Source: Naegleria gruberi
Lineage: Eukaryota
Assembly: GCA_000004985.1 (NCBI GenBank)
Contig: GG738870.1
Length of the DNA stretch: 64,000 nucleotides
Strand: one strand, 5' to 3'
Part shown: one piece after another, positions 1-64,000 of the stretch
Layout: each line of letters opens with the position of its first letter
Position numbering within the stretch: the first letter of the stretch is position 1
Notes under the pieces: generated by a model
What the model saw: only the letters and a program-made list of their open reading frames with translations
Told to the model about the DNA's origin: nothing
Database searches by the model: none
Translations under genes and position numbers: made by a program

Positions 1-1047
1 TATGCAAGTAATGCGGAATGTCAAAAGGTCTTTTTTTCTCCAAAACATCACTTACATATTTTTTCAATAAATGATTGGTCAATTCATCATCATTAGGACG
101 ATTACTAATAATATGGTCAATAATCCTATTAGAACAGTCATTTTCGTATAGCCAATTAATTAATTCTTTGTTCTGTCCAATAGTTTCTGGAATATTCACA
201 ACATTTTGGCAATCAGTAGACATTGCTAATTTGAATGTTTCAACGTCCTCTCTTACAATCTCATTAAAGTAATCATAATTTTTACCTGAAAATCTTATGA
301 ATTTTCTTGCCATTTGAACATCTTCGACATATCTCAGCATTTCAATACGATACTTATACAATTTTCCATTAATCATTATTGTATCATATTCCTTTATCTC
401 AAATTCAATTTCGTCTTTCAGCCATTTGTAAAACCTCAACATAGATAGTGGGTATCTCTTCACAATTTCTTTCATCATTTCTATAACACTCAGGGTATTT
501 TTCAAACTTTTGAAAGTGTTACTTTTTGAAAGACATTTCCTCAATATATCAACATCATCTAATAGAGTTTCTCCAATGAATATAATGTTTCCATAAGTTT
601 TACCCAAAGATTTCAGTACCATCCCCTTATCATTTCGAATATCTGTCTTACAAAACTGAAGAGATTTGGGTTTTGATTCAAGAGCTGATGAAATTATATC
701 TAAATCAATACATTCCACTTTCTTTAAAGCATCTTTTGAATATTTCACAACATTTAAGGCAAAACTCTTCTTTTTCCACAAGCCACAATGGAAGAGGAGC
801 ATCTCTTTCTTTTTCCTAATGGCCTGAAGCATAAAATCTTCATCTTCCATGAAAGAGTGTATAAATGGAAAATGGTAATCTTTTACCAGATATTCTAATA
901 AAAATTGTTTTTTAATTTCTTTTGTCGGGATGGAATTGTATAATTCAAAAACAAATTTTCTTTTCATCATCTTTGGTCCATGAATGGCCACTAAATATTT
1001 CCAATATTCATTCAATTTTTGTAAACATTCTTCTCTTGTCTTGTTCA
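1..1047 (-). CDS. Hypothetical protein, N-terminal ~349 aa only; the gene runs off the window start
   Basis: My own translation of the minus strand from ATG (rc of 1045-1047) gives an open frame of >340 codons down to position 1 (MNKTREECLQKLNEYWKYLVAIHGPK...). It is absent from the ORF track because it is truncated by the window edge. The listed ORF 1008-1238 is an overlapping alternative frame. Confidence 0.55.
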
Positions 1048-1290
1048 TGGTATGATTTAAATTGATAAAGTTGGTTGACAACTTGTTGATCGGTGTGGAA
1101 TCTAAAACAATAACCACTTGTCCATAGTGTGGTGACATTTTTTAATGGTTGGAAATGATTTTTTTGTATTTGGTCAACTGGATTGGTTGAACTTTTTTCA
1201 TTAATCAGTTTGCATTTTGCAGTTGTAAAATTATTCAATCCTGAAAGTCAATATTTCATATTTCTCTCAATTTCATAACACAGTGAACAT

Positions 1291-3745
1291 TTATTGACAC
1301 ATATTTTCTGCTCTCCATGTAAATGCTTTAGTAACAGGTGGATAAAGAGCTGCCAAAAGAGCCAAAGTAAGATAAATCAAATAAAGTCCGATCAAATAAA
1401 CACCATACAGTTTTGGAGCTCTGAATTTGAAAGCAGGAACAACAATCACGGATGAAATTAGTGATATCAGCAAGAAAATGAATGAAACATTAACTGTTGG
1501 ATCTTCAGTGAGAGGGAAGCAGAACTTTGTCAACTGTATAGGATTAAATGTTAAGGCAACAAATAAACCGATCAATAAATTAAGCATAGGTCCAGCAAAT
1601 ACAGCACCCAGAGCCATACTAGGATATCCTTGCTTTGAAATCACAATATCTTCAAGTCCAAATATTAAAAACACATCTAAATTAATAATTACTTACCAGC
1701 AATCATATCTGAGATTGAATTTCCCCAAGACAAAACTGTAATAGCCAATACTGAGGTTGGAATGCCAACACTCAAACCTACTGCATCCAAAACATCCAAT
1801 AATTCATTTGCAACAATAAATATCCAAAAGATACACATTGGGAATGCAAACACAACAAATATTGGATGATATCTTGGAGGCTTATTTCTTCTTGTGGTAA
1901 AGAAAATAATAACAGAGAAGAAACTACCCACAATAATCAATATCACAGCAACTGGGAAAACTCCTCCAATCAAAAATATAAACTTATCATAACCAGGTAA
2001 TATCAAGATAAATAGTGGTGAAAATACTGGAATACACATAGCAAACCACTTGTTCCATTCTTCATCTTCACTCTTTGGAATAGTCAAATTTCTCAACAAA
2101 ATCCAAACCCATTCAAATAAGATGAAAGTAATCTTTTGGTACCAAGCCATGTCTGACCATCCAATAGAATCCAAAAACATTAAAACGTATTTCTTTGAGC
2201 CCTTTACCTCTTTCTCTTCTCCTTCCTTATCAGTAGGTTCTTGAACCTTTCTATCACTATTTTCATTTTGGAAATAATCAGTGATAATATATTTGTGTTC
2301 CTTTTCTTCGCCTTCAACATGTTCAGTTTTCTTTGATTCAATGATACCAACTTTAGGAATGTAATATCTTGAAGTAGCAACACGATCCAATGATTTGCTA
2401 TCCTTTACAGAAACTTCCTTGAATATGTCATTTCTAATAAATGTATGTCTCCATCCAGCCCATTGCTCTTCTTCTTCAGATTCACTTCCAGTATCTTCCT
2501 CAACTACTGCCTTGGCATCTGTGTCGATAAGTTCCACTTCTTGGTGTGTATTTTCTGGATTTTGAGAGGTTTGATCATTTTCAGTTTCAGATGGTGTTTG
2601 CTCTTGTGGGATTGAAATGTTGGAAGCCTCCCCTTCACCACTTCCTTCAATCAATCTTTGGCCAAGAGCAGTTTTTTGAAGCTTTGAGGCCTTTTGAGGG
2701 AGCCCCTTAAGTCTTTCTCTTCTTGCTTTGATTCTCTTGTAAACAATTCTTCCAATAATTACTGTTGATACATATACTACATAGATCAATACACAAATGA
2801 TTGATTCCCAAATGAATACTCTTCCGTCAATGTATAAATAAAAAGTGTATGCAACACTAACAATATAAAAGATAACATCTCTAATGAATGGTCTTCTTGC
2901 CAATCCTTTCACATCTGATAAAAGAACAATACCAGCCATAACACAAGATGTCACAAATGTACCACTACCAACTGGTTCACCAACACCAAATTCTGTGTTA
3001 CCATTTGCTACAATACCTACAATCTAATCGAATAATTTTAATTCATTAATATTTCAAGAGATTTTAGAGAACTTACAATAGATGAAAGATCTGTAATTTG
3101 TGTTAAAAAAACTCTATAAAATTCAAGAAACAACTTACCAGGAGCACCATTACCCAAAGCTAAAAGTGTAATACCAGCAAGGTTTGGAGAGAGGTTCAAA
3201 TAATTTGAAATTTTGATAAGGGAAGGTGAAAAGTATGCTTCTGCAGTATCACCCAACAAGTAGAAACATATCAGGACCACAAGAACAGCCAAAATATAAA
3301 AGACTGCTGGAGCCTCATGCAAATCTGTGCAATGAAGCAATTGGAGATACTTGTTGTCTGTGGCACATCCCGATTGATTCCAACTCAGATAACTACATGT
3401 CATATTATAAGGAACCGAGTCAAAATCACAACTTGTGGAAGCATTAATAGATATAAAGTATTGAATCAACACATCCTCATCATCATTTGTATTATTCTTA
3501 GCATCCATAACACTTTCAATCGAATAGTAGTTATTTAATGAATAGTAATCCCTTTGAAAGGATGGAAAATCTGGAATATATTCCCTAGAACTGGCATCCC
3601 TTAATATTGGTGCGTTGGTATGGGAAAAGATCAAGCTTATTCCCAGTGCAAGAGCAGAAACAACGCAGAGAAATAACAATTTGTACATCCACCATCTGTG
3701 TTTTTGCTCCTTTCTAATGCTCGTTCCGTGCAATACACTAACCAT
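1291..3745 (-). CDS. Mitochondrial-type Na+/Ca2+ exchanger (NCLX/CCX family, SLC8B1-like). Four exons on the minus strand: 3139-3745, 3077-3090 (14-nt micro-exon), 1697-3023, 1291-1649
   Basis: Both alpha-repeat motifs are present: splicing at 3139/3090 recreates GNGAPD, and LSWGNSISDMIAG lies in the third exon. RPFIRDVIFYIVSVAYTFYLY aligns to NCLX RPFFRDIVFYMVAVFLTFLML. Introns 3091-3138 (48 nt), 3024-3076 (53 nt) and 1650-1696 (47 nt) all have GTAAGT donors. The exon total is 2307 nt = 768 aa. Confidence 0.75.
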
Positions 3746-4316
3746 TGTGTTAAGATAATAATCAAGCTATTCAATCCTCAGCAAAAAAACCCTTGATGAC
3801 TCGGTGATGGGATTGAGGCCTTTTTTGTTTTGCTTGCGGATCTGTGTGCGCGCACGATTTTTGCCTTATTACTTGAAGGGGTGTAGAAACAGTAAAAATT
3901 AAAGAGTCGAGTGGCTGTTTTCATGTCAAGTGAAAAATTTGTTTTCTTTAATTGATCAAGAAACTAGGCCTATGCAAAGTAATATTAGTGTGGATCCTCT
4001 TAAATTGATCATCAATGCATCCTGTTATTCACTCCAACAGTCCTCCGATCACTCAGAAAATCATCACACAATTAAACCTCCAATATCAAAATAATACATC
4101 ACTCAAAAACTGGTCCATGTTCTTTTTAAGTTATTTCACCATAGTGTGTTCTTCTTGAACTCGAGTTTTGATTTTTGTTTTTAAAATAAAATTGAAAAAA
4201 ATAGCCAACTCTAACGTTTTTGGATCCTTCATTGAAACCATATATTAAATTATTATTATAATTATCGGTTCCGATTGGTTGGCATAATTCAATATTTAAA
4301 ACGTTAATGATCAATA

Positions 4317-5934
4317 ATGGGAAGCTCCGACTATAAAACAAAATTTTCCATCAAGACTGTAGATTCTAACAATCAAACAGTAATTAAATCATTGGAAATA
4401 ACAATAACAAAGGACGATGAAGGACATTACATTCCACAACCAAACTTTTTTACGTGTTGTAGAAAAGGAGATCATGAAACTTTAAAATTATTAATTGAAG
4501 GATTTAAACACGGTTCGCTGACAATGGAAAATATATTGGCAAATAATAAGGATGAAGATAGTACTCATTCGTTTAGTATTTCGGGATTACATATTTTAAC
4601 AAAAATAGCTTCCTTCTTTTATGGAGGAAAATCAGATTCTTCAAGCTCGAGTGTTACCAACTTTCTATCACCCCATGGAAAGAATAGAAGTTTTCAAAGA
4701 TCTCCGCTGCATTATGCCTGTAGATTTGGTCACTTGGAATGTGTAAAATTACTGATCAATGAAGTATCACAACTTCAATTATTAGGTAAGTAGCAAATCA
4801 AATAGCTCATAAATTGACTTATTCATTTCTCCAGGAGAAACTTGTAACAAGTGGACAATTATACACGAATGTGCGAGATTTGGCCGAGTAGATGTATTAG
4901 CATTCCTCTTCTCACATCCTAGGACCATGGAATTTTGTAAAGCAATGTGCTCTAAAGCAACCAAGTTTGGAAGCACACCTCTTCATCTATCGTGCAAGTA
5001 TCGTTACTCTGATACTGCACAATTCCTCTCATCACAATTTATACCCTTCGATAAGATTAGTGTTTCAAGACAACAAAGCTTTCTTCATGTTGCTATTGAA
5101 GAAAAATTGAAACCTTTTGCTGTGGATTTTTTATCTCAATTTATGGCCAACTCTCCAATCACTCATATGAATAGAAAAACTATAATTAATATTGTGGAAT
5201 TGATATGCTCGAAAGATCAATTCAAAACTAATACATTACAATATGCAGCAGCAAAGCCATCAGATCAAATGTATGAAACATTGCTGAGTGCATTAACAAT
5301 TTTACATGAATATATGGAAAATGCTGGAATTGTAAGAAACTTGGTCGGATTGGATTTGGCTGGAAACAGTGTATTGCACTATGCTATGGGAGGAAATAGC
5401 ATGAAATGTGCTTCACTAATCTATCACTATTATTTATTGAGTATTTACCGTAGTAATCCCAACAGTATTGTGATAACTAATCGTAACATTAATGTAAACC
5501 ATGAACTTTTACATTCAAATAATAATCCAATGAATACTCAATCTGGTGTCATGAGACACTCACCACTTTTCCTTGCCTGTAAATATAACCACTCGAAACT
5601 CTTACAAAAATTCCTTCTATTTTACAAAGATGAAATTTATCAAATAGATTCTCAGAAACATTTACAACTGCTATACGAGGGAAACGAATCAAAATATGTA
5701 AAGACTGCACTGTATGACTTTTTAAAAATCAAATCTCAGGAAGAATTTGATTTTATTCTCCAATCATGGAAACAAATTAAGGTAACAGGAGTTGTTGATA
5801 GAATGGGTCATTCACCCTCCAGAGTTAACAAAATCGATGAAAGTGATGAGGAATTACATGAGTTATTTGAGAACTTTAACAAGTGGAAAATTGACTCATC
5901 AATGGCTCCATCAGCATCACTTGCTTTGGAATAA
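4317..5934 (+). CDS. Ankyrin-repeat protein. Two exons: 4317-4784 and 4835-5934
   Basis: Ankyrin consensus repeats are present (SPLHYACRFGHLECVKLLI, TPLHLSCKY, GNSVLHYAMGGN, HSPLFLACKYNH). The 50-nt intron has a GTAAGT donor at 4785 and a CAG acceptor at 4832-4834, and the phase-1 junction is in frame. Confidence 0.7.
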
Positions 5935-6164
5935 AATTTGGTTGTTGTGTGTTAAAAATATTTCCCTTCCCGCTCTAGGTGCTGATTGTTTGCAGTGATG
6001 AGGATCATACTTCACTTGGTGTGTAATAATTACACCATTAAATTCAAAATAAATACTAGGTGTAATACTAGTCTTTTAATTTTACATCCTATATTGTGTT
6101 TTTAGGCTTGTTGGAGGGAGTCTCTATTGTAAACCTCAAAAAATATTTTTGCAAGTAATAAAAA

Positions 6165-6521
6165 ATGTCCAGAGAGATTCGCCCTACCGACTTTGACAAC
6201 AAGTTTTTGCATCAAATCAAGTTGAAGGAATTGCCAAAATTCCTCGTTCAACATGCTAACTTGAACGGTGTCTTCAGATTCAACGCTTTCGTCACTAGAA
6301 ACCTTCCTCATCTTTCCTTCAAGCCAACCAGATGGCGTTTCCCTCTTCTTTTTGTTGCTGTTCTCGGTTATCCAGGTTATATTAGAGCTTTCGTTTCTAA
6401 CGATAGAACAAGTGATGCTCTCATCAACGCTAGATTTGGAGATGAAATTAACAATATGACTGAATATCAAAAGAACTACATCAAGACTCGTGTTTTGAAG
6501 ATTATGGCTGAAAACAGATAA
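6165..6521 (+). CDS. Small hypothetical protein, 118 aa
   Basis: A clean ATG-initiated ORF. It may be a small mitochondrial protein with one hydrophobic segment (FPLLFVAVLGYPGYI). No recognisable family. Confidence 0.45.
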   Translation: MSREIRPTDFDNKFLHQIKLKELPKFLVQHANLNGVFRFNAFVTRNLPHLSFKPTRWRFPLLFVAVLGYPGYIRAFVSNDRTSDALINARFGDEINNMTEYQKNYIKTRVLKIMAENR

Positions 6522-7346
6522 ATTAGTTTTGTATTATTCAGAAGAATTTAAATTTTCTCTTCACCGAGAATAATAATCGGTGATTTTAGATTATTCCGTG
6601 TCCTTTTATCAATAAACAAGGGTTTGTTTTATTTAAAAACCTGATGTGATGATATTAATTGAAGAGAATAATGAAGCAAAATTGAAAATATTAACAAAAG
6701 GAGAGAATCATCACAGTGATGATGATGACAATCTAAATATACAATCAATGGAAAACAAGACTGCCACTCCTCAACAACATAAGATAACACACCCCATCGG
6801 CTTCAACCACACAAAAACATCAAGTCTATCAAAATAGGGTGCTAAAAAACAAAAAAAATGATTGGCAGAAACAAGTAAGTAACTGATGCAAGTTACAGAT
6901 TTGGCCGACTCACACTCAAATAACATCATTATCTAACCGGTTGTCTATTTGCATATCCATTCATTACTCAATGTTTTAAATGTTCTCTCATCATTTGATG
7001 AAGACACCTCATCACTTCTCTCGGAAAGCATAATCTAAAAAAAAATCAGTCAATCCTCTCTTCTGTAAGCCACCGTTCACAACCAGCTTTATCGGCAGCA
7101 ACACATTTGATTGATCAACAACAATTGGAAAGAAAAACCTCTACAACAACATCACTCTCTTGTAAAAATTATCACACCAATATTAGTGGTTCAATTCCTT
7201 CTAATTGTAATTTACCAAGCCAACCTCGTAGTAGAAATACAAACAAAACACTAAAAGTAAGAGGAGATTCATCACTCATCACAACTAGTACTAAACAACA
7301 AAGAAATATATCAACATTTGTTTTTGACGAAGACGACGACGAAGAA

Positions 7347-9329
7347 ATGATTCAAAATAATTTGGTTTTTGATTTAACTCCTGAACAAATTGAAAAGGAA
7401 ACTGCTGCCTTAATTGAAAAATCAAGAGCTGTTCATGATTCTGTTGCAAAGCTTGCAGAATCTGAAAGAACTTTCCAATCAGTCGTTTTACCAATTGCTC
7501 AAGATGAAGCCTACTTCTCTGTACATGAAAATAATGTCACATTCCCTTCATATGTTAGTCCAGATAAAGCAGTCAGAGATGCTGCTTCTGCTGCTGAAGA
7601 AAAAATTTCAGAATTCACCATTGATATTTTGATGCGTGAGGATGTGTATAGAGCTGTTAAATATGTTTCTGATAAGATGCAATCTGAATTGGAAAAGTAT
7701 GACGAAGAAGATAAGAGACTTGTGAAGAGAATTCTCAGGGATTACGAAAGAAATGGATTGGGATTACCAGAAGATAAGAGAGCAGTTGTAAAGGATTTGA
7801 AGAATCAACTTTCCAAGTTGTGCATTCAATTCACCAAGAATGTTTCTGAAGATAAGACTGTCCTCCATTTCACAAAGGAAGAATTGGATGGAGTTCCAGA
7901 AGATGTCATTAATGACTTTAAGGTCTCTGAAGAAGATCCAAATAAGAGGGTTGTCTCAATGAAATATCCAGAAGTAATGCCAGTCATGAAATACTGTAAA
8001 GTTGAAGAAACAAGACGTAGATTGGATGTTGCTCGTTCTTCACAATGCCAAGAAGCTAACGTTCCATTGTTCGAACAAGCTGTCAAGATTAGACAAAAGA
8101 TTGCAGAAATTATGGGTTTCAAGACTCACTCTCACTATGTTTTGGATGTCAACATGGCTACTCCAGATGAAGTTTTAACCTTCTTGTACAATCTCAGAGA
8201 TAGACTTTTGGATGGTGGTAAACAAGAACTTGAAGTACTCAAACAATTGAAAGGATCTGAAGTTTTCTCATGGGATTACCTCTACTTGTTGACCAAGCTC
8301 AAGGAAGAACAATACAGTGTCGATGATAACTTGATTAAGGAATATTTCCCATTGGATTATACTCTTGATGGTTTACTGAGTATTGCTCAAGAAACTTTCT
8401 CTCTCAAGTTTGAAGAAGTTAAGGATGCTAAGGTCTGGTTTGAAGGTGTTAAATTATACAATGTTTTTGACAAGGAAACTGATGATCATTTGGGTCAATT
8501 CTATTTGGACTTTTTCGCTAGAGATGGCAAGTATAGCCACTTTGCTGCCTTCCCACTTTCTCCTCACTACTTTGATGCTGAAGGAAAGGAACAATTCCCA
8601 GTCACTGCCATGGTTTGTAACTTTACCAAACCATCAGCTGAAACTGGTGTCTCCCTCTTGAAGCATGATGAAGTCATCACATTACTCCATGAATTCGGTC
8701 ACTTGACTCACGGATTCTTGTCTAAGACTAAGTATGCTAGATTCAGTGGTACTCGTGTAGAAAGAGACTTTGTTGAAATGCCTTCTCAATTCATGGAAGG
8801 TTATGGATGGGAGACTCAAGGTTTGAAGAGATTGTCATCTCACTATAAGACTGGAGAAAAACTTCCAGATGATCTCATCAAGAAGATGATTGATGCCAAG
8901 AATGTTGGTGTTTCACTTTTCAACTTGCGTCAATTGTTCTTTGGTATCTTTGATATGACTTGCCATACTTTTACTTCTGCTGAAGAAGCTGAAAAGCTTG
9001 ACAGTGGTGCTTTGTGGAGAAAGCTTAGAAGAGAGGTTACCTTATTGGAAAATCCAGAAGGTACTAACGGAGTTGCTTCATTTGGGCATCTCATGGGTGG
9101 CTACGATTCTGGATATTATGGATATTTGTACTCTGAAGTTTTCTCTACTGACATGTTTGGAGAATTCAAGAAGCAAGGTATCTTCAATCCAGAAATTGGT
9201 AAGAAGTACAGAAAGCTCATTTTACAAAGAGGAGGATCTAAGGATGGTGGTGTCATGTTGAGAGAATTTTTGGGTAGAGAACCATCTCAAGATGCCTTCT
9301 TGGAAGATATTGGTTTGCTTAAGAAATAA
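7347..9329 (+). CDS. M3-family zinc metallopeptidase (thimet oligopeptidase / saccharolysin-like)
   Basis: The HEFGHLTHG HExxH zinc motif is present. The N-terminus NLVFDLTPEQIEKETAALIEKSRAVHDSV aligns with human THOP1 DLRWDLSAQQIEERTRELIEQTKRVYDQV. The track start at 7107 is a TTG codon; the first ATG is 7347. The frame is open upstream to 7002 with no ATG, so an upstream spliced exon cannot be excluded. Confidence 0.8.
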   Translation: MIQNNLVFDLTPEQIEKETAALIEKSRAVHDSVAKLAESERTFQSVVLPIAQDEAYFSVHENNVTFPSYVSPDKAVRDAASAAEEKISEFTIDILMREDVYRAVKYVSDKMQSELEKYDEEDKRLVKRILRDYERNGLGLPEDKRAVVKDLKNQLSKLCIQFTKNVSEDKTVLHFTKEELDGVPEDVINDFKVSEEDPNKRVVSMKYPEVMPVMKYCKVEETRRRLDVARSSQCQEANVPLFEQAVKIRQKIAEIMGFKTHSHYVLDVNMATPDEVLTFLYNLRDRLLDGGKQELEVLKQLKGSEVFSWDYLYLLTKLKEEQYSVDDNLIKEYFPLDYTLDGLLSIAQETFSLKFEEVKDAKVWFEGVKLYNVFDKETDDHLGQFYLDFFARDGKYSHFAAFPLSPHYFDAEGKEQFPVTAMVCNFTKPSAETGVSLLKHDEVITLLHEFGHLTHGFLSKTKYARFSGTRVERDFVEMPSQFMEGYGWETQGLKRLSSHYKTGEKLPDDLIKKMIDAKNVGVSLFNLRQLFFGIFDMTCHTFTSAEEAEKLDSGALWRKLRREVTLLENPEGTNGVASFGHLMGGYDSGYYGYLYSEVFSTDMFGEFKKQGIFNPEIGKKYRKLILQRGGSKDGGVMLREFLGREPSQDAFLEDIGLLKK

Positions 9330-9350
9330 ATCATGCTTGTATTGATGTTC

Positions 9351-9425
9351 TATTGTAAGTTTCCAGAAAGCGTTTACGTGAAAAGTTTGATGCGAACTTT
9401 TGGCGCTTTCTGGAAACTTACAATA
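9351..9425. repeat. Perfect 22-bp inverted repeat (arms 9351-9372 and 9404-9425) around a 31-nt loop; a strong hairpin 22 nt downstream of the peptidase stop codon
   Basis: tattgtaagtttccagaaagcg and cgctttctggaaacttacaata are exact reverse complements. A nested aaaagtt/aactttt pair lies in the loop. Confidence 0.8.
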
Positions 9426-9536
9426 ACATTGTATTTCCAGTAGTAACTCGAAAAAAATGTCAAAACCCACAGCGACAATGCTAAAAAGATAAAGGTAGCA
9501 TCATCTATTCTCGATTTACTAGACGAATTTTCGCAC

Positions 9537-11362
9537 ATGACCACTTTTTTAAATATCGGAGAGGTGATCATGTTGAGTTTGTCATGTAAATTAATCAACA
9601 AATTATTGAATGAACATATTCAAGCAATTCATCCCTATGTTAACACTCCATTTGGATGGTCAATTGGTCGCGCTTTACAGACACATCGAAAATTAGTGGT
9701 TAACACAAAGTCAATTGGACGAGTTAACAGAATATTTGATGAAGTGATTGAAAAGAATGAACCATTTTCTAAATTAGCTAGCCTAGTTGAGGTGAATGGA
9801 ATTGATGACAACATTTTCAAATTATTTTCCAAACCAACTAATCAACCAAAGGAAAATGTGAAATTTGTTCAACTTTCATGTGAAATAGATGAATCATCAT
9901 CCAGTTATTAAAACCCATTAAAATGTAAGAAATTTAGAGAGGAATCAATAATAGAAAGAAGTTTGACATCAACACCAATTGGTTTCGATGTGAAGAAGTT
10001 AGTACTAAATGAAGTGGAATTTCACAGGCCAGAGATTTACAAAATCCTGTCTCAATTTCTTTCTTTAGAAAGATTGAGTATCTCAATAATGCCAAGTCCA
10101 AATATTGTTGACGAGAGTTTCTCAATTGAAGTACCAGTACTGCAATCTTTAAAGTATCTCCATTTCGAGAAGAATTCGTTCAACTATGATGAAGATTTGG
10201 AGCTCAAGACTGCTTATGATTTGATCAAGCTTGCTCCCAATCTGGAGTATTTGGAGATTTTTTATATATAGTGACGATACAACTGTAAAGGTGTGGGATA
10301 CTTGGACTGGAAAGTGTTTGAAAACATTTGGTGGACATGTTTCGAATGTTTTTGCAGTTTCATTCCTTAATGGAAATGATAATATGGTGATTAGTGGAGG
10401 AAATGATTCAGATATTCTAACCTTTTGGTAATGACTTTCTTTCATTTCTCTCTGAAAAATGTCCTAATTTGAAAGGAATTTATATTGAAGTGAGTGGAGA
10501 TGCTGAAGATTTGAATTTCACTCATGAAGGAATTCTTCAATTCTTGAAGAAGGTACGAAAAATTTGAATATTTGAAATTTTCAAACTGTCAACAAGTTAG
10601 TGCAGAATTATTTTCTGAAATTGGACAATTTAATAACTTGAGATTTTTCTGAAGCACTTTCAACTGATAACAAATCTCAAGTTAAATTTGGTGGAGGAAC
10701 TCTTCACAAGTTGGAGCATTTCAATTGTGGTGGCATAATTCTATGCATTGATGAGGACGAGAATTTCATCAAATCATTCTTAAAGATGGCACCAAACATT
10801 AAGGATATTGGATCTCTTGGTATTATGCTTGGAAAGGAATGTTTGGATTTTTTTTTCCACTTTTAACTGTATTCCCCTTAATTGAAGGTGATACTTTCAT
10901 TTGTGTAAAAGAATGGTTAAAGAAATCTACAATTTTAGAGGAATTGGAGCTTAACACAAATTTGTTTGATTCACACCAATTAAATCCAATCCCATCTGTT
11001 AAGAAGCTCTCTACCAAATGTAGACAAGCATTCGAGATTTGGCTCGATTATTTCCTTCACTTACAGAACTTGACTTTATTCCTACCACTAGTGAAGAAAC
11101 GGAATTAATGGATATTTTAGAGAAGGGGCAATGGCCTAATCTGAAACAATTAAAATGTTTACAACAGTTGTCTAATAGGAAGAAACTGTTGACCATTAGG
11201 CCAAATCTGTATGGAGATAGAGTTAATGAATGTTTCGAGGATTTCAGAAAATATTGCAAGATTAAGGATGAAACTCTTCAATTTGAAAAGGAATGGCTGA
11301 TATTGGATGAATTTGAACAGGACTTTAATAAGACGGCAATGATTAAATTTATGAAAATATAA
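9537..11362 (+). pseudogene. Fragmented F-box/LRR-like locus, either a multi-intron gene or a decaying pseudogene. It carries an embedded WD40-repeat fragment at 10265-10431
   Basis: Several 60-125-aa ORF pieces lie on the same strand in shifting frames, with LRR-like texture (LSLERLSISIMP, LKYLHFEKN, NLEYLEIF, LTELDFIPT). An isolated canonical WD40 repeat (DDTTVKVWDTWTGKCLKTFGGHVSNVFAVSF...ISGGNDSDILTFW) ends in a stop. No splice model restores one frame. Confidence 0.35.
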
Positions 11363-11459
11363 TAAAATTGGTTTATTTATTAAAATATCACTTGCTAAAA
11401 AAGGTATTTTCCAATTTTGTGTAAAATTTTGAAATTTCAAAATTTAAATAATATCCAGC

Positions 11460-12620
11460 TTATTTCAAAATGTAAACAGCAGAATTTTCCTTACTAGCAA
11501 CAACCAATTCACCATTTTGTCCATTGTAAGCAATTGCCAAATCACATCCATTGAAATTCTTTCCATCGACCTTTTCACAAATCTTGACACCAGATTCCTT
11601 TGTGATTAATTCAATTCTGCATTGTCCACTTGTCTTTTCAATACAGAAAATATCACCATTATCCAAGTGAATAATATCTCCAAGTCTTCCATAATTGTGA
11701 TTTCTATCGAGCTTGTTCAAGACTTTGCCCTTCTTTGACATGGAAACCAATTGATACTTGTTAGTTCCATCTCCAATACACAAATTTCCTTCCAAATCAA
11801 TTGAAACCATAGTTGCATTACTCAATAAACAATTACCATTTGAATCAGAACCCAAAGTATTAGTTACAGAACCATCCTTTCCATTCAAAACTCTAATATT
11901 TGCACTTCTATATTCACTAACAAGTAAATAAACAGTTGAATCACTATCAACACACAAATACAAGTCACCAGTTTCATTGTCAAATGACTTATTCCAGAAA
12001 ACAACCTTTCCATCAAGTGACATTTTAGTGACCCACTTTCTAGAATTACAAAAAACAATTGCATTATCATTGTAATCAATTCTCAAACAAGTAATGGTTT
12101 CTTCCTTAGGTGCCTTAAATTGATATTTGAACAAATGAGTTTTGGCATCGAATACATTAATAGTATAATGACATGCAACAAAAATCAATTGATTTTTAAC
12201 ATCAACTGCACATGTCATTGGATAATCCAAATTAATGTTAGTTTCGTCCTTATCGCCCAACTTGCAAACCTTTTTAAATTCACCACTGAATGGAACTGAT
12301 TTACAACCAACCATGGAAACTTTGTGTTGTGAAAGTTTTGGTGAACGATCGTGAATTTTCTTGTGTAAATCACACAATTTCACACCACCACATTCGGCAC
12401 ATTCGTATTGAGCTGGCCAAGTTTCTCCATGAAACTTTTCACAATGAGAACAGTTATTAGAATTCAAACTCTTCACTTGGGATGCATGATCCTTTGTTTT
12501 GGCAGATGAATTATGGAATGACAAGTGTCCTTCACAGAAATTTAATTTACATGTTGGACATGCATGAGTTGCTTCGGTTTTTTCATCATCTTGAGAACAT
12601 TTATCACAAAAGACAGTCAT
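11460..12620 (-). CDS. B-box zinc-finger / NHL-repeat (beta-propeller) protein, TRIM-NHL-like but lacking a RING, 386 aa
   Basis: There are two B-box-type Cys/His clusters (CDKCSQDDEKTEATHACPTCKLNFCEGHLSFH and CSHCEKFHGETWPAQYECAECGGVKLCDLHKKIH). These are followed by about six NHL-like blades. One exon, ATG start. Confidence 0.6.
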   Translation of the reverse strand: MTVFCDKCSQDDEKTEATHACPTCKLNFCEGHLSFHNSSAKTKDHASQVKSLNSNNCSHCEKFHGETWPAQYECAECGGVKLCDLHKKIHDRSPKLSQHKVSMVGCKSVPFSGEFKKVCKLGDKDETNINLDYPMTCAVDVKNQLIFVACHYTINVFDAKTHLFKYQFKAPKEETITCLRIDYNDNAIVFCNSRKWVTKMSLDGKVVFWNKSFDNETGDLYLCVDSDSTVYLLVSEYRSANIRVLNGKDGSVTNTLGSDSNGNCLLSNATMVSIDLEGNLCIGDGTNKYQLVSMSKKGKVLNKLDRNHNYGRLGDIIHLDNGDIFCIEKTSGQCRIELITKESGVKICEKVDGKNFNGCDLAIAYNGQNGELVVASKENSAVYILK

Positions 12621-13243
12621 TTTGAGTTATTTTTTTTAAAATTTGTTGATTAGTAGTGAGCAGTGAATGATCCATGTTGGTTTAAATATGTCATGCAAAG
12701 GATTGTTTAGCTGTCAAAAGTCAGTGGTGAAAAATTGGTTAATAATTGAACTGATTGGAAGTCCTTTTTACTTAACTCCATATTTGGTTGGGGCAGTGAT
12801 AATCAACAAACTTCATAATGTAGTCATAGTACATGGGAATGCAAACAAGTTTTTTGAGATCTATTAAGTTTTCACATAGCACAGTTGACTGACTCAATTT
12901 TCCTAGGAGATCTGCAATGCAATCATATTCATTAGATTGTAATATTGATTTGTCCACAGATCTGATTACAAAGAATATGATCTACTATTTTAATGTTATT
13001 GTTAGAAAATTAAAAATTTTGCCAATTAAGGGTTTAGTTTTAATATTTCGAATAAAAACCTTAAACTATTTTCGAATATTTTAGAAATAATTATTATAAA
13101 GCATCAGAAAGAAAAAACCTCACATTTTTTTTGAATCAGTGAAGACAGAAATATCTCTCAATAGCCTCATTCCAACACCCATAAGAAAATGTTCTGACAT
13201 GTGAAATAACAAGTCAGCACTCAAAAAACAACTTTAAAAAAAA

Positions 13244-13754
13244 ATGGCAACTTGGTCATCAGGTTTATTTGACTGTGTTGATGATACAAACTCGTGCATG
13301 TATTCATTTGTTTGTACTCCTTGTGCAATGGCAAATGCTAAATCACATGTTGATGGATCTTTTTGGATTTTCAATTGTTTGATATCAACTTTCATTCCAT
13401 GTATTGCTTCACCTGCTTATAGACATACAATTAGAAGTAGTTACGGAATCAAGGTTTGTGTTATTCTTCTTGTTACATTCCGATAGAAATTTTAATTTTT
13501 ATTCGAATGTTGTTTTTTATTCGAAATTTGTGTGATGGAAATTTGTATTTAAATATATTATAGGGAAATATTACTAATGATTGTGCTACTGGAGTGATTT
13601 GTTCGTGTTGTTCAACAGCTCAACTTTTGAGAGAAGCTCAAGGTTAGTAGTTTGATGAAATATTTATTTATTCGAAAATTTGGATAAACTAATGTAATGC
13701 GATGTTGTTTTTTTGGATATAGCAAGAGGACCAAGTACATATTCCATGTTCTAA
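13244..13754 (+). CDS. PLAC8 / FW2.2-like cysteine-rich protein. Three exons: 13244-13453, 13564-13642, 13723-13754
   Basis: PLAC8 signature: WSSGLFDCVDDTNSCMYSFVCTPCAMA, then YGIK|GNITNDCATGVICSCCSTAQLLREAQ across the first intron. The second donor is GTTAGT at 13643. Exon total is 321 nt = 106 aa. The first donor, GTTTGT, is weak. Confidence 0.6.
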
Positions 13755-13940
13755 TTTGATGATGTTTTGAATATTATAATAAATTTATTTTATTAAAGTT
13801 TAGTTTTCACCATTTTGGAAATAATTAGAACGATATTTAGGTTTTGAAAAGGAAATATAAATTGGCAGAGGTATTTGATTTAGAAAACTCTTTATTTCAA
13901 AATTGTTGTTTCTTCAAAAAGGTTTACAAAACATGTGATA

Positions 13941-16730
13941 TTACATTCCATTACTACTTATTGAACTTGCAGTGTTTCCACTACTTGCACTACTACTTGC
14001 ACCATCTGATTGATTCTTCAATGCAACTCTATAGGCCAAGTGTAACCAAGGAGTGTAGAGATTCTCACCACTCATTGAGCTCAATTCAAAGTAGAGCATA
14101 TTGTTGGTGAAGAGTTTGATTCTGGAACCACCATAGGAATGAAGGAATTGAGTGATTCTTTCGTTGGATATTTTAGGTTCCAGATCAGATTTCAATCCAC
14201 AAACGAACACGTAAATATCCTCATTTTGTAAGCACTTTTCAAATAGATTTCTATTTTCTAACAAGTTAAGCTCTGGTGATTTGGTTGCTTGTTGTTTGAA
14301 AATGTACTTGTCGAATAGCTGTAACATATCATCGAATGATTCTGGTCTACTCAAATCAAAACAGAGCATGATTGCTTTGCAAACTTTCAAATAGAGTGGA
14401 ATTAAATTAAGGAATCTTTTCATACCAGAAGTGTCCCATACACTCAGAGAAATGATTGGATTGTACCTTGTCATGATATAGCTGTCAGCCTCTGATGAAA
14501 TTGAATCATCATCTTCCTGAATTTCTGCTGTACCCGTTGGTGTTGGCAAATTAACTTTCACATGTTTCATCAAGTAGGTAGCGCCAATAGTTGATTCAAT
14601 ATATTCAATCTTTTTCACTCGACTTCTATGTTCTACTGTATCTAAATGATTTGAGATGGCCTCCTTCAACATGTAGACCCAAGAGGATTTTCCAGAGGTA
14701 GAATCACCAATGAGACAGACCTTAATTTCGATCATACTCAATCGATATTCTAAACTTTGTGTATTTACATTGTTATGGAATGCACAATAGTTCATCCATG
14801 GTCCATTTCTATAACCCTTATAGATGGATTTATAGATATTCTTCCAACTACTTAGAACCATGGTTGTTTTTTCCTGTGAGAATGGTGAACTCTCTATCAA
14901 CTCTCTGAGGGTAATGTGATCGATGAAGGATGATCCTTGTTTCTTCTCTCTGTCATCAAAGGTTTCAGCAAATTCTGAACTGCTACTCAAATCTGACATA
15001 CTCAAGTTATTGAGATTGTATGGATAGCTAATCCACAACAATGGATGTTCTGTCCAAATGTAGTGGAAAGATCTGCTGACACGACTCAGGTCAATCAAAT
15101 CTGGAGCTGATAGATAGGATAATATGTGGAACATGATTTCATATGGTACGCTCTCTTCGAGTTGACTCAATGAAATCGATCTTTTACCAAAATCACAATT
15201 ATCCTTCCATCCACCATATTCAAAACGAGCATTTAACACTTTTGAATAGCATTCTCTTCTACATTCTCGAGGGGATTTTGGGATCTTCTTTTCTGATGAT
15301 TTCAAATCGTGTGGGCTGGTCTTCTTTTCTGATGAGGGTGTTGGAGTTTTTGGAGTGGTAGTAGAGGGGTTAAGAGTTGTGGAGATTGCAGAATCAGATC
15401 GAAGGGGAGTAATTGGAGTGGGATTATAATTTGAATTCATGGAAGGAGAAAGAAGGTATGAATTCTGTTGAGTGGAAGAAGAAGGAGATTGAGAGGAACC
15501 AAACATGAGGAATGCTCTTCCTCTTGGTCTTTGAAAAGAATTTGGGGAGGACAGGTAATTGGAAGAGGCGATTGAAGTGGAAGGAGAGCCGAGTGTGGTA
15601 TTGGCCAAAGACGACATGATCATTGTTTCATTTGAGATTACAGTGGAGGAGGTTGTCAAGGTGGTACTCACAAGAGAGGGCATTGTAGTGGCTGAGGCAC
15701 CTGTTGTTTCTACAGTGGAAGTGCTACAGCTTGGTGATATTCCTTTTTTACCCATGATCTCTCGTTTCTCATCAGAATTGGATTGAATTTGTCGGGGTGA
15801 TGATTTGGTTGGTTGCTCGCAATGTATAAAATAATCGTCGTCTATTATTTGTGGATCTGATTCCTCTTCATACTCATCATCATTATATTGAGCTATGAAG
15901 GGAATTACTGTTTTTGGAGGAGAGAGTCTCTTATTCACAACAACTGATTCAAACATTGAGAAGGCAATTTCATAAAATTGTGGATCATTTTCTGGATCCA
16001 AATGTATGGTCCAATCAAAGTTTTCCTTTTCAAAATATGAATCAATCAATTGATGCATTCTTCTATTATAATAGTCGTAGTGAGATTTTGGATACAGGCT
16101 CAAACATTGGTGATCAGCGTGATGATGCACAATTTCACCAATATCATTTTTAGAAATTATAGCACTATCATCCATGTGGCTTCTCAAATAATTCCTCGAA
16201 GTTCTGAATGATGTAAAAACCCCAGCACTTGAATCAACTCCTGTTCTACTTGTTGTTACATCTGTATCTTCTTCTCCAATCAGATCTTGTCCAAAGTCCC
16301 TTCTTGAAAAAGAAGTGGCCAGCAAAGTCAACCCAGGACCTCCTTTCTTTTTAATTTCTCTTCTCTTTGATTGGATATCCATTCCACTACTCGTTGTTGG
16401 TGTAGATTGTTGTTCATTCACTAGTCCTCTATTTTCATTATTCGTTGATGATAACATGTTGATTCCTTGAGGAGTTGAAGGTTGTTGTTGTGGTGAATTA
16501 TTCATCCCTGTTGCTTGATTTTTTCTGTACATTTGATTAACTCGTAAGCTTCCATAATATGATCCTTTAGAAGGACTATTGGCTGATGAATTTAACTGAT
16601 CATTGTTCATAATGATCGGTGATGAAGATGGATTATTGGAAGGATGGGGTGTTGGTATCGATGAAACTTCTTTACTTTCATCATCCTGGGAATTTGAACC
16701 AGAAAGTGCTGATGATCCGTGTTGTCCCAT
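13941..16730 (-). CDS. Large protein (929 aa) combining a Ser/Thr/Asn-rich N-terminus, an F-box and a C-terminal atypical Ras/Rab-like GTPase domain
   Basis: One exon. N-terminal MGQHGS is a possible myristoylation signal. F-box: VPYEIMFHILSYLSAPDLIDLSRVSRSFHYIWTEHPLLW. GTPase G1 KVCLIGDSTSGKSSW; G3 WDTSGMKRF with Met in place of the catalytic Gln; G4-like VCGLKSDL; G5-like LSSMSGEN. Confidence 0.75.
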   Translation of the reverse strand: MGQHGSSALSGSNSQDDESKEVSSIPTPHPSNNPSSSPIIMNNDQLNSSANSPSKGSYYGSLRVNQMYRKNQATGMNNSPQQQPSTPQGINMLSSTNNENRGLVNEQQSTPTTSSGMDIQSKRREIKKKGGPGLTLLATSFSRRDFGQDLIGEEDTDVTTSRTGVDSSAGVFTSFRTSRNYLRSHMDDSAIISKNDIGEIVHHHADHQCLSLYPKSHYDYYNRRMHQLIDSYFEKENFDWTIHLDPENDPQFYEIAFSMFESVVVNKRLSPPKTVIPFIAQYNDDEYEEESDPQIIDDDYFIHCEQPTKSSPRQIQSNSDEKREIMGKKGISPSCSTSTVETTGASATTMPSLVSTTLTTSSTVISNETMIMSSLANTTLGSPSTSIASSNYLSSPNSFQRPRGRAFLMFGSSQSPSSSTQQNSYLLSPSMNSNYNPTPITPLRSDSAISTTLNPSTTTPKTPTPSSEKKTSPHDLKSSEKKIPKSPRECRRECYSKVLNARFEYGGWKDNCDFGKRSISLSQLEESVPYEIMFHILSYLSAPDLIDLSRVSRSFHYIWTEHPLLWISYPYNLNNLSMSDLSSSSEFAETFDDREKKQGSSFIDHITLRELIESSPFSQEKTTMVLSSWKNIYKSIYKGYRNGPWMNYCAFHNNVNTQSLEYRLSMIEIKVCLIGDSTSGKSSWVYMLKEAISNHLDTVEHRSRVKKIEYIESTIGATYLMKHVKVNLPTPTGTAEIQEDDDSISSEADSYIMTRYNPIISLSVWDTSGMKRFLNLIPLYLKVCKAIMLCFDLSRPESFDDMLQLFDKYIFKQQATKSPELNLLENRNLFEKCLQNEDIYVFVCGLKSDLEPKISNERITQFLHSYGGSRIKLFTNNMLYFELSSMSGENLYTPWLHLAYRVALKNQSDGASSSASSGNTASSISSNGM

Positions 16731-17025
16731 TTCTAATAATTTCGAATAAACTTTCCAATACTCTGAATTTCAATGAAAAATCTAACTAATAATACACAAT
16801 ACAATATTATTGCAAATATAAAACACTCGTGTCACTATTAAACAATATATTGTAATCCCTTGTTCCGTCTTGTTCTTTAGCTTTCCAAACAAGAACAAAT
16901 ATTCAAACTCTATCTTAACCAACAACAATATCTCAAAAGTGTTGAATATTATTATTGCTTAACTAAATATTAATGTTAATATTAATAATATTTAATGATG
17001 ATGATGGTGATCGGGGCAGCAAATA

Positions 17026-17115
17026 AACGCAGAAGAAGAAAAACCAAACGCGCGCTGCTGTGGCGGTAAAAGAAAATTCTGTGTTTTCTTTCGAGTCGCT
17101 TTGCGTTCGTGCACA
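17026..17115. promoter_or_regulatory. GC-rich element in an AT-rich intergenic region, sharing a ~30-nt motif with 26296-26330
   Basis: gcagcaaataaacgcagaagaa...cgcgcgctgctg here; gcagcaaataagcgaaaagaacgtgcgctactt at 26296-26330. Both lie 240-300 bp upstream of a start codon. Confidence 0.4.
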
Positions 17116-18032
17116 GAGTTCGAAGGTGAGCGCTTTTTTTTTTTTCAGTTTCGTTATGGACAAGACATTTGATGCTGGCTGGTGAAATAATTGATCAAAT
17201 GTTTCTTGGTTTGCCTTAGTGTTGACAAATTTGATTAATCTGACTGTGTGAGGCTTGGAGGAAAAAGAAAGATATTGGTGCACTTGGCAGAAGGGTTTGA
17301 TTCGATTGTTGAGGTTATTGGTGAAATGTGGCATTATGAATGGGAGCAAGATGATGTGATTTAATTGATAGAATTAAACATGCCAATAGTTGCTGGAGTA
17401 TACATATGTTGTTCAGTCTCTATTGCTAGTTTGTATTGTTTTGAACATGATGTAATGGCAAATAAGCAATGATGGGCACCAGTACTGGTGCTTTACCATC
17501 TACATTAGTAATCACATGTGCTGTTGCTTACTCATGTAATTTCATCAATCGTTGGGTGTATAATACATGTTACATGTAAATGAATTAATTATGGCTTAAT
17601 ACTATGTTATTGGTTGTTTATTGATTTTTTTGTTGAATGTGGGCATCTATGCCATGTGCATGTTTGAGTAATGTTGTGTGGAGAGTATACACTCTTGCAA
17701 ATTGATGCGTTTCATTGAACTGGAGTTTTTTCAAAAATGTTCAAAATAGGATGACTCAAATATCAAAGTTTGCTCAATTGTAAATCATTGAGAGCATTGG
17801 GATTCTAAATCAACTGATTATTAAGGGTCAAAATTGTACAAATAAGAACAATAATGGAATTTTTGAAAATGCAACGAATTTAACAACGTTTCAAAACGCA
17901 TGTAATGATTCAAGTGCTTGACCATGCTCACCAAATTTTCAAAGCCCATAATAAAAGAATTAAGCCTTTGTTGAAACGCTCTTTCCATGTGTTTCTGTCT
18001 CATTTACAACCCATTTTTAATTTGAATGTGAA

Positions 18033-18113
18033 GCAGGGGTTCCCGAGTGGTCAAAGGGGGTAGACTCAAGTTCTACTGCGCAAGCTTCGTGGGTTCAAAT
18101 CCCACCTTCTGCA
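18033..18113 (+). tRNA. tRNA-Leu (anticodon CAA), class II with long variable arm
   Basis: Acceptor stem gcagggg/cttctgc with two G-U pairs. D-arm cccgagtggtcaaagggg. Anticodon stem gtaga/tctac around the loop ctCAAgt. T-arm gtggg-ttcaaat-cccac. Discriminator A, followed by ATTTT, a Pol III terminator. Eukaryotic type, 81 nt. Confidence 0.85.
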
Positions 18114-18564
18114 ATTTTGTTTTTGATTTTTCTGCTTGTCCTTTTTTTAATATTTAAATATTATCCGATAGTATTTGTTGTAGCCTATATATCATGTTTG
18201 AATGAAACCATGAAGATATATGTTCATCGAGAAAATAGCCTCAGATTGAATACCTTCAGATTTGCCCTATTTTTTCAGCAAAAACAAAATCATCCCTTTA
18301 ATACCAAACTCTTCAGAATTTCAAAACATGTGTTTTTATCGATCAACCTTCATGCACAACATGAACAATTCTATGAGTGTAACATTCAACAAAAAAATAC
18401 AGAGATATTAATGTAACAAGGAACCATTCGATGATCTTGTAAAAACCACGAATTTCCTTTCCATATTTATACCTGTGAAAAAACAAAAGTGGAATGAATT
18501 GATCAAAAGAGAAAATTAGAAGCCTAAATGATAAATCTCACACAATAACCACAACAACAAAAAA

Positions 18565-20916
18565 ATGAATTCATACGAAAGTTTAAAAACTATTCGAATC
18601 CCTGTGGAGGTGAAGAAGCACGTTTCTCATGGATCAACAGCTTCTACCAACACATCACTAGAAGATCAAATAGTTCACCAACTAATGAATTACAGTGAAG
18701 ATGCCGTTGTAAAGGGCTACCTTTCCCTCCACGTGCCACTTCCACCTAATCTTGTAAATTATTCGAAAGATTTCTCAACCGATCCACAAACTTTAGAACA
18801 ATTCATGAGTGATTCCAATCCAAGAATTGAAACTTGTAAGCCACGCCATCAAGATAGACAACACCAACATGAAATTAAGAGAGTTTCTGCATCGATCAAG
18901 AGCCAAGTTGAAAAACAAAGTCAACCAGAAAACAAGGTTGACAAAAGTCAATGGATTGCCAGGGCAATGAAGAGAAATCCACATATATTGGCTTTATTGG
19001 AAAGGTCTCGTCCACTGAATAATCAACCATCCCTATCAATGATCAAACCAAGACAATCATCAACAAATTCTAGTCAACCGACAAGTGAAACTAATTCTCC
19101 AAGAAGTACTGCCTCTCCAACAGTTGCCACTGATCACAATCCAGGAGGAACTGTTAATATGGATCTACTCTCTTCAAAGGGAAGAGATTCAATGAAGTCA
19201 TCACTCACAGAATCACCAAACTCTAGCTCTCATAATTTGCTCAAGTACATGTCAGCTGTTCAAGTTGACCAACAGATTGTGACCAATATTGAAGAAAAGA
19301 AGAGCATTTTAGACTATTCCACCTTCTTGGGAACTGTTGAAAATAAGGAAGTTCTCCCTCGTGAAGGATTACTTCAAATCATTTATCAATTCATGGCTCA
19401 GAAAGGTTATTACAATACCATTAAGGAAATGGAAAAGGAAACTGGTATAAAATATAATGGTTTCAGATCTGAGAAGGCTTCTAATAGGGATACTCTGATG
19501 GAAACTCTACTAAGTCTCGGAATTCAAGATGCTGAAAATCCATATCAATTACCACCTTCAGATTTTGTGAATGTTAACAAAGATAGTGAGATTCCAACGG
19601 CAAGCATTCATCATCATTACGATCCAAAGTTCGTCAAGGAAATGCAAATACCATTGTGGGAAGAGTTAGCTCAATCTGATGAAGATTCAATTGTAATGGA
19701 GGGAAAGGAAGTCAAAGCAGCAACCCTTAATAGACTGATTGAAATGGTGACAAGCACTGAAGCAGATACCAAGATTGGAATTCAAAGTTTCTTGGTGACT
19801 TATCGTTCTTTCACTGATCCTGGAATTCTTTTGAAGAAATTATGTGAAAGATATCAAGTTCCAAATCGTATTCCATCCAGTGAGAGAATTCAGATCCAAT
19901 TGAGAACTAGTGCTGTTTTCATCAAATGGATTGAAGATTACTTCTCATGGGATTGGAATGATAACATGATTTATGAATTCTTGCTATTCATTGACAAGTA
20001 TATTATGAAAGATAAGAAAATTGTGGGAGACAAACTCAAACAGAAATTAGCTCAAAAATTAGTTTTCAAGAGTAAGGACAATACTCTGGTATTTAGTGAA
20101 CAGTTTATTTATCCAGAGGTTCCAAAAAATGTATTCTCTTCCAAGTTATCTATTTGGGATATTAAGGATGAAGAGTTGGCAAAGCAATTGACATTTATGG
20201 ATCATAACATTTATAGAAATATTGAACCACATGAATTGTTGGATTGTGCTTGGTCAAAGGCAAATCTTAGACATAGAGCAAAGAATATTCTTCAATCCAT
20301 TTCGTATGTAGAAACCCTATCAAATTGGTTAGAATGTCAAATTGTAAGAGAAGAATCTTTGAGAGAAAGAAAGATGAAACTTTCCAGATTGATGAAACTT
20401 GCCATTCTCATGAACAAGCTCAACAATTTCAATTCTCTAATGGCACTGTCTTCCACCTTCAACAAATCCTCAGTACATCGTCTCAAATTTACAATTGCAG
20501 AAATAGACGAAACTCTAAAAAAGGAATTTGATGAAGCCATTGCCATTGTCGATCCAAAGAAACAGAAAAACTATTCCACTCTTCGTAATCACATCAAGAA
20601 AGTTGCCAAACCTCCACTAAATGTCTTCCTAGGAGTTTATCAAACCGATCTCATCATGATTGAGGAAGGAAATCCTGATTTCACATCCAATTCCAATGAA
20701 AGAACATTAATTAATTGGAAGAAGAGAAGATTAGTAGCAACTACCATATCAGAAGTGATGGATTTCAAGAATCCACCGTATAACATTAGACCAGTTCAAC
20801 AAATTCAAGAATTATTGAGGACAACTTTTGAAAATCATGACATTACTGATGTGTATGATATTTCAATGCAAGTTGAGCCTAGAAATACTGTTAGAAAAGA
20901 AGATTTAGTTCCATAA
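18565..20916 (+). CDS. Ras guanine-nucleotide exchange factor with LisH-like motif, RasGEF N-terminal (REM) domain and CDC25-homology domain, 783 aa
   Basis: CDC25 motifs: ELAKQLTFMDHNIYRNIEPHELLDCAWSK, NFNSLMALSSTFNKSSVHRL, VFLGVYQTDLIMIEEGNPD. REM-like: EGKEVKAATLNRLIEMVTS. LisH-like: LLQIIYQFMAQKGYYNTIKEMEKETG. One exon. Confidence 0.85.
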   Translation: MNSYESLKTIRIPVEVKKHVSHGSTASTNTSLEDQIVHQLMNYSEDAVVKGYLSLHVPLPPNLVNYSKDFSTDPQTLEQFMSDSNPRIETCKPRHQDRQHQHEIKRVSASIKSQVEKQSQPENKVDKSQWIARAMKRNPHILALLERSRPLNNQPSLSMIKPRQSSTNSSQPTSETNSPRSTASPTVATDHNPGGTVNMDLLSSKGRDSMKSSLTESPNSSSHNLLKYMSAVQVDQQIVTNIEEKKSILDYSTFLGTVENKEVLPREGLLQIIYQFMAQKGYYNTIKEMEKETGIKYNGFRSEKASNRDTLMETLLSLGIQDAENPYQLPPSDFVNVNKDSEIPTASIHHHYDPKFVKEMQIPLWEELAQSDEDSIVMEGKEVKAATLNRLIEMVTSTEADTKIGIQSFLVTYRSFTDPGILLKKLCERYQVPNRIPSSERIQIQLRTSAVFIKWIEDYFSWDWNDNMIYEFLLFIDKYIMKDKKIVGDKLKQKLAQKLVFKSKDNTLVFSEQFIYPEVPKNVFSSKLSIWDIKDEELAKQLTFMDHNIYRNIEPHELLDCAWSKANLRHRAKNILQSISYVETLSNWLECQIVREESLRERKMKLSRLMKLAILMNKLNNFNSLMALSSTFNKSSVHRLKFTIAEIDETLKKEFDEAIAIVDPKKQKNYSTLRNHIKKVAKPPLNVFLGVYQTDLIMIEEGNPDFTSNSNERTLINWKKRRLVATTISEVMDFKNPPYNIRPVQQIQELLRTTFENHDITDVYDISMQVEPRNTVRKEDLVP

Positions 20917-21283
20917 ATGTTTCAAAATAAACATGCTTTACAATTTATTGGAAAGAGTTTCATTTTGTAAAGAATTTCAAAAATAACTGTAGAAGAAAGA
21001 GAACTTGTTGTAAACATGCATAAATAGAGTGATCAAAGAGGTGCATACCAAGTTATTATAATGTCCCTTCACCTCATAGAGATTTCCAATTTAGTAATGA
21101 TTACAATTTTCAAAGAAAATCATTTCCCAAAAATAATAGAAACGAATGTGCCATTCTTTTTTTGCGATTCTATCAATGTTCTATTTCTTTGCATTGTTCC
21201 TAATTGTTCTCTTCACAAAAACATTCTTAAAGATTAGTTTGGCTATTCGAAATTAATCAATCAAAAAATTGTTCACAACCAAG

Positions 21284-22396
21284 ATGCAACCATTCGGTGT
21301 GGACAGAACAAACGTCAAGAAAATTGCATATCTGATTGGCTGTTTGTTTCTTCTACTTTCTTTCATTGTAGAATCATCACATGCAAAATCCTATTCAATT
21401 AAATCACTTTCGTCCGAAGTTTACATTCGTGGTGGAGGTGACTGTGCTTTGGATATTGTAGAATATTTCGATTATGAATTCGTTGGATCTTATTCAAGGA
21501 TTGGAAGAGTTCTTTGGTCCAGAATTCAATATGCATATGATGTTTCTGTAACTTTACTTTCGAATAATGCAACGTATAGTATGAGGACATCTATTGAAAC
21601 AATTAATTACTATGATTATATTGTCATGTATTTGAGTCCTTCAACTCCACCAACTGAAACTACAAGAATTTCATTCAAACTTTCGTATACAATTGTACCA
21701 AACACGTATTCTTCAAAATTTATCACCAAATTCATTAATATTGGTGGATTTAATGAAACAAGATATGATATTGATTATTATTATAACAATGCAGAATCAC
21801 CTATTGAAACACTCATTTCCACTTTCATCTTTAGTCCAACAATTTCCTTCAGAAAATATCCTCAACCTGATTCTTTCGAATATGGAATGGCGGTCGATAA
21901 TAGAACTGTTCGAAACCTCAACAAGAATGTTTCAATCCTCTATTCAACAGTCAACTTTCTTCCATCCACTTTACAATTCGATAATTGCTCCACAATAGTT
22001 GACATGAAATATCCAACTCCCGCCAAATCTTCCCGCCAATCAGGAACTACCTTAATACCATTCGAAATATTTGCAATTGTTGCAGGATCATTGGCAGGTT
22101 TTATTTGTATCGTTCTTGCAATTGGTTGTGGAATTGCTTCAAAATATAAGAATCAAGAGACGAAACATCTCAGTTGGTTTGAGTATCTAAAGAAAGGTGC
22201 ATGTTGTACATTATTTGGTGGTGGTGGTGGAGGTGGAAATAATGGTGGAGGAGATGATAGAGGATCAACTGGATATACTTCATTTAATGATAATGATTGT
22301 TCGAATTCTAATTCGAATAATTGGGATTCTGGTGGTGGTGGAGGAGGCGGTAATGATTCGGGAAATAATTGGGGAGGATCTGGATTTGCTGATTAG
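21284..22396 (+). CDS. Type-I membrane protein: signal peptide, extracellular domain, one transmembrane segment and a Gly-rich cytoplasmic tail. Hypothetical
   Basis: The first ATG is 21284 (the track start at 21269 is TTG). Signal peptide: LIGCLFLLLSFIVESSHA. Transmembrane segment: FEIFAIVAGSLAGFICIVLAIGCGIA. The tail contains GGGGGGGNNGGGDD and GGGGGGGND. Confidence 0.55.
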   Translation: MQPFGVDRTNVKKIAYLIGCLFLLLSFIVESSHAKSYSIKSLSSEVYIRGGGDCALDIVEYFDYEFVGSYSRIGRVLWSRIQYAYDVSVTLLSNNATYSMRTSIETINYYDYIVMYLSPSTPPTETTRISFKLSYTIVPNTYSSKFITKFINIGGFNETRYDIDYYYNNAESPIETLISTFIFSPTISFRKYPQPDSFEYGMAVDNRTVRNLNKNVSILYSTVNFLPSTLQFDNCSTIVDMKYPTPAKSSRQSGTTLIPFEIFAIVAGSLAGFICIVLAIGCGIASKYKNQETKHLSWFEYLKKGACCTLFGGGGGGGNNGGGDDRGSTGYTSFNDNDCSNSNSNNWDSGGGGGGGNDSGNNWGGSGFAD

Positions 22397-22490
22397 AAAA
22401 TTCAATAAATATCTCAATTAAATTGTAATGATTTTTCCTTGTGTTTCTTATTCTTCTTTGAAAGATGACATGTGACTTTAGTCAAAAAAA

Positions 22491-23933
22491 ATGCATCTAG
22501 ACCAAGACATGGACATTCCCTCTATCTCTTCTCCTTCTTCAACTCAAGCAGCCTCCACATTCCTAGGATCTCTTCCCGATCCTAATGCAATGACCAGAAA
22601 ATCAGTGCTGGCCATTGTGAAAGGAAAATTCACATCTTGCACAAAACATCTTCAGAGAACAATAATACAAAACGAAAGGACGAGGAAATTTATTCGAAAA
22701 TCGAAAGAATTTATTGAATTTGCTGGCGAATTTTCAAGAAAGGACTTGTTGGAGATTGTGTGGAAAAAGTGGAAATTGGCAGTTTTGTGTTTTTTATTTG
22801 GAATATTAATTGGATTCTTCTTTTTGAGTCATGACACAAGAGTTGAGGAGGATTTGACAGATGCCAGAATGAAAAATACTCTTTCATTTCCTTTACCTGA
22901 TGGATTTGATGAAAAGAAAACGACACAGGATAATTTTGACCTGTTGAGACATTTTTACTTGTCCTATTCGAGACATTTGTTGAATTATGAAGGCGGACAT
23001 TTGGATGTTTTTGATACATCTGTGAAATCAATTAAGGATATTGAACCATCACTATTATTTAAGAATTTTACATTGAAAAGTAAGCCAGTTGTTTTGAAAG
23101 AGTTTGGAATTGGTTGGAGAGCTAAAAGAGAATGGTACAAGGTTGACTATTTGAAGAGTTACAAACAGGAGGAAATGTACAGTGTAGAAAAGAACAAGAA
23201 TGGAATTTTCCATGAATTGAATATTGAGAATGCTAAATTTGAAATGATGGTAAGTTGGAAATCACAAGATTGAATTTACTGAAACGATGAAAGAATTTCA
23301 AAAAATTTGTGGAACAATCAGTCAAATACAAGTTGCTTCTCTCGGTTGACCTTTCAAAGTTACCACATTTACAGCATGACATTCCAAAATGGCCAACTGT
23401 TGTTTCAAATGGTTTCTACACTCACATCTCCACTCATTCTCTCATTACCACTGGAAAAACAACTAGATTGTTAAAATCGAGTAAGTAATCTTTCTACTCC
23501 AAATTATTGAATCAATTTTAATAGATAATTACGAAACTATTCAATGCCAAATCGTTGGAAAGTCTGAACTACTTTTATTCGATCCATTCCAAGTTGATTT
23601 GTAAGTAGAATTTCAACTAGAATTTCACACAACAAATTATTAACAAGACTTTATCCACATGAAAGTTATCCTAATCATGTCCGATTCAATCCATACAGTC
23701 CAGATGAGAAGAAGTACCCTCTCTCTCGATTTGCACGACCTCTCAAAACCCAATTGAGTGAAGGTGATTGTCTCTTTATTCCATCCTATTGGTTCTATTC
23801 AGTTCAATCAAATTCTGATTTGGGATCCAATCATCTCAATCCATCTGATTTTAATATTGTTGTTGAATATTACTATTCGACCATTAGCAATGCTCACAAA
23901 GTCTCATATGAATCAATTCTCAGAGGCCAATAA
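22491..23933 (+). CDS. JmjC-domain (cupin) protein, probable 2-oxoglutarate/Fe(II) oxygenase. Four exons: 22491-23249, 23333-23480, 23525-23600, 23648-23933
   Basis: JmjC hallmarks: KPVVLKEFGIGWRAKREWYKVDYL; GKSELLLFDPFQVDL|LYP; GDCLFIPSYWFYSVQ. All donors are GTAAGT and the phases (0, 1, 2) close the frame. Total 1269 nt = 422 aa. Confidence 0.65.
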
Positions 23934-23944
23934 TCATTCTTGTA

Positions 23945-24060
23945 ATATACTCTATATTTGGAAATTTACCAAACCATCCAAATTTCCAAAATAGACAATT
24001 TCCATTCCACCCCTATAAATTTCCATTCAAATTTCCAATACACTGCCACTTTACTTTATA
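23945..24060 (+). promoter_or_regulatory. Cluster of five AAATTTCCA direct repeats in the ~120 bp upstream of the 24085 gene
   Basis: ggaaatttacc, ccaaatttccaaaa, caatttccattcc, taaatttccattc and aaatttccaatac all occur within 23945-24060. Confidence 0.5.
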
Positions 24061-24084
24061 AAAAACTCCAAAAATCAAATTAAA

Positions 24085-24408
24085 ATGGTCAAGACAGATC
24101 ACATTAAATACATTGATGACTACGATAAGAAACATGCACCAACAGATCATGTTTTCCACCCCACCACAAAGAGAGAACTTCGTCGAATGAAACAATCTCA
24201 AAGTTTGTGGGGAAATATTGGGGAAACACTCACAAGCACATTGAAGAATGTTCCACTTGTGGGAGAACAAGTGGAATCTCAACAGAAAATGTGGGAAGAA
24301 TCCAACTTGAAACAGGAAAGATTGAAAGGTGATAATAATATTGGATGGGGTGGCATTACACTTGAAGATACAGTGTTTAATAAGTTGTTTAATGAGACTG
24401 AATATTAG
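24085..24408 (+). CDS. Small hydrophilic hypothetical protein, 107 aa
   Basis: A clean ATG ORF, preceded by five copies of the AAATTTCCA motif. No family recognised. Confidence 0.45.
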   Translation: MVKTDHIKYIDDYDKKHAPTDHVFHPTTKRELRRMKQSQSLWGNIGETLTSTLKNVPLVGEQVESQQKMWEESNLKQERLKGDNNIGWGGITLEDTVFNKLFNETEY

Positions 24409-24493
24409 ATTTTTAAACATTTCCTAATTTGTAAATAAACTTATTTCAAATAATTGAATTCATATAAAATAAAAAGTTGATTTATTATTTACA

Positions 24494-25624
24494 TTAAATT
24501 TGTGGAGTGTATAATCTGATACACTTTCCACCCGTATTCATAGAATATTGATTATAAACTCTCGAAATTGTACTCAAATACTCCAACGAATCAGAATCAT
24601 TCACAAAGAAACCAACAGTGTGAATCTTTGGCACAACAATCATATTTCTCTTAAATCTACCAAGCTGTGATCCAACATTGAATGCAGGAACCTCTACCTC
24701 AGTAACCTTACCAACCAAATAGAGAGCACTCTTTGGATTGGCATCTTGTTGAAACATGTCAATCAGATTTTCCATAAAGTCTACTGTAGAAGCCTGTTCA
24801 TATTCAAGAGAATCAATTGCAACCAATGCCTTCCTAATATTTTCACTTGTTGCTTGAACGAGTTGTTGTCCAAAAACACTGTCAAATTTGGAAGTAAGGA
24901 AAACCAAGCCAAACTTTTGATGAGATTTCAATCTTCTCAAGGCATGGATTGTGGCCAGCTTGAGTGCTTCAAAGCTAGAAGTGTTGGAATACTTGCTCAA
25001 TGGTTTTGGAGATTCAACGTGCTCATTACCAATGGCCAAAACAACGACATCTTCATCCAAATCTTCATAGACACAATCTGGAACAAAGCTATCCAACAAG
25101 AGAGATGCCTTTCTAGCAAGTCTTGCATCAATTCCAAATATCTTGAGAGAAATACTGTGTCTCCTCTCTCGTGTCAAATTGTTAATTTTCTGCTTGATTT
25201 GACTCAAGAGCGCCATCTTTTCTTCACTTTTTTCTGTCAATTTGTTGATAAATTCTGGAACATCATCCACATGTATTCTGGCCATTCTATTGATGAGTTG
25301 ATTTCTCCACTTTTCCTTATATTCTAAATAGTCAAATGAGGAAAGTATGGTAAGTATGTCTGACCAATGTATCAGAGCTTGTTCATCATACATGAATGAA
25401 TTCAACAGCTTATCCCTCAACTCTTGACTCTGAACCTTTTCAAATTTTGTTAAAAGTCTTGATATCCTTTCAGAGGGTATCGTTATTTGATGATTACAAG
25501 CTTCATAGAGTACATCCTCAACTGGGTTCACACTCAACACTCTTCCCTTGCATGTAGTAGGGCTGAAAAAAACAACCAACATGATGAATACAAGTAAGAA
25601 GCTAATGTTTGTTATTGTGGACAT
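24494..25624 (-). CDS. Hypothetical protein with an N-terminal signal/anchor segment, 376 aa
   Basis: ATG-initiated continuous ORF. N-terminal hydrophobic segment FLLVFIMLVVFFSPTTC. No family recognised. Confidence 0.5.
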   Translation of the reverse strand: MSTITNISFLLVFIMLVVFFSPTTCKGRVLSVNPVEDVLYEACNHQITIPSERISRLLTKFEKVQSQELRDKLLNSFMYDEQALIHWSDILTILSSFDYLEYKEKWRNQLINRMARIHVDDVPEFINKLTEKSEEKMALLSQIKQKINNLTRERRHSISLKIFGIDARLARKASLLLDSFVPDCVYEDLDEDVVVLAIGNEHVESPKPLSKYSNTSSFEALKLATIHALRRLKSHQKFGLVFLTSKFDSVFGQQLVQATSENIRKALVAIDSLEYEQASTVDFMENLIDMFQQDANPKSALYLVGKVTEVEVPAFNVGSQLGRFKRNMIVVPKIHTVGFFVNDSDSLEYLSTISRVYNQYSMNTGGKCIRLYTPQI

Positions 25625-26529
25625 TTTTTCAATGTTTGTTAATTATTGCGATGGCTAGAGAAGAGCCAATTTCACAACGACATTCAGTGACAAACAAGCA
25701 ACAATGTTGTGGCAAGCTGAATGGCCCATATTAAGAAGTTTTGAACTTCTCAAACTGAAATTTTGTTTGGTCATTTAGAGAACAACTCTTCCCATGTAAG
25801 GATTGTTGTTGCATTGGAGTCTCATTTAGGATGTGTTTTCTTCCTTTCTGTTTGGGCTACAATATGGATCAAATGGTCTCATTATATTGATGAATAATCA
25901 TTAAGGAAGAGAGAATATGGGGACATCACTTCACTCAGTTAAAATTCAGTTTTATAAGGGTATCTAAAAGTGGTACTCCTAAGAGTTGGCTCATCATAGC
26001 CGACTGATTAAGGGTACTACACAATAATCCTCACACAAGATGATGTACTGTTGTGGATTGTGATGAAAATTACATGAGTAATTTGAATGATGCTAATAAT
26101 AGTATTGATTGTGGTAAAAAGCGAAAGTGGTACCACTTGTGAATTTTTATCGCTTCAACATATTTCAATACTTGTCTTTTTGCATAATGTAGATATTATT
26201 CAATACATGTTATTCAATTCCGTTGTTGTGTGTATCATCATTTCTCTCAATTCAACATTTTCACTTGATGATTGGCGTGTTTGTTGATTGGTTTTATCAC
26301 AGCAGCAAATAAGCGAAAAGAACGTGCGCTACTTAAAAAAAGAATATTTCCATGCATTGTTTTGCTTTCCACTATTATCCTTCGTCAACAACAACAACAT
26401 CCTTTGCAACAAGAAGAAATTCGCTTTTTAATCAACAAGAAGAAACAAACAATTACTTGTTTTAAACGTTGTTATCCAATCCACAATTGCTTTAGTAGTA
26501 TTATTTAATTTTAGTTTCTTTCCGTAAAT

Positions 26530-28152
26530 ATGAAAGTCTCATTATCCAACAACAACAACAACAAGGCTTCCTCTTCTACAAGCACTTCAAGTAATGCCTC
26601 TTGTTATAGCTGTGGGAATGTTAATTCAATTAATAATAGACACACCACAAGCCATTCAACAAATTCTCTCAATCCCATTCAAACTACTACTGCTCCACAA
26701 ACAGTGTGTTGTGCAAAATTGGTTTCTCCTGTTGTTGATGCATCATCTTTATTGACAAGCAATAACAAGCAATCCTCACAAACTACCAACACTACATCAA
26801 CAATAGATATTGCTGCTCGTAAGGAGGATAATAGTGATAGGGCCATTGCTGGTATTCTTGGTTCTACTAATAATAATCAAAAGAATCAACAACCAACACT
26901 TTACTATTCCGTATTTAAATTACATGAAAGTGTCGACTCTCCAACCACAAATATGTTACTAGAGAATGGAAAATTGTTGTATTCACCAACAACAGCAACA
27001 AGTATTGTGATTAAATCCTCGTTTTCAACAATGACTAGTAATATTACTAGTAATAATAATAATACTAACAACAAACCTTGTAATAATAATAATAGTAATA
27101 TTAATAATAGTAATTCTATTAAACAAAGAAGAATGAATGATTCTACTTGTAGTGAATCAAACCTTAAAATTGTACAACAACGTTCAACTAGTAATAGTTC
27201 TTCTGACGAAGATGATACAACAGCACTCTCGGGAGATTCTAATTACTTTGACCCTTGTAATGAGGAAGACTTGGAATCGGAAGAAACCTCTGATAATTCT
27301 GATGAAGAAGAGGAAGACGAAGAGGATGAAGAGGAAGATGAAGAAGAGGAAGACGATGAAGCCGAGGAAGATGATGACGATGACTATTTCGATGCTGGTT
27401 CCGAAGATGATGAGCAAGACGAAGAGGATGAAGAAAACTCAAATCAATTCTGGTTTGGTATTGAGGAACCGTGTCATGTCTCTCGAGTCCTTCAATTATA
27501 TTGTAATTTCTTTAGATTGAATGCTGGAAGAGGAGCAAATAGTAGACTTCCTATTCAATTTATTGGTAAAATATGCAGAGCTATAATGAGTAATGATTTA
27601 TTTAATATTGACAATTCTGTTCGAACATTTGATATTGTTGATATTTATGAAAGGACATCTAATTTACAGTATGGAGCTGTTCATCGAAAATTAAAAACAG
27701 TATATGTGGAAACACATTATGATAATGAAGGATTACCTAGGAAGTTTAGAAAGAGAAAGTCAGAAGATTTTCCAGATAAATCTGAATACCTAAAATCTAG
27801 TTGGCTTTACTCGTTTCCAATATATGGAACCTCTGAAGAATATCATTATGAAAGTTCCCTTGTAGATAAAAGCGAAGAGATTGGATATGCAGACTTGCTT
27901 AATAGAAGTCTCCAAAAGTTTAATTGTAAATGTAAAGAAATTGCAGGCAGTCCGAATGACAGTCAATTCATGTATACACCATGTCAACAAGATGATGACG
28001 ATGATGATTGTGATTCAGATTCTGATAATTCCGACTATGAAGGAGAAGATAGCTCCATACCTAATTATATGAAAGATTTAATTCCACATTTATCAGGGCG
28101 TGGGTATTTGGATACTGATATTTGTTATGGTTACTTTGAAGATGATAAGTGA
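26530..28152 (+). CDS. Low-complexity protein: Asn/Ser/Thr-rich N-terminus, a ~60-aa Asp/Glu tract and a structured C-terminal region. 540 aa
   Basis: ATG ORF. The acidic tract EEEEDEEDEEEDEEEEDDEAEEDDDDD explains the overlapping antisense ORFs 27137-27520, 27184-27417 and 27239-27442. The C-terminal ~230 aa are not low-complexity. Confidence 0.55.
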   Translation: MKVSLSNNNNNKASSSTSTSSNASCYSCGNVNSINNRHTTSHSTNSLNPIQTTTAPQTVCCAKLVSPVVDASSLLTSNNKQSSQTTNTTSTIDIAARKEDNSDRAIAGILGSTNNNQKNQQPTLYYSVFKLHESVDSPTTNMLLENGKLLYSPTTATSIVIKSSFSTMTSNITSNNNNTNNKPCNNNNSNINNSNSIKQRRMNDSTCSESNLKIVQQRSTSNSSSDEDDTTALSGDSNYFDPCNEEDLESEETSDNSDEEEEDEEDEEEDEEEEDDEAEEDDDDDYFDAGSEDDEQDEEDEENSNQFWFGIEEPCHVSRVLQLYCNFFRLNAGRGANSRLPIQFIGKICRAIMSNDLFNIDNSVRTFDIVDIYERTSNLQYGAVHRKLKTVYVETHYDNEGLPRKFRKRKSEDFPDKSEYLKSSWLYSFPIYGTSEEYHYESSLVDKSEEIGYADLLNRSLQKFNCKCKEIAGSPNDSQFMYTPCQQDDDDDDCDSDSDNSDYEGEDSSIPNYMKDLIPHLSGRGYLDTDICYGYFEDDK

Positions 28153-28196
28153 TGAGTGTCACTTTACTAACTTATTACACACTACAAATAATAAAT

Positions 28197-29972
28197 TTAT
28201 TGTAGTTTCTTGATAAATAGATTTCCCTCTGTGATTTGTAGCAGCTTTTTGTCTTGAGGTGGAAGGGCTTTGAGCATTGAGGTAAATTTATCTTGCTCTT
28301 TTTCAGTTTCTAACATGAGTTTTCTCATGTTTGCATCAATATTGAGAGATTTCTCGTCAATGAGGGACAGTATCTTATTTTCGGTGAGTGTTGTAATCAA
28401 TCTTGGTTCTTGTAATAGTTTATCGAGAATTGATTGGAGGGGTGAAGAAGAATCGGTCAAGGAGCAAGAGGCAAATGGACCAATCACATTTAAGGCGAGA
28501 TACTCGGAAAATTTGTGGATTTGAGTAATGTCGTTGCTATTCAATGCGGATATCATCCAAGAGAGAAAGTTGTTAATTCTCAACGTGAGAGGAGGTGAAG
28601 AGTTAGTCAATTGACAAAATATTGCAAGTGGAAGGTTTTGAGAGAGAATTTCCTCAACCAAGTGAGTAATATTTGAATTGTTGGTCATATGATTGGAATA
28701 AATTTCCATCCATTTTCTTATAATTGAAATGATGTTAGCTTTGGAGGAGGCAGATATGTACTTGGAATGTATTAGGACCTTAATAGTTGAAATGTATTCT
28801 TTTGAGCGCTTGGGAGTAAAGAGAACATTGTATCCGTGTGTAGAAAGAGTGTACAATAATACAAGAGGATCCAACAATATTTCATCAATGGTAGGAGTAG
28901 TTGTAGTGGTGAATGAATGATTGCTACTACCATCACAATTATTGCAACAATAAGCAAGTAAAACGTCAGTCATTTCTGCCAAATAATTCGCATCTACTAA
29001 GGGTATCAGCAAGTCTGGATAGTTAATCAAGCAGTAGCTTAATAGCTTGTAAAAGAGGCTCAAAATTCCAATGTGGGTATTTATCATATATTCTCCGAAA
29101 ATATTGGATCGTCCGAAATCAAATGGTAATGCCAACAGATTTACAATTCTTCCAAAATGGCATTGTATCAATTCGCTTCTGAATAACGAGCTTACTGTTG
29201 TGCAGTTGATAATACACTGCAGAGTGGAGGCAACGATTCCTCTCAACGAGGGTGATTCTTTGATTGATCTCATTATTATTTCATCCAACAAGTTGGACAC
29301 TACTCGCTTAATAAATTGTTTGATTTGAGGGTGTGTAAACTTTTCAAAATCTTGCACAGATTTCACACAATATAGGATATTGATAAATATCTCCCTCAAT
29401 AGATCTTGTCTTTGAATTCCCACTCCAACAATCAGATAGAAATCTATAGTAATTAATGTATTTACAATGGCCAACTCCTTCTCCACATCTTCAAAATTGT
29501 CATTGATTCCAATTTGATTTGCGCATCTGCAATGCAAATCCATCAGAACATTTATCACTTGCAATATTTTCACACGAACAGCATCAGGTGGCTGCAAAAC
29601 ACTACCATTATTTACAACAATTAAACAATCCAACAATCTCCGTATTAATTTGTTTCTCTCCACACGTCCAAACTCAATCCTTTCATACGATGGTGCAATC
29701 TCCTCATTCTCCTCCACTAAACCTGAACGAATCATCAAACCATTGCAAAATTCCAACATTTCCTCACAAATCTCCTCTTGTGCAGACCACCACTCTTGTG
29801 GTGATGCTACAAATTCCTGCACAGCTGTAAACACACCAACCTCCATAGCAGACAACATTTCAACAAACCTGGCCTCTTCAATATCGGTGAATTGGTTGGT
29901 TGTTGTTGCTGCTGCTGATTTGGTCCCAACAAATCGGTTCGGTGTTTGGTGCGACATTGTAGTAGCAACCAT
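28197..29972 (-). CDS. Hypothetical helical (HEAT/ARM-like?) protein, 591 aa
   Basis: Long ATG-initiated ORF; an in-frame TGA lies 80 nt upstream. No motif recognised. Confidence 0.5.
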   Translation of the reverse strand: MVATTMSHQTPNRFVGTKSAAATTTNQFTDIEEARFVEMLSAMEVGVFTAVQEFVASPQEWWSAQEEICEEMLEFCNGLMIRSGLVEENEEIAPSYERIEFGRVERNKLIRRLLDCLIVVNNGSVLQPPDAVRVKILQVINVLMDLHCRCANQIGINDNFEDVEKELAIVNTLITIDFYLIVGVGIQRQDLLREIFINILYCVKSVQDFEKFTHPQIKQFIKRVVSNLLDEIIMRSIKESPSLRGIVASTLQCIINCTTVSSLFRSELIQCHFGRIVNLLALPFDFGRSNIFGEYMINTHIGILSLFYKLLSYCLINYPDLLIPLVDANYLAEMTDVLLAYCCNNCDGSSNHSFTTTTTPTIDEILLDPLVLLYTLSTHGYNVLFTPKRSKEYISTIKVLIHSKYISASSKANIISIIRKWMEIYSNHMTNNSNITHLVEEILSQNLPLAIFCQLTNSSPPLTLRINNFLSWMISALNSNDITQIHKFSEYLALNVIGPFASCSLTDSSSPLQSILDKLLQEPRLITTLTENKILSLIDEKSLNIDANMRKLMLETEKEQDKFTSMLKALPPQDKKLLQITEGNLFIKKLQ

Positions 29973-30084
29973 GATGATAGACAGCAGAGAAAAAGGCGGG
30001 TTGACTTGGTATTTTTTTAAACAACGGCAACAAACACAACTAAGGCTTTTTTCGTTTCAAAAAAAAAACAACACACACTAAAAA

Positions 30085-30386
30085 ATGGATCTTATTAATA
30101 ATTCCACTCCTAAGGTTGAAGGAAGCATGGGTTTGATTGTCCTCATCCTCAACATTTTATTCCCAGGTTGGGGTACAGTTATTGCTGCTATCGTACGTGT
30201 TTTTTAAGAATGTTATTAACTTTTTAATCTCAATTATTTTTTTTTGCTTAATACACAAAACAGCTCACTGCTGAAAAGGAAAAGATGATGCCAACTTTGA
30301 TTGTCGGTATTCTCCAATTCGTCTTGACCTCCTTCTTGATTGGTTGGTTCTGGTCTATTTGGTGGGGTTTCAAGATCTATCAGTAA
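30085..30386 (+). CDS. Tiny two-transmembrane protein, 76 aa (possibly Stum/SPEC3-like). Two exons: 30085-30192 and 30264-30386
   Basis: MDLINNSTPKVEGSMGLIVLILNILFPGWGTVIAAI | LTAEKEKMMPTLIVGILQFVLTSFLIGWFWSIWWGFKIYQ. GTACGT donor at 30193, CAG acceptor at 30261-30263. Family assignment is from memory only. Confidence 0.45.
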
Positions 30387-30644
30387 GTTTTTTTAACATA
30401 ACAAAATTTGAATTTAACCATTATTACTTTAACAGAATTTCGTAAGTTTACTAGGAATTTAACAATTTTGACATTGTAATTTTACTAATTAACATTTTTG
30501 AAATTAATTTCATGACTTGCAGTTCTGCTCAATAAATTTGAACAATGTTCTAAATATATTTTGAACTAAAATTATCAATTCTGTGAAAATGATTTCTAAT
30601 TCAATCAAAATTAAATAATAAATTTATTTAATTATTTAAAAAAT

Positions 30645-31688
30645 ATGCCCAAATTTCCCAACTTTATTCCAGACCTTCAATTCGCTCGTTTCAATGATAG
30701 GAAAATTATCAATTGGTTTCCTGGTCACATGGCCAAAGCAACCAAACAAATCAAGGAAAAATTAAAATACATTGATTTTGTTATTGAAGTGAGAGATGCT
30801 CGTGTTCCGATATCATCAAAAAACAAGACCATCAATGAAATATTTATTCACAAAAAACGATTAATTCTCTTTAATAAGTGTGACTTGATTTCCAAGGAGC
30901 ATCAGGAACAAATTAAAAAGTATTTTTCTAGTGAAAGTTCCAGTGCAACAATTGAAGGACCGAAAGTATTGGGAACTTTATTCACCAGTGCAAAACAAGG
31001 ACTCAATGTAAATAAGATTGTACAAGAATGTTTACACAATAAGAATATTGAAGTGGCTCCGAAAAAGTTTAAAACCATTCCATATACTTTTTTAATTGCT
31101 GGTGTTCCTAATGTTGGTAAATCGAGTATTATTAACAAGTTGATTGAAAAAAAGAAGGCTAAGGAAGGTGCACTTCCAGGTGTGACAAGAGGAATGGGTT
31201 TCTTCCCAATGAAAACAAGAGAAAATTGTCTTTTATTGGATACACCAGGTATTTTCCAACCTGATATTGAAACAAATGAACAAGGATTTAAGCTTTCACT
31301 AATTAATGCACTTCCAGATCATTTATTTGGTGGAGATAGTGCAGCTGGAGGTAATGCAACAGATTTGACACCTCTCATTGATTATATGCTTTTTCAATTG
31401 AATAGAAATGAATGTTATGATTATGTTGAAATTTTAGGATTGAAAGGACCAACAAAGAATATTGATGACTTGCTATTGGCAGCGTGTAAAAAATGGAAAA
31501 TGTTCACTTCTGGAGGAGAACCAGATCTCAATAAGGCACTCTCTCATCTTTTGTTTTGGTTTAGAACTGGGAAATTAGGACAAGTAGTGTTGGATTGTGA
31601 ATTATTGGAACAATCTCGTCTTAACAGTGAAATAGTAGTGGACTCTTTAAAGATGGGAAAGAACTCTTCATTAGAACCAAGTTCATAA
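30645..31688 (+). CDS. MTG1: Mitochondrial ribosome-associated GTPase 1 (MTG1 / YlqF-type circularly permuted GTPase), 347 aa
   Basis: Starts NWFPGHMAKATKQIKEKLKYIDFVIEVRDARVPISS. Permuted order: G4 NKCDL precedes G1 GVPNVGKSS and G3 DTPGI. One exon. Confidence 0.75.
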   Translation: MPKFPNFIPDLQFARFNDRKIINWFPGHMAKATKQIKEKLKYIDFVIEVRDARVPISSKNKTINEIFIHKKRLILFNKCDLISKEHQEQIKKYFSSESSSATIEGPKVLGTLFTSAKQGLNVNKIVQECLHNKNIEVAPKKFKTIPYTFLIAGVPNVGKSSIINKLIEKKKAKEGALPGVTRGMGFFPMKTRENCLLLDTPGIFQPDIETNEQGFKLSLINALPDHLFGGDSAAGGNATDLTPLIDYMLFQLNRNECYDYVEILGLKGPTKNIDDLLLAACKKWKMFTSGGEPDLNKALSHLLFWFRTGKLGQVVLDCELLEQSRLNSEIVVDSLKMGKNSSLEPSS

Positions 31689-31718
31689 TCTAATGAACCT
31701 TCTGTGCGAGTGGTAAAA

Positions 31719-32258
31719 CTAAGAGGTGATTTTGGACAAGAGTTTTTGGACTACCACATGTAGCTGGTAATTATTGGTGCTGTCCATAATATATTTCAAA
31801 ATTCCAATGATGGACTCAAAGCTATCCTTGTTTGGCACTTCAATTTTCGAATAAATAATTTCGAGTTTTGTGATGAATTGTTTTTGTATTGCCTCATCAC
31901 CAATGAGATGAATATCCTTTTTGATTTCCGAATAAATTTCATTAGCTGGCAATGGTTTTCTTTTACAATGAGAATCATTTCTCTTCTGTGCTAAAATATT
32001 TGAAATAATTTTACGTTTTGCCAGAGACTCCTCAACACTTGGTTCATTCGAGTCATTAAAAATTGTATTAGCCTTGACAATTTTCGAGTCCTTTTGATCG
32101 GAAATCCAAATTTCATCCAAATCATCATGTTCCATCTCCCTTCGTCTCTTGATGCCATTATTATTAAAACTATTGCTACTGGGTGATGAATAGACTAGTT
32201 GATCGTCAGCCATTTCGGAATCATTATCAGACATCATGAAGGTTTCATCTTGTTGCAT
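31719..32258 (-). CDS. Hypothetical acidic protein, 179 aa
   Basis: ATG ORF; no motif recognised. Confidence 0.4.
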   Translation of the reverse strand: MQQDETFMMSDNDSEMADDQLVYSSPSSNSFNNNGIKRRREMEHDDLDEIWISDQKDSKIVKANTIFNDSNEPSVEESLAKRKIISNILAQKRNDSHCKRKPLPANEIYSEIKKDIHLIGDEAIQKQFITKLEIIYSKIEVPNKDSFESIIGILKYIMDSTNNYQLHVVVQKLLSKITS

Positions 32259-32296
32259 TTTTTTCTCTAAAATAATGGATTGTAAACTCTAACGAT

Positions 32297-33559
32297 TTAT
32301 TGTTTAACCTGTTCCTTCTTTCCAAGACCAAGAAGAGACATTACGAAGGCAATGAAAGCAAAGAACCAAGCAAATGCATCTTGTTGTTGTGGTGTTGAGG
32401 TGTCTTGTTGTTGGAGTGTTTGATCCTTCTTGGCTTGTTTCTTCTTCTTAATGAACTCTGGCACTTCAATAACATCTCTATCAACTGAGATTCTGTTAAT
32501 ATGTCCTTCAATATTTTCAGAATCAATAACTTCAAATTGACTGCTATTGGATAATAGAGAAGGTATAGCATCAACAATACCAATACTCTTTACATTTTCA
32601 CAATAGTCCGAGTAGATTAAATTGGATTCACTATCGACAATGTAGAATCGTCTCAACAATTTCTTACTGGAAGCTTTGAGAATGGCTTCATCTTCATAGG
32701 CAATACGTGTCACTAATCCTTCAATAATATTCTTCTTGACAAGTTCAATAATAAATTCATCAGAATTTTTAACAGACTCTATTGTTTGAACGACACCACT
32801 AATAACACCACTCAAAACAATTTCCATAAGTTCAGATTCATCTTGTACTTTCTTTTCCTCAAGTTGTAGTTCAATATTGGTATTTAAAAAACATTTCACT
32901 CTCTTTTCCTTTCTATTCACTTTCCAAATATAATTCTTTTCAAATGATTTTTCCAATGTATTTTCAAGCTCATCAATCAAAGAATCAATGTTTTTACCAA
33001 CTTTCAGCTTGACGTGATATGGAAGGACACACAAATATTCCTTTAAACTGTTTGATGATATTGCTGACTTTTCAGTGAAAGAAACTGTCAAATCTTGTCT
33101 TTGTTTTCCGTTTTCAAACACAAATCCCTGAGGGACAAGTCCACTTGCTTCATCCTTTTGCAAATTGACAAAATAAATTTGAGAACCTTCCTCAGATTGT
33201 ATACTTTCAATGCTTCTCACATAAAGAGCAATCACATCACTCAATCTTTCCTTTACATTATACGAAAAATCCTTCAAATAAAAACCAGAAATCCTCACAT
33301 TAGATGGCAATGATTGTTGAAGAATTTGTACTTGTTTTTGAAACCACTCCGATGATACATTAGAGAAGGAACTTTTAGCCTTTTCCGATTCGAGAGAAGA
33401 TATGAGAGAAATAGTATGATGAAGAATTTCTTGATCTTCTTCCTCTTGTTTGTACCCGATCGAAAGAAGCAAACCAATATCAAAGTTTTCTTGTTGATCA
33501 ACTCGCTTTTTTAAATTACTCAAAAAATCAACAGATGTATTCAAGGCTTTTTGACTCAT
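32297..33559 (-). CDS. Tail-anchored membrane protein, 420 aa, possibly ODR-4-like
   Basis: ATG ORF with a single C-terminal transmembrane segment (AFAWFFAFIAFVMSLLGLG). The ODR-4 similarity is a weak recollection. Confidence 0.45.
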   Translation of the reverse strand: MSQKALNTSVDFLSNLKKRVDQQENFDIGLLLSIGYKQEEEDQEILHHTISLISSLESEKAKSSFSNVSSEWFQKQVQILQQSLPSNVRISGFYLKDFSYNVKERLSDVIALYVRSIESIQSEEGSQIYFVNLQKDEASGLVPQGFVFENGKQRQDLTVSFTEKSAISSNSLKEYLCVLPYHVKLKVGKNIDSLIDELENTLEKSFEKNYIWKVNRKEKRVKCFLNTNIELQLEEKKVQDESELMEIVLSGVISGVVQTIESVKNSDEFIIELVKKNIIEGLVTRIAYEDEAILKASSKKLLRRFYIVDSESNLIYSDYCENVKSIGIVDAIPSLLSNSSQFEVIDSENIEGHINRISVDRDVIEVPEFIKKKKQAKKDQTLQQQDTSTPQQQDAFAWFFAFIAFVMSLLGLGKKEQVKQ

Positions 33560-33638
33560 TTTTTTTAATAATTTTTAATAAATTAAATATTATTTAATAT
33601 TATTTAAAATTAATAATGCAATATATTACAGTAACAAA

Positions 33639-33998
33639 TTAATTATCAATAATTGAGACTTTCAATTTGTGTAACTCATCAAGTCTCCCTTCATTCTCAA
33701 CCAACTTTACAAAGTCAACCAATTTGAACTGATCCAAAAGAACTGTTCTCGTTTCATTAAACTTTTCTGTATAGTACTTGAGTTTTTCCTCTTCATCCAA
33801 ACTCAACATTTCAATTTTAAATTCAACAAGAGCCAATTTCTTTTCCATTAAATTCGATTCTAATGATGGTGAAGATGATGAGGAGGAGGAATGAGAGTTT
33901 GTGGCTCCGTTTTCATTACGTGTGGCAATTGGTGTATCAACTCTTCTTGCTCGGAATGGTCCGTAGGGAATCAAATCTCTGTATGATGCTGATGACAT
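33639..33998 (-). CDS. Small hypothetical protein, 119 aa
   Basis: ATG ORF with poly-Ser and a C-terminal coiled-coil-like region. Confidence 0.4.
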   Translation of the reverse strand: MSSASYRDLIPYGPFRARRVDTPIATRNENGATNSHSSSSSSSPSLESNLMEKKLALVEFKIEMLSLDEEEKLKYYTEKFNETRTVLLDQFKLVDFVKLVENEGRLDELHKLKVSIIDN

Positions 33999-34283
33999 TT
34001 TTTTTGATAGTAAATTTTTGTAATGGGTTCATAACCCGCTAAAATATTTCCACGTAAATATTTTTATTTTTTCATTAATTTTTTCGCACTTTTGTTAACA
34101 AAAATTCAAGTCAAACTTTATTGATTTTCGTTAATAATTAACAAAAAAAACGAAATAAAAACGTAAACGTTTGTTGGGAAAAAAATTTCAAATTTACAGG
34201 TAAATTAACGCTAAATTTTATCGTAAATTATTGACGATTTTTCAATAATGTTTAACGTTAAATATTATTGAAAAATGTATCAA

Positions 34284-34333
34284 NNNNNNNNNNNNNNNNN
34301 NNNNNNNNNNNNNNNNNNNNNNNNNNNNNNNNN
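34284..34333. other. Assembly gap (run of 50 N)
   Basis: Literal N characters in the sequence. Confidence 0.99.
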
Positions 34334-35391
34334 GTTCTCTCGGAAGCTCACAAATTTCAACACTATTACTTGATCGTCATGTTGAATAGTCAACTGCGAT
34401 AATTGGATGATATCTTGATTTTAGACTTTGAGTGTACCAGACTTAGTTATTATCTGAATCTGAATCCGAATCTGATCAAGGCATGAAATCAAAATCTCCA
34501 ATTTTAGATCAAGATTGAAAGGCAACTCTCTCAAATTTGTGGCTATGATTCTATGCATGTATTATATGAATGAATATTGCAGGATATGATGGCCATGATT
34601 CCAGTTCTTTATTGGGAGAAATTCGATCTCCTCTTCCTGAAACAAAAATATCCTTCATTTCTTCACAAATCTTATTCGCTGATTTAATATCTTGCTGAAT
34701 TGGAACATATGTTGTTGAAAGAGTGAAAATGAGTCCTTCTCCAAAAAGGCAGAATTCATGCTAAAGGGCAGTATAATCAACAGCATTTTACAAGTTCAGT
34801 TCACAGAAAATTTGAAGGTCCTTCTTTACGGAAACAAATCTTGCTAATCCTTTAACACCTGCAGAACAAGTTCAATAGAATCCATTACGTATTATGATAC
34901 TTGTCAATTATGTGATCTTCTTGATCTGAATGAACCCTTAAATTCAGGACAATGTATTGCTGGCAACTATGTAGTGAGTAAGAAACGAGATGCTTTGATA
35001 CAAAAACAAAGAAGGTTTGTCAGGTTGAGTCCTTTTATAATGACTTTTCTTCAATACAGCTTGCTATTGAAGAACCGAAACGTATCATTGAGATATCAAG
35101 GAAAAAGGGTTCCGTGTGTTATTCTTGACCCTTCCAAACAGGCCTAACAAGTATATTACAACAATCAATACATTTAATATTTGACTTTATTAATTTCAAG
35201 ACTTGGTGAAATTTCAAATACTTTCGAAAAAATTTACAAGTCGAGCTTGGGCAATTCTACATTTCGCTCACATCGCAAAAATCCATTAACAAAAAATCGT
35301 TAAAAGTCAAGCCAGCATTTGCGAAAAGGGTTTAGCGGGTAATTTAACTTTTTATTAAAAATTAAATATTTTCAAAAGCTTTACAAAAAAA

Positions 35392-36339
35392 ATGAGCAAT
35401 TTGCAGATACCTAATGTTATGTTACACAATGGACTTGCCATGCCAATTGTCGGATTGGGCACTTGGGAAGTTAATAAATCACCAGAATGTGAAGAAGTAA
35501 TTGAACATGCTATTGATATTGGATATCTTCATATTGATACTGCTTTTATTTATTATAATGAGAAATTAATAGGAACTAAATTACAGGAAATTTACGGAAA
35601 AACCAATATTAAAAGAGAGAATTTATTTATTACTAGTAAATTACCTCCAACAAAGGTACATTCCGAAGAAATGATTAGAGAAACATTTTTCCAATCCCTG
35701 AGTGATTTGCAAACTGATTATGTGGATTGGTAAGTAGTGTAGAATCCGAGAAGTGAGAATTAATTATTATTTCGGAAATGTTGAAGTTATTTAATTCACT
35801 GGCCTGGAACAAGTAAATTAAAGGTTAACAGCGATCAAAATAGGATTAATAGATTGGCAACATGGCGCGCTTTGGAAAATTTGTACAGGGAAGGAAAGGC
35901 AAAATCTATTGGTGTCAGTAATTTTACATTGAAACATATGAATGAATTATTGGAGGATATCAAGTCTAGAGATAATGGCATAATTCCACACGTAAATCAG
36001 ATTGAATATCACCCATTGCTTTACAAAACTCATAAGGAATTGGAAAAATTATGCAAGGAAAACAACATTGTCATTCAAGCTTATTCTCCACTTGCTCATG
36101 GTGAATTAATGACAGGAAAATATGGTGAAGTCACTTCTAGAGAATGTTTGCAATGGATTTTACAGAAGGGACATGTCATTTTGCCAAGAAGTGTCAAGAG
36201 AAATCACATGGAAGATAATTTCAAGGCAGTTACAGACTTTGCAGCTGGTATCATTGATGACCAAACCAGATTGAGTAGATTGGACTCTTTAGTTTCTGAT
36301 GAAGTTAGAGTTTGTTGGGATCCTGAACAAATTGCTTAA
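35392..36339 (+). CDS. Aldo-keto reductase (AKR superfamily). Two exons: 35392-35729 and 35787-36339
   Basis: AKR motifs: GLGTWE, IDTAFIY, and LQTDYVD|CYLIHWP rebuilt across a 57-nt intron (GTAAGT donor at 35730, TTGAAG acceptor). Also AKSIGVSNF and IPHVNQIEYHP. Total 296 aa. Confidence 0.75.
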
Positions 36340-36344
36340 AACAC

Positions 36345-39095
36345 TTATTTATTTCTCTTTTGTTTCTTATTCTTGTTTTGAGCAGGAGCCTTAGTTGTTG
36401 GCTTTTGTTTTCTCTTCTTGTTACCTTGTTCTGGATTCTTTTCTCTTTGGAGTTCTTCCTTTTCTTGTTGGAGAAGTTCGTCTTCATCGTCGTCCATCAA
36501 TTGGGCAACTTCGTCTCTATTTGCCTTGTCAGAAACTGTTGTGATATCAAAGCCATAACCTTCAGTTTCACCTGGCATGGTATCTTCATCGTCACTTTCT
36601 TGTTGTTGCAAAAGTTCCATGACTTGCTCGTCGTCCATTTCATTGAATGGATCTTCATCGTCACTAAAGTTGTCATCCATGGCAGCAAGGAATTCTTCCT
36701 CTCTTCCCTTTGAAAGTTTCTTCTTTTCTTCCCTTGCTTCTCTTTCCTTTTCGAGTTCATCCTTTCTCTTGAACTTTTCAACCATAAACTTGTGGAAGAA
36801 TCGTTCATCAGCCTTAACTAATTCGTCTGGCAACTCAGCAAAGTCCTTAGTGTTAACACCGGAAGCTCCTCTGATAACTCTTTCAGCAGCTTGAGCGGCC
36901 TTTGACTTGGAGAACAAACCTGAACCCTTTTCCTTCATGGCCTTCTTAGAAACTGGCTTGAACATCATCTTGTCAATGAAGGCAGTGGTTGAGAAGTCAA
37001 CAATTGGGTTACCCTTGTAGAGAGTTTTACCTGATTGAGAAAAGATGTGATCAACGAATTCAGCAACACTTGGATGGAAATGATGCTTGAGAATGTTGAG
37101 TTCCCATAAACCAGTTGTCAAGGCATTGGCAGCTTCTGGTTTTGGAGTTGTTGGGTCATAATCACTGCTTTCTGTGAATGGATTAGTACCTCTGGCCTTT
37201 TGTGAAGCAACAGTCTTCTTCTTTGAATCAACTTGCTTTTCAGATCCTTCAGATGTCTTCTTTGGAGCAAATCCATCGATAACAATTTCATTACCAACAA
37301 TTTTAACAGATTCATCCTTTGTTGAGAGAACTCTTGTTTCAACCTTCTTGGCTTCAGCTTCTTCTTCATCATCAAAATCTTCGAATGCTTCTTCTTCATC
37401 ATCTTCCATATCTTTAGAACCATCGGATTTCTTAGGTGTCAAAAAGTTCTTTTGTTGAATCATACTCAAATGAAGACCAGGTTTAACCTTAAGAATTTGA
37501 TCAATAACCATGAGAACAGCAGCACTGTAACCTGGATTTGAACAAGTGAAACAACTTTGTAAAATTCTCTTACAGAAAGCAGCAACTCTCTTGAGATTCA
37601 AATCTTCACGAACTGTTTCATAGACAACCAACAACAAGTTTTGAACCTTGAAACCAGTATGTCCTTCATCAAGTAATTTATCGTAAAGCAAGGTGTAGAA
37701 ACGTGTCAGCGTTCGTTCATCATTGGAAATAAAAGCAATAGAGTAAATTAATTTACAGGCATTAACAGCAGTAAGCAATGGAGTAATTCTGGCAATCTTG
37801 AAAAGTAAATTGAGGGTATCTTCATCAGGTGAGAACATTGTCTTGGTATGTTTTAAACTCTTGAACATGCCTGAAAGCAAAGATCCAAGGAAGTTAGTAT
37901 TTGTAAGATTTTGAGTCTTGTCTTCCTTCTTCTTCTTCTTTTGAGATTTAACCAAATCCAAATATTCACCCTTTAAAACATCAACACAACTCTTCAAAAC
38001 AAAATCGGCAACATCAGCATCGTGTTCAGGTGTATAAGTCATGTTTGTTAAGAAAGATGCAGCGAAACCTCTCTTTGAAGCATCCATCTTGTTATTTAAC
38101 AAAAATTCACAAACTGATTTACACAAGAACATCTTGTCCAATGAGGTAACCAAGTGAGGATTGTTTTCAACTCGAGAATTGACGAGAGCAGTCAAATAGT
38201 ACAATGCTCTGGCATTAATAGAATTCTTTGGATCAGCAAACTTTGTGACCAAGAGAACAATTAAAGTATCTCTCCTTTCTGGACTAGCCTTAATCAAGTC
38301 ACGAATATTTCTCATAGTTCTTATTGTCACAACATCCAAAGCATTGGCTCTTTCTTTGATATTTTCAGCCAAAACTTCATTAATGAATGTTTGATACTTC
38401 TTCTTGAGTAATTCTTCAAAATACCATGCTCCTAAAACGCTTCCAACTTGTTGCATATTTTCCTTCTTCTTTTTCTTGTTATTTAAACGTTCAAAATGAT
38501 GAACAGCTTGATATATTGTTGACATAGATATTGATGAATTGTTTGATTTTTCTCTTTCTTTAAAATCAAAAAGTGTTCTGTGTGTAAGAAGTAAATTTTG
38601 GAACAAATCTGTAGAAGTCTTGACAGCAAGTTCTGCAGCTCTGTGATTCTTAGGGTGATTACAAATTGTAATCAATTCATCAATGTGGTTCAGTCTCAAA
38701 ATTGGCTTTTCTTGTACAAGCAAGGACAAGGAAGCAATTTTATCCATGATTGTACCCTTTTCAATGAATTCCTTTTCGAATTGATCTGCTTCCGATTCGT
38801 GATTTGTTAAAGCATTTTGATGTTCCTTCTTTGCAATACTATATAATTCTTGTACTTGTAAAAGTGTAAGTGTTTTCTTTTCATCAATTTCAATATTAGA
38901 ATCGGCAATTAATTGTTGTAAATTTAACTCATCCTTTCTCAACTGTGTGGCCCAAGTTGGTTCTGTTCTTTTCTTTTGAGAAGTTTCATCTTCTTGTTCT
39001 TCCTCCTTCTTGATGGATTCATCCACAACTTCCTCTTCCTTCTCCACGGAACCACCAAATAAATCTTCTGGTTTTGTTTCTTGTGATTTGCTCAT
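36345..39095 (-). CDS. Nucleolar ribosome-biogenesis protein, probably CBF/Mak21 (NOC1/CEBPZ-like) family, 916 aa
   Basis: The track start at 39128 is TTG; the first ATG is 39095. Helical core with acidic tracts and a Lys-rich C-terminal tail. The family call rests on architecture, not on a remembered motif. Confidence 0.5.
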   Translation of the reverse strand: MSKSQETKPEDLFGGSVEKEEEVVDESIKKEEEQEDETSQKKRTEPTWATQLRKDELNLQQLIADSNIEIDEKKTLTLLQVQELYSIAKKEHQNALTNHESEADQFEKEFIEKGTIMDKIASLSLLVQEKPILRLNHIDELITICNHPKNHRAAELAVKTSTDLFQNLLLTHRTLFDFKEREKSNNSSISMSTIYQAVHHFERLNNKKKKKENMQQVGSVLGAWYFEELLKKKYQTFINEVLAENIKERANALDVVTIRTMRNIRDLIKASPERRDTLIVLLVTKFADPKNSINARALYYLTALVNSRVENNPHLVTSLDKMFLCKSVCEFLLNNKMDASKRGFAASFLTNMTYTPEHDADVADFVLKSCVDVLKGEYLDLVKSQKKKKKEDKTQNLTNTNFLGSLLSGMFKSLKHTKTMFSPDEDTLNLLFKIARITPLLTAVNACKLIYSIAFISNDERTLTRFYTLLYDKLLDEGHTGFKVQNLLLVVYETVREDLNLKRVAAFCKRILQSCFTCSNPGYSAAVLMVIDQILKVKPGLHLSMIQQKNFLTPKKSDGSKDMEDDEEEAFEDFDDEEEAEAKKVETRVLSTKDESVKIVGNEIVIDGFAPKKTSEGSEKQVDSKKKTVASQKARGTNPFTESSDYDPTTPKPEAANALTTGLWELNILKHHFHPSVAEFVDHIFSQSGKTLYKGNPIVDFSTTAFIDKMMFKPVSKKAMKEKGSGLFSKSKAAQAAERVIRGASGVNTKDFAELPDELVKADERFFHKFMVEKFKRKDELEKEREAREEKKKLSKGREEEFLAAMDDNFSDDEDPFNEMDDEQVMELLQQQESDDEDTMPGETEGYGFDITTVSDKANRDEVAQLMDDDEDELLQQEKEELQREKNPEQGNKKRKQKPTTKAPAQNKNKKQKRNK

Positions 39096-39411
39096 TTTTT
39101 TTGAGTGTTGTTTTTTCAAAAATTTCAAAAAAATATTGAATGTTGGATGTTGATGATTAATATTAATATTGATATTATTAATAATTGATGAAGGTATTAA
39201 AAAATACTATTGAATCAATTGACCGTATTATTCATAGTATTGTTGGGCAATATTAGAAATTAAAATTTTTAATATTTTAGAATGATTGGGCTTGTTGTGA
39301 TAACGGATGAGAGTAAATGGCGCCAATCTTTTTTCTTCCGTTACGATTTTTTCATCTTAAAAAAAACGAGTAATTTAAGCGATAGAGAAGACCATCATCA
39401 TTAACTTCACC

Positions 39412-40542
39412 ATGCGGCAAGATAAGGAAAGGTATGAGTTTATGATGGAGGATAGAAAACCAATTTATGAACGAGTTGGGCAAATGCAATTGGAGAGGTA
39501 CGAAAAGGAAAAATTAAGAAAGCAACAACAACACGAGGAAGAGAGAAAAAAACTGAGAAGTGCTCCGGCCATAAGCAGAGAATCACAAAGAATTGTTGCT
39601 GCTATGAAAAATAGGGTTCCAATCACTGATAGAGTAAATAGTATTGATGATCAAACATTAATGGAAAAGGAGAAGGCAAAAAGAAGATTTATGGAAGTTA
39701 AAAAGGAGGAGCTTGAAGATTGTACATTCCAACCACAAGTTAATCCAGTCTCTAAGAAGATTGTACAATCAAAAACAAAGCAACAATCATTCTTTGAAAG
39801 GCAAAAGATGTATGAAGCAAGAGAAAAGATGAAACAGGAATACATGTCAAAAACAGAGCAAGCTCAATATAATTTCAAACCATCTATTTCAAAAACATCG
39901 AATGATATTTGTAAGAAGAATCTAAATAGAGCAGGTACAATGGAAGATATTTATGATAGGCTCACTAACAGAGACAAGAAGAGAATGGATCACATCAAAA
40001 CAGAGATTGCAGAACAATACTATTCTAAATTTTCATTTCATCCAACGATTAATCAAGTTTCAAATGTAATAGCTGCTCCAACCGACTTGGAAGAGCTTGT
40101 CAATAATTCCAAAAGTAAGAGAATCAAAGAAGAACTCACTCTTAAAGTTATGGAAAAAGAAAACTATAGTTTCCAACCAACCCTAGTATCACAAAATGAT
40201 AAATATCTTCAAGACAGAAAACCTTATGCAGTAATCAACGAGCAAGAAAAATTCTTGAAACAAAAAGAAATTAAGAGAGCTAAGGCACTTATAGAATTAG
40301 AGTGTGAACAACTCCAAGAATGTACATTCCAACCAACAATTAATGAAGGAAAGCCTTCACTAGAAGCAGATACCCCTATAGTAATTAAGGGTCTAGGTAG
40401 ACATATTGAAAGAAGAGAACGAGCCAAGAGAATTGAAGAAGAAAGGCGAGAAAGAAACGAAGAAGTATTCAGACCTAAAGTATATTCTAAGAAAGTGGGA
40501 GGAGCCACAATTATGGAACCATTTTCATTTAACTACAACTAG
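39412..40542 (+). CDS. Charged coiled-coil protein with four copies of a [CYF][TS]F[QH]P[TQ][ILV]N motif, 376 aa
   Basis: Copies: DCTFQPQVN, FSFHPTIN, YSFQPTLV, ECTFQPTIN, spaced 60-90 aa apart in K/E/R-rich helical sequence. Confidence 0.55.
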   Translation: MRQDKERYEFMMEDRKPIYERVGQMQLERYEKEKLRKQQQHEEERKKLRSAPAISRESQRIVAAMKNRVPITDRVNSIDDQTLMEKEKAKRRFMEVKKEELEDCTFQPQVNPVSKKIVQSKTKQQSFFERQKMYEAREKMKQEYMSKTEQAQYNFKPSISKTSNDICKKNLNRAGTMEDIYDRLTNRDKKRMDHIKTEIAEQYYSKFSFHPTINQVSNVIAAPTDLEELVNNSKSKRIKEELTLKVMEKENYSFQPTLVSQNDKYLQDRKPYAVINEQEKFLKQKEIKRAKALIELECEQLQECTFQPTINEGKPSLEADTPIVIKGLGRHIERRERAKRIEEERRERNEEVFRPKVYSKKVGGATIMEPFSFNYN

Positions 40543-40578
40543 ATTTAATCACAATTCTTTTACTAAATTTGTAATTTA

Positions 40579-41805
40579 TTAAAAGTTAGTGCCTTTAAAA
40601 ACAGCAAAATTCTTAGTTTGAGAATATAAATCCTCTAATTGTTGATAACTAGCAATTACTGAATCTGAAATTGAATGTCTATCACTTTTGTCGTCCTTAA
40701 AGTCAGGTGAGATTCTTCTGATCGTTTGCTTCTTTTCCTTACTGTTATAATTCCTAGGGTATTCATAGTCATTATTTAGAGACACGTCACTCTTTGAATC
40801 ATCATCAAAATTATCAAAACTTGGTGGAATATTTCTAGTGTTTGGCTTTTCTCGCTCCTTATATTTACTACTTGGTTCTGAATATTTGAATTCTTTCAAG
40901 TCCTTTTCTCGTGACTCATATTTTTGTTCATATCTTGGTTTATCCATATTATGCAATTGGTTTACTCTACCACTGCCGCTAGTTGGTTGTTTCATGGAGG
41001 ACAATCCATTACTATCAGCCAAAAAACCAGCACTTGCTCGAAGCAATGAAAAGGTGTTTTGGTCTGTCAATTTACAAATATCAATATCAGAAGAAAATGG
41101 AGGAATGTTTGTCTTTAAACATAAATCAACCTTTTCCTTAACGGAATCGGAATAAGGTTGACGAGAGAGAACTGACTCGGTCATATCAATAGATCTCATA
41201 TTTTTCTTCAGTTGATCTATTTTCGTATCTAGTGGTTCTGTCATATCATTTTCGATATCTTGAAGTGTTCTTAGGGAGTCCTGAAGTAATGATTCCAATC
41301 TTTGTTTCATCATTCCATATGTTTGCATTATTTGTTTTTCCATCATTTCCTTACTTTGTCTAACATCTTCTCTAACAATATTGAAATGTTCCAACGAGGT
41401 TGTATTTTGTTTCTTGAGGTGAGTTAATTTTTGTTGAAGGTATTCTCTTCGTTTTGATTCCATCATGTTATTATTATTACTAAGACTTGGAGAATGGGTT
41501 GGAGATACAGAGGATTCATAGCTTGGTGGTAGTTCATTAGAGTACATTGATTTTCTCGTCCTTGATGCTGGATTTGGTTCAGAGGACATTGGTGCATAAC
41601 TTGAATAGGTTTTTGATGATGGAGGACCAATATCAAAATCAGGGGTTAGAGAAGAATATCTTGGAGGAGGGGACTTTCTTCCCCCACCAGATCTTGACGA
41701 CCTTTGATTATTTGTAGAAGAAGAAAATTGTTCATTCATTCCATTATTATAATTATATTGTTGGCCTTGATGGTGTCGTTCCATCATGCGATCATTGTTG
41801 AACAT
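40579..41805 (-). CDS. Hypothetical Ser/Pro/Asn-rich protein with central coiled coil, ~408 aa
   Basis: The track start at 41841 is TTG; the first in-frame ATG is the codon 41803-41805. It ends 36 nt from the convergent gene 39412-40542. Confidence 0.45.
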   Translation of the reverse strand: MFNNDRMMERHHQGQQYNYNNGMNEQFSSSTNNQRSSRSGGGRKSPPPRYSSLTPDFDIGPPSSKTYSSYAPMSSEPNPASRTRKSMYSNELPPSYESSVSPTHSPSLSNNNNMMESKRREYLQQKLTHLKKQNTTSLEHFNIVREDVRQSKEMMEKQIMQTYGMMKQRLESLLQDSLRTLQDIENDMTEPLDTKIDQLKKNMRSIDMTESVLSRQPYSDSVKEKVDLCLKTNIPPFSSDIDICKLTDQNTFSLLRASAGFLADSNGLSSMKQPTSGSGRVNQLHNMDKPRYEQKYESREKDLKEFKYSEPSSKYKEREKPNTRNIPPSFDNFDDDSKSDVSLNNDYEYPRNYNSKEKKQTIRRISPDFKDDKSDRHSISDSVIASYQQLEDLYSQTKNFAVFKGTNF

Positions 41806-41950
41806 TATTTTTGAAAAAATTGTACAAGCAAAAGGCGCCAAAATTGTTTTTTGATTCTGAATATTAGCGCTTTCAATGAAGATACAAAATGAATTTACAG
41901 AGTAATTGGCGCCAACTGTTTCATTGATTCACAGTATTTTCCATCTTAAA

Positions 41951-43043
41951 ATGAATGAGCAAAACTCTTCCACAACATCCGCTCCAGAGGAAAGACAAAG
42001 AGGTTTGAGCAATGGAGAAGCAAGCTCTTCAATCTTCCAAACACCATCAAGAAACAACAATGAGGAAGGTTTTTCTGCCTCAACACCCTTCTCGGCTTTT
42101 AGAACAGCTAAGAAGGAGGAAGAACAATCATCATCACAAGGAGGAAATGAAGTATCAGCAGTTAAGGCTAAATATACTGAAAAAACACCATCAGCAGTGA
42201 AATCAGAAACTAGAAATTTGTTGAAGAGAATGGATACAGATGATGCTCTGGAAGCCTTTGAACAATTGTACACTTTGAGTTTGTTTGGTAAGTATCAAGG
42301 TGATCGTTTAAAATTAATAACAATCACACAAACAGCCAGTCACAGACAGCAAATGCTCGATACTGGAGTTATCAGTTCCCTCACTTTGGCATTAAAAACA
42401 AAGCAAAATCGTATCAGGGAATATTGTGCAAGGACTCTTCAATTATTTGCTCAAGACGGAGAAGAGAGTTGTATCGCAATGAAGAGACTCAATATGTGTA
42501 ATTCTAGTTTGGAAATTATTTCTAAAGTTGATGATTTGAATGTAAGAATAACTGTAGTTGGATTAATTTATTGGCTCTGTCAAAATCGTATGTAAATAAT
42601 TATTAGATATATTCAAAATTTCCCATACAATAGCACATTGTAAAAAAGAATTTGTTGATATGGGAACTGAATCCTACATTAAGGAAATTTCAAATAAGAA
42701 TAAGGATCCAATGCTTGCTAAATATTTGAATTATGTATTACACAGTCTCTCCAGTAGAGTGAAAAGTAGAGAAGAAATGTTGAATGAGATTCTTCTCCAA
42801 CAAAAGGAAATGCAAGCTTTGGAACAAGAAAAGAAACAAGACTTTATCCCATATGTAAATCCATCTCCAAGACACTTTTTCAATATTTCTAAAACCCCTT
42901 CTTCCTCTCCAATGACAACCCCAAGAAAAAAGTTAGATTTCTCCACTCCTTCAAAAGCTAACACATCCTTTTCTCAAACTGAAAAATCCACAACCCTAAG
43001 ATCTGAATTGGTTTACGAATCTGATGAATTTGGAGGTCAATAA
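41951..43043 (+). CDS. Armadillo-like hypothetical protein. Two exons: 41951-42587 and 42634-43043
   Basis: The first ATG is 41951 (track start is TTG). GTATGT donor at 42588, TAG acceptor at 42631-42633; the phase-1 junction joins ...YWLCQN|P|HCKKEFVDMGTES. ARM-like: VISSLTLALKTKQNRIREYCARTLQLFAQ. Total 348 aa. Confidence 0.5.
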
Positions 43044-43156
43044 TCTCTTTAACTTTTCAACTCCAAACTCAAAATGATTTGCATCAGAATAAAAGTAAGC
43101 CTATTGAAATTCTGCTAATTACCGTTGCATTTGTAAATTGCACTAAATTTCAAAAA

Positions 43157-45971
43157 ATGCCCAGACACCATGTTGAATTATTCACACCAGAATTTAGGCA
43201 ATTGATTTTGAACAGTTGCACCCAAAACGAAAGCTCATCCGTATCATATTCTCCATCATTTAATTATGAGGAAGTTAATCATGAAACAGAACCACAAATT
43301 CGTTTGTCTATCCGATTCAAACCAGAAAGTACAATTGCAATAATTGAAAAAAGATTGCTCCGAGCTGATTTGGATATCATATTTAAAATGTATAATTTAA
43401 AAAGAATTTTTGGATTTCAAGTTTTGAATAGATTTGATGAGGGAAGTTCTAAGAAATTATTATCCGAATGTGATTTCTCTCAAGCACAACAAATGGCTGA
43501 AATTATTGAATACATGTTCGTGAAAGATCTCTCTAAACAATTATCCAATCATATCAAAGTACGTAAATGACAATATAGTATAATAATCACTGATTTTTTC
43601 AGGTTAAAATGGCTACCATTAAAGATGTGACAACTATCGTAAACGAGGTCAATCAATGGGTTACAACAACACTAGCCCAATTCAATAATCAAGAAGAAAT
43701 AGTCTTAACTCCAATTGAAAAAAGCTATTCATATTTCTCTGATAAACCATACAGTAAGTACTTACTATTTTTACATATAATAGTTTACACATTTCAGAAG
43801 CCAATCAAAACAAAATTACCAAAAAGTCAGATAATTACGAGCTTAATACCATCAAATTTATGCATAAGGGCTCATTTTCCATTGAACAATTTTTTTCTAA
43901 TAAGATTTTCGAGAAGCAATGTATTACAGAGAAGCAGCCTAACCCTCTTTCTAAAAGATTTTTACACAAATCTGTGTTTATTAGATCCAAAAATTGTATT
44001 GTAACATATGGAGGGTTTGCAATTGGAAAAGGAATCACTGACGACATTATCAAATTTGATTTGGAACAAAAGAAAGCTACTCAATCAACAAGTAGAAAGG
44101 GAAGAATCTTTCACACCTTTGATTACCTTCCACACTTGAATAAGATGGTAGTTTATGGAGGAATTGAAAAAACTGGATCCATTTCCTCTGACTTAATTAG
44201 TATTTCAATGGACTTTTCTTCGGATGTCAGAAGTAATGAGTTTTTACCACCTCTATGCTGTCACTCTGCAGTTACACTTTTTGACACTCTCTACATATTT
44301 GGGGGTTTTAATGGAAGCACCTCAAAATATTCCAATACCATGTACTCATTACATATTCCAACATTAAGTATCAAATCTTCAGCATCCAAATTTTGTCCGA
44401 GTGAAAGAATTGGATCTGCAATGACCATAGTTGGGGATAATATTTTTGTTTTTGGAGGAATGGATTCTAATGGAAATATTCTCTCAGATATTTACAGATA
44501 TAACATTTCACAAGATTTATTCCATCCTATCTTATCTGATGAATATGCCATTAATCCAAAATTATGCTTTTCTAATATGTTTATTATAGGAAATAATATC
44601 TACCTATTTGGAGGTTGGAATGGTGTAGAATGGAATAATTCTCTTTTTGAAACAAGCAAAGAAGAATTTAAATGGAAAATAGCAAAAGGTTATACTAATA
44701 GTATTAGTTCTGATTTTAATTCATATAATCCTATGAGTAGTATTGTACCTGTATCAGAGAAAATAATTTACTTACTAGGAGGATTGGACTTACCTTTCCC
44801 TTTCATTTCAATACTGGACACATTTGCTACTTTAGCGACTGGAAAAATTGACTTTACAATTTCAAATACAAAGCCAAGTTACAGAATATTTCAACACAAA
44901 CGTCAAACAGATGAATTTTTACTCTCACAAACATACTTGAATTGGTTTAAGAAGCAAATTCCAGAAGAGTGTGACGTGACCATTCTTGTTAACATCCCAA
45001 ACCAAGTTGAGCAAGAATTATTTTATGGATTCAAGTTAGTTCTTGTAAGATCACCAGTATTGTCAAGAAAAATATTGGAACAAGAAGGCCATAATAAGTG
45101 GCGTAATTTGAAGCATGGCAGCCATGCTGTTATCCTCTTGGATGATTTCCCATCAAACGTAGAAAATTTGAGAAGGTCATTCAATTCAGTTTTGGAATAT
45201 TTATATTCTGGATCCTTCTCAACAAAGGATTTAAAGTCTGAAGATTATTCAGACATTTACAAGGTGGCCTGTTACTTAGAAATACCACTACTTTACAAAG
45301 CTCTTGATGGAACACTCAATGTTGATGATTCACTGGAAACAAAGAATCTATTATCCACTATAACCATTCAACTTGACCATTTATTCAGCCCATGTGAAAC
45401 CATTTCGAATATTGAAGATTTCATGACAACTATTGATGAAAATCCAATTGCACCTGGAATGGTGAAAATCATTGCCCCTACCTCATTAGATAGCTCAACA
45501 TATCAATCTATTCTTGTCCACAAGTTTATTTTGACTCAAAGATGTAGATATTTTAATGCTGTGTTTGAAATGAACTTCCTAGAGTCTCATACTAGAGTTG
45601 TTTTAATTGAGCAGAATACCTTCAAAGGTCTATTGTCAATTTTACATTTTGTTTACACTGGTAATATTGTGGAGCTAGATCTTTCCAACGCAGTAGAAAT
45701 CTTCATGTCTTCATTCCAATTTGAACTGGAAGAACTAATGGAAGCTTCTAAACTATTCATTAGAGAACATGAATTTGATGTATTTACCACTATTCGACTA
45801 TTAGAGATTTGTGAAACAGTAAATGATAAGATCATGCAAGATTATTGCAAGTATAGCATTGCTAAACGTTACGAAATAGTTATGAAACATGATCCATCAG
45901 CACTTGATAATTTAAGTAAGGTATCTAGAGTGGATATAAATGATTTAAGAAAGTCTGTTTTGAAGCACTAG
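43157..45971 (+). CDS. Kelch-repeat / double BTB(POZ) protein. Three exons: 43157-43558, 43603-43753, 43807-45971
   Basis: Donors GTACGT at 43559 and GTAAGT at 43754; the phase-1 junction forms Lys across PY|K|ANQNK. Kelch blades: CIVTYGGFAIG, MVVYGGIE, LYIFGGFNG, IFVFGGMD, IYLFGGWNG. BTB domains: DVTILVN...FKLVLVRSPVL and ILVHKFILTQRCRYFNAVFEMNF...LSILHFVYTG. Total 905 aa. Confidence 0.65.
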
Positions 45972-46571
45972 ACAATTCTTGGATCTAAAATGAAATGTCG
46001 AAAAAGATCTTGTAATATTTAGAGAAAGCCAAGTGATCAAGTTTCAAACATTTAAGGTTGAAGGATAAAATTGGTTACAACTTTTTCGGAAATGATTAAT
46101 ATTGGGCAGTAAATATGAAATGACTTCCATAAGAATTAAGATACAAATTGAATATCTTTAAAATTTGTTAGTCAACCAAATTCAATTTGAATGCTCTATT
46201 TTTAAAAAATTGAAAGGAGTTTAGTATTTTGGATATCAATTCGAAACCTTCATTCCTTACAAGGATTTTAAGTAAGAAGAAGCCTCATCATCTTTAATTT
46301 CATCACCCAGCCAAACACGATATCAATAGAGATTGAAACCTCCATCAACACCCGAGTAATGCGATGTCATTAGCCAACTCCAGCCCGACAATCGCTCAAC
46401 AGGACATTTCCGACTCAATGCCTTTGTTTTTTTAATAACACAAAGAAGAATTGCAGCGCAGTGAAGGGTTGTTTGAAATTTTACTTCAACCAAAAGGCAG
46501 GAGCGCTTTTCATGATAAAACCGTTAGAGAAAAAACATTAAAAAAAACAAAACAACAACTAAACATACAGA

Positions 46572-47084
46572 ATGGTCCACCATCAATGCAAAATCGTCGT
46601 TCCTATGAGCAAGGAAGCCTATTGGAAAATTATTTTCTCGGATGAATTTGATACATTCGCTGCACCATACCTTAAATTCAAAAAGATTGAAATTGAACAT
46701 GATACTGCTTGTACCGAACCAAATATTTTGAAGAGAAGAGTTAAAGTTTATCCCGATTATGCAATTCCAAGTGCCATGTTGTGGTATTTGGGCCAAACAG
46801 AATTCCACTACATTGATGTCCAACAAAGAGATGAAGCAAAGCAAGAAATTATTTCACATACAATTCCTCCAGTCCATGAAGATTATCTTACAATTTCAAC
46901 TCGTCAATATTTCGAACCAATTGATGATAATAGTTGCACACATATTATGGAAATTGAAGTTTCTTGCTCTGCTTGGGGTATTGGTACAATTGTAGAATCA
47001 GCTATCGTTAGTGGTGTTGAAGAAGGTTATGGTTTATTACCAAAAGCTTTGGAAGCTTTCCTTGCTTCAAAGGCCAACAACTAG
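46572..47084 (+). CDS. Small hypothetical protein, 170 aa, possibly a Bet v1/START-like (SRPBCC) fold
   Basis: ATG ORF. The fold guess comes from size and alternating pattern only. Confidence 0.4.
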   Translation: MVHHQCKIVVPMSKEAYWKIIFSDEFDTFAAPYLKFKKIEIEHDTACTEPNILKRRVKVYPDYAIPSAMLWYLGQTEFHYIDVQQRDEAKQEIISHTIPPVHEDYLTISTRQYFEPIDDNSCTHIMEIEVSCSAWGIGTIVESAIVSGVEEGYGLLPKALEAFLASKANN

Positions 47085-47328
47085 GTTCATAATTAATTTA
47101 TTCACAATATCTCTCCACATTTTCACCTCTACACACACCAACCCAATTCTATCTTCATCATCTATATAATGTACAAACAATTAACTCACGCATTATAAAA
47201 ACATTTTTGCAATTATTATTATGAAAATATTATTTTAATATTTAGGAATTGGAGGAGATGATTATTGTGATGAAGGAGATAATGTAATTATTGAGTGTTC
47301 GGAATATTAAGGTAATAATCCAAATATG

Positions 47329-48810
47329 TTATTTATTCTCAGACTTGGCTTGGAAAGTTTTATATTTCTTTACAATCGCTCTCAATGCTTGGGATGTGAC
47401 CTTGTCTGAAAATGCTTGTTCAAAGTTCAATGCCAAAGGAGCCCAAGGAGAATATTGAGAAAGGAAAGAGCAATGACCCCCGTGTTGTGTCTCAATAATA
47501 TATAAATTCTTAGCTCCATTGGCATGAACAATTTCAGACATTTTGGCTGAATCATATGTAATGACTTGGTCATCTTTGGCCAATATGCAAAATACTGGAG
47601 CATGATATTCTTCATCTCTTGATGAGTTATTATGAGATGATTCTTCCTCATTACTTTCATCATAGTAGATATCTTCTCCCAATTGATTCACAGTTGTCTT
47701 GACACGTGTGAGTGTCTTTTCTCCTGAAATTCTTTGTAAATGTTTCATAAATGTTGATCTCTTATTATAAAAATCAATGTTAATATCATTCAAATCGTGC
47801 ATTGGTTGAGTAAGAAAGGTATCAATATGTTTAACAGTCTTACACTTTTTCATAAGTTCGTCGTCCAAGTGAGGTAATTCCCTCTTAATCAATTCCTGAT
47901 TGTTATTGAAAACATTCATAATAAATGTGACCATAAACTTGTTATAGGCAGGATTGGTTTCCAAAGAAGAAAGAGTTTCTAGCATATCAAAAGGTTGTGA
48001 AACAGTCACTGCTCCAATAACCTTTGGATTCTTTTTCACTTTTGTTGATCCCAATTGTTTGGTAATATTGACCCCACCAGCTGAATAACCAACAAGTAAA
48101 ATCTCAGCTCCTTCATAGGACTTTGATACTATATCAATAACTCTTTCAACAGTTCTCTTATGTGAATTGAGGAAGAATTTTGCCTTCTTCAATTTAATAT
48201 TTCTCTGTGAATGACATCCAGGTCTATTAAAAACTACAATATTGTATTCATCCTCAACACTTCTAATTAAGCTGTGAATATAGTACGATTCTGAAGATCC
48301 TGTAATCCCTGGAAATACAAGTAGTGTTGGTTTCTTTTCATTTGATTCCTTTTTAGGTTTATAAAAATCCAAACAAATATCCTCCAAAGATGGATCAAAA
48401 TCCTCATAAAACTTGGTTTCAAATTGTAAATTATCAGATCCAAGGAATAAATCTCTAATTGGTAACAGTAAGGTTGGCATTACATCATGTAAAAGTGAAA
48501 AGTTTCCAATCAAGAGTGGAAAACGATACTATTTTCCAATTAAATTATTAAAATATCAATATACTGTATGCCACTCAAAACAAACCTTTTCTTCCAAGTA
48601 TGGCACTTGATAGTCTCCAACTTTTTTTGTCTTGTCTAAAGTTTTTAATATCGGAATGTCTCGTAACAGTTCCTTGCACGATTCTTCCTTGTCATTGAAG
48701 TGAAGAATTGGATTTTCATAATTGAATAAATAGTGCCACAAACAAGCACCTCCAGAGAGTGACAAAAGAGAGGCTAATCCTGTTGAGAGCATTTTCTTTG
48801 ATAAAAACAT
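47329..48810 (-). CDS. Alpha/beta-hydrolase, ABHD1/ABHD3 (YheT/EMB8-like) family. Two exons: 48586-48810 and 47329-48528
   Basis: GxSxG nucleophile elbow LLVGYSAGG; HGGHCSF near the C-terminus; N-terminal transmembrane anchor MLSTGLASLLSLSGGACLWHYLF. The 57-nt intron 48529-48585 has a weak GTTTGT donor. Both track starts (48867 and 48513) are TTG; the first ATG is 48810. Confidence 0.65.
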
Positions 48811-49132
48811 AAAGTTGTTTGGTGATACTTTTTTATTTGACCATTGAGGAAGGACCAAGAGCAACAAGGAAAGAAGAGGTTTCGTTCATTAGGATGTTTT
48901 TTTGTGTACGATTTTGTGCCGATAGTGCGATGATATTATAAAAACTACTTATTTTACAATGTATTTACAAGTTTATTAAATTTACAATTATTGGAATAAA
49001 CCATTCAGTGAATCCAAAAAGTCTAAATTATTTTGTTGTAAAGAAGTTCCATTAACATTCATAGCAAAGGTGTGATCATTCATTGCTGCAAAGGCATCAA
49101 ATGAAGGAAGGAAAGCATCTTCGTTATTATTA

Positions 49133-50964
49133 CTAGTTGGATTGAATTGTGGTACTTGTTGAGGATCCAAAAATATTATTATTATTGTTAGTATTGTTGA
49201 GGAAGTGTTGAAGAGTTTGGTCTGTATGTGCAGTGCTGTTGTTTGCTCCAAGCATCAACGGCATCATATCTTGGCTATAGAGGTAAGGAGTATAAAAGTT
49301 TGGATTGGAATTAATCATAGAGAAGACATCAGTATTATCAAAGTTATTCAAATTATTTGTGTTTGGATTACTTGTAGTGTTGTGTCGTTGTACTTTGAAT
49401 AATTCTGCTTGTTCAAGAAGTAATTCAATATCTCTTATCAATTGTTGGAATCTAGTCTTGACAACTTCATACTTTGTACCCAAAAGTTTAAGTGCCTTTA
49501 AGTCGTCACTCAAAGCTCTTACTAACATGTCATCTTGGTAAGCAGCAAGATCTTTGACTAATAAATTATAGTGAACTCTAGCGGCAATGGCCAAAGATCT
49601 GATTACAATGACAGGAGCTAATTCGAATGTAGGTATTCTTGTAAGTGAGGTAATTCTATCAGCAGCTTCTTTAACTTGAATGGAATCTTTGAGGCCATGC
49701 TTTTCCAAGACCTTAATTCTCATAGTATCAAGATACATCAAATAAACAATTTTGCTCAAATCCTTCTTTGAGGAACACAAAGTATCTGTACAGGATGTGC
49801 TGAGTGATGTAGTCAAGAGGTCAAGTTTTTTCATCTTTTCTGAAAGTTCTTCTTCACAAACAATAAATCCATTCTCAGATGATTCAATATTAAGTTCTGG
49901 GTGGTTATGAATGATGAGAGATAACAATCTATTCAATAAGAAGCAACATTGAGCCTTATCTTCTTCCATAGCCAAATGTATGACTGTTGTTAAACCCTTC
50001 AAAAAGGATGAATCTGTTTCACTAGTGTTATGTTTTTGTTGTTCAAGATAAAAGAGAACTGAATTCAAATAGAATTTAGCACCCAAAAAGTCTCCTTCTC
50101 CTACAAGGTAACTTGAAAGATAGGCATATGAGCAAACAACATTAAAATCTGTGATATTATCAAAAACTGTGGAAACGGTTTGTCTTGATCTTTGGTAAAG
50201 TTGTTTTGACAAATCATGTTGACCAATTCTTTGGAAGCAAACAGATTGTAAAGCATAGAGCAAAGCCAAATCAGGTACATCAATTTCATGCATAAACTTC
50301 TTCTTTTTAACAGCACCAGTGACAACACTACTGTTGGACAAGGAATGACTCATCAACTTATCCATCTTTGATCTTTGGTTAACTGGTAAAGAATCTCCAA
50401 CAATTTCCTTATAAACATCAAAGCAAAGCTTTTTGATATATTCTTCAGATAATCTTGTTGCCGATTGGTCTATGGTTATTTCCTTTGGTGAAATTGAAGT
50501 ATTTTCTGCTGAATCAGTTCCGTATGAGGTTGCAGCTCCAGGTGTAACAAATTCAGAGTCAATGTTTGGTCTAATTTCGTTTGATTCAGTGTGTTTTCTC
50601 TTTCTCATATTACTTTGAGCATCCTCAGGAATGACAGAGTCTTCCTCCTCTTCTTCTTCATGGTTATGTAATTCGGGAATAGCCAAAGGATTTTCGTCTC
50701 CACCCTTCTTTGGTTGTGGTCCTCTCTTCTTTGGTGATCTATACGAACACTCTTTTCCAAGTCTCTTACAATTACTACAGTTAGGAAGTTTTTTATCACA
50801 TTTACGATGTCCTTTTCTACACTATATAACACTACTATTAAAACAGGCTATAATATTTTACCATCACTTACCTGCACACAAGCTATTGCCGAAAATTGTT
50901 CAATAGGTTGTTCACGAAGGCTGTTAGATAATTTTCCTACTTGTACTTCTTCTTCGTTAATCAT
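49133..50964 (-). CDS. Zn(II)2Cys6 binuclear-cluster (GAL4-type) transcription factor with fungal-type middle-homology region. Two exons: 50872-50964 and 49133-50821
   Basis: The cluster SAIAC-VQ|C-RKGHRK-C-DKKLPN-C-SN-C-KRLGKE-C-SY has C-x2-C-x6-C-x6-C-x2-C-x6-C spacing. The first Cys sits in exon 1, separated by the 50-nt intron 50822-50871 (GTAAGT). Total 593 aa. Confidence 0.7.
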
Positions 50965-51405
50965 TTTTGATGTCAGTCACTTTAGATGATGGTGATGATC
51001 AATTAGAAATTCGTATGATGTTGTTGAATCGTAAACGTTTATCAGCGAACGTTCTCTCTCGCGAAAGCACAAACTACTACTATTGGACAATTTCTCTCTG
51101 CGCTCGCAATGGAGGGTGCGGCCGTATTTTTTCAAGAATGATTGCTTGCAGGCTCTAGTAGCATAAAGAGGGTTTATTAAACAATTGTACGCACGAGCTA
51201 GGTTAACCCTATGCGGATTTTCAAGGTTTTTGATTGTAAAGCAGCTTGTTATGTTGTTGAAATCGGCAACTACATTTACTACTATTATAGAGTGGTAGTA
51301 ATTACTGTGAAGAGATGGAAATCCATTGCAGAATCTTTTCAATTTGGAAGTTGGATTACATGGGCTTTGACTTTTGGGAACCAAGTCAATTAAGGAATAA
51401 TGTGT

Positions 51406-53599
51406 TTATTGAGTGTCAAATCTTGAGAGTGGATGAGCTTCAGTAGTAAACACATACTTATCTAGAGGAATTTGGTCATCTGTGAATAATAAATACAAAT
51501 ATTTGAGAGTTTCAGAAAGGAAGAAGGATTCCATAGCATTATCTCTCACACCGTCTACAATTAGAACATTCTTCAGACCTGCATAGGCAATTGGAGTCTT
51601 ACAATGCTTTTCAATAGATTGGAAAATGTTCCAACCCCATTCCTTGTACATTTTATCACCAGTTAGTCTGTACAAAATAAAGATTGATTCAATTGCTTCT
51701 GGTCTAAGAATGTAATGAGGAGCTTGAAGGGAGAAATCATCTGTTTCACTTGAAAAGTTTACAATTTCACATCCAATACCTGTTGGTTGTCTTTTGTAAA
51801 TTTCGTAACATGTACGAGTAAGTTCCTTAGCCAAATTCATATCTTCATCCAATTCTTCTCTTGTAACATTCATTCCAATATTACTTGATTCGAGAGATCC
51901 AAGAGCTAACATGCCACCCTATAGTTTGATAATTAGGTGTTAAAATAATGAAACAAATAATAATACTTACAGCAAAACAAACCAAATGGTCAAATTTTGT
52001 TTGTACAACCCCACCTCTCATTTCTCCAATATAGACTAATTTGTTTGGAGTTGATCTTTTGATAAGATATTTCTTGAGACCTCTAACAAATTCTCTGTAC
52101 ATTCTGTGGAATTTTTCATCTCCTGTCATCAAGTATTGCTTTAAAAGATATTCGTAAAAACTATCTCCTAAAGCTCCTAAAGTGATATGGTCTCCATGGA
52201 AAGCACCATTTTCAGTATTGAGATAGCTTGGATAAAGACCTTCATATGCCTTGGTTTGAGAATCCAATACTTCCATGATTTTTTGGGCATGTTGTGCAAA
52301 TCTTCTATCACCTGAATGTTTTGACAAGTATTTAAATTCCAATTGAATAGATCCTGCTTCAGATAGAATTGATGTGGTTCTATGCCAATCAGCATTTCTA
52401 AAAGATCCTGATTGAAGATTAACCTCAGTGTGAGGGAAAGATGTATCCTTATGGAATGCAGGCAATAATTTTTCAGCAATTTCTTGTGCCTTATACAAGT
52501 AGACAGAATCTTTTGTAAGGTCGTAGATACTCAAAAATCCCTGTATTGTAATTCATCATTTGAATTGTGAAATAATGTAATTTGTGAAATTGTTAAATTA
52601 TAATGAGAATATTTCAAAACTTACACCAACATAACGAATGGTAGTTTCAAAAACAGATACCCATTGGTCTTTATCAAAGCTAAGAGTACTGATAAATTGT
52701 TTGCTTTTCTCCAACTCATCCTTCAAACCCATAATAAACATAGTATCTAAACTGTCAACAATAGTCGCAGCCATATTTCCAAAGTTGTCTCTTGACTAGA
52801 TATTTTAGAAAGGATTAATTTAAACTCAACTTACATCATTTGTTAATGGTCTTACTTCATCATGTCCCCATGCATATGTTTCATAACCTCTCCATGCATG
52901 TAAAAATGCATTTCTTACAGAGTTTCTTCTGAATTCATCTGTAGTTTCATCTGCAATTTCAACAGATGGAAAATCTTGAGGAGTGTGCTCTTCCTTTTGC
53001 TCTGCATGAGTGCTTGGCTGTTGAGATTCTGATTCCTTACTAATAATCTGCTTTTCATGTTTGGATTCTTCATTAACTATGTTTGAAGTCGGCAGAGGAG
53101 CTGATTCTTGCTCTGTTATGATGCTTTCCTCTGGTTTAGCTTGTGATTCCAATTGTTGTAAAGTTGATTGTTCTGATGTTTGTTCATTTGATAATACTTT
53201 ATCTGTAATACTTGGTTCATTGTTATTATTATTTGTTGGTTGTTCATAATTTTGATCTTTTTCAGTCTCAACTCTGAGTTGTGAATTCAACATATTGCCT
53301 CTCTGTTTAATTTCTCTCTTTCCATCAAAATAGATTTTCAATGCAAAAATCACACCTCCTAAAATTAAAAAGAAAATTACTAAAGTGGTGATTGTATTGA
53401 TGGTTGAGCGTTGGGCTTTCTTTCCTTTAGATTTACTTTCGTCATCCTCCGATGTGTTACTAACACTATCATTTGATTCTATTGCTCGCGATGATCTATT
53501 TCTAAGCGTAGTAGAATTATCACTTCTCTCATTAGTTGCCGAAGCACTGTTTTGACTAACACGTGGCAATTCTTCTTCACCTGCCAATGTTGAAGACAT
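51406..53599 (-). CDS. Class I alpha-1,2-mannosidase (glycoside hydrolase family 47), type II membrane protein. Four exons: 52835-53599, 52625-52795, 51971-52540, 51406-51918
   Basis: GH47 blocks across the junctions: YAWGHDEVRPLTND|SRDNFGNMAATIVDSLDTMFIMGL; FETTIRYVG|GFLSIYDL; DHLVCFA|GGMLALG; LRPEAIES; ESFFLSETLKYLYLLF. Introns of 39, 84 and 52 nt, all GTAAGT. N-terminal transmembrane segment ITTLVIFFLILGGVIFAL. Total 672 aa. Confidence 0.8.
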
Positions 53600-53766
53600 T
53601 TTTTTGTAATGGTCATAATTACTCTTGTTTTACTATCTCGGAGAAGTAACTCCACAAGAATGGTGTGTTAAATAATCAAGATTTTTAGGATGGATTGATA
53701 GATTTTCTACTCTACGGTACCAGAGAACAACATAGATTGTGATAGAGTTACCAGTTCTGTTATTTA

Positions 53767-54537
53767 TTAAGGAAGTTGAGCGAGGATGATATGAGAACAT
53801 GGCAAGGAGGAAAGTGCTGGGTCAGATTGTAAACCTTTCTGGAGAGCAGCTACGGTCAAAACTTTCTCCTCTGTGAATCTGCCTGAGAGTTCAATAATTT
53901 CTGCAGCAATATATTCCAACAAGGCTGAAAAACCAGCACAAATACAAGTCAAGCTCACTTCTCTGCAAAACACATCTTGATGAAATTCAAAGTGTTCCAA
54001 AATAAACTCCTTAACTTGTTCAAAATCAAAGGAGAGATGAATCACTTGGTGAGTGACAGGTTGTTCACCATTTGAACGATCAGTAAACTTGTAAATTGCT
54101 TTAATACTTTCAGAATGTGCAAATGGTTTCAAATCTTCAGCAACATTTTCCTTGGTTATTTCTTCAAACAAGTCACCACTTGTATAATTATCGGGGTCAT
54201 TCAATTGTGCTCTTTCAATGCTTTCTGGTGTATGTTCCTTCATGTACTTGATGATTGAAGCTTCTCCTTCTGATGAGGTTTTTAAAGTGAAAACTTTTCT
54301 CTGATTCTCTCCTCTATTCATCAGTACATAAATCAAGAAGTGATGAAGGAAATCAGAGAAGGTTTTTCTAGAAGTTTCATTCCATGATGCGCTTGCTGAA
54401 TATTTTTCAATGACCTTCTCCAAATCGAATTTAATACTAAAATCGAGGGAAAGATTGTTGGATTCTCCTGTTGTTAGTTCAGGTTTCTGATCTTCGTTGG
54501 TTGTTGTTGATGTAGCAATGAATTCGGCTTCAGACAT
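53767..54537 (-). CDS. 256-aa protein with a non-histone N-terminal region and a C-terminal H2A-like histone fold
   Basis: The C-terminus CAGFSALLEYIAAEIIELSGRFTEEKVLTVAALQKGLQSDPAL parallels H2A [45 protein letters not shown]. ATG start; one exon. Confidence 0.55.
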   Translation of the reverse strand: MSEAEFIATSTTTNEDQKPELTTGESNNLSLDFSIKFDLEKVIEKYSASASWNETSRKTFSDFLHHFLIYVLMNRGENQRKVFTLKTSSEGEASIIKYMKEHTPESIERAQLNDPDNYTSGDLFEEITKENVAEDLKPFAHSESIKAIYKFTDRSNGEQPVTHQVIHLSFDFEQVKEFILEHFEFHQDVFCREVSLTCICAGFSALLEYIAAEIIELSGRFTEEKVLTVAALQKGLQSDPALSSLPCSHIILAQLP

Positions 54538-54769
54538 TTTTTATTTGATTGTTGTGTGATTGGCCAGAAATTGGTGGAATGTTTACCTTTCTGTTGTAAA
54601 GGAAGAACAAATTCCATACCCGTTCTTCACTGTAATTTGCTGTTTAATTCAAGGTTACAGTTTTTCCAAAGCTTAAGATACAGAAACCATTGCAAAATTC
54701 ACTCACAATGATTGCAATATCTTGAACTCCTTGTGCACAAGGAAAGAGATGACAAGATCAAGCTAAAAA

Positions 54770-55639
54770 ATGAAACAAATCCTCCCAGAATTGTGGATTG
54801 AAATCTTTGTGAATCTTTTTGATGGTTTTAATGAGCAGTGGCAATTTTCAAGTATGGCAAACTGTGCGTTGGTTTGCAAGGAATGGCACAAGATGTTAAA
54901 TTGGAAAATTGAAGCAACTCAAGGTACAAACTTGAACTTGTTGAAAATACTTGCTAATAAGCACTCCATTTCCATTCTACATGATCCACCCACTGATAAC
55001 TTGACCGAGAAGATGGACATGAAAAGATTGTTTGCTCAAAATATCTTGCCGTATGAATGTCCAAAAGATTTTGAATTAGTTTCATATAATGGAATGACTG
55101 GTCTCAATTATGTCAGTGGGGGAATAGCAAGAATATTCAAAATGAGTTTCAATACCAATGTATTTGGAATTCACTTTTTGAGAAGAATGATCAAACATGA
55201 TGAGAAAATTAGAGAATTATTTTCAGCTTTGATGAAGGAAATAATTACCATTGTAGCCGGTTCGGTTCCTATTAGTTACTTAAAAACTTACGAATATCAG
55301 AACATTTCCATAGATTGTAATATTAAGGAACGGTTTGAGTATTTTACAAGTTGTGAAAGAGAATCATTCTATCCACAAATGTATGTAGGCAGATCATTTG
55401 AGGATGTCAAGCAGGAATTTGACAACAACTTGTTTGACTTTTTGAAAAAAGTGATTGGAGGAGAGGAATGTGTTGAAGAAATCTCCAACCTTGAAGAATT
55501 TCTAGCTTTCATTAAGAAAGAATGTCCAATTGTTACTGAATATAAAAGTTGTTTGATTGGAATTCTTGGGTCATTGGCTGTAGTATTTGTTACCAATAGT
55601 GGAAAATGCATCTTTTTTGAATACTCAGCAGATGATTAA
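54770..55639 (+). CDS. F-box-like domain protein, 289 aa
   Basis: N-terminal ILPELWIEIFVNLFDGFNEQWQFSSMANCALVCKEWHKML fits the F-box consensus. The remainder is unassigned. Confidence 0.5.
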   Translation: MKQILPELWIEIFVNLFDGFNEQWQFSSMANCALVCKEWHKMLNWKIEATQGTNLNLLKILANKHSISILHDPPTDNLTEKMDMKRLFAQNILPYECPKDFELVSYNGMTGLNYVSGGIARIFKMSFNTNVFGIHFLRRMIKHDEKIRELFSALMKEIITIVAGSVPISYLKTYEYQNISIDCNIKERFEYFTSCERESFYPQMYVGRSFEDVKQEFDNNLFDFLKKVIGGEECVEEISNLEEFLAFIKKECPIVTEYKSCLIGILGSLAVVFVTNSGKCIFFEYSADD

Positions 55640-55845
55640 TAAATTTGAGAATTACAATATGGTACTACTCCCAGTAAATTTCAAAACAGTAGATACCACA
55701 CATCAAAAGCTTGTCATTGTAAACCACCTGAAAGTATGGGTTGTGTATTTCAATGAAAATGTAACATATATCTCCGAGGAGGAAAGTGTTAAATAAACAC
55801 ATTAGTGTATTTTGAATAGCTCTTTCTGCTCAGCAACGTTAAAAA

Positions 55846-56871
55846 ATGAGAAAACAACATTGTTTTCTATTCCTCATTGTACTATGCCACTGGTCAACCA
55901 TGATTCTCGCTCACTGCCCACCTGGATATTATGATAATAATGTCCCACATGAGAGCAGATGTATCCTTTGTGGTTTCGGTCAGTACTGTCCAGGCAATGG
56001 CCAATATTTCAATTGTCCTTCTGGAACCATTGCTCCAAATACAGGAATGTCATCTTGCACAAAATGTTCATACAGCAATAGAACCAACAGTGCCTCAACT
56101 GTTTGTTTGTTGGCAGACACTCCAAATAATGCGCAAGAAGCTCTCGAATATGGTACAGACTCCGGTGATGACAACTTGGATCTATTCAAGATTAGTGCAA
56201 AGCAACAATTTTACTTTACCACTATTGAAACTGCTGACATACCATTAGATAGATCTCATCCCATTCAATACAGCTTCGTTGCTACAAACAGGAAATACGA
56301 CATTCCACTCATTGTGATCGCTTCCACTAAAACTGGTCAACCAAGCAAGAGCAACTTTCAATGGATTGCCTCTGGACAAAATGCCACACTCATTATTCCA
56401 GTCGACTGGATCGATACAAACACAAACTTTATTGGTTTATACTTCTCTATCATCCCATCTGTTGATTATACCGTTCCATTTCTTGCAACAACTTTTAAAC
56501 ATTTCAGAGGTGAAATATTCGCAATTCCAAATAGAAAGGTTAGTCAAGATTTCAAGACTTTTCAGTTTATGACAAACCAAGCAGTTGTTGAATGGAGTGG
56601 AATTCCATCCTTGAGAAAGGTGAATGTTTCTGTGACATTAAGTGATTTGACTCATCAAGATGATTCCAATCTATTCTTTAGTTTGTGTTATTCAACTATT
56701 CCAACAATTGATTTTCCAAACTTTTTCAATTCCAATATGGTTGTCAGAGGTAAAGTCAATAATCAGATCAATATCATTCTGGAAAATATATCTGGAGGAA
56801 AATTGAAACTAGGTGTCGTTGGTGGTCTAATTGACTTGGCAAGAATCACTGCAGAACTTGTCATCTTGTAA
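55846..56871 (+). CDS. Secreted protein with Cys-rich furin/TNFR-like repeats, 341 aa
   Basis: Signal peptide FLFLIVLCHWSTMILA, followed by CPPGYYDN...CILCGFGQYCPG...CPSGT...CTKCS. ATG ORF. Confidence 0.5.
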   Translation: MRKQHCFLFLIVLCHWSTMILAHCPPGYYDNNVPHESRCILCGFGQYCPGNGQYFNCPSGTIAPNTGMSSCTKCSYSNRTNSASTVCLLADTPNNAQEALEYGTDSGDDNLDLFKISAKQQFYFTTIETADIPLDRSHPIQYSFVATNRKYDIPLIVIASTKTGQPSKSNFQWIASGQNATLIIPVDWIDTNTNFIGLYFSIIPSVDYTVPFLATTFKHFRGEIFAIPNRKVSQDFKTFQFMTNQAVVEWSGIPSLRKVNVSVTLSDLTHQDDSNLFFSLCYSTIPTIDFPNFFNSNMVVRGKVNNQINIILENISGGKLKLGVVGGLIDLARITAELVIL

Positions 56872-56953
56872 TAATTGTCTTATTAAACTCTGGTTTATTG
56901 TAATAAATTTAAAAGATTTAACAAATCCATATTAAACAAAAAAAATACCACCA

Positions 56954-57697
56954 ATGAGATTCGAGCCATCGGAAGAGGATTTGAAATATTTTGATCGGAA
57001 TTTATTTCATGACATGGGAGAGATTAAAACATTGCTATCGTTCTATCATTACTATTCGTGCCAGGAATTAATGTTTGAAAAATTGAAAATAACAAAGGCT
57101 GGTGTAGGAAAATGGTATGGTTATGATCCATTTATTAAAATATGCATGAGCAAATACATGATGGGGAGTAAACCATCTTGTTTGGAGAAGTGGAGTGATG
57201 TAGATTGGATGGAAAAGGATTTCACAGCTAGGGAAAGAAGGGATTTATTCAAGAAAATTGCAACTTGCAATCATTCAGTCAGTAGTCCTAAACTAGATGA
57301 GGATGTGGGTGTGACAAAACATTATATAGATTTATTGGAGAAAAGGACTGGGTTGTCTTCCAAACTCTTGCCCCAGCTCTATAAAAATCTGTCAAAAGCC
57401 CCAATTCAACAAGATGAATTTAGTCTTGCTGCGGAAGATGTTCAAAGAGTTATTAAAGAAAATGGTCTGGAAAACCAAGCACAACTTTCTGAATATGACA
57501 GGGAATTGAATTCAAAACTGAAACATTTTCCATTGAAATATTCACTCTTGTCCACAGATTATTTTGCAAATTATACAATGGGATGTATAAGAAACTTTGT
57601 AGAAAGAAATCATTTATTTAGCAATGAGGAAATCTTAGATAGAACTCTAATTTCTCAACAATTGCATTGCATACTGGGCATTGAAATAGAAAGATAA
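56954..57697 (+). CDS. Hypothetical protein, 247 aa
   Basis: ATG ORF; no motif recognised. Confidence 0.45.
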   Translation: MRFEPSEEDLKYFDRNLFHDMGEIKTLLSFYHYYSCQELMFEKLKITKAGVGKWYGYDPFIKICMSKYMMGSKPSCLEKWSDVDWMEKDFTARERRDLFKKIATCNHSVSSPKLDEDVGVTKHYIDLLEKRTGLSSKLLPQLYKNLSKAPIQQDEFSLAAEDVQRVIKENGLENQAQLSEYDRELNSKLKHFPLKYSLLSTDYFANYTMGCIRNFVERNHLFSNEEILDRTLISQQLHCILGIEIER

Positions 57698-57917
57698 GAT
57701 TTTTGTTAAATATTTTAGTATAACACCCTTTCCATTCCTTTCTCAATACATTTCCAATAAAGTTTAATCTATTAACCATGCTAGTCTGGTTCCTTGTTCT
57801 AACCTTCAGCAAAACCAAGCATGATTTTGGTCTCTTCAAAACAAGATCAAAACAAATCAAACAAAAACTATCAGTGCAACCGTTGCTGAATAATAATAAA
57901 TAGAGATCGAAATCATC

Positions 57918-58951
57918 ATGGGGTTCAACGTTACGACCTTGCTCTTGGACAAGTTCACCGAAGAGTTGAAGAAAGGCTATGAAAAAACCTACGGAGGCTT
58001 GAATTCAAACTACAAAGTAAGTGTCAAATATTCAAATATAATCTAATCATCATCTTCTCCCACAGGAAATTATTTGTTGGGCTGCTAATATGGCATTGGA
58101 TATTATTTCTAATAGTGATGCTTTGTATCATAATGTTGAACATACAATTCATGTCACTTTGGTTGGTCAGGAGATTTTGAGAGGTAAGTTGTGTGGCTAG
58201 AGATTATTTCGGAGGCTAATATCATCATAGGTAAACATATTAAAGAAGGAGGAGTGTCATCAGAAGATTGGCTTCATTGTATCATCAGTCTCTTGTGTCA
58301 CGATATTGGTAGGTTTTATATTTAAATATTTGATGACAATAACAAATCAATATTATTATGACAGGATATGTTAGAGGAGTTTGTAAAAAGGATAACATTG
58401 AACAAGGAATATTTGCTACTGGAAAAGGAGAAGAAACAGTAACTGTAATATCAGGCTCAACTGATGCTTCATTAACCCCTTATCATGTCGATAGAGGCAA
58501 ATTATTTGTTGAGGAAAGATTTAGTGGACATTCTCTGATTAAGGTATCAGTTATTCAAAAGAATATTGAGCTCACTAGATTCCCAGTTCCAATTGGAGAA
58601 GATCCAAAAGATTCTAATGGGTATCCAGGTATTGTTAGAGCAGCTGATTTAATTGGTCAATTATCAGAACCTCGTTATTTACAAAAAATTGCAGCTCTCT
58701 ATTATGAATTTGCAGAAACAGGAACAGCAATCAAGCTTGGTTACAAATGCCCAGGTGATTTGAGAAACTCCTATCCTAAATTCTATTGGAAATCAGTTTA
58801 TCCTTATATTAAGAATATTTTACCATTCCTCAACACAACTCAAGAAGGTAAATTCTATCTTGCTGGTCTCTATGCCAATGTCTTCAGCGTTGAGCATCTT
58901 GAAGGATCAATCTCTCCTGTCGATGAAGCTCCTGTAAATGTTGAACACTAA
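57918..58951 (+). CDS. HD-domain metal-dependent phosphohydrolase. Four exons: 57918-58016, 58066-58183, 58231-58308, 58365-58951
   Basis: HD metal ligands HNVEHTIHV and LLCHDIG. Donors GTAAGT, GTAAGT and GTAGGT. The phase-1 junctions rebuild Gly codons (R|G|KHIK and DI|G|YVRGVC). Total 293 aa. Confidence 0.65.
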
Positions 58952-59327
58952 ACCATCATACTATTGTAAAATAAATTCATGAAATTACTTGTACAATTGT
59001 TTTAAAGGTTTTCTTAATACGTTTTTACACTGAATAAAAAGGCAGGACATAGTTACCAGTTATCTACTGTAAATTAATTTCACCAATCAAGACATGGTTT
59101 ATTATCTTTGATAGAGAATCATGGAAAATAGGAAAGCAATAAAAACTCTCTCTAAATGACCGACATGTCCACGAATTAAAAGTACAATAAGCACAACGAG
59201 TTCAAGTTTTGTTGTCAATGTTATTGCGACACTTCACCAAAAACTGGCTGTATTCTTTATCCTTCCTCAAAAAAAAAACAACTAACCTCTCACTCCACAC
59301 TACGTCATCATCATTCTAGAGAAGAAA

Positions 59328-61727
59328 ATGGTCAACAGTGAATTGAACAAGCTTCCATTCCATGAACAAGAATTGATCGAAAAACATTTGACCAATATGA
59401 ACTTATTGGGAGGATTGGATCATTATGACCATGCTGGATATTTAAAGTACTCCGATAGGATGGGTAATTCATCATCTGGCTCTGAGATTTTCATTCATCA
59501 AGACTTGTTGAAAAACAATAGTAATGTTTTGGAGATGAATCACACAAGCAATTCAAAACAATTAAGTTTTGCCGATCCTGATATTCGTAAACAGTTAATG
59601 GATGAATATAATAAGCATATTTTAAATCCTTACGGTAATGGTCTTTCTAGATTGTTTGATTGTGTGGATTTGCACGCTAATCAAAGACCAAATGATATTG
59701 CCATTCGTGAATATAATACTGGAGAAGATGTTACTTGGTCTCAGCTTCAGCTCAGTAGTAGAGCTATTGCTGCCAAAATGTTATCTTTGGGATCCTTTAA
59801 AAAGGGAGATATCGTTGTTACTCATCTTCCTCTATTGAAGGAACATTTGTATTTTATGTATGCTTGTTGGAGATTGGGAGTCATTGTTGTTCCACTCGAT
59901 TTACGTTTGAAAGATAGTGAAATTTGTGTTTCTTTGGATAAATTATTAGGCATTACACCAAATGATACAAAGGGAAATGGAAAGGTTAAAATGTTTGTCT
60001 TTTTGGGTAAAACTCCAATTCATGATTTCCGTCCTATCATTGACCAAGTAATGGATAGATTTGTTTCAAAAATTCCACATTGGATTCAATTCCAAAAGGA
60101 AAAGGAATTTATCATGCCACGTGCTGTTAGTGTTACTGACTTTTTGTCTGATGCCAAGAGTGTGTATATTATGAACAGAATTAAGGAACTGTCACTTGGA
60201 ATGATCCTTCCATCCTCTTTAGTATCAACAGTCGCTTCAATGGAAGCACAATGCACACGTCGTACACCAAATCTCATTATTTTCACAACTGGATCAACTG
60301 GTGTTTCAAAGGCCGCTATTCTTTGTCATGAAGGTATTTTAATGCAAAATTTGGCTACCAAAATTGCATTTACAGGTATCTTCCCTAATCCACACAAATT
60401 GGTCAACTTGTGCAACCTTCCTCCATCACATGTTGGTTGTCTCACTGAACAAGTTTTGACAGCCATCTATGGAGGTGGTCAATTGGTTATTATTCACGTT
60501 TTTGAACCAGAAAAATCCCTTGATGCAGTTCAAAAGTACAAATGTAACCTTATTGGACAAATTCCAGCCCTTTTCTCAATGGTAAGTTTTTTTAAAATGT
60601 TCAATGAACAAAATCTAACTCTATTAGGAATGGGCTTTACCTAACTATAAAAAATATGACATTTCAAGCTTGGGAATGGCAATTTATGGTGGTCAAGCTG
60701 TTACTAAGCCATTCTTGCATAAAATGCAAGCTATGGCTCCATATATTGGTTCAGGATTGGGACTTACTGAAACAGCTGGTTTTTGTACATATACTCCAGT
60801 TGGTATTTCTGTTGATCAAATGTCTCTAAGTATTGGATTTGATGCTCCTTTCTGCCCAATTTCAATTCGTGATCCTCCAAGAAAAGTCACTTGTCCAAGA
60901 ACAGGCAAAGTCTTCTTAATTGCAGGAGAAGAAAAAAAGCCAGGAGAAGTAGGTGAAATTTGTCATAATGGACCTCAAATCTTCCTTGGTTATTTGAATG
61001 ATTCCAAGACAACAGGTGAAACTATCATTCCAATAGATTTGGATACAGCAGCTAAATTGGATTATTCAAAGATTTTGAATTATGATCCAATTGATGGAAA
61101 TTTGAATGGAACAAACAAATCAGGAATTGTCAACCAAACCCACCCAGTTAATTATTATAATCTCCTTTTATATACTGGTGATATTGGTTCATATGATTCA
61201 ACAGGTCTTCATTTTGCTTCCAGAAGAAAATTCATCATCAAGCCAAAAGGATATCAAGTCTTCCCAGGTGAAGTTGAAGAACATTTGGAACAACACTTTA
61301 AATTATTGGGAGCTCCTCAAAGTTTGAAGAATGGAAAGCTTTGGGATATGGTAAAGTCAAGATTTGAGGAACAAAAAGATGAAAGCGCTGTTTTAAGAGT
61401 TGGTGTTGTTGGTGTGGAGCATGAAATTTATTCTGAAGCTGTTGTTGCTGTCGTTGAATTGAAGAAAGACCTTGTTGAGCTTGCCAAACAACACACAACA
61501 GATCCAGAACGTTGGTTCGATTTAATTTTGAATGAGAAGGAAATTATAGAAGCATGTAAGGATATTGCTGCTTATAAGAGACCTTCCTATGTTTTCTTCT
61601 ACCTCCTGGAATGGATATGCCTCTCAATAGAACAGCCAAGATTGATTATTTGGCCTTACAAGATTTTGCCAAGAAACAAGCTGCTGCTTTGGAACAAAAG
61701 AAGAAACTTCGTTACTCGTCACTCTAA
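59328..61727 (+). CDS. AMP-dependent acyl-CoA synthetase/ligase. Exons 59328-60581 and 60628-~61600, with an apparent frameshift near 61596-61608 before the last ~40 codons
   Basis: AMP-binding motifs IIFTTGSTGVSKA, YTGDIG, GYQVFPGEVE. GTAAGT intron 60582-60627 joins FSM|EWALPNYKKYDISSL. The conserved tail LPPGMDMPLNRTAKIDYLAL...* (stop at 61725-61727) is in a different frame from KRPSYVFFY. Confidence 0.6.
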
Positions 61728-62460
61728 GAAGAATATTAAAATTATTAACACAAAATATCTTATTGTAAACCATCTTCTTTCATAAAGAGTTTCACTTGTA
61801 AAAACACCTTGCAATATTAACATTAAATAATTCACTCTCTTCAACTCTTCCCATCACAATAAGGTTTAGTATATTTAAAGAACCAACCTCAAAAAAATAC
61901 TCATCATCTAAACTTCCTTAAAAACAAACTGAGTATTTATCAATATCCAACTCTCTTCAAAGCATTTCACAATTTTATACAACACCTTCACAACATAATT
62001 AATCAACATCTGTAGTTGTATAACCTATTACCTTATTTCTATTTTTATCAATTGTGTATGAAAAAATACCCTTCCTTTTATTGCTCAAAGGCAACTTCTT
62101 CCTGTCTTGCCTCTTCTGTTCTATGAATCTTTTATTACTCCGTGATTTGGCTTTTTCGGTAGCCATTTCGATGACAAGTCGTTAAAGTGATTCTCCAGCA
62201 TAAATTTGACGTCTTCGCTGCTCAAAAGGATTTGTGCTCAAATTCCGTCTAAAAATAAAATCAAAAAAAAAACACCTAGAAAACCAACGTAAATTTTCTA
62301 CAACGGTTTTCTTCTAGACAAGTACTGCGACTCTAATTTTACGATTACTTTGCGTGAATAATTTATTATTGGCTAATTTCATCATTCAACGGATTTTCCA
62401 TTATACAACAAATTGGAAGTAAAAGGATTTTAGGATAAACGTTTATCATAAAACATCAAA

Positions 62461-63609
62461 ATGAGACAACAAATTATGGAAGGAGAAACATTTGATATAC
62501 CGGAATATTATAAATTGGAAAAGATTATTGGTAGAGGATCGTATGGAGTTGTTGCTAGTGCTCTTGATACGAGGACTAATGAACGAGTTGCCATCAAGAA
62601 GATTTCCAATATTTTCCAAAAAAACAAGGACTATCAAAAACGTATTGTTAGAGAGTTGAAAATTCTAAAACACTACAATAGTGTTCATGGACATGAGAAT
62701 ATTGTTCAATTGAAGGACTTGGTTGTTCCAAGATCTGAAAATGAACTGAAGGATTTGTTCATTATAACTGAGTTGATGGATTGTACTGTTAGAGACGTTT
62801 TAAAGAGTAATCAAGCATTTACTGAAATTAACACCATTTACTTTTTGTATCATATGTTGAAAGGGTTGGCCTTTATCCACAGCTCTGGTATTGCTCACAG
62901 AGATATCAAACCTCAGAATATTTTGGTCAATGAGGTTTTCAGAATTGCCTACTGCGACTTTGGTTTATCGAGAGGAGTTGATATTGACTCTAAAATTTCT
63001 ACTAACGATGTTGCCTCAATGTGGTACAGGTCTCCTGAAGTTATTCTTGGTTATGAATATGGAATGAAACCAATGGATATTTGGGGTATTGGTTGTATTA
63101 TGGGTGAAATGCTCGCTTCAGGTAAAGTTTTATTCCAAGGTTCTTCTGCTCTCGATGTATTAGACAAACAACTTGAATTACTTGGTACACCAGAAGAAAG
63201 TGCAGTTAAAGGTTCTTTCAAAGCTGTCAAGTATTTCAAGTCGCTACCAGTCAAACAAAGACCAGACTGGAAAACATATTTCCCTAACGCCTCTCCAGAA
63301 GCTCTTGACCTGCTGTCCAAGATGTTAGAATTTGACCCAGATAGAAGAATCACAGCTGAACAAGCTCTTCAACATCCTTACCTTTCGTGTATTAGAGAAC
63401 AATACATGAGTGATGAAGAAATAGTGTGTAATTCTAAGTTTGACTATAGATTTGATGAATCTATGAAAACAGAATCTGTGCGTAAATTCCTTTATGAAGA
63501 ACTCAAACAATTTGTCCAATACAGTAACACATCTCCAAACCCAATAGTGAAGGATGAAACTGTGACATCACCACTTCCAACATCCAGAACAATTGGATGT
63601 ACTAATTAG
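62461..63609 (+). CDS. CMGC-group Ser/Thr protein kinase, MAPK-like, 382 aa
   Basis: GRGSYGVVASA glycine loop; VAIKKI; HRDIKPQNILVN; DFGLSR; WYRSPE. No TxY in the activation loop. ATG start; one exon. Confidence 0.75.
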   Translation: MRQQIMEGETFDIPEYYKLEKIIGRGSYGVVASALDTRTNERVAIKKISNIFQKNKDYQKRIVRELKILKHYNSVHGHENIVQLKDLVVPRSENELKDLFIITELMDCTVRDVLKSNQAFTEINTIYFLYHMLKGLAFIHSSGIAHRDIKPQNILVNEVFRIAYCDFGLSRGVDIDSKISTNDVASMWYRSPEVILGYEYGMKPMDIWGIGCIMGEMLASGKVLFQGSSALDVLDKQLELLGTPEESAVKGSFKAVKYFKSLPVKQRPDWKTYFPNASPEALDLLSKMLEFDPDRRITAEQALQHPYLSCIREQYMSDEEIVCNSKFDYRFDESMKTESVRKFLYEELKQFVQYSNTSPNPIVKDETVTSPLPTSRTIGCTN

Positions 63610-63788
63610 TTCATTCACCTCGATTTTGTTGAGGTTTTAATAACGAGAGACACTTGGTGAATGATACTAACGTGATGAATCCAATTGATTCATCATTTTT
63701 GCCAATCACATTCATACAGAGTCAGCCCAAATTGCTAGGATTTATTTATTTAATTTAACGCTAGTAGTAAAATAAAACCCAAATAAGG

Positions 63789-64000
63789 TTAAACTTGCTT
63801 TAAAAATTGTTTGTATTCTTTAGCTATGGAAAATAGTTCCAAACAACCACAAGTTTTGCAGTGGAAAGAAAGACAAAATTCAGGGCTATTGAATTCCTTG
63901 TAGCTCACCAATTCTAAATCACTTGCTACTTTGTAAAGTTGACCAGCTTTTTCCTTGTTTGTATTGGCGAAAAATCTAGCTGCAGAAACTAGCATATATG
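63789..64000 (-). CDS. Possible 3' end of a minus-strand gene running off the window end (Cys-containing C-terminus)
   Basis: A 68-codon open frame reaches the window edge. There is too little sequence to classify. Confidence 0.25.
   Translation of the reverse strand, partial: YMLVSAARFFANTNKEKAGQLYKVASDLELVSYKEFNSPEFCLSFHCKTCGCLELFSIAKEYKQFLKQV

What the first reader, a model, noticed from the sequence alone, without database searches (positions are those of the whole stretch)
3024..3138. 14-nt micro-exon flanked by 48- and 53-nt introns in the Na+/Ca2+ exchanger gene
Only the two-intron model reproduces the conserved alpha-1 repeat GNGAPD-LSSI. It also matches NCLX spacing to the RPFFRD block (47 aa against 46). 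Read-through hits a stop. The single-intron alternative loses the conserved Asp and 5 residues.
Basis: partly seen in the sequence, partly recalled or inferred. Interest (0 to 1): 0.5.

Follow-up and report, generated by a model that had tools for sequence, protein, structure and literature searches.

The report
Annotated 14-nt micro-exon, Naegleria exchanger gene
The 14-base exon between two ~50-base introns is real and is needed to rebuild the calcium-binding motif of a Naegleria gruberi NCLX-type cation/calcium exchanger, but the same gene model is already in the public genome annotation, so the finding is correct and ordinary.

Summary
The window is Naegleria gruberi NEG-M DNA. A CCX/NCLX-type Ca2+/cation exchanger gene lies on the minus strand (3745..1291).

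Intron 1 is 3138-3091 (48 nt, GTAAGT..ACAG). The micro-exon is 3090-3077 (ATCTTTCATCTATT). Intron 2 is 3076-3024 (53 nt, GTAAGT..TTAG). Splicing gives GNGAP-DLSSI-IVG.

The full 768-aa product is residue-for-residue identical to the deposited protein XP_002676826.1 / EFC44082.1 (NAEGRDRAFT_68012). The micro-exon is therefore already annotated.

Independent support:
- N. lovaniensis, N. fowleri and other relatives read GNGAPDLSSIIVG.
- The model ranks first of 114 possible open GT-AG models.
- Its Pfam score is 16 bits above either alternative.
- A ~98%-identical second strain has 6 substitutions in the 101 intron bases, none in the micro-exon, and a TGA inside intron 1. That excludes intron 1 as coding sequence.

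Intron 2's position is shared with N. lovaniensis and a third Naegleria lineage. Intron 1 was seen only in N. gruberi and is probably a lineage-specific gain that created the micro-exon.

Minor corrections: a single 3138-3024 intron is out of frame. The in-frame single intron (3138-3017) loses 7 residues. No transcript data were available.

The parts
3139..3745 (-). Exon 1 (ATG at 3745). Encodes the N-terminal region and the first half of the alpha-1 repeat, up to GNGAP plus the first base (G) of the Asp codon.
   Evidence: ORF 3038..3745. The spliced model equals XP_002676826.1.
3091..3138 (-). Intron 1: 48 nt, GTAAGT...TTACAG, phase 1 inside the Asp codon of GNGAPD. It is in frame and stop-free in this strain. 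Seen only in N. gruberi among the relatives with DNA.
   Evidence: There are 2 substitutions in the second strain L005, one of which makes an in-frame TGA. It is absent at this position in N. lovaniensis L001 and in L006, L007 and L004.
3077..3090 (-). 14-nt micro-exon ATCTTTCATCTATT. Supplies the last two bases of the Asp codon plus Leu-Ser-Ser-Ile.
   Evidence: DLSSI is identical in P0001-P0004. There are 0 substitutions in L005.
3024..3076 (-). Intron 2: 53 nt, GTAAGT...GATTAG, phase 0 between Ile and Ile. It contains the TAA (3040-3038) that ends the read-through ORF.
   Evidence: N. lovaniensis has an intron at the same position and phase (48 nt), as does L006 (38 nt). There are 4 substitutions in L005.
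1697..3023 (-). Exon 3. Encodes the rest of the alpha-1 repeat and first Na_Ca_ex domain, the acidic hydrophilic loop, and the second Na_Ca_ex domain up to GNSISDMIA.
1650..1696 (-). Intron 3: 47 nt, GTAAGT...TTGAAG, phase 1, inside the alpha-2 repeat (GNSISDMIA|DIVISKQGYP).
   Evidence: The joined sequence aligns ungapped to NCLX GNSIGDAFSDFTLARQGYP. This intron is absent from N. lovaniensis.
1291..1649 (-). Exon 4, ending with the stop codon at 1293-1291.

Best explanation
The region holds two ordinary short spliceosomal GT-AG introns (48 and 53 nt) in the N. gruberi gene NAEGRDRAFT_68012, a CCX/NCLX-family Ca2+/cation exchanger. They are separated by a constitutive 14-nt exon.

Both introns must be removed and the 14 nt kept. 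This completes the Asp codon (G|AT) of the alpha-1 signature GNGAPD and keeps the frame. That Asp aligns with the Ca2+-coordinating D153 of human NCLX.

Shown here:
- the exact boundaries;
- identity of the product to the deposited protein;
- agreement with orthologues;
- intron-like divergence of both flanking segments between strains.

Inferred:
- In a genome with ~50-nt introns, each intron is recognised across itself (intron definition), so a very short exon needs no special enhancer machinery.
- Because 14 nt is too short to hold 3'-splice-site and 5'-splice-site complexes side by side, the two introns are probably removed one after the other.
- Skipping the exon would shift the frame, so inclusion must be essentially constitutive.
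- Intron 2 is ancestral in Naegleria. Intron 1 was most likely inserted later, in the N. gruberi lineage, 14 nt upstream of it. That insertion created the micro-exon.
For: - The sequence has canonical GTAAGT donors and AG acceptors.
- The 768-aa product is identical to XP_002676826.1/EFC44082.1. Neighbouring window ORFs are also exact N. gruberi NEG-M proteins on the same 418,085-nt contig.
- GNGAPDLSSIIVG is present in N. lovaniensis, N. fowleri and two EukProt relatives.
- Pfam Na_Ca_ex scores 69.7 bits for this model, against 53.5 (intron 1 retained) and 53.6 (single 122-nt intron).
- The model ranks first of 114 open GT-AG models.
- NCLX is the only PDB hit (E 7.5e-60). D203 aligns to D153, with a single 1-residue gap before RPFxRD.
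- D153 and D471 coordinate Ca2+, and D153N or D153A-D471A impair transport (PMC12571890).
- GNGAPD is the CCX alpha-1 signature (PMC3355786).
- In the second strain L005 the introns carry 6 substitutions in 101 nt and the exons 10 in 795 nt (Fisher p = 0.0055). The micro-exon has none, the splice sites are intact, and intron 1 carries an in-frame TGA.
- Intron 2's position and phase are conserved in N. lovaniensis and in L006.
- The other GTAAGT introns inferred in the window are 44-57 nt long.
Against: - No transcript evidence was available. No RNA-derived N. gruberi protein was found, and the gene was not on record in the contig index.
- The deposited protein is itself a computational gene model.
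- Intron 1 has no positional counterpart in any relative examined.
- In NEG-M, intron 1 is 3n and stop-free, so a retained-intron isoform would escape a premature stop.
- The splicing order and the intron-definition mechanism are inferred from general knowledge. They were not tested.
Confidence: 0.93

Rival explanations
1. Only intron 2 (3076-3024) is spliced. The 48 nt called intron 1 are coding sequence, giving a 784-aa protein with a 16-residue insert (GNGAP-GKLFLEFYRVFLTQIT-DLSSI).
For: The 48 nt are a multiple of three with no stop in frame, so this model is fully open. Gene finders often prefer to avoid micro-exons. It ranks 4th of 114 models.
Against: - The sister strain L005 has an in-frame TGA there (AGA>TGA at 3115) and a second substitution within the 48 nt.
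- No relative has an insert at this point.
- The model replaces the Ca2+-coordinating Asp of GNGAPD with Gly and splits the Pfam match, dropping the score to 53.5 bits.
- The segment starts with GTAAGT, ends with ACAG, and has the typical local intron length.
- This exact protein is not in the 15-billion-sequence collection.
Confidence: 0.03
2. A single 122-nt intron (3138-3017) removes the whole region, giving a 761-aa protein with GNGAP-GIVANG.
For: It has a GT-AG intron and an open frame. It needs no micro-exon.
Against: - It loses DLSSIIV, including the conserved Asp. The Pfam score falls to 53.6 bits.
- It does not appear in the ten best-scoring models printed from the enumeration against the orthologue.
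- It leaves unexplained why an internal 14 nt encode exactly the orthologous DLSSI, flanked by AG and GTAAGT, and stay unchanged between strains while their flanks diverge.
- 122 nt is far from the 44-57 nt of the other introns in the window.
- This protein is not on record.
Confidence: 0.02
3. The locus is a decaying pseudogene, and the apparent micro-exon is a remnant of disrupted coding sequence.
For: The unspliced reading terminates at 3040-3038.
Against: - With three canonical introns the whole 768-codon frame is open.
- Both Na_Ca_ex domains score well above the Pfam cut-off (69.7 and 78.6 bits against 24.9).
- The exons are about five times less diverged than the introns between strains.
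- The interruptions have perfect splice signals.
Confidence: 0.01

Closest known systems
Deposited gene model NAEGRDRAFT_68012 (XP_002676826.1 / EFC44082.1 / UniProt D2VGK6) of Naegleria gruberi NEG-M
   Same: The protein is identical over all 768 residues. With GT-AG introns this requires the same three introns and the same 14-nt exon.
   Different: Nothing differs at the sequence level. The record calls it only 'predicted protein'. It names no family and makes no comment on the micro-exon.
NCLX / SLC8B1 (NCKX6), CCX family of the CaCA superfamily; structures 9z4i, 9ps1
   Same: - It is the only PDB relative (E 7.5e-60), and both alpha-repeat domains align.
- The alpha-1 signature GNGAPD is present, and D203 aligns to the Ca2+-coordinating D153.
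- The spacing to RPFxRD differs by one residue.
- Metagenome relatives are labelled 'sodium/potassium/calcium exchanger 6'.
   Different: - Identity was not tabulated. The two aligned domain stretches scored 97.8 and 114.1 bits.
- The N. gruberi protein is longer (768 aa against about 585), with a long acidic central loop.
- The alpha-2 motif reads GNSISD rather than the G(N/D)SxGD signature (PMC3355786).
- Localisation and the transported ions are unknown.
Orthologous genes in N. lovaniensis (C9374_009486, locus L001) and in an uncultured Naegleria lineage (L006)
   Same: The protein is 55% identical, and the GNGAPDLSSIIVG block is identical. A short GTAAGT intron sits at exactly the intron-2 position and phase.
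   Different: They have no intron at the intron-1 position, so they have no micro-exon. N. lovaniensis also lacks intron 3 and has a different intron after residue 90.
Constitutive non-3n micro-exons described in animals and plants (e.g. the 4-bp MPC1 micro-exon, PMC9929638; plant micro-exons of 15 nt or less, PMC8831610)
   Same: This is a very short exon whose length is not a multiple of three. It lies inside a conserved domain, so it must always be included. It is the kind of exon that annotation pipelines often miss (abstracts listed).
   Different: Here the flanking introns are only about 50 nt, in a protist where intron definition is expected rather than exon definition. No tissue-specific regulation (the SRRM4 type) is implied. 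In this case the annotation did not miss it.

Membership tests
Short spliceosomal GT-AG intron (both flanking segments) | GT at the 5' end and AG at the 3' end | tested here: met
   Both segments start with GTAAGT. They end with ACAG and TTAG.
Short spliceosomal GT-AG intron (both flanking segments) | Length within the range of other introns of the same genome | tested here: met
   They are 48 and 53 nt. The other ORF-restoring GTAAGT introns inferred in the window are 44-57 nt. That scan used only GTAAGT donors, so it is a partial sample.
Short spliceosomal GT-AG intron (both flanking segments) | Removal restores an open frame and the conserved protein sequence | tested here: met
Short spliceosomal GT-AG intron (both flanking segments) | Evolves faster than the flanking exons, with splice sites preserved | tested here: met
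   Compared with strain L005, there are 6 substitutions in 101 intron nt and 10 in 795 exon nt (Fisher p = 0.0055). The splice sites are intact.
Short spliceosomal GT-AG intron (both flanking segments) | Intron position shared with orthologues | tested here: inconclusive
   Intron 2 is shared with N. lovaniensis and L006. Intron 1 is absent from all four other genomic loci examined. Position sharing is not a requirement for being an intron, but it means intron 1 lacks this line of support.
Short spliceosomal GT-AG intron (both flanking segments) | Spliced junctions observed in RNA | not testable with these tools
   No transcript-derived N. gruberi sequence was found.
Micro-exon | Internal exon of at most about 30 nt (smallest class: 15 nt or less) | tested here: met
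   The exon is 14 nt, 3090-3077. The size classes are as used in PMC8831610 and PMC7821500.
Micro-exon | Included in the mature mRNA | not testable with these tools
   Inclusion is inferred from the exact DLSSI match to orthologues, and from the frameshift if the exon is skipped.
CaCA superfamily, CCX (NCLX/NCKX6) family | Two Na_Ca_ex (PF01699) membrane domains | tested here: met
   The N-terminal domain scores 69.7 bits and the C-terminal domain 78.6 bits, against a cut-off of 24.9.
CaCA superfamily, CCX (NCLX/NCKX6) family | Alpha-1 signature GNGAPD | tested here: met
   It is present only in the two-intron model. The signature is as given in PMC3355786.
CaCA superfamily, CCX (NCLX/NCKX6) family | Alpha-2 signature G(N/D)SxGD | tested here: inconclusive
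   The sequence reads GNSISD, with Ser where the signature has Gly. The terminal Asp, aligned to NCLX D471, is present.
CaCA superfamily, CCX (NCLX/NCKX6) family | Closest characterised relative is NCLX rather than NCX, NCKX or CAX | tested here: met
   NCLX chains are the only PDB hits at E <= 0.001.
CaCA superfamily, CCX (NCLX/NCKX6) family | Ca2+/cation exchange activity and its ion specificity | not testable with these tools
   This needs a transport assay.

The most novel reading that the evidence does not exclude
Intron 1 is a recent, N. gruberi-lineage-specific intron gain. It landed inside the codon of the Ca2+-coordinating Asp, 14 nt upstream of an older intron, and so created an obligatory non-3n micro-exon. 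If so, the locus is a dated natural example of micro-exon birth by intron insertion. It would also be a compact test case (48 + 14 + 53 nt) for how an intron-definition spliceosome in a discoban protist handles an exon too short to hold both splice-site complexes at once. In NEG-M the new intron is 3n and stop-free, so its retention could also give a transport-dead in-frame isoform.
Probability: 0.55. Interest if true: 0.25.

Novelty: already known. Interest (0 to 1): 0.1.

Why it matters
It matters little beyond quality control. It shows that the deposited N. gruberi model for this exchanger is very probably right at a place where gene finders usually fail. It also shows that 'predicted protein' NAEGRDRAFT_68012 can be named a CCX/NCLX-type Ca2+/cation exchanger with an intact Ca2+ site. 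A small side value is a well-bounded example of intron turnover: four different intron positions within about 25 codons of one conserved motif across related amoebae, and a probable micro-exon birth by intron gain.

Tried and rejected
- **Genomic records.** Looking up the N. gruberi and N. fowleri genes (P0028, P0002) found neither on record. The N. fowleri intron structure and the deposited CDS join coordinates could therefore not be read directly.
- **Transcript evidence.** A second database search with the 168-aa junction region, meant to find RNA-derived N. gruberi fragments, returned only genomic or metagenomic fragments.
- **Intron origin by duplication or a repeated 'introner' element.** Similarity between intron 1 and intron 2 is no better than shuffles (p = 0.48). 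No copies longer than 14 nt occur elsewhere in the window. This was rejected within the limits of 64 kb.
- **Enumeration script.** The first two runs returned zero models because of a wrong suffix filter. This was corrected.
- **Rejected models.** Retention of intron 1, a single 122-nt intron and a pseudogene were each considered and rejected, for the reasons given under the rival explanations.
- **GTAAGT frequency.** The hexamer occurs 33 times on both strands of the window. My own base-composition estimate, not a tool result, predicts about 44. The hexamer alone is therefore no evidence. The evidence lies in its placement and in the restored frame.

Full report
**Source and gene.** The window has about 33-35% G+C. 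Several of its ORFs are exact matches to Naegleria gruberi NEG-M proteins on one 418,085-nt contig:
- NAEGRDRAFT_79896 at 6165-6521;
- a Rab-family GTPase at 13944-16730;
- a RasGEF protein at 18565-20913.

This agrees with the published 33% G+C and 1.7 exons per gene of N. gruberi (PMC8296547). The finding lies in a minus-strand gene running from the ATG at 3745 to the stop at 1293-1291.

**Checking the observation.** On the minus strand, exon 1 ends ...GGT AAT GGT GCT CCT G at 3139. The following parts come next:
- a 48-nt segment, GTAAGT...TTACAG (3138-3091);
- 14 nt, ATCTTTCATCTATT (3090-3077);
- a 53-nt segment, GTAAGT...GATTAG (3076-3024);
- exon 3, starting ATT GTA GGT at 3023.

A third short intron (1696-1650, 47 nt) interrupts the alpha-2 repeat. 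Joining the four exons gives one open 768-codon CDS reading ...LALGNGAPDLSSIIVGIVANGNTEFGVGEPVGSG.... The unspliced frame stops at TAA 3040-3038, inside the second segment.

**Alternatives.** Three other readings were built.
- Retaining the 48 nt is possible. The segment is a multiple of three and stop-free, and gives a 784-aa protein with a 16-residue insert after GNGAP.
- A single intron 3138-3017 (122 nt) is in frame and deletes DLSSIIV. That is 7 residues, not 'Asp and 5'.

An exhaustive enumeration covered all GT-AG combinations with 0-2 introns of 30-200 nt in 3199-2928. It gave 114 open in-frame models. Searches were faulty runs of the same script.

**Homology evidence.**
- The Pfam Na_Ca_ex score of the N-terminal half is 69.7 bits for the micro-exon model. 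It is 53.5 with intron 1 retained (the match is split) and 53.6 for the 122-nt intron.
- The best database relatives are N. lovaniensis C9374_009486 (55% identity) and an N. fowleri protein (54%).
- These two, plus two EukProt relatives, read GNGAPDLSSII(V/I) exactly. More distant CCX proteins read GNGAPD(I/L/V)(F/S)S.
- NCLX is the only solved-structure relative (9z4i, 9ps1; E 7.5e-60). Its alignment is ungapped through the junction region, places D203 on NCLX D153, and needs a single one-residue gap before RPFxRD.
- GNGAPD is the published CCX alpha-1 signature (PMC3355786).
- D153, together with D471, coordinates Ca2+ in the NCLX cryo-EM structure. D153N or D153A-D471A impairs transport (PMC12571890).
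- Both alternative models destroy this residue.

**It is already annotated.** An exact-sequence look-up shows that the 768-aa product of the micro-exon model is identical to EFC44082.1 / XP_002676826.1 / D2VGK6 ('predicted protein', NAEGRDRAFT_68012). The two alternative products are not in the collection. With canonical GT-AG boundaries no other splice pattern gives this sequence. The public 2010 gene model therefore already contains the 14-nt exon. The record carries no family name.

**Independent comparative evidence.** Locus L005 is a metagenome contig about 98% identical to window 4829-2850, from a second N. gruberi-like strain. Its differences from the window fall as follows:

| Region | Substitutions |
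|---|---|
| Intron 1 (48 nt) | 2 |
| Micro-exon (14 nt) | 0 |
| Intron 2 (53 nt) | 4 |
| Exon 1 (607 nt) | 9 |
| Covered part of exon 3 (174 nt) | 1 |

That is 6 in 101 intron bases against 10 in 795 exon bases (Fisher p = 0.0055). All four splice sites are intact. The change at 3115 turns AGA into TGA in the frame of exon 1, which rules out intron 1 as conserved coding sequence.

The relatives with genomic DNA show the following at this motif:
- **N. lovaniensis (L001).** GNGAPDLSSI is contiguous and is followed by a 48-nt GTAAGT...AACAG intron in phase 0, exactly where intron 2 lies. There is no intron at the intron-1 site.
- **L006, a third Naegleria-level lineage.** It is 61-64% identical to both species and shows the same pattern with a 38-nt intron.
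- **L007, a more distant relative.** It has neither intron, but has another one about 14 codons downstream.
- **L004 (assembly GCA_006365135.1).** It has a 50-nt intron 6 nt upstream of the intron-1 site, inside the second Gly codon of GNG, and none at the intron-2 site.

Intron 2 is therefore old within Naegleria. Intron 1 was seen only in the two N. gruberi strains. One gain in that lineage is the most parsimonious reading, but loss elsewhere is not excluded. N. fowleri DNA could not be retrieved.

**Mechanism.**
- *Shown:* two canonical short introns flank a 14-nt exon whose inclusion is required for both the frame and the Ca2+-binding Asp.
- *Inferred from general knowledge of splicing:* with introns of about 50 nt, splice sites are paired across the intron. 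A very short exon then needs no exon-definition enhancers. Because 14 nt cannot hold the upstream 3'-site and downstream 5'-site complexes together, removal is probably sequential. Skipping gives GNGAPDCRYCSKW* and would be unproductive.
- *Origin:* no sign of intron origin by duplication or from a repeated element was found.
- *Length:* other ORF-restoring GTAAGT introns in the window are 44-57 nt, so the two introns are typical in length.

**What could not be done.** No transcript-derived sequence from N. gruberi was found. The splice junctions therefore rest on comparative and coding evidence, plus a deposited model that is itself computational. Ion specificity and localisation of the protein are untested. 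The 'Na+/Ca2+' label is a family label, and recent work argues that NCLX is an H+/Ca2+ exchanger. The alpha-2 motif reads GNSISD, one residue off the published G(N/D)SxGD signature.

**Verdict.** The novelty is nil, because the identical gene model is public. The remaining point of mild interest is the probable lineage-specific gain of intron 1, which created the micro-exon.

Noticed in passing
window 1650-1696 (minus strand): A third short intron (47 nt, GTAAGT..GAAG, phase 1) interrupts the alpha-2 repeat four codons after its conserved Asp (GNSISDMIA|DIVISKQGYP). N. lovaniensis has no intron there. It has a different 55-nt intron after residue 90 that N. gruberi lacks. Only one of four intron positions is shared between the two species.
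   Followed up: partly
L004 1380-1660 (NCBI assembly GCA_006365135.1, contig VFQM010010878.1): A distant homologue has a 50-nt intron (GTTTGA..TTGTAG) in phase 1 inside the second Gly codon of GNG|APD. That is 6 nt upstream of the N. gruberi intron-1 site and in the same phase. The gene is called as two separate ORFs there, and a frame change around 1470-1490 looks like an indel or another unrecognised intron. The source organism could not be identified.
   Followed up: partly
L007 560-760 (JGI metagenome 3300043817): Another relative has no intron in GNGAPDLSSIIVG, but has a roughly 40-nt GTAAGG..CTAAG intron after GVGV. A prokaryote-style gene caller split the gene into two overlapping ORFs. 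Together with the other loci, this makes four different intron positions within about 25 codons of one conserved motif.
   Followed up: partly
window 3091-3138 versus L005 1669-1716: Intron 1 is 3n and stop-free in NEG-M, so retention would add 16 in-frame residues. The 98%-identical metagenome strain has a TGA in that frame. The open frame in NEG-M is therefore most likely chance. My rough estimate, not a tool result, is about a 1 in 10 chance for an AT-rich 48-mer.
   Followed up: yes
window 3920-3951 (intergenic, upstream of the exchanger gene): The second strain (L005) lacks a 15-nt stretch and several smaller ones here. The intergenic/promoter region between the exchanger gene and the divergent ankyrin-repeat gene carries most of the indels between the strains.
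   Followed up: no
window 4318-5934 (+): There is an ankyrin-repeat-like gene whose frame is restored by a 49-nt GTAAGT..TCCAG intron at 4786-4834. The adjacent 5' part in L005 is flagged with weak Ank Pfam hits.
   Followed up: no
window 42288-42335 (+): This is another candidate 48-nt GTAAGT..AACAG intron that is also 3n and stop-free. Its flanks are open for 127 and 85 codons. It was not examined further.
   Followed up: no
database behaviour: The full-length homology search did not list the window's own deposited protein. Its 90% cluster is represented by a 210-aa metagenome fragment (P0029) that reads through into intron 1. The annotated model was only found by exact-sequence look-up.
   Followed up: yes

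Follow-up and report, generated by a model that had tools for sequence, protein, structure and literature searches.

RabX13c of Naegleria gruberi, an F-box protein with a Rab-derived GTPase-like domain and a long N-terminal arm predicted to be disordered

Described F-box GTPases and GTPase-fused cullin adaptors

The closest described relatives of the protein analyzed here are the RabX13/RabX14 paralogs of Naegleria, all of which have an F-box upstream of the GTPase (PMC8296547), and for these F-box Rab paralogs GTPase-dependent ubiquitination in Naegleria has been raised as a possible role (Herman et al. 2021, PMC8296547). The combination of an F-box and a GTPase had been described earlier in TbFRP of trypanosomes (Euglenozoa), in which a FYVE domain is followed by an F-box and then by a Ras-like GTPase (PMC3593210). 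TbFRP is the only F-box-GTPase that has been studied experimentally; its F-box was left without an assigned role, with turnover of TbFRP favored by the authors, who found no ortholog in Naegleria (PMC3593210). No paper was found in a full-text literature search for the architecture of F-box plus Rab-like GTPase domain, and nothing of use came from a literature search on Skp1 in Naegleria.

Small-GTPase domains are also fused to other cullin adaptors. Rab40 unites a Rab-type domain with a SOCS box, a Cul5-adaptor motif that lies C-terminal to the GTPase, and its Rab domain recruits the proteins that are ubiquitinated; Rab40-Cul5 ligases attach ubiquitin to proteins that partner with this domain (PMC8129794, PMC9070665). 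RhoBTB, of Rho ancestry, has an atypical, poorly hydrolyzing small-GTPase domain followed by C-terminal BTB domains, and its cullin is Cul3.

The window, a 64,000-nucleotide stretch of the genome of N. gruberi NEG-M, contains at 13941..16730 a single-exon gene of 929 codons plus stop, located by the ORF listing and an exact-sequence look-up; this gene, and with it each feature given below, lies on the minus strand. The look-up showed the 929-aa product to be identical to XP_002676828.1 (EFC44084.1, D2VGL1_NAEGR), which RefSeq annotates as "rab family small GTPase" and which has been catalogued as an F-box-containing Rab paralog and as the ortholog of N. fowleri RabX13c (Herman et al. 2021, BMC Biol, PMC8296547; Table S8; Additional files 4 and 10). 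The protein is the N. gruberi ortholog of RabX13c (hereafter RabX13c), a member of a heterolobosean expansion, covering Naegleria and Willaertia, of Rab-derived proteins in which an F-box precedes the GTPase domain. Because XP_002676828.1 is named in that study, the architecture of F-box plus Rab-like domain was already catalogued. A preliminary description made from the DNA letters had recognized no characterized family with this architecture; the novelty that it implied is contradicted by the RefSeq annotation, by the naming of the accession as an F-box Rab paralog, and by the earlier report of the combination in TbFRP.

Few of the RabX13/RabX14 proteins show 1:1 orthology when N. gruberi is compared with N. 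fowleri, and RabX13c is among them. Its 929 aa far exceed the 300 to 440 aa or so of its paralogs because it has a predicted disordered arm of about 480 aa, which occurs in no paralog and was previously undescribed, and because its GTPase domain contains three insertions. RabX13c also differs from the other members in having lost the Lys of motif G5. It can be likened to TbFRP, going by the description of the latter, in that an F-box precedes a C-terminal Rab-like GTPase that has no CaaX end, and both proteins come from Discoba. Since the C-terminal CaaX is absent, membrane targeting would in both cases fall to the N-terminal part, which in TbFRP is a PI3P-binding FYVE domain, whereas RabX13c has no FYVE domain and a predicted myristoyl anchor instead. 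Like Rab40 and RhoBTB, RabX13c fuses a small-GTPase-type domain to a cullin adaptor; however, its adaptor, an F-box that presumably pairs with Cul1, lies on the N-terminal side of the GTPase, and its GTPase shows Rab affinity, in contrast to that of RhoBTB. Rab40 would offer the best mechanistic analogy. FYVE, SOCS-box, and BTB domains were sought in the N-terminal arm with Pfam and NCBIfam, and none was matched; over RabX13c as a whole, Pfam gave no match to FYVE even at E values up to 10, none to BTB, and none to the SOCS box, with only 14 residues following the GTPase domain.

Conservation of the RabX13c gene

The N. fowleri ortholog, XP_044565615.1 (954 aa), was 50% identical over the full length and 65% identical to a C-terminal query, and a Na/Ca-exchanger gene lies downstream of RabX13c both in the N. 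gruberi window and in N. fowleri. A third ortholog, a metagenomic protein of 765 aa, has its parts in the same order as RabX13c, in which a Met-Gly start, the predicted disordered arm of ~480 residues with four conserved islands, a helix, the F-box, a helical linker, and the Rab-like domain succeed one another from the N to the C terminus. The single exon proposed in the preliminary description is borne out by one uninterrupted ORF that equals the RefSeq gene model and by the single ORFs of the N. fowleri and metagenomic orthologs; the fusion, which it had wished to see checked for conservation, is likewise retained, with the F-box preceding the GTPase in both orthologs. Transcript support for the single exon was also sought, and the second member of the sequence cluster (P0004) was a metagenome contig, not a transcript. 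When the supplements of Herman et al. were searched for expression of the N. fowleri ortholog, its gene id was present in the GTPase table only. A functional connection with the RasGEF gene that lies in divergent orientation at 18565-20916 was considered and rejected because the gene upstream of the N. fowleri ortholog encodes a TPT-family transporter and not a RasGEF.

Compared with the environmental contig P0004, which is 97.8% identical, RabX13c showed 15 synonymous codon changes and 1 non-synonymous change, and the flanks were more diverged than the coding sequence. Assuming that ~75% of random changes are non-synonymous, the estimated P for this 15:1 count is ~1e-8. The RabX13c gene is under purifying selection. 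Relatives of the F-box Rab-like proteins were present in Willaertia magna, and the F-box was kept in tens of paralogs across three Naegleria species and Willaertia.

Parts of the protein and changes in the GTPase motifs

The protein starts with MGQHGS (aa 1 to 6; 16713..16730), which fits the N-myristoylation consensus (Gly2 and Ser6). All three RabX13c orthologs start with MGQ, and an MG start was found in 20 of 28 family representatives versus 7 of 122 other GTPase matches. N-terminal myristoylation of RabX13c and its family is putative, being read from these starts. The region that follows (aa 7 to 486; 15273..16712) is predicted to be disordered and is rich in Ser, Thr, Pro, and Asn, as judged from the AlphaFold2 (AF2) model and composition (S 18%, T 9%, P 7%, N 7%), with pLDDT values of <50 for almost all of aa 1 to 480 in the full-length model; no Pfam family matched this region. 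Alignment of the three orthologs revealed four conserved islands within it: LLATSFSRR..DLIGEED (aa 136 to 155; 16266..16325), YPK[ST]HY.Y (aa 213 to 221; 16068..16094), DWTIHLDPENDPQFYEIAFSMF (aa 239 to 260; 15951..16016), which AF2 models as a low-confidence helix, and RPRGRAFL (aa 401 to 408; 15507..15530). A conserved helix, RRECYSKVLNARFEY (aa 491 to 505; 15216..15260), was found upstream of the F-box in the same alignment and in the full-length AF2 model.

The F-box (aa 524 to 570; 15021..15161), within which LSYLSAPDLIDLSRVSRSFHYIW is located, was delimited by Pfam (match at aa 527 to 566), AF2, and the family alignment. It scored 37.4 bits with F-box-like PF12937 (Pfam curated cutoff, 24.3) and 32.2 bits with F-box PF00646 (cutoff, 20.5), and it was modeled as a short helical bundle with a pLDDT of ~80. 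The pattern LPxE[IL]..IL.[YF]L...[DE]L..L..VS..F..[YI]W was kept in the family alignment of RabX13c and 27 relatives. A helical linker recognized by ortholog conservation and AF2 (aa 598 to 665; 14736..14939) connects the F-box to the GTPase domain.

The Rab-derived GTPase-like domain (aa 666 to 915; 13986..14735) was identified by Pfam, PDB sequence matches, Foldseek, and the family profile. It scored 43.4 bits with Ras PF00071 (Pfam curated cutoff, 21.6) and 36.0 bits with Roc PF08477 (cutoff, 27); since the scores of both domains exceed the curated cutoffs, neither the F-box nor the GTPase match is due to chance. The AF2 model of aa 515 to 929 had a mean pLDDT of 76, with values mostly of 88 to 97 in the conserved GTPase core blocks and lower values in the inserts, which comprise three insertions at roughly aa 690 to 712, 727 to 757, and 805 to 838 of low model confidence. 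In Foldseek, this model matched GTP-form Rab8 (Rab8-GppNHp) with a target-normalized TM score of 0.80, and Rab7, Rab6, and Ran were also matched. RhoE and Rabs were among the PDB sequence matches of the domain as a single-sequence query, the best being to Rnd3/RhoE over WDTSG plus switch II and over CFD[IL]SRPE[ST], and the catalytic Gln is replaced in both Rnd3/RhoE and RabX13c. Rnd proteins are constitutively GTP bound. A Rho/Rnd ancestry, suggested by these single-sequence matches, was nevertheless rejected: the family profile fitted Rabs best, with E values of 1e-34 to 1e-30 against Rab1, Sec4, Rab35, and Rab7, and placed RabX13c nearer to Rabs than to Rho proteins.

Several GTPase motifs are retained in the family alignment. 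They include the intact G1 or P-loop, GDSTSGKS (aa 675 to 682; 14685..14708), which is one residue short in the metagenomic ortholog (GDC-SGKS) and belongs to a GxxxxGK[ST] pattern near-universal across the 28 aligned family representatives; switch I/G2, STIGATY (aa 713 to 719; 14574..14594), with its Thr kept; and the DxxG of G3, WDTSGM (aa 765 to 770; 14421..14438). The equivalents of the Rab hydrophobic triad, Tyr719, Trp765, and Tyr780, are also kept, and RabX13c shares the family signatures CFDLS..SF, G[LM]KxD, and YFELS. In G3, however, the sequence, the PDB matches, and the family alignment all place Met770 at the position of the catalytic Gln, and 27 of the 28 representatives lack Gln after DxxG. 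G4 is GLKSD (aa 845 to 849; 14184..14198), with Asn replaced by Leu846 and with Lys and Asp kept, in line with the family form [L/M/T/F]KxD among the same representatives. G5 is ELSSM (aa 882 to 886; 14073..14087); its Lys has been lost in the RabX13c orthogroup (Met886 in N. gruberi), whereas the paralogs have E[LV]S[SAT]K. In classical Rab/Ras mutants, replacement of the corresponding Asn by Ile weakens nucleotide affinity, and the Asn-to-Leu change in G4 of RabX13c is similar. Compared with a canonical Rab, RabX13c therefore has the fold, the P-loop, the switch I Thr, and DxxG, and lacks the catalytic Gln, NKxD, and a C-terminal Cys motif. The Ser-rich C-terminal tail (aa 916 to 929; 13944..13985), which ends in ...SSISSNGM, contains no Cys, and RabX13c therefore has no prenylation motif; a CaaX or CC end was found in none of the family members. 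Rab40, in contrast, is prenylated.

On these motifs, the Rab-like domain looks GTPase-dead: loss of hydrolysis residues, the mark of a pseudoGTPase, is seen in the change of Gln to Met. Given Leu in place of the G4 Asn, the missing G5 Lys, and the shortened P-loop of the metagenomic ortholog, the domain may also be incapable of nucleotide binding and may have a switch surface unlike that of an active Rab. The preliminary description had thus correctly recognized an F-box followed by a small-GTPase fold, as Pfam scores, the AF2 model, and Foldseek agree, as well as the missing catalytic Gln (WDTSGMKRF, aa 765 to 773) and the altered NKxD (GLKSD), both of which are present and are matched by the family alignment. 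Its S/T/N-rich stretch of about 470 aa before the F-box was roughly right (~480 residues, rich also in Pro), and the MG start that it pointed out is a family trait, with myristoylation itself inferred. Its term pseudo-GTPase is apt for the lost hydrolysis residue but goes beyond the sequence, since no change affects G1, the Thr of switch I, DxxG, or the Lys and Asp of G4.

Candidate roles of RabX13c

The best explanation, to which we assign a probability a little short of even, is that RabX13c is a membrane-anchored SCF receptor whose GTPase-dead Rab-like domain binds partners. N-myristoylated RabX13c would sit on a membrane, the acyl group replacing the absent C-terminal prenyl anchor, and its F-box would recruit Skp1-Cul1-Rbx1. 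Presumed unable to hydrolyze GTP, the Rab-like domain is proposed to be locked in a GTP-like state or to be independent of nucleotide, and its switch and interswitch surface would bind effector-like partners, which would be presented for local ubiquitination; the islands in the disordered arm could act as extra docking or regulatory motifs. RabX13c would then do for CRL1 what Rab40 (SOCS box) does for CRL5 and RhoBTB (BTB) for CRL3. The SCF reading, put forward also in the preliminary description, agrees with the speculation of Herman et al. (2021) on F-box Rab proteins. A broader proposal, which we hold more tentatively, is that the heterolobosean F-box Rab-likes, RabX13c included, make up a third class of cullin-RING receptors fused to a small GTPase, with an independent evolutionary origin (CRL1/SCF beside Rab40/CRL5 and RhoBTB/CRL3). 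In this class, substrates on a particular membrane would be chosen by a Rab-like domain that is myristoylated and GTPase-dead; in RabX13c, the ~480-aa arm and its four conserved linear motifs would provide a second level of docking or regulation.

The F-box might instead serve the removal of RabX13c itself, with the Rab-like domain a working membrane regulator and SCF driving its rapid, regulated turnover by auto-ubiquitination. F-box proteins are commonly auto-ubiquitinated, and the long disordered arm could supply ubiquitination or initiation sites; the authors of the TbFRP study, moreover, connected its F-box with fast proteolytic degradation and a dynamic pool of the protein (PMC3593210). 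We nevertheless consider this unlikely: a GTPase working as a normal switch would give no reason for the catalytic Gln and the G4 Asn to be lost throughout the family, and the persistence of the F-box in tens of paralogs is no less consistent with a receptor role. Somewhat less probable again is a cullin-free complex, in which the F-box would recruit Skp1 alone and act in membrane traffic without Cul1 or ubiquitination. The Rab derivation of the GTPase-like domain and the predicted membrane anchor are in keeping with such a role, and yeast Rcy1-Skp1, which acts in endosome-to-Golgi recycling, provides a precedent, but outside the F-box RabX13c shows no sequence resemblance to Rcy1.

RabX13c could be degenerating and without function, in a gene family that turns over by birth and death, its GTPase a relic becoming a pseudogene, as several putative pseudogenes in the RabX13/RabX14 clades (Herman et al. 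2021, PMC8296547), the three degenerate G-motif residues, and the shortened P-loop of one ortholog might suggest. The intact 929-codon ORF, the ratio of synonymous to non-synonymous changes (15 to 1) against the near-identical environmental contig, the 1:1 ortholog in N. fowleri, the third ortholog, and the conservation of islands even within the disordered arm make this very improbable. It is more improbable still that the annotation merged a low-complexity N-terminal gene and an adjacent F-box-GTPase gene into one ORF. The paralogs, with 300 to 440 aa and an MG start shortly before the F-box, would be compatible with such an artifact; however, there is no in-frame stop and no MG-type start just upstream of the F-box in RabX13c, and in three species the arm, with its MGQ start and four islands in constant order, shares one reading frame with the F-box-GTPase part.

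The gene, the architecture, and the functional speculation on RabX13c were already annotated or published, and the genome-scan finding therefore adds little. What is new is descriptive and consists of motif changes throughout the family, the Met-Gly start, the disordered arm and its islands, purifying selection, and the Willaertia relatives. If the SCF-receptor reading is true, then Rab-type recognition modules would have been coupled to the ubiquitin system repeatedly in Naegleria and Willaertia, in a convergent parallel to Rab40 and RhoBTB. This would constitute a lineage-specific route of membrane-protein regulation, and it could bear on interactions of these amoebae with their environment and hosts, N. 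fowleri included.

The RabX13c gene and its product

The locus at 13941..16730 (minus strand) is a single uninterrupted ORF of 929 codons with an in-frame stop upstream of its first ATG. An exact-sequence look-up matched the product to XP_002676828.1 / EFC44084.1 / D2VGL1_NAEGR, annotated "rab family small GTPase [Naegleria gruberi strain NEG-M]", and matched five neighboring ORFs to exact N. gruberi proteins of the same 418-kb scaffold; the identity of the gene, the N. gruberi orthologue of N. fowleri RabX13c, is near-certain.

Pfam searches placed F-box-like PF12937 (37.4 bits; cut-off, 24.3) and F-box PF00646 (32.2 bits; cut-off, 20.5) at aa 527-566, and Ras PF00071 (43.4 bits; cut-off, 21.6) and Roc PF08477 (36.0 bits; cut-off, 27) in the C-terminal third. 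An AlphaFold2 model of aa 515-929, computed from a 28-sequence family alignment, had a mean pLDDT of 76, with the conserved GTPase-core blocks mostly at 88-97, and its Foldseek matches were GTP-form Rab8 (target-normalised TM, 0.80), Rab7, Rab6, and Ran. The F-box and small-GTPase architecture proposed in a preliminary description is confirmed, with scores far above chance, and the strings quoted there were found: the F-box core LSYLSAPDLIDLSRVSRSFHYIW (inside aa 524-570), WDTSGMKRF (aa 765-773), and GLKSD (aa 845-849). Single-sequence PDB matches, across switch II and strand beta-4, were to RhoE/Rnd3 and many Rabs, and the family profile matched Rab1, Ypt1, Sec4, Rab35, Rab7, and Rab8 at E values of 1e-34 to 1e-29; judged by these similarities, the GTPase domain is Rab-derived and its Rnd3 likeness is local.

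The N terminus, MGQHGS (aa 1-6), fits the N-myristoylation consensus and is followed by an S/T/P/N-rich arm (aa 7-486), predicted to be disordered because its pLDDT is <50 throughout. Within the arm, four islands are kept in 3/3 orthologues: LLATSFSRR..DLIG[ED][ED] (aa 136-155), YPK[ST]HY.Y (aa 213-221), [DE][WY]TI.LDPEND.QFYE[IL]AFS[ML]F (aa 239-260), and RPRGRAFL (aa 401-408). A conserved helix (aa 491-505) precedes the F-box (aa 524-570), which has the canonical pattern [LV]P.E[IL]...IL.YL...DL..L..VS..F..IW; then come a helical linker conserved between orthologues (aa 598-665), the GTPase domain (aa 666-915), which contains three insertions modeled at low confidence, and a Ser-rich tail without Cys (aa 916-929).

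The 929-codon ORF recurs on a metagenome contig that shares 97.8% identity with the window and whose flanks diverge more than the ORF and contain indels. Between the two ORFs, 15 codons differ synonymously and 1 non-synonymously (P455A); by our own arithmetic, the probability of at most 1 non-synonymous change in 16 is ~1e-8, assuming that about three quarters of random changes are non-synonymous. This excess of synonymous codons indicates strong purifying selection on the gene, disordered arm included, and contradicts the reading of RabX13c as a decaying gene. The alternative that the ORF represents two separate genes is also contradicted: in an alignment of three species, the parts from the MGQ start through the GTPase domain keep the same order in one ORF each, which argues against two-gene read-through.

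GTPase motifs and membrane anchor

RabX13c has an intact G1 (GDSTSGKS), switch-I Thr (STIGATY), G3 DxxG (WDTSG), and G4 Lys and Asp. The catalytic Gln is replaced by Met770, the G4 Asn by Leu846, and the G5 Lys is replaced as well (ELSSM, versus E[LV]S[SAT]K in paralogues). Gln after DxxG is missing from 27 of the 28 aligned family representatives, those that keep DxxG having D, H, N, S, K, E, G, M, or V at this position, and G4 across the alignment is [L/M/T/F]KxD; on this comparison, replacement of the Gln and the G4 Asn is a trait of the whole family and not decay of the RabX13c gene alone. Without the Gln, small GTPases lose both their intrinsic and their GAP-stimulated hydrolysis, Rnd proteins being an example, and an N-to-I change in NKxD weakens nucleotide affinity in Rab and Ras mutants. 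The Rab-like domain is almost certainly GTPase-dead. The earlier term "pseudo-GTPase" fits in a broad sense only: G1, G2, G3, and the G4 Lys/Asp are kept, and the domain may still bind nucleotide. Alignment to Rab1A equates the Rab hydrophobic triad F45/W62/Y77 with Tyr719/Trp765/Tyr780, so an effector-type surface is plausibly retained. In the metagenomic orthologue P0001, the P-loop is one residue shorter (LLGDC-SGKSS) than in N. gruberi and N. fowleri, and the identical protein is encoded by two independent contigs (L001, 550-2847; L002, 477-2774), which may point to a looser constraint on nucleotide binding within the RabX13c orthogroup.

A CaaX or CC C terminus was found in no family member examined. 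A Met-Gly start is present in 20/28 family representatives versus 7/122 other GTPase matches, and several of the remaining 8 representatives are visibly truncated models. N-myristoylation in place of prenylation can reasonably be predicted; the myristoylation start suggested earlier holds as a consensus match, with Met-Gly starts enriched in the family, and the modification itself is putative.

Candidate mechanism and neighboring genes

RabX13c may be a myristoylated, membrane-resident SCF receptor, a candidate mechanism to which, as a whole, we give slightly less than an even chance. The protein would reside on a membrane and make ubiquitination local to it; its Rab-like domain, either locked or independent of nucleotide, would capture effector-like partners for ubiquitination, and the disordered arm could supply additional linear docking motifs. 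RabX13c would be a CRL1 analogue of Rab40-Cul5 (PMC8129794, PMC9070665) and of RhoBTB-Cul3. As rivals, the F-box might chiefly drive turnover of RabX13c itself, a role suggested for the trypanosome protein TbFRP (PMC3593210), or RabX13c might, by analogy with yeast Rcy1, form a cullin-independent Skp1 complex.

Divergent to the RabX13c gene lies a RasGEF_N and RasGEF protein gene (XP_002676728.1; 18565-20916, plus strand), and the 1.8-kb intergenic stretch separating it from the RabX13c 5' end contains a tRNA-Leu(CAA) (18033-18113, plus strand). The adjacency is probably coincidental, because in N. fowleri a TPT transporter gene occupies the equivalent upstream position. Close downstream of the RabX13c 3' end, an 80-aa ORF (13244-13486, plus strand; PLAC8, 41.6 bits; cut-off, 34.4) is probably a single exon from a gene for a small Cys-rich protein. 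A Kelch-repeat beta-propeller and BTB protein (43860-45971, plus strand), whose Kelch-region Pfam matches include the Attractin/LZTR1 beta-propeller model, would give the window a second gene of the cullin-adaptor type; in animals, LZTR1 acts as the adaptor that links Ras-family GTPases to Cul3. In addition, an MMR_HSR1-type (50S ribosome-binding) GTPase (XP_002676734.1; 30645-31688, plus strand) is annotated merely as "predicted protein", and two adjacent ORFs that encode the N- and C-terminal portions of one AMP-binding enzyme (59328-60644 and 60670-61785, plus strand) are probably one gene interrupted by a short intron or frameshift.

Prior catalogue and family range

Herman et al. 2021 (BMC Biol, PMC8296547) compiled a catalogue of the Ras superfamily in both N. 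fowleri and N. gruberi and reported a conserved N-terminal extension in Rab-like proteins, with an F-box in at least some, and the F-box as the commonest additional domain among the GTPases of Naegleria (Rab, Rho, Ran, G-alpha). Their Table S8 marks XP_002676828.1 "F-box" and gives RabX13c a 1:1 orthologue, most neighboring entries having none ("x"). An F-box with a Ras-like GTPase was described earlier in TbFRP (FYVE - F-box - GTPase; PMC3593210). The architecture is therefore not new, contrary to what the preliminary description implied; the exact gene had been annotated and named by orthology, and it had appeared in print accompanied by the same functional speculation (PMC8296547). That description was right on architecture, and its mechanism is a reasonable proposal.

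Two full-length orthologues emerged from an exhaustive profile search: P0011 (954 aa; N. fowleri XP_044565615.1), with 50% identity over the full length and 65% to the C-terminal query, whose gene lies on a 913-kb contig and, like RabX13c in the window, is followed downstream by a Na/Ca-exchanger gene; and P0001 (765 aa; 54% identity to the C-terminal query), a single ORF on both its metagenome contigs. The F-box and Rab-like layout recurs in ~25 further representatives of 300-440 aa; those with a named source belong to N. gruberi, N. lovaniensis, and Willaertia magna. One product, P0034 (732 aa), has two F-box and three Ras stretches and represents either F-box-Rab units joined in tandem within a single ORF or a merged gene model. 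Willaertia magna (GCA_041937235.1) has several relatives (P0030, at L006 1001-2248, and P0031, P0047, P0057, and P0084), one of 925 aa with an MG start, F-box, and Ras domain. The RabX13/X14 clades had no close relatives outside Naegleria in the 2021 paper (PMC8296547); the Willaertia proteins therefore extend the F-box Rab-like family past Naegleria, beyond what Herman et al. could yet see.

What the first reader, a model, noticed from the sequence alone, without database searches (positions are those of the whole stretch)
61590..61727. Apparent frameshift at the C-terminus of the acyl-CoA synthetase gene
The AMP-binding domain reads cleanly to ...AAYKRPSYVFFY in one frame. The universally conserved tail LPPGMDMPLNRTAKIDYLAL (the P-x-T-x-x-GKI-D-R-type motif) and its stop at 61725 are in the +2 frame. 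No GT-AG intron fits in the few nucleotides between them. This is either a 1-nt assembly or sequencing error, a recent inactivating mutation, or an unusual recoding event.
Basis: seen in the sequence. Interest (0 to 1): 0.5.

Follow-up and report, generated by a model that had tools for sequence, protein, structure and literature searches.

The report
One-base frame break in Naegleria acyl-CoA synthetase
The last 43 codons of an otherwise intact Naegleria gruberi acyl-CoA-synthetase-like gene are out of frame because one base is missing from the deposited draft sequence, which is either a consensus error or an ordinary strain-specific null allele and not an intron or a recoding signal.

Summary
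The gene (exon 1 59328-60581, 46-nt intron, exon 2 from 60628) reads in one frame to ...AAYKRPSYVFF. The conserved end LPPGMDMPLNRTAKIDY...YSSL, with its stop at 61725-61727, lies in the -1 (+2) frame. Two orthologues with uninterrupted ORFs align colinearly if exactly one base is added between 61591 and 61601.

- **Intron:** none fits. Local introns are 44-55 nt and start GTAAGT, and every frame-restoring GT/GC-AG pair deletes conserved residues.
- **Recoding:** there is no slippery heptamer and no downstream RNA structure (z = +0.86).
- **Source:** the window is the draft Naegleria gruberi assembly. It is 100% identical to an N. gruberi protein and contains a 50-N gap.
- **Second case:** a transcription-factor gene in the same window has a T5 run. 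An independent Illumina assembly of a 99.6%-identical strain has T4 there and an intact ORF. The reference annotation bridges that break with a model that skips 18 residues.

The ACS break is therefore a one-base indel in the deposited DNA. I put a consensus error at about 0.5, a real NEG-M null allele at about 0.4, and recoding at about 0.03. No independent sequence covering the site could be found. Interest is low.

The parts
59328..60581 (+). Exon 1 of the acyl-CoA-synthetase-like (class I adenylate-forming) gene, codon starts = 0 mod 3
   Evidence: ORF list; tblastn of P0001/P0002/P0003/P0005; Pfam AMP-binding, 157 bits
60582..60627 (+). 46-nt spliceosomal intron, GTAAGT...TAG, moving the frame from 0 to 1 mod 3
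   Evidence: Sequence. Homology resumes at 60628. Same type as other introns in the window, 44-55 nt with GTAAGT. The orthologue in L003 has no intron here and is a single 743-aa ORF.
60628..61598 (+). Exon 2 up to the break, codon starts = 1 mod 3, ending ...AAYKRPSYVF(F)
   Evidence: 100% self-match to 61599; the orthologue matches end at 61599.
61591..61601 (+). Interval in which one base is missing: GTTTTCTTCTA, containing a T4 run (61592-61595), TT (61597-61598) and C (61599)
   Evidence: Inserting one base anywhere here gives YV(F)(F/L)LPPGMDM, colinear with the orthologues YVVFIPPSMDI and YIIFLPPTMEM.
61599..61727 (+). Displaced 3' end of the coding sequence, codon starts = 0 mod 3: LPPGMDMPLNRTAKIDYLAL...RYSSL plus TAA (61725-61727). 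The conserved A10-type lysine codon AAG is at 61638-61640. The product ends in a PTS1-like tripeptide, SSL.
   Evidence: The orthologues end ...KYSSL (P0001) and ...FYSKL (P0002).
61600..61785 (+). Read-through of frame A past the break: 62 codons without homology and with negative or near-zero codon-usage score, then TAA at 61783-61785

Best explanation
The deposited sequence lacks one base pair somewhere in 61591-61601, within GTTTTCTTCTA. The most likely reason is a consensus or base-calling error in the draft Naegleria gruberi NEG-M scaffold. On that reading the real gene encodes a full-length protein of about 784 aa ending ...AAYKRPSYVF(F/L)LPPGMDMPLNRTAKIDY...RYSSL. Shown: the frame break, its position to within 11 nt, its size (one base restores colinearity with both orthologues), the absence of an intron or recoding signals, the draft state of the source, and a second single-base frame break in the same window. 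Inferred: that the missing base is an artefact and not a genuine allele.
For: - **Localisation.** Translation and orthologue tblastn place a single -1/+2 break at 61591-61601, and one added base restores the same length as both orthologues.
- **The rest of the gene is intact.** There is one clean intron and no other lesion in 784 codons. The P-loop (FTTGSTGVSKAA), GLGLTETAG, YTGDIGSYD and SRRKFIIKPKGYQV motifs are present.
- **The tail still looks coding.** It is 56-59% identical to the orthologues against 56-66% for exon 2, its codon-usage score stays positive, and its stop aligns with the orthologues' stop.
- **Draft source.** The M3 peptidase ORF is 100% identical to XP_002676727 on a 418-kb N. 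gruberi scaffold, and the window contains a 50-N gap at 34284-34333.
- **A second single-base break in the same 64 kb.** The Zn2Cys6 factor gene has T5 at 49171-49175. An independent Illumina contig from a 99.59%-identical strain has T4 and an uninterrupted 565-aa ORF. The reference model NAEGRDRAFT_79904 lacks the 18 residues LDPQQVPQFNPTSNNNED that are continuous in that ORF, and its IFGSST-to-NAFLPSF junction joins the two frames.
- **General experience.** Frameshift errors in heterolobosean assemblies are routinely found and resolved by read mapping (bioRxiv 10.64898/2026.08.18.745565, read).
Against: - **No independent sequence of the site.** The only other source of this species (metagenome run ERR1078381) has contigs ending at 59138 and starting at 61725, so the gene is uncovered.
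- **Real small indels are common between the two strains.** There are 12 in 11.3 kb. All but one of the non-3n indels lie in non-coding DNA, and the coding indels I could place are multiples of 3. A genuine frameshift allele is therefore not far-fetched.
- **Position within the gene.** Both frame breaks lie in the last 5-10% of their genes. Tolerated real variants tend to sit there, whereas random errors should not.
- **Weak error context.** A T4 run or a doublet is only a weak context for a Sanger consensus error. That this assembly is a Sanger draft is my recollection, not checked here.
Confidence: 0.5

Rival explanations
1. The missing base is real. Strain NEG-M, or one of its haplotypes captured by the consensus, carries a very recent one-base deletion. 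The product then loses the A10 lysine and the C-terminal SSL, making a null or crippled allele of a dispensable or redundant acyl-CoA synthetase.
For: Natural 1-2 nt indels between NEG-M and the 99.5%-identical metagenome strain are frequent, and all sit in runs or doublets: G/GG, C/CC and T4/T5. Both frame breaks in the window are 3'-terminal. No N. gruberi protein model for this locus appeared among the homologues, although other N. gruberi models are in the same database. A paralogous clade is seen in the related species N. fowleri and W. magna (P0003, P0005), so redundancy is conceivable.
Against: There is no second lesion anywhere in 784 codons. The 43-codon tail is open, as conserved as the rest of the gene, and keeps coding codon usage, so the mutation would have to be very recent. 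It would remove the lysine conserved in the homologues and truncate the AMP-binding_C match. Two genuine frame-breaking alleles among about 25 genes would be a high load.
Confidence: 0.42
2. Programmed recoding. The DNA is as deposited and the full-length enzyme is made by -1 ribosomal frameshifting at U UUC on GUU UUC UUC, or by transcript-level insertion of a base.
For: The tail is conserved and retains coding codon usage. A P-site tRNA-Phe could in principle re-pair from UUC to UUU (read from the sequence).
Against: There is no X XXY YYZ heptamer: U UUC UUC fails at the A-site triplet (read from the sequence). The 120 nt downstream fold no better than shuffles, -18.8 kcal/mol, z = +0.86, with 163 of 200 shuffles at least as stable. 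Both orthologues are single ORFs at this position, so nothing is conserved. A T4 run is far too short for polymerase slippage (established knowledge). The second frame break in the window needs the opposite shift and is absent in the sister strain.
Confidence: 0.03
3. An unusual intron removes the frame difference.
For: One GT..AG pair of typical length exists (61591-61640, 50 nt) and restores the frame.
Against: Its 5' site is GTTTTC, not the GTAAGT seen at the introns inspected in the window. It would delete VFFLPPGMDMPLNRTAK, including the conserved lysine. All 29 frame-restoring GT/GC-AG candidates delete either AAYKRP or PLNRTAKIDY or leave out-of-frame residues. The conserved residues on the two sides abut with zero spare nucleotides.
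Confidence: 0.01

Closest known systems
Single-base indel (frameshift) errors in draft heterolobosean genome and transcriptome assemblies, resolved by read mapping
   Same: One gene is split between two frames at a short run, orthologues are intact, and the rest of the gene is undamaged. The same window has a second such case, contradicted by an independent assembly. Comparable cases in Naegleria clarki, Creneidae and another heterolobosean are described in bioRxiv 10.64898/2026.08.18.745565.
   Different: In those published cases reads were available and settled the matter. Here no read-level or independent sequence covers the site.
Polymorphic loss-of-function frameshift allele (unitary pseudogene at its birth)
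   Same: A single lesion, 3'-terminal, in a member of a multi-paralogue enzyme family. Natural indels are common between strains.
   Different: There is no sign of relaxed constraint in the tail, and the catalytic lysine would be lost, so this would not be a merely truncated but active product.
Programmed -1 ribosomal frameshifting (viral and rare cellular cases)
   Same: A -1 shift would join two conserved coding segments.
   Different: There is no slippery heptamer, no stimulatory structure and no conservation of the arrangement in orthologues.
ANL superfamily class I adenylate-forming enzymes (acyl-CoA synthetases, 4-coumarate-CoA ligases, luciferases)
   Same: AMP-binding and AMP-binding_C domains. 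The best solved relatives are 4-coumarate-CoA ligases and luciferases. The protein is 44-46% identical to about 566-aa bacterial and Asgard-archaeal 'class I adenylate-forming enzyme family' proteins.
   Different: The heterolobosean orthologues are about 200 aa longer, through an N-terminal extension and inserts in the C-terminal part, and end in SSL/SKL. The substrate is unknown.

Membership tests
ANL / AMP-binding adenylate-forming enzyme (the gene itself) | Pfam AMP-binding (PF00501) domain above the gathering score | tested here: met
   157 bits against a cut-off of 29.9
ANL / AMP-binding adenylate-forming enzyme (the gene itself) | Complete C-terminal subdomain (PF13193) including the A10 lysine | tested here: met
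   Met only after adding one base: 27.3 bits, profile 11-76/76. The as-is product gives 21.8 bits (below the 24.5 cut-off) and stops at profile position 65. The lysine in PLNRTAKIDY aligns with the K in the ≥80%-consensus motif of the 120 homologues.
ANL / AMP-binding adenylate-forming enzyme (the gene itself) | Acyl-CoA synthetase activity and substrate | not testable with these tools
   Names given by the sources (fatty-acyl-CoA synthase, acyl-CoA ligase) are annotations only.
Programmed -1 ribosomal frameshift site | Slippery heptamer X XXY YYZ in the zero frame | tested here: not met
   The zero frame reads UAU GUU UUC UUC UAC. The only near-candidate, U UUC UUC, has C,U,U as its second triplet (read).
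Programmed -1 ribosomal frameshift site | Stable stimulatory RNA structure a few nucleotides downstream | tested here: not met
   For 61586-61705 the MFE is -18.8 kcal/mol against a shuffle mean of -21.7, z = +0.86. Pseudoknots were not modelled.
Programmed -1 ribosomal frameshift site | The two-frame arrangement is conserved in orthologues | tested here: not met
   P0001 (L003) is a single uninterrupted 743-aa ORF, and the P0002 protein is colinear across the site.
Spliceosomal intron of this genome | GTAAGT 5' site, 44-55 nt length, and removal that preserves homologous residues | tested here: not met
   There is no GTAAGT between 60582 and the end of the gene. All frame-restoring GT/GC-AG pairs delete conserved residues.
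Decayed pseudogene | Several lesions and/or loss of coding signature downstream of the first lesion | tested here: not met
   There is one lesion only. The tail is open for 43 codons, 56-59% identical to the orthologues, with a positive codon-usage score. A very young null allele is not excluded.

The most novel reading that the evidence does not exclude
Both single-base frame breaks in this window (ACS at 61591-61601, needing -1; transcription factor at 49171-49175, needing +1) are genuine in NEG-M DNA. Full-length proteins are nonetheless made, by ribosomal slippage on U-rich codons or by a transcript-level correction. That would be a previously unknown tolerance or decoding of frameshifts in Naegleria nuclear genes.
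Probability: 0.03. Interest if true: 0.7.

Novelty: not a real feature. Interest (0 to 1): 0.08.

Why it matters
It matters mainly for curation. The locus appears to have no protein model in the N. gruberi reference proteome. A corrected model would add to the lipid-metabolism inventory a full-length enzyme, probably targeted to peroxisomes by its ...SSL end, in an organism that I recall has been reported to prefer lipids as fuel (not checked here). The neighbouring transcription-factor case shows that the reference annotation hides at least one single-base break behind a model that skips 18 residues, so similar errors may affect other N. gruberi models. If the deletion were real, it would be an ordinary strain-specific null allele. 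Only the unlikely recoding reading would be of wider interest.

Tried and rejected
**Looking for an independent copy of the site**
- A protein search with the C-terminal 111 aa found only one distant archaeal fragment.
- A scan of JGI metagenome contigs with the last 261 aa found no relative.
- Exact look-ups of the exon-1 ORF and of the frameshifted exon-2 ORF found nothing.
- Exact look-ups of flanking ORFs gave metagenome contigs that stop at 59138 and start at 61725, so the site is not covered.
- Other look-ups failed.
- The N. gruberi scaffold is not in the positional index, so the reference annotation around the gene could not be read.

**Other checks**
- Paralogues: none in the window.
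- Intron: enumerated and rejected.
- Recoding: rejected on slippery-site reading and folding.
- Other apparent frame switches found by the codon-usage scan (near 51919-51970, 43753-43798, 23483-23647, 1650-1696 and 3024-3076) all turned out to be ordinary GTAAGT introns.
- Literature: nothing on PRJEB11402 and nothing specific on this gene.

Full report
**Observation.** The region was read and translated in all three forward frames. Frame A has codon starts = 1 mod 3 and runs from 60628. It reads ...EACKDIAAYKRPSYVFF and then continues for 62 codons with no similarity to anything (YLLEWICLSIEQPRL...) to a TAA at 61783-61785. Frame B has codon starts = 0 mod 3 and is open from 61578. It reads (ETFLCF)LLPPGMDMPLNRTAKIDYLALQDFAKKQAAALEQKKKLRYSSL, with TAA at 61725-61727. 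The shift needed to go from A to B is -1, or equivalently +2.

**Gene structure.** Exon 1 is 59328-60581. A 46-nt intron follows (60582-60627, GTAAGT...TAG), and exon 2 starts at 60628. The conceptually repaired protein is 784 aa. It has Pfam AMP-binding at 157 bits and AMP-binding_C. Its best solved relatives are 4-coumarate-CoA ligases and luciferases.

**Homologues.** The nearest proteins are these:
- an uninterrupted 743-aa ORF on a JGI metagenome contig (P0001, 67% identity; L003);
- a Willaertia magna protein (P0002, 55%);
- a paralogous clade in N. fowleri and W. magna (P0003 and P0005, 45-46%);
- several hundred bacterial and Asgard-archaeal 'class I adenylate-forming enzyme family' proteins of about 566 aa, at 44-46% identity.

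**Position and size of the break.** At the junction the orthologues read YKRPTYVVFIPPSMDIPLTRTAKIDYLAL and YKRPLYIIFLPPTMEMPLNRTAKIDYLTL. The window reads YKRPSYVFF in frame A and LPPGMDMPLNRTAKIDYLAL in frame B. tblastn of the orthologues against the window ends the frame-A match at 61599 and restarts in frame B at 61581/61596, at the same orthologue residue. Adding one base anywhere in 61591-61601 (GTTTTCTTCTA) gives YV(F)(F/L)LPPGMDM, the same length as both orthologues. A 2-nt excess would also restore the frame, but it would make the protein one residue shorter than both orthologues.

**Further support for the break.**
- A codon-usage log-odds score trained on the window's 22 longest ORFs changes frame at the same point. 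It stays positive through the tail and is about zero or negative in the frame-A read-through.
- The tail contains the motif shared by at least 80% of 120 homologues, PLNR-AK-DY--L.
- Pfam AMP-binding_C reaches the end of the profile and passes its cut-off only in the repaired protein: 27.3 bits against 21.8 bits, cut-off 24.5.

**Intron rejected.** The introns I inspected in this window are 44-55 nt and begin with GTAAGT. There is no GTAAGT after 60582 in this gene. I enumerated every GT/GC...AG pair that would restore the frame. All 29 remove either AAYKRP or PLNRTAKIDY or leave out-of-frame residues. The only one of typical length (61591-61640) starts GTTTTC and would delete the conserved lysine.

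**Recoding rejected as the main reading.**
- The zero frame UAU GUU UUC UUC UAC contains no X XXY YYZ heptamer.
- The 120 nt from the site fold less well than shuffles (z = +0.86).
- Both orthologues are single ORFs here.
- T4 is too short for polymerase slippage (established knowledge).

**Source.** A single-exon M3 peptidase ORF in the window (7107-9326) is 100% identical to XP_002676727 of Naegleria gruberi, on a 418,085-nt scaffold. The next best hits are N. fowleri at 80% and W. magna at 67%. The window carries a 50-N scaffold gap at 34284-34333, so it comes from the draft reference assembly. No N. gruberi protein was among the ACS homologues, so the locus seems to have no model in the reference proteome.

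**An independent strain.** Exact look-ups of window ORFs found contigs of one metagenome run (ERR1078381, ENA assembly ERZ929261). They are 98.95-99.6% identical to the window over 11.3 kb.
- The differences look like real polymorphism. Of 12 indels, most lie outside coding sequence, and those I could place in coding sequence are multiples of 3.
- These contigs end at 59138 and begin at 61725, so exactly the ACS gene is uncovered.
- No other copy of the site could be found.

**A second frame break in the window.**
- The codon-usage scan flagged an open, coding-like frame just past the stop of a Zn2Cys6-type factor gene (49133-50686, minus strand).
- An exhaustive HMMER search returned a 565-aa protein, 99% identical, that continues through that frame (P0242).
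- Its contig (L006) has T4 where the window has T5 (49171-49175) and matches the window at 99.59% otherwise.
- The reference model for this gene (NAEGRDRAFT_79904, P0392) reads ...NNNNNIFGSSTNAFLPSFDAF... It lacks the 18 residues LDPQQVPQFNPTSNNNED that are continuous in the other strain, and its IFGSST-to-NAFLPSF junction joins the two frames.
- So the draft carries at least two single-base, run-associated, 3'-terminal frame breaks in 64 kb.

**Weighing error against real allele.**
- For a consensus error: the draft status of the source, the two breaks among about 25 genes, the perfect state of the rest of the ACS gene and of its tail, and the loss of an essential lysine if the break is real.
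- For a real allele: frequent natural 1-2 nt indels between the two strains in the same kinds of context (G/GG, C/CC, T4/T5), the 3'-terminal position of both breaks, and the existence of a paralogous ACS clade in related species.
- I put error at about 0.5, real NEG-M allele at about 0.42, recoding at about 0.03 and intron at about 0.01. Only reads or a PCR product can decide.

**Verdict.** What is there is a one-base indel in the deposited DNA of an otherwise normal adenylate-forming enzyme gene. It is ordinary, of curation value only, and scores low.

Noticed in passing
window 49133-50686 (-), T run 49171-49175; tail to 48988: This is a second single-base frame break. The Zn2Cys6-type factor gene has T5 here, whereas an independent Illumina contig of a 99.59%-identical strain (L006) has T4 and an uninterrupted 565-aa ORF (P0242). 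The reference model NAEGRDRAFT_79904 (P0392) lacks the 18 residues LDPQQVPQFNPTSNNNED at this point, which looks like a short artificial intron used to bridge the break.
   Followed up: yes
window 59139-61724, compared with L004 (ends at 59138) and L001 (starts at 61725): The metagenome assembly of the near-identical strain (ERR1078381) has contigs on both sides that stop 190 nt before the ACS start codon and resume exactly at its stop codon. No protein from the gene is in the databases. The cause could be low coverage, a haplotype bubble or a structural difference, and it is not known which.
   Followed up: partly
window 59328-61727: No Naegleria gruberi protein appeared among the 120 best homologues of this gene, although N. 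gruberi models for other genes of the window are in the same database. The locus seems to be unannotated in the reference proteome.
   Followed up: partly
window 34284-34333: A run of 50 N, a scaffold gap, shows that the source is a draft assembly.
   Followed up: yes
window 59328-61727; P0004, P0015, P0047, P0061 and others: The closest non-heterolobosean relatives of this enzyme are about 566-aa proteins of Syntrophales/Deltaproteobacteria and Asgard archaea (44-46% identity), not other eukaryotes. The heterolobosean versions carry about 200 extra residues and end in SSL/SKL, which resembles a peroxisomal PTS1. Lateral transfer or an ancient origin is possible but was not analysed.
   Followed up: no
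window 58358-58951 (+): The precomputed annotation of the identical metagenome protein gives this 197-aa ORF upstream of the ACS gene a Pfam hit to PF28239 (Npun_R2479), whose name suggests it was defined on a cyanobacterial protein. My own Pfam scan at E <= 1e-4 did not report it.
   Followed up: no
window 6595-9352, 55861-59138, 48961-51877 and 61725-64000, compared with L007, L004, L006 and L001: The window and the metagenome strain differ by about 0.4-1%, with 12 indels in 11.3 kb. Most indels lie outside coding sequence, those I could place in coding sequence are multiples of 3, and all but one of the 1-2 nt indels are in non-coding DNA. This is a clean signature of purifying selection and of generally good sequence quality in both sources.
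   Followed up: yes
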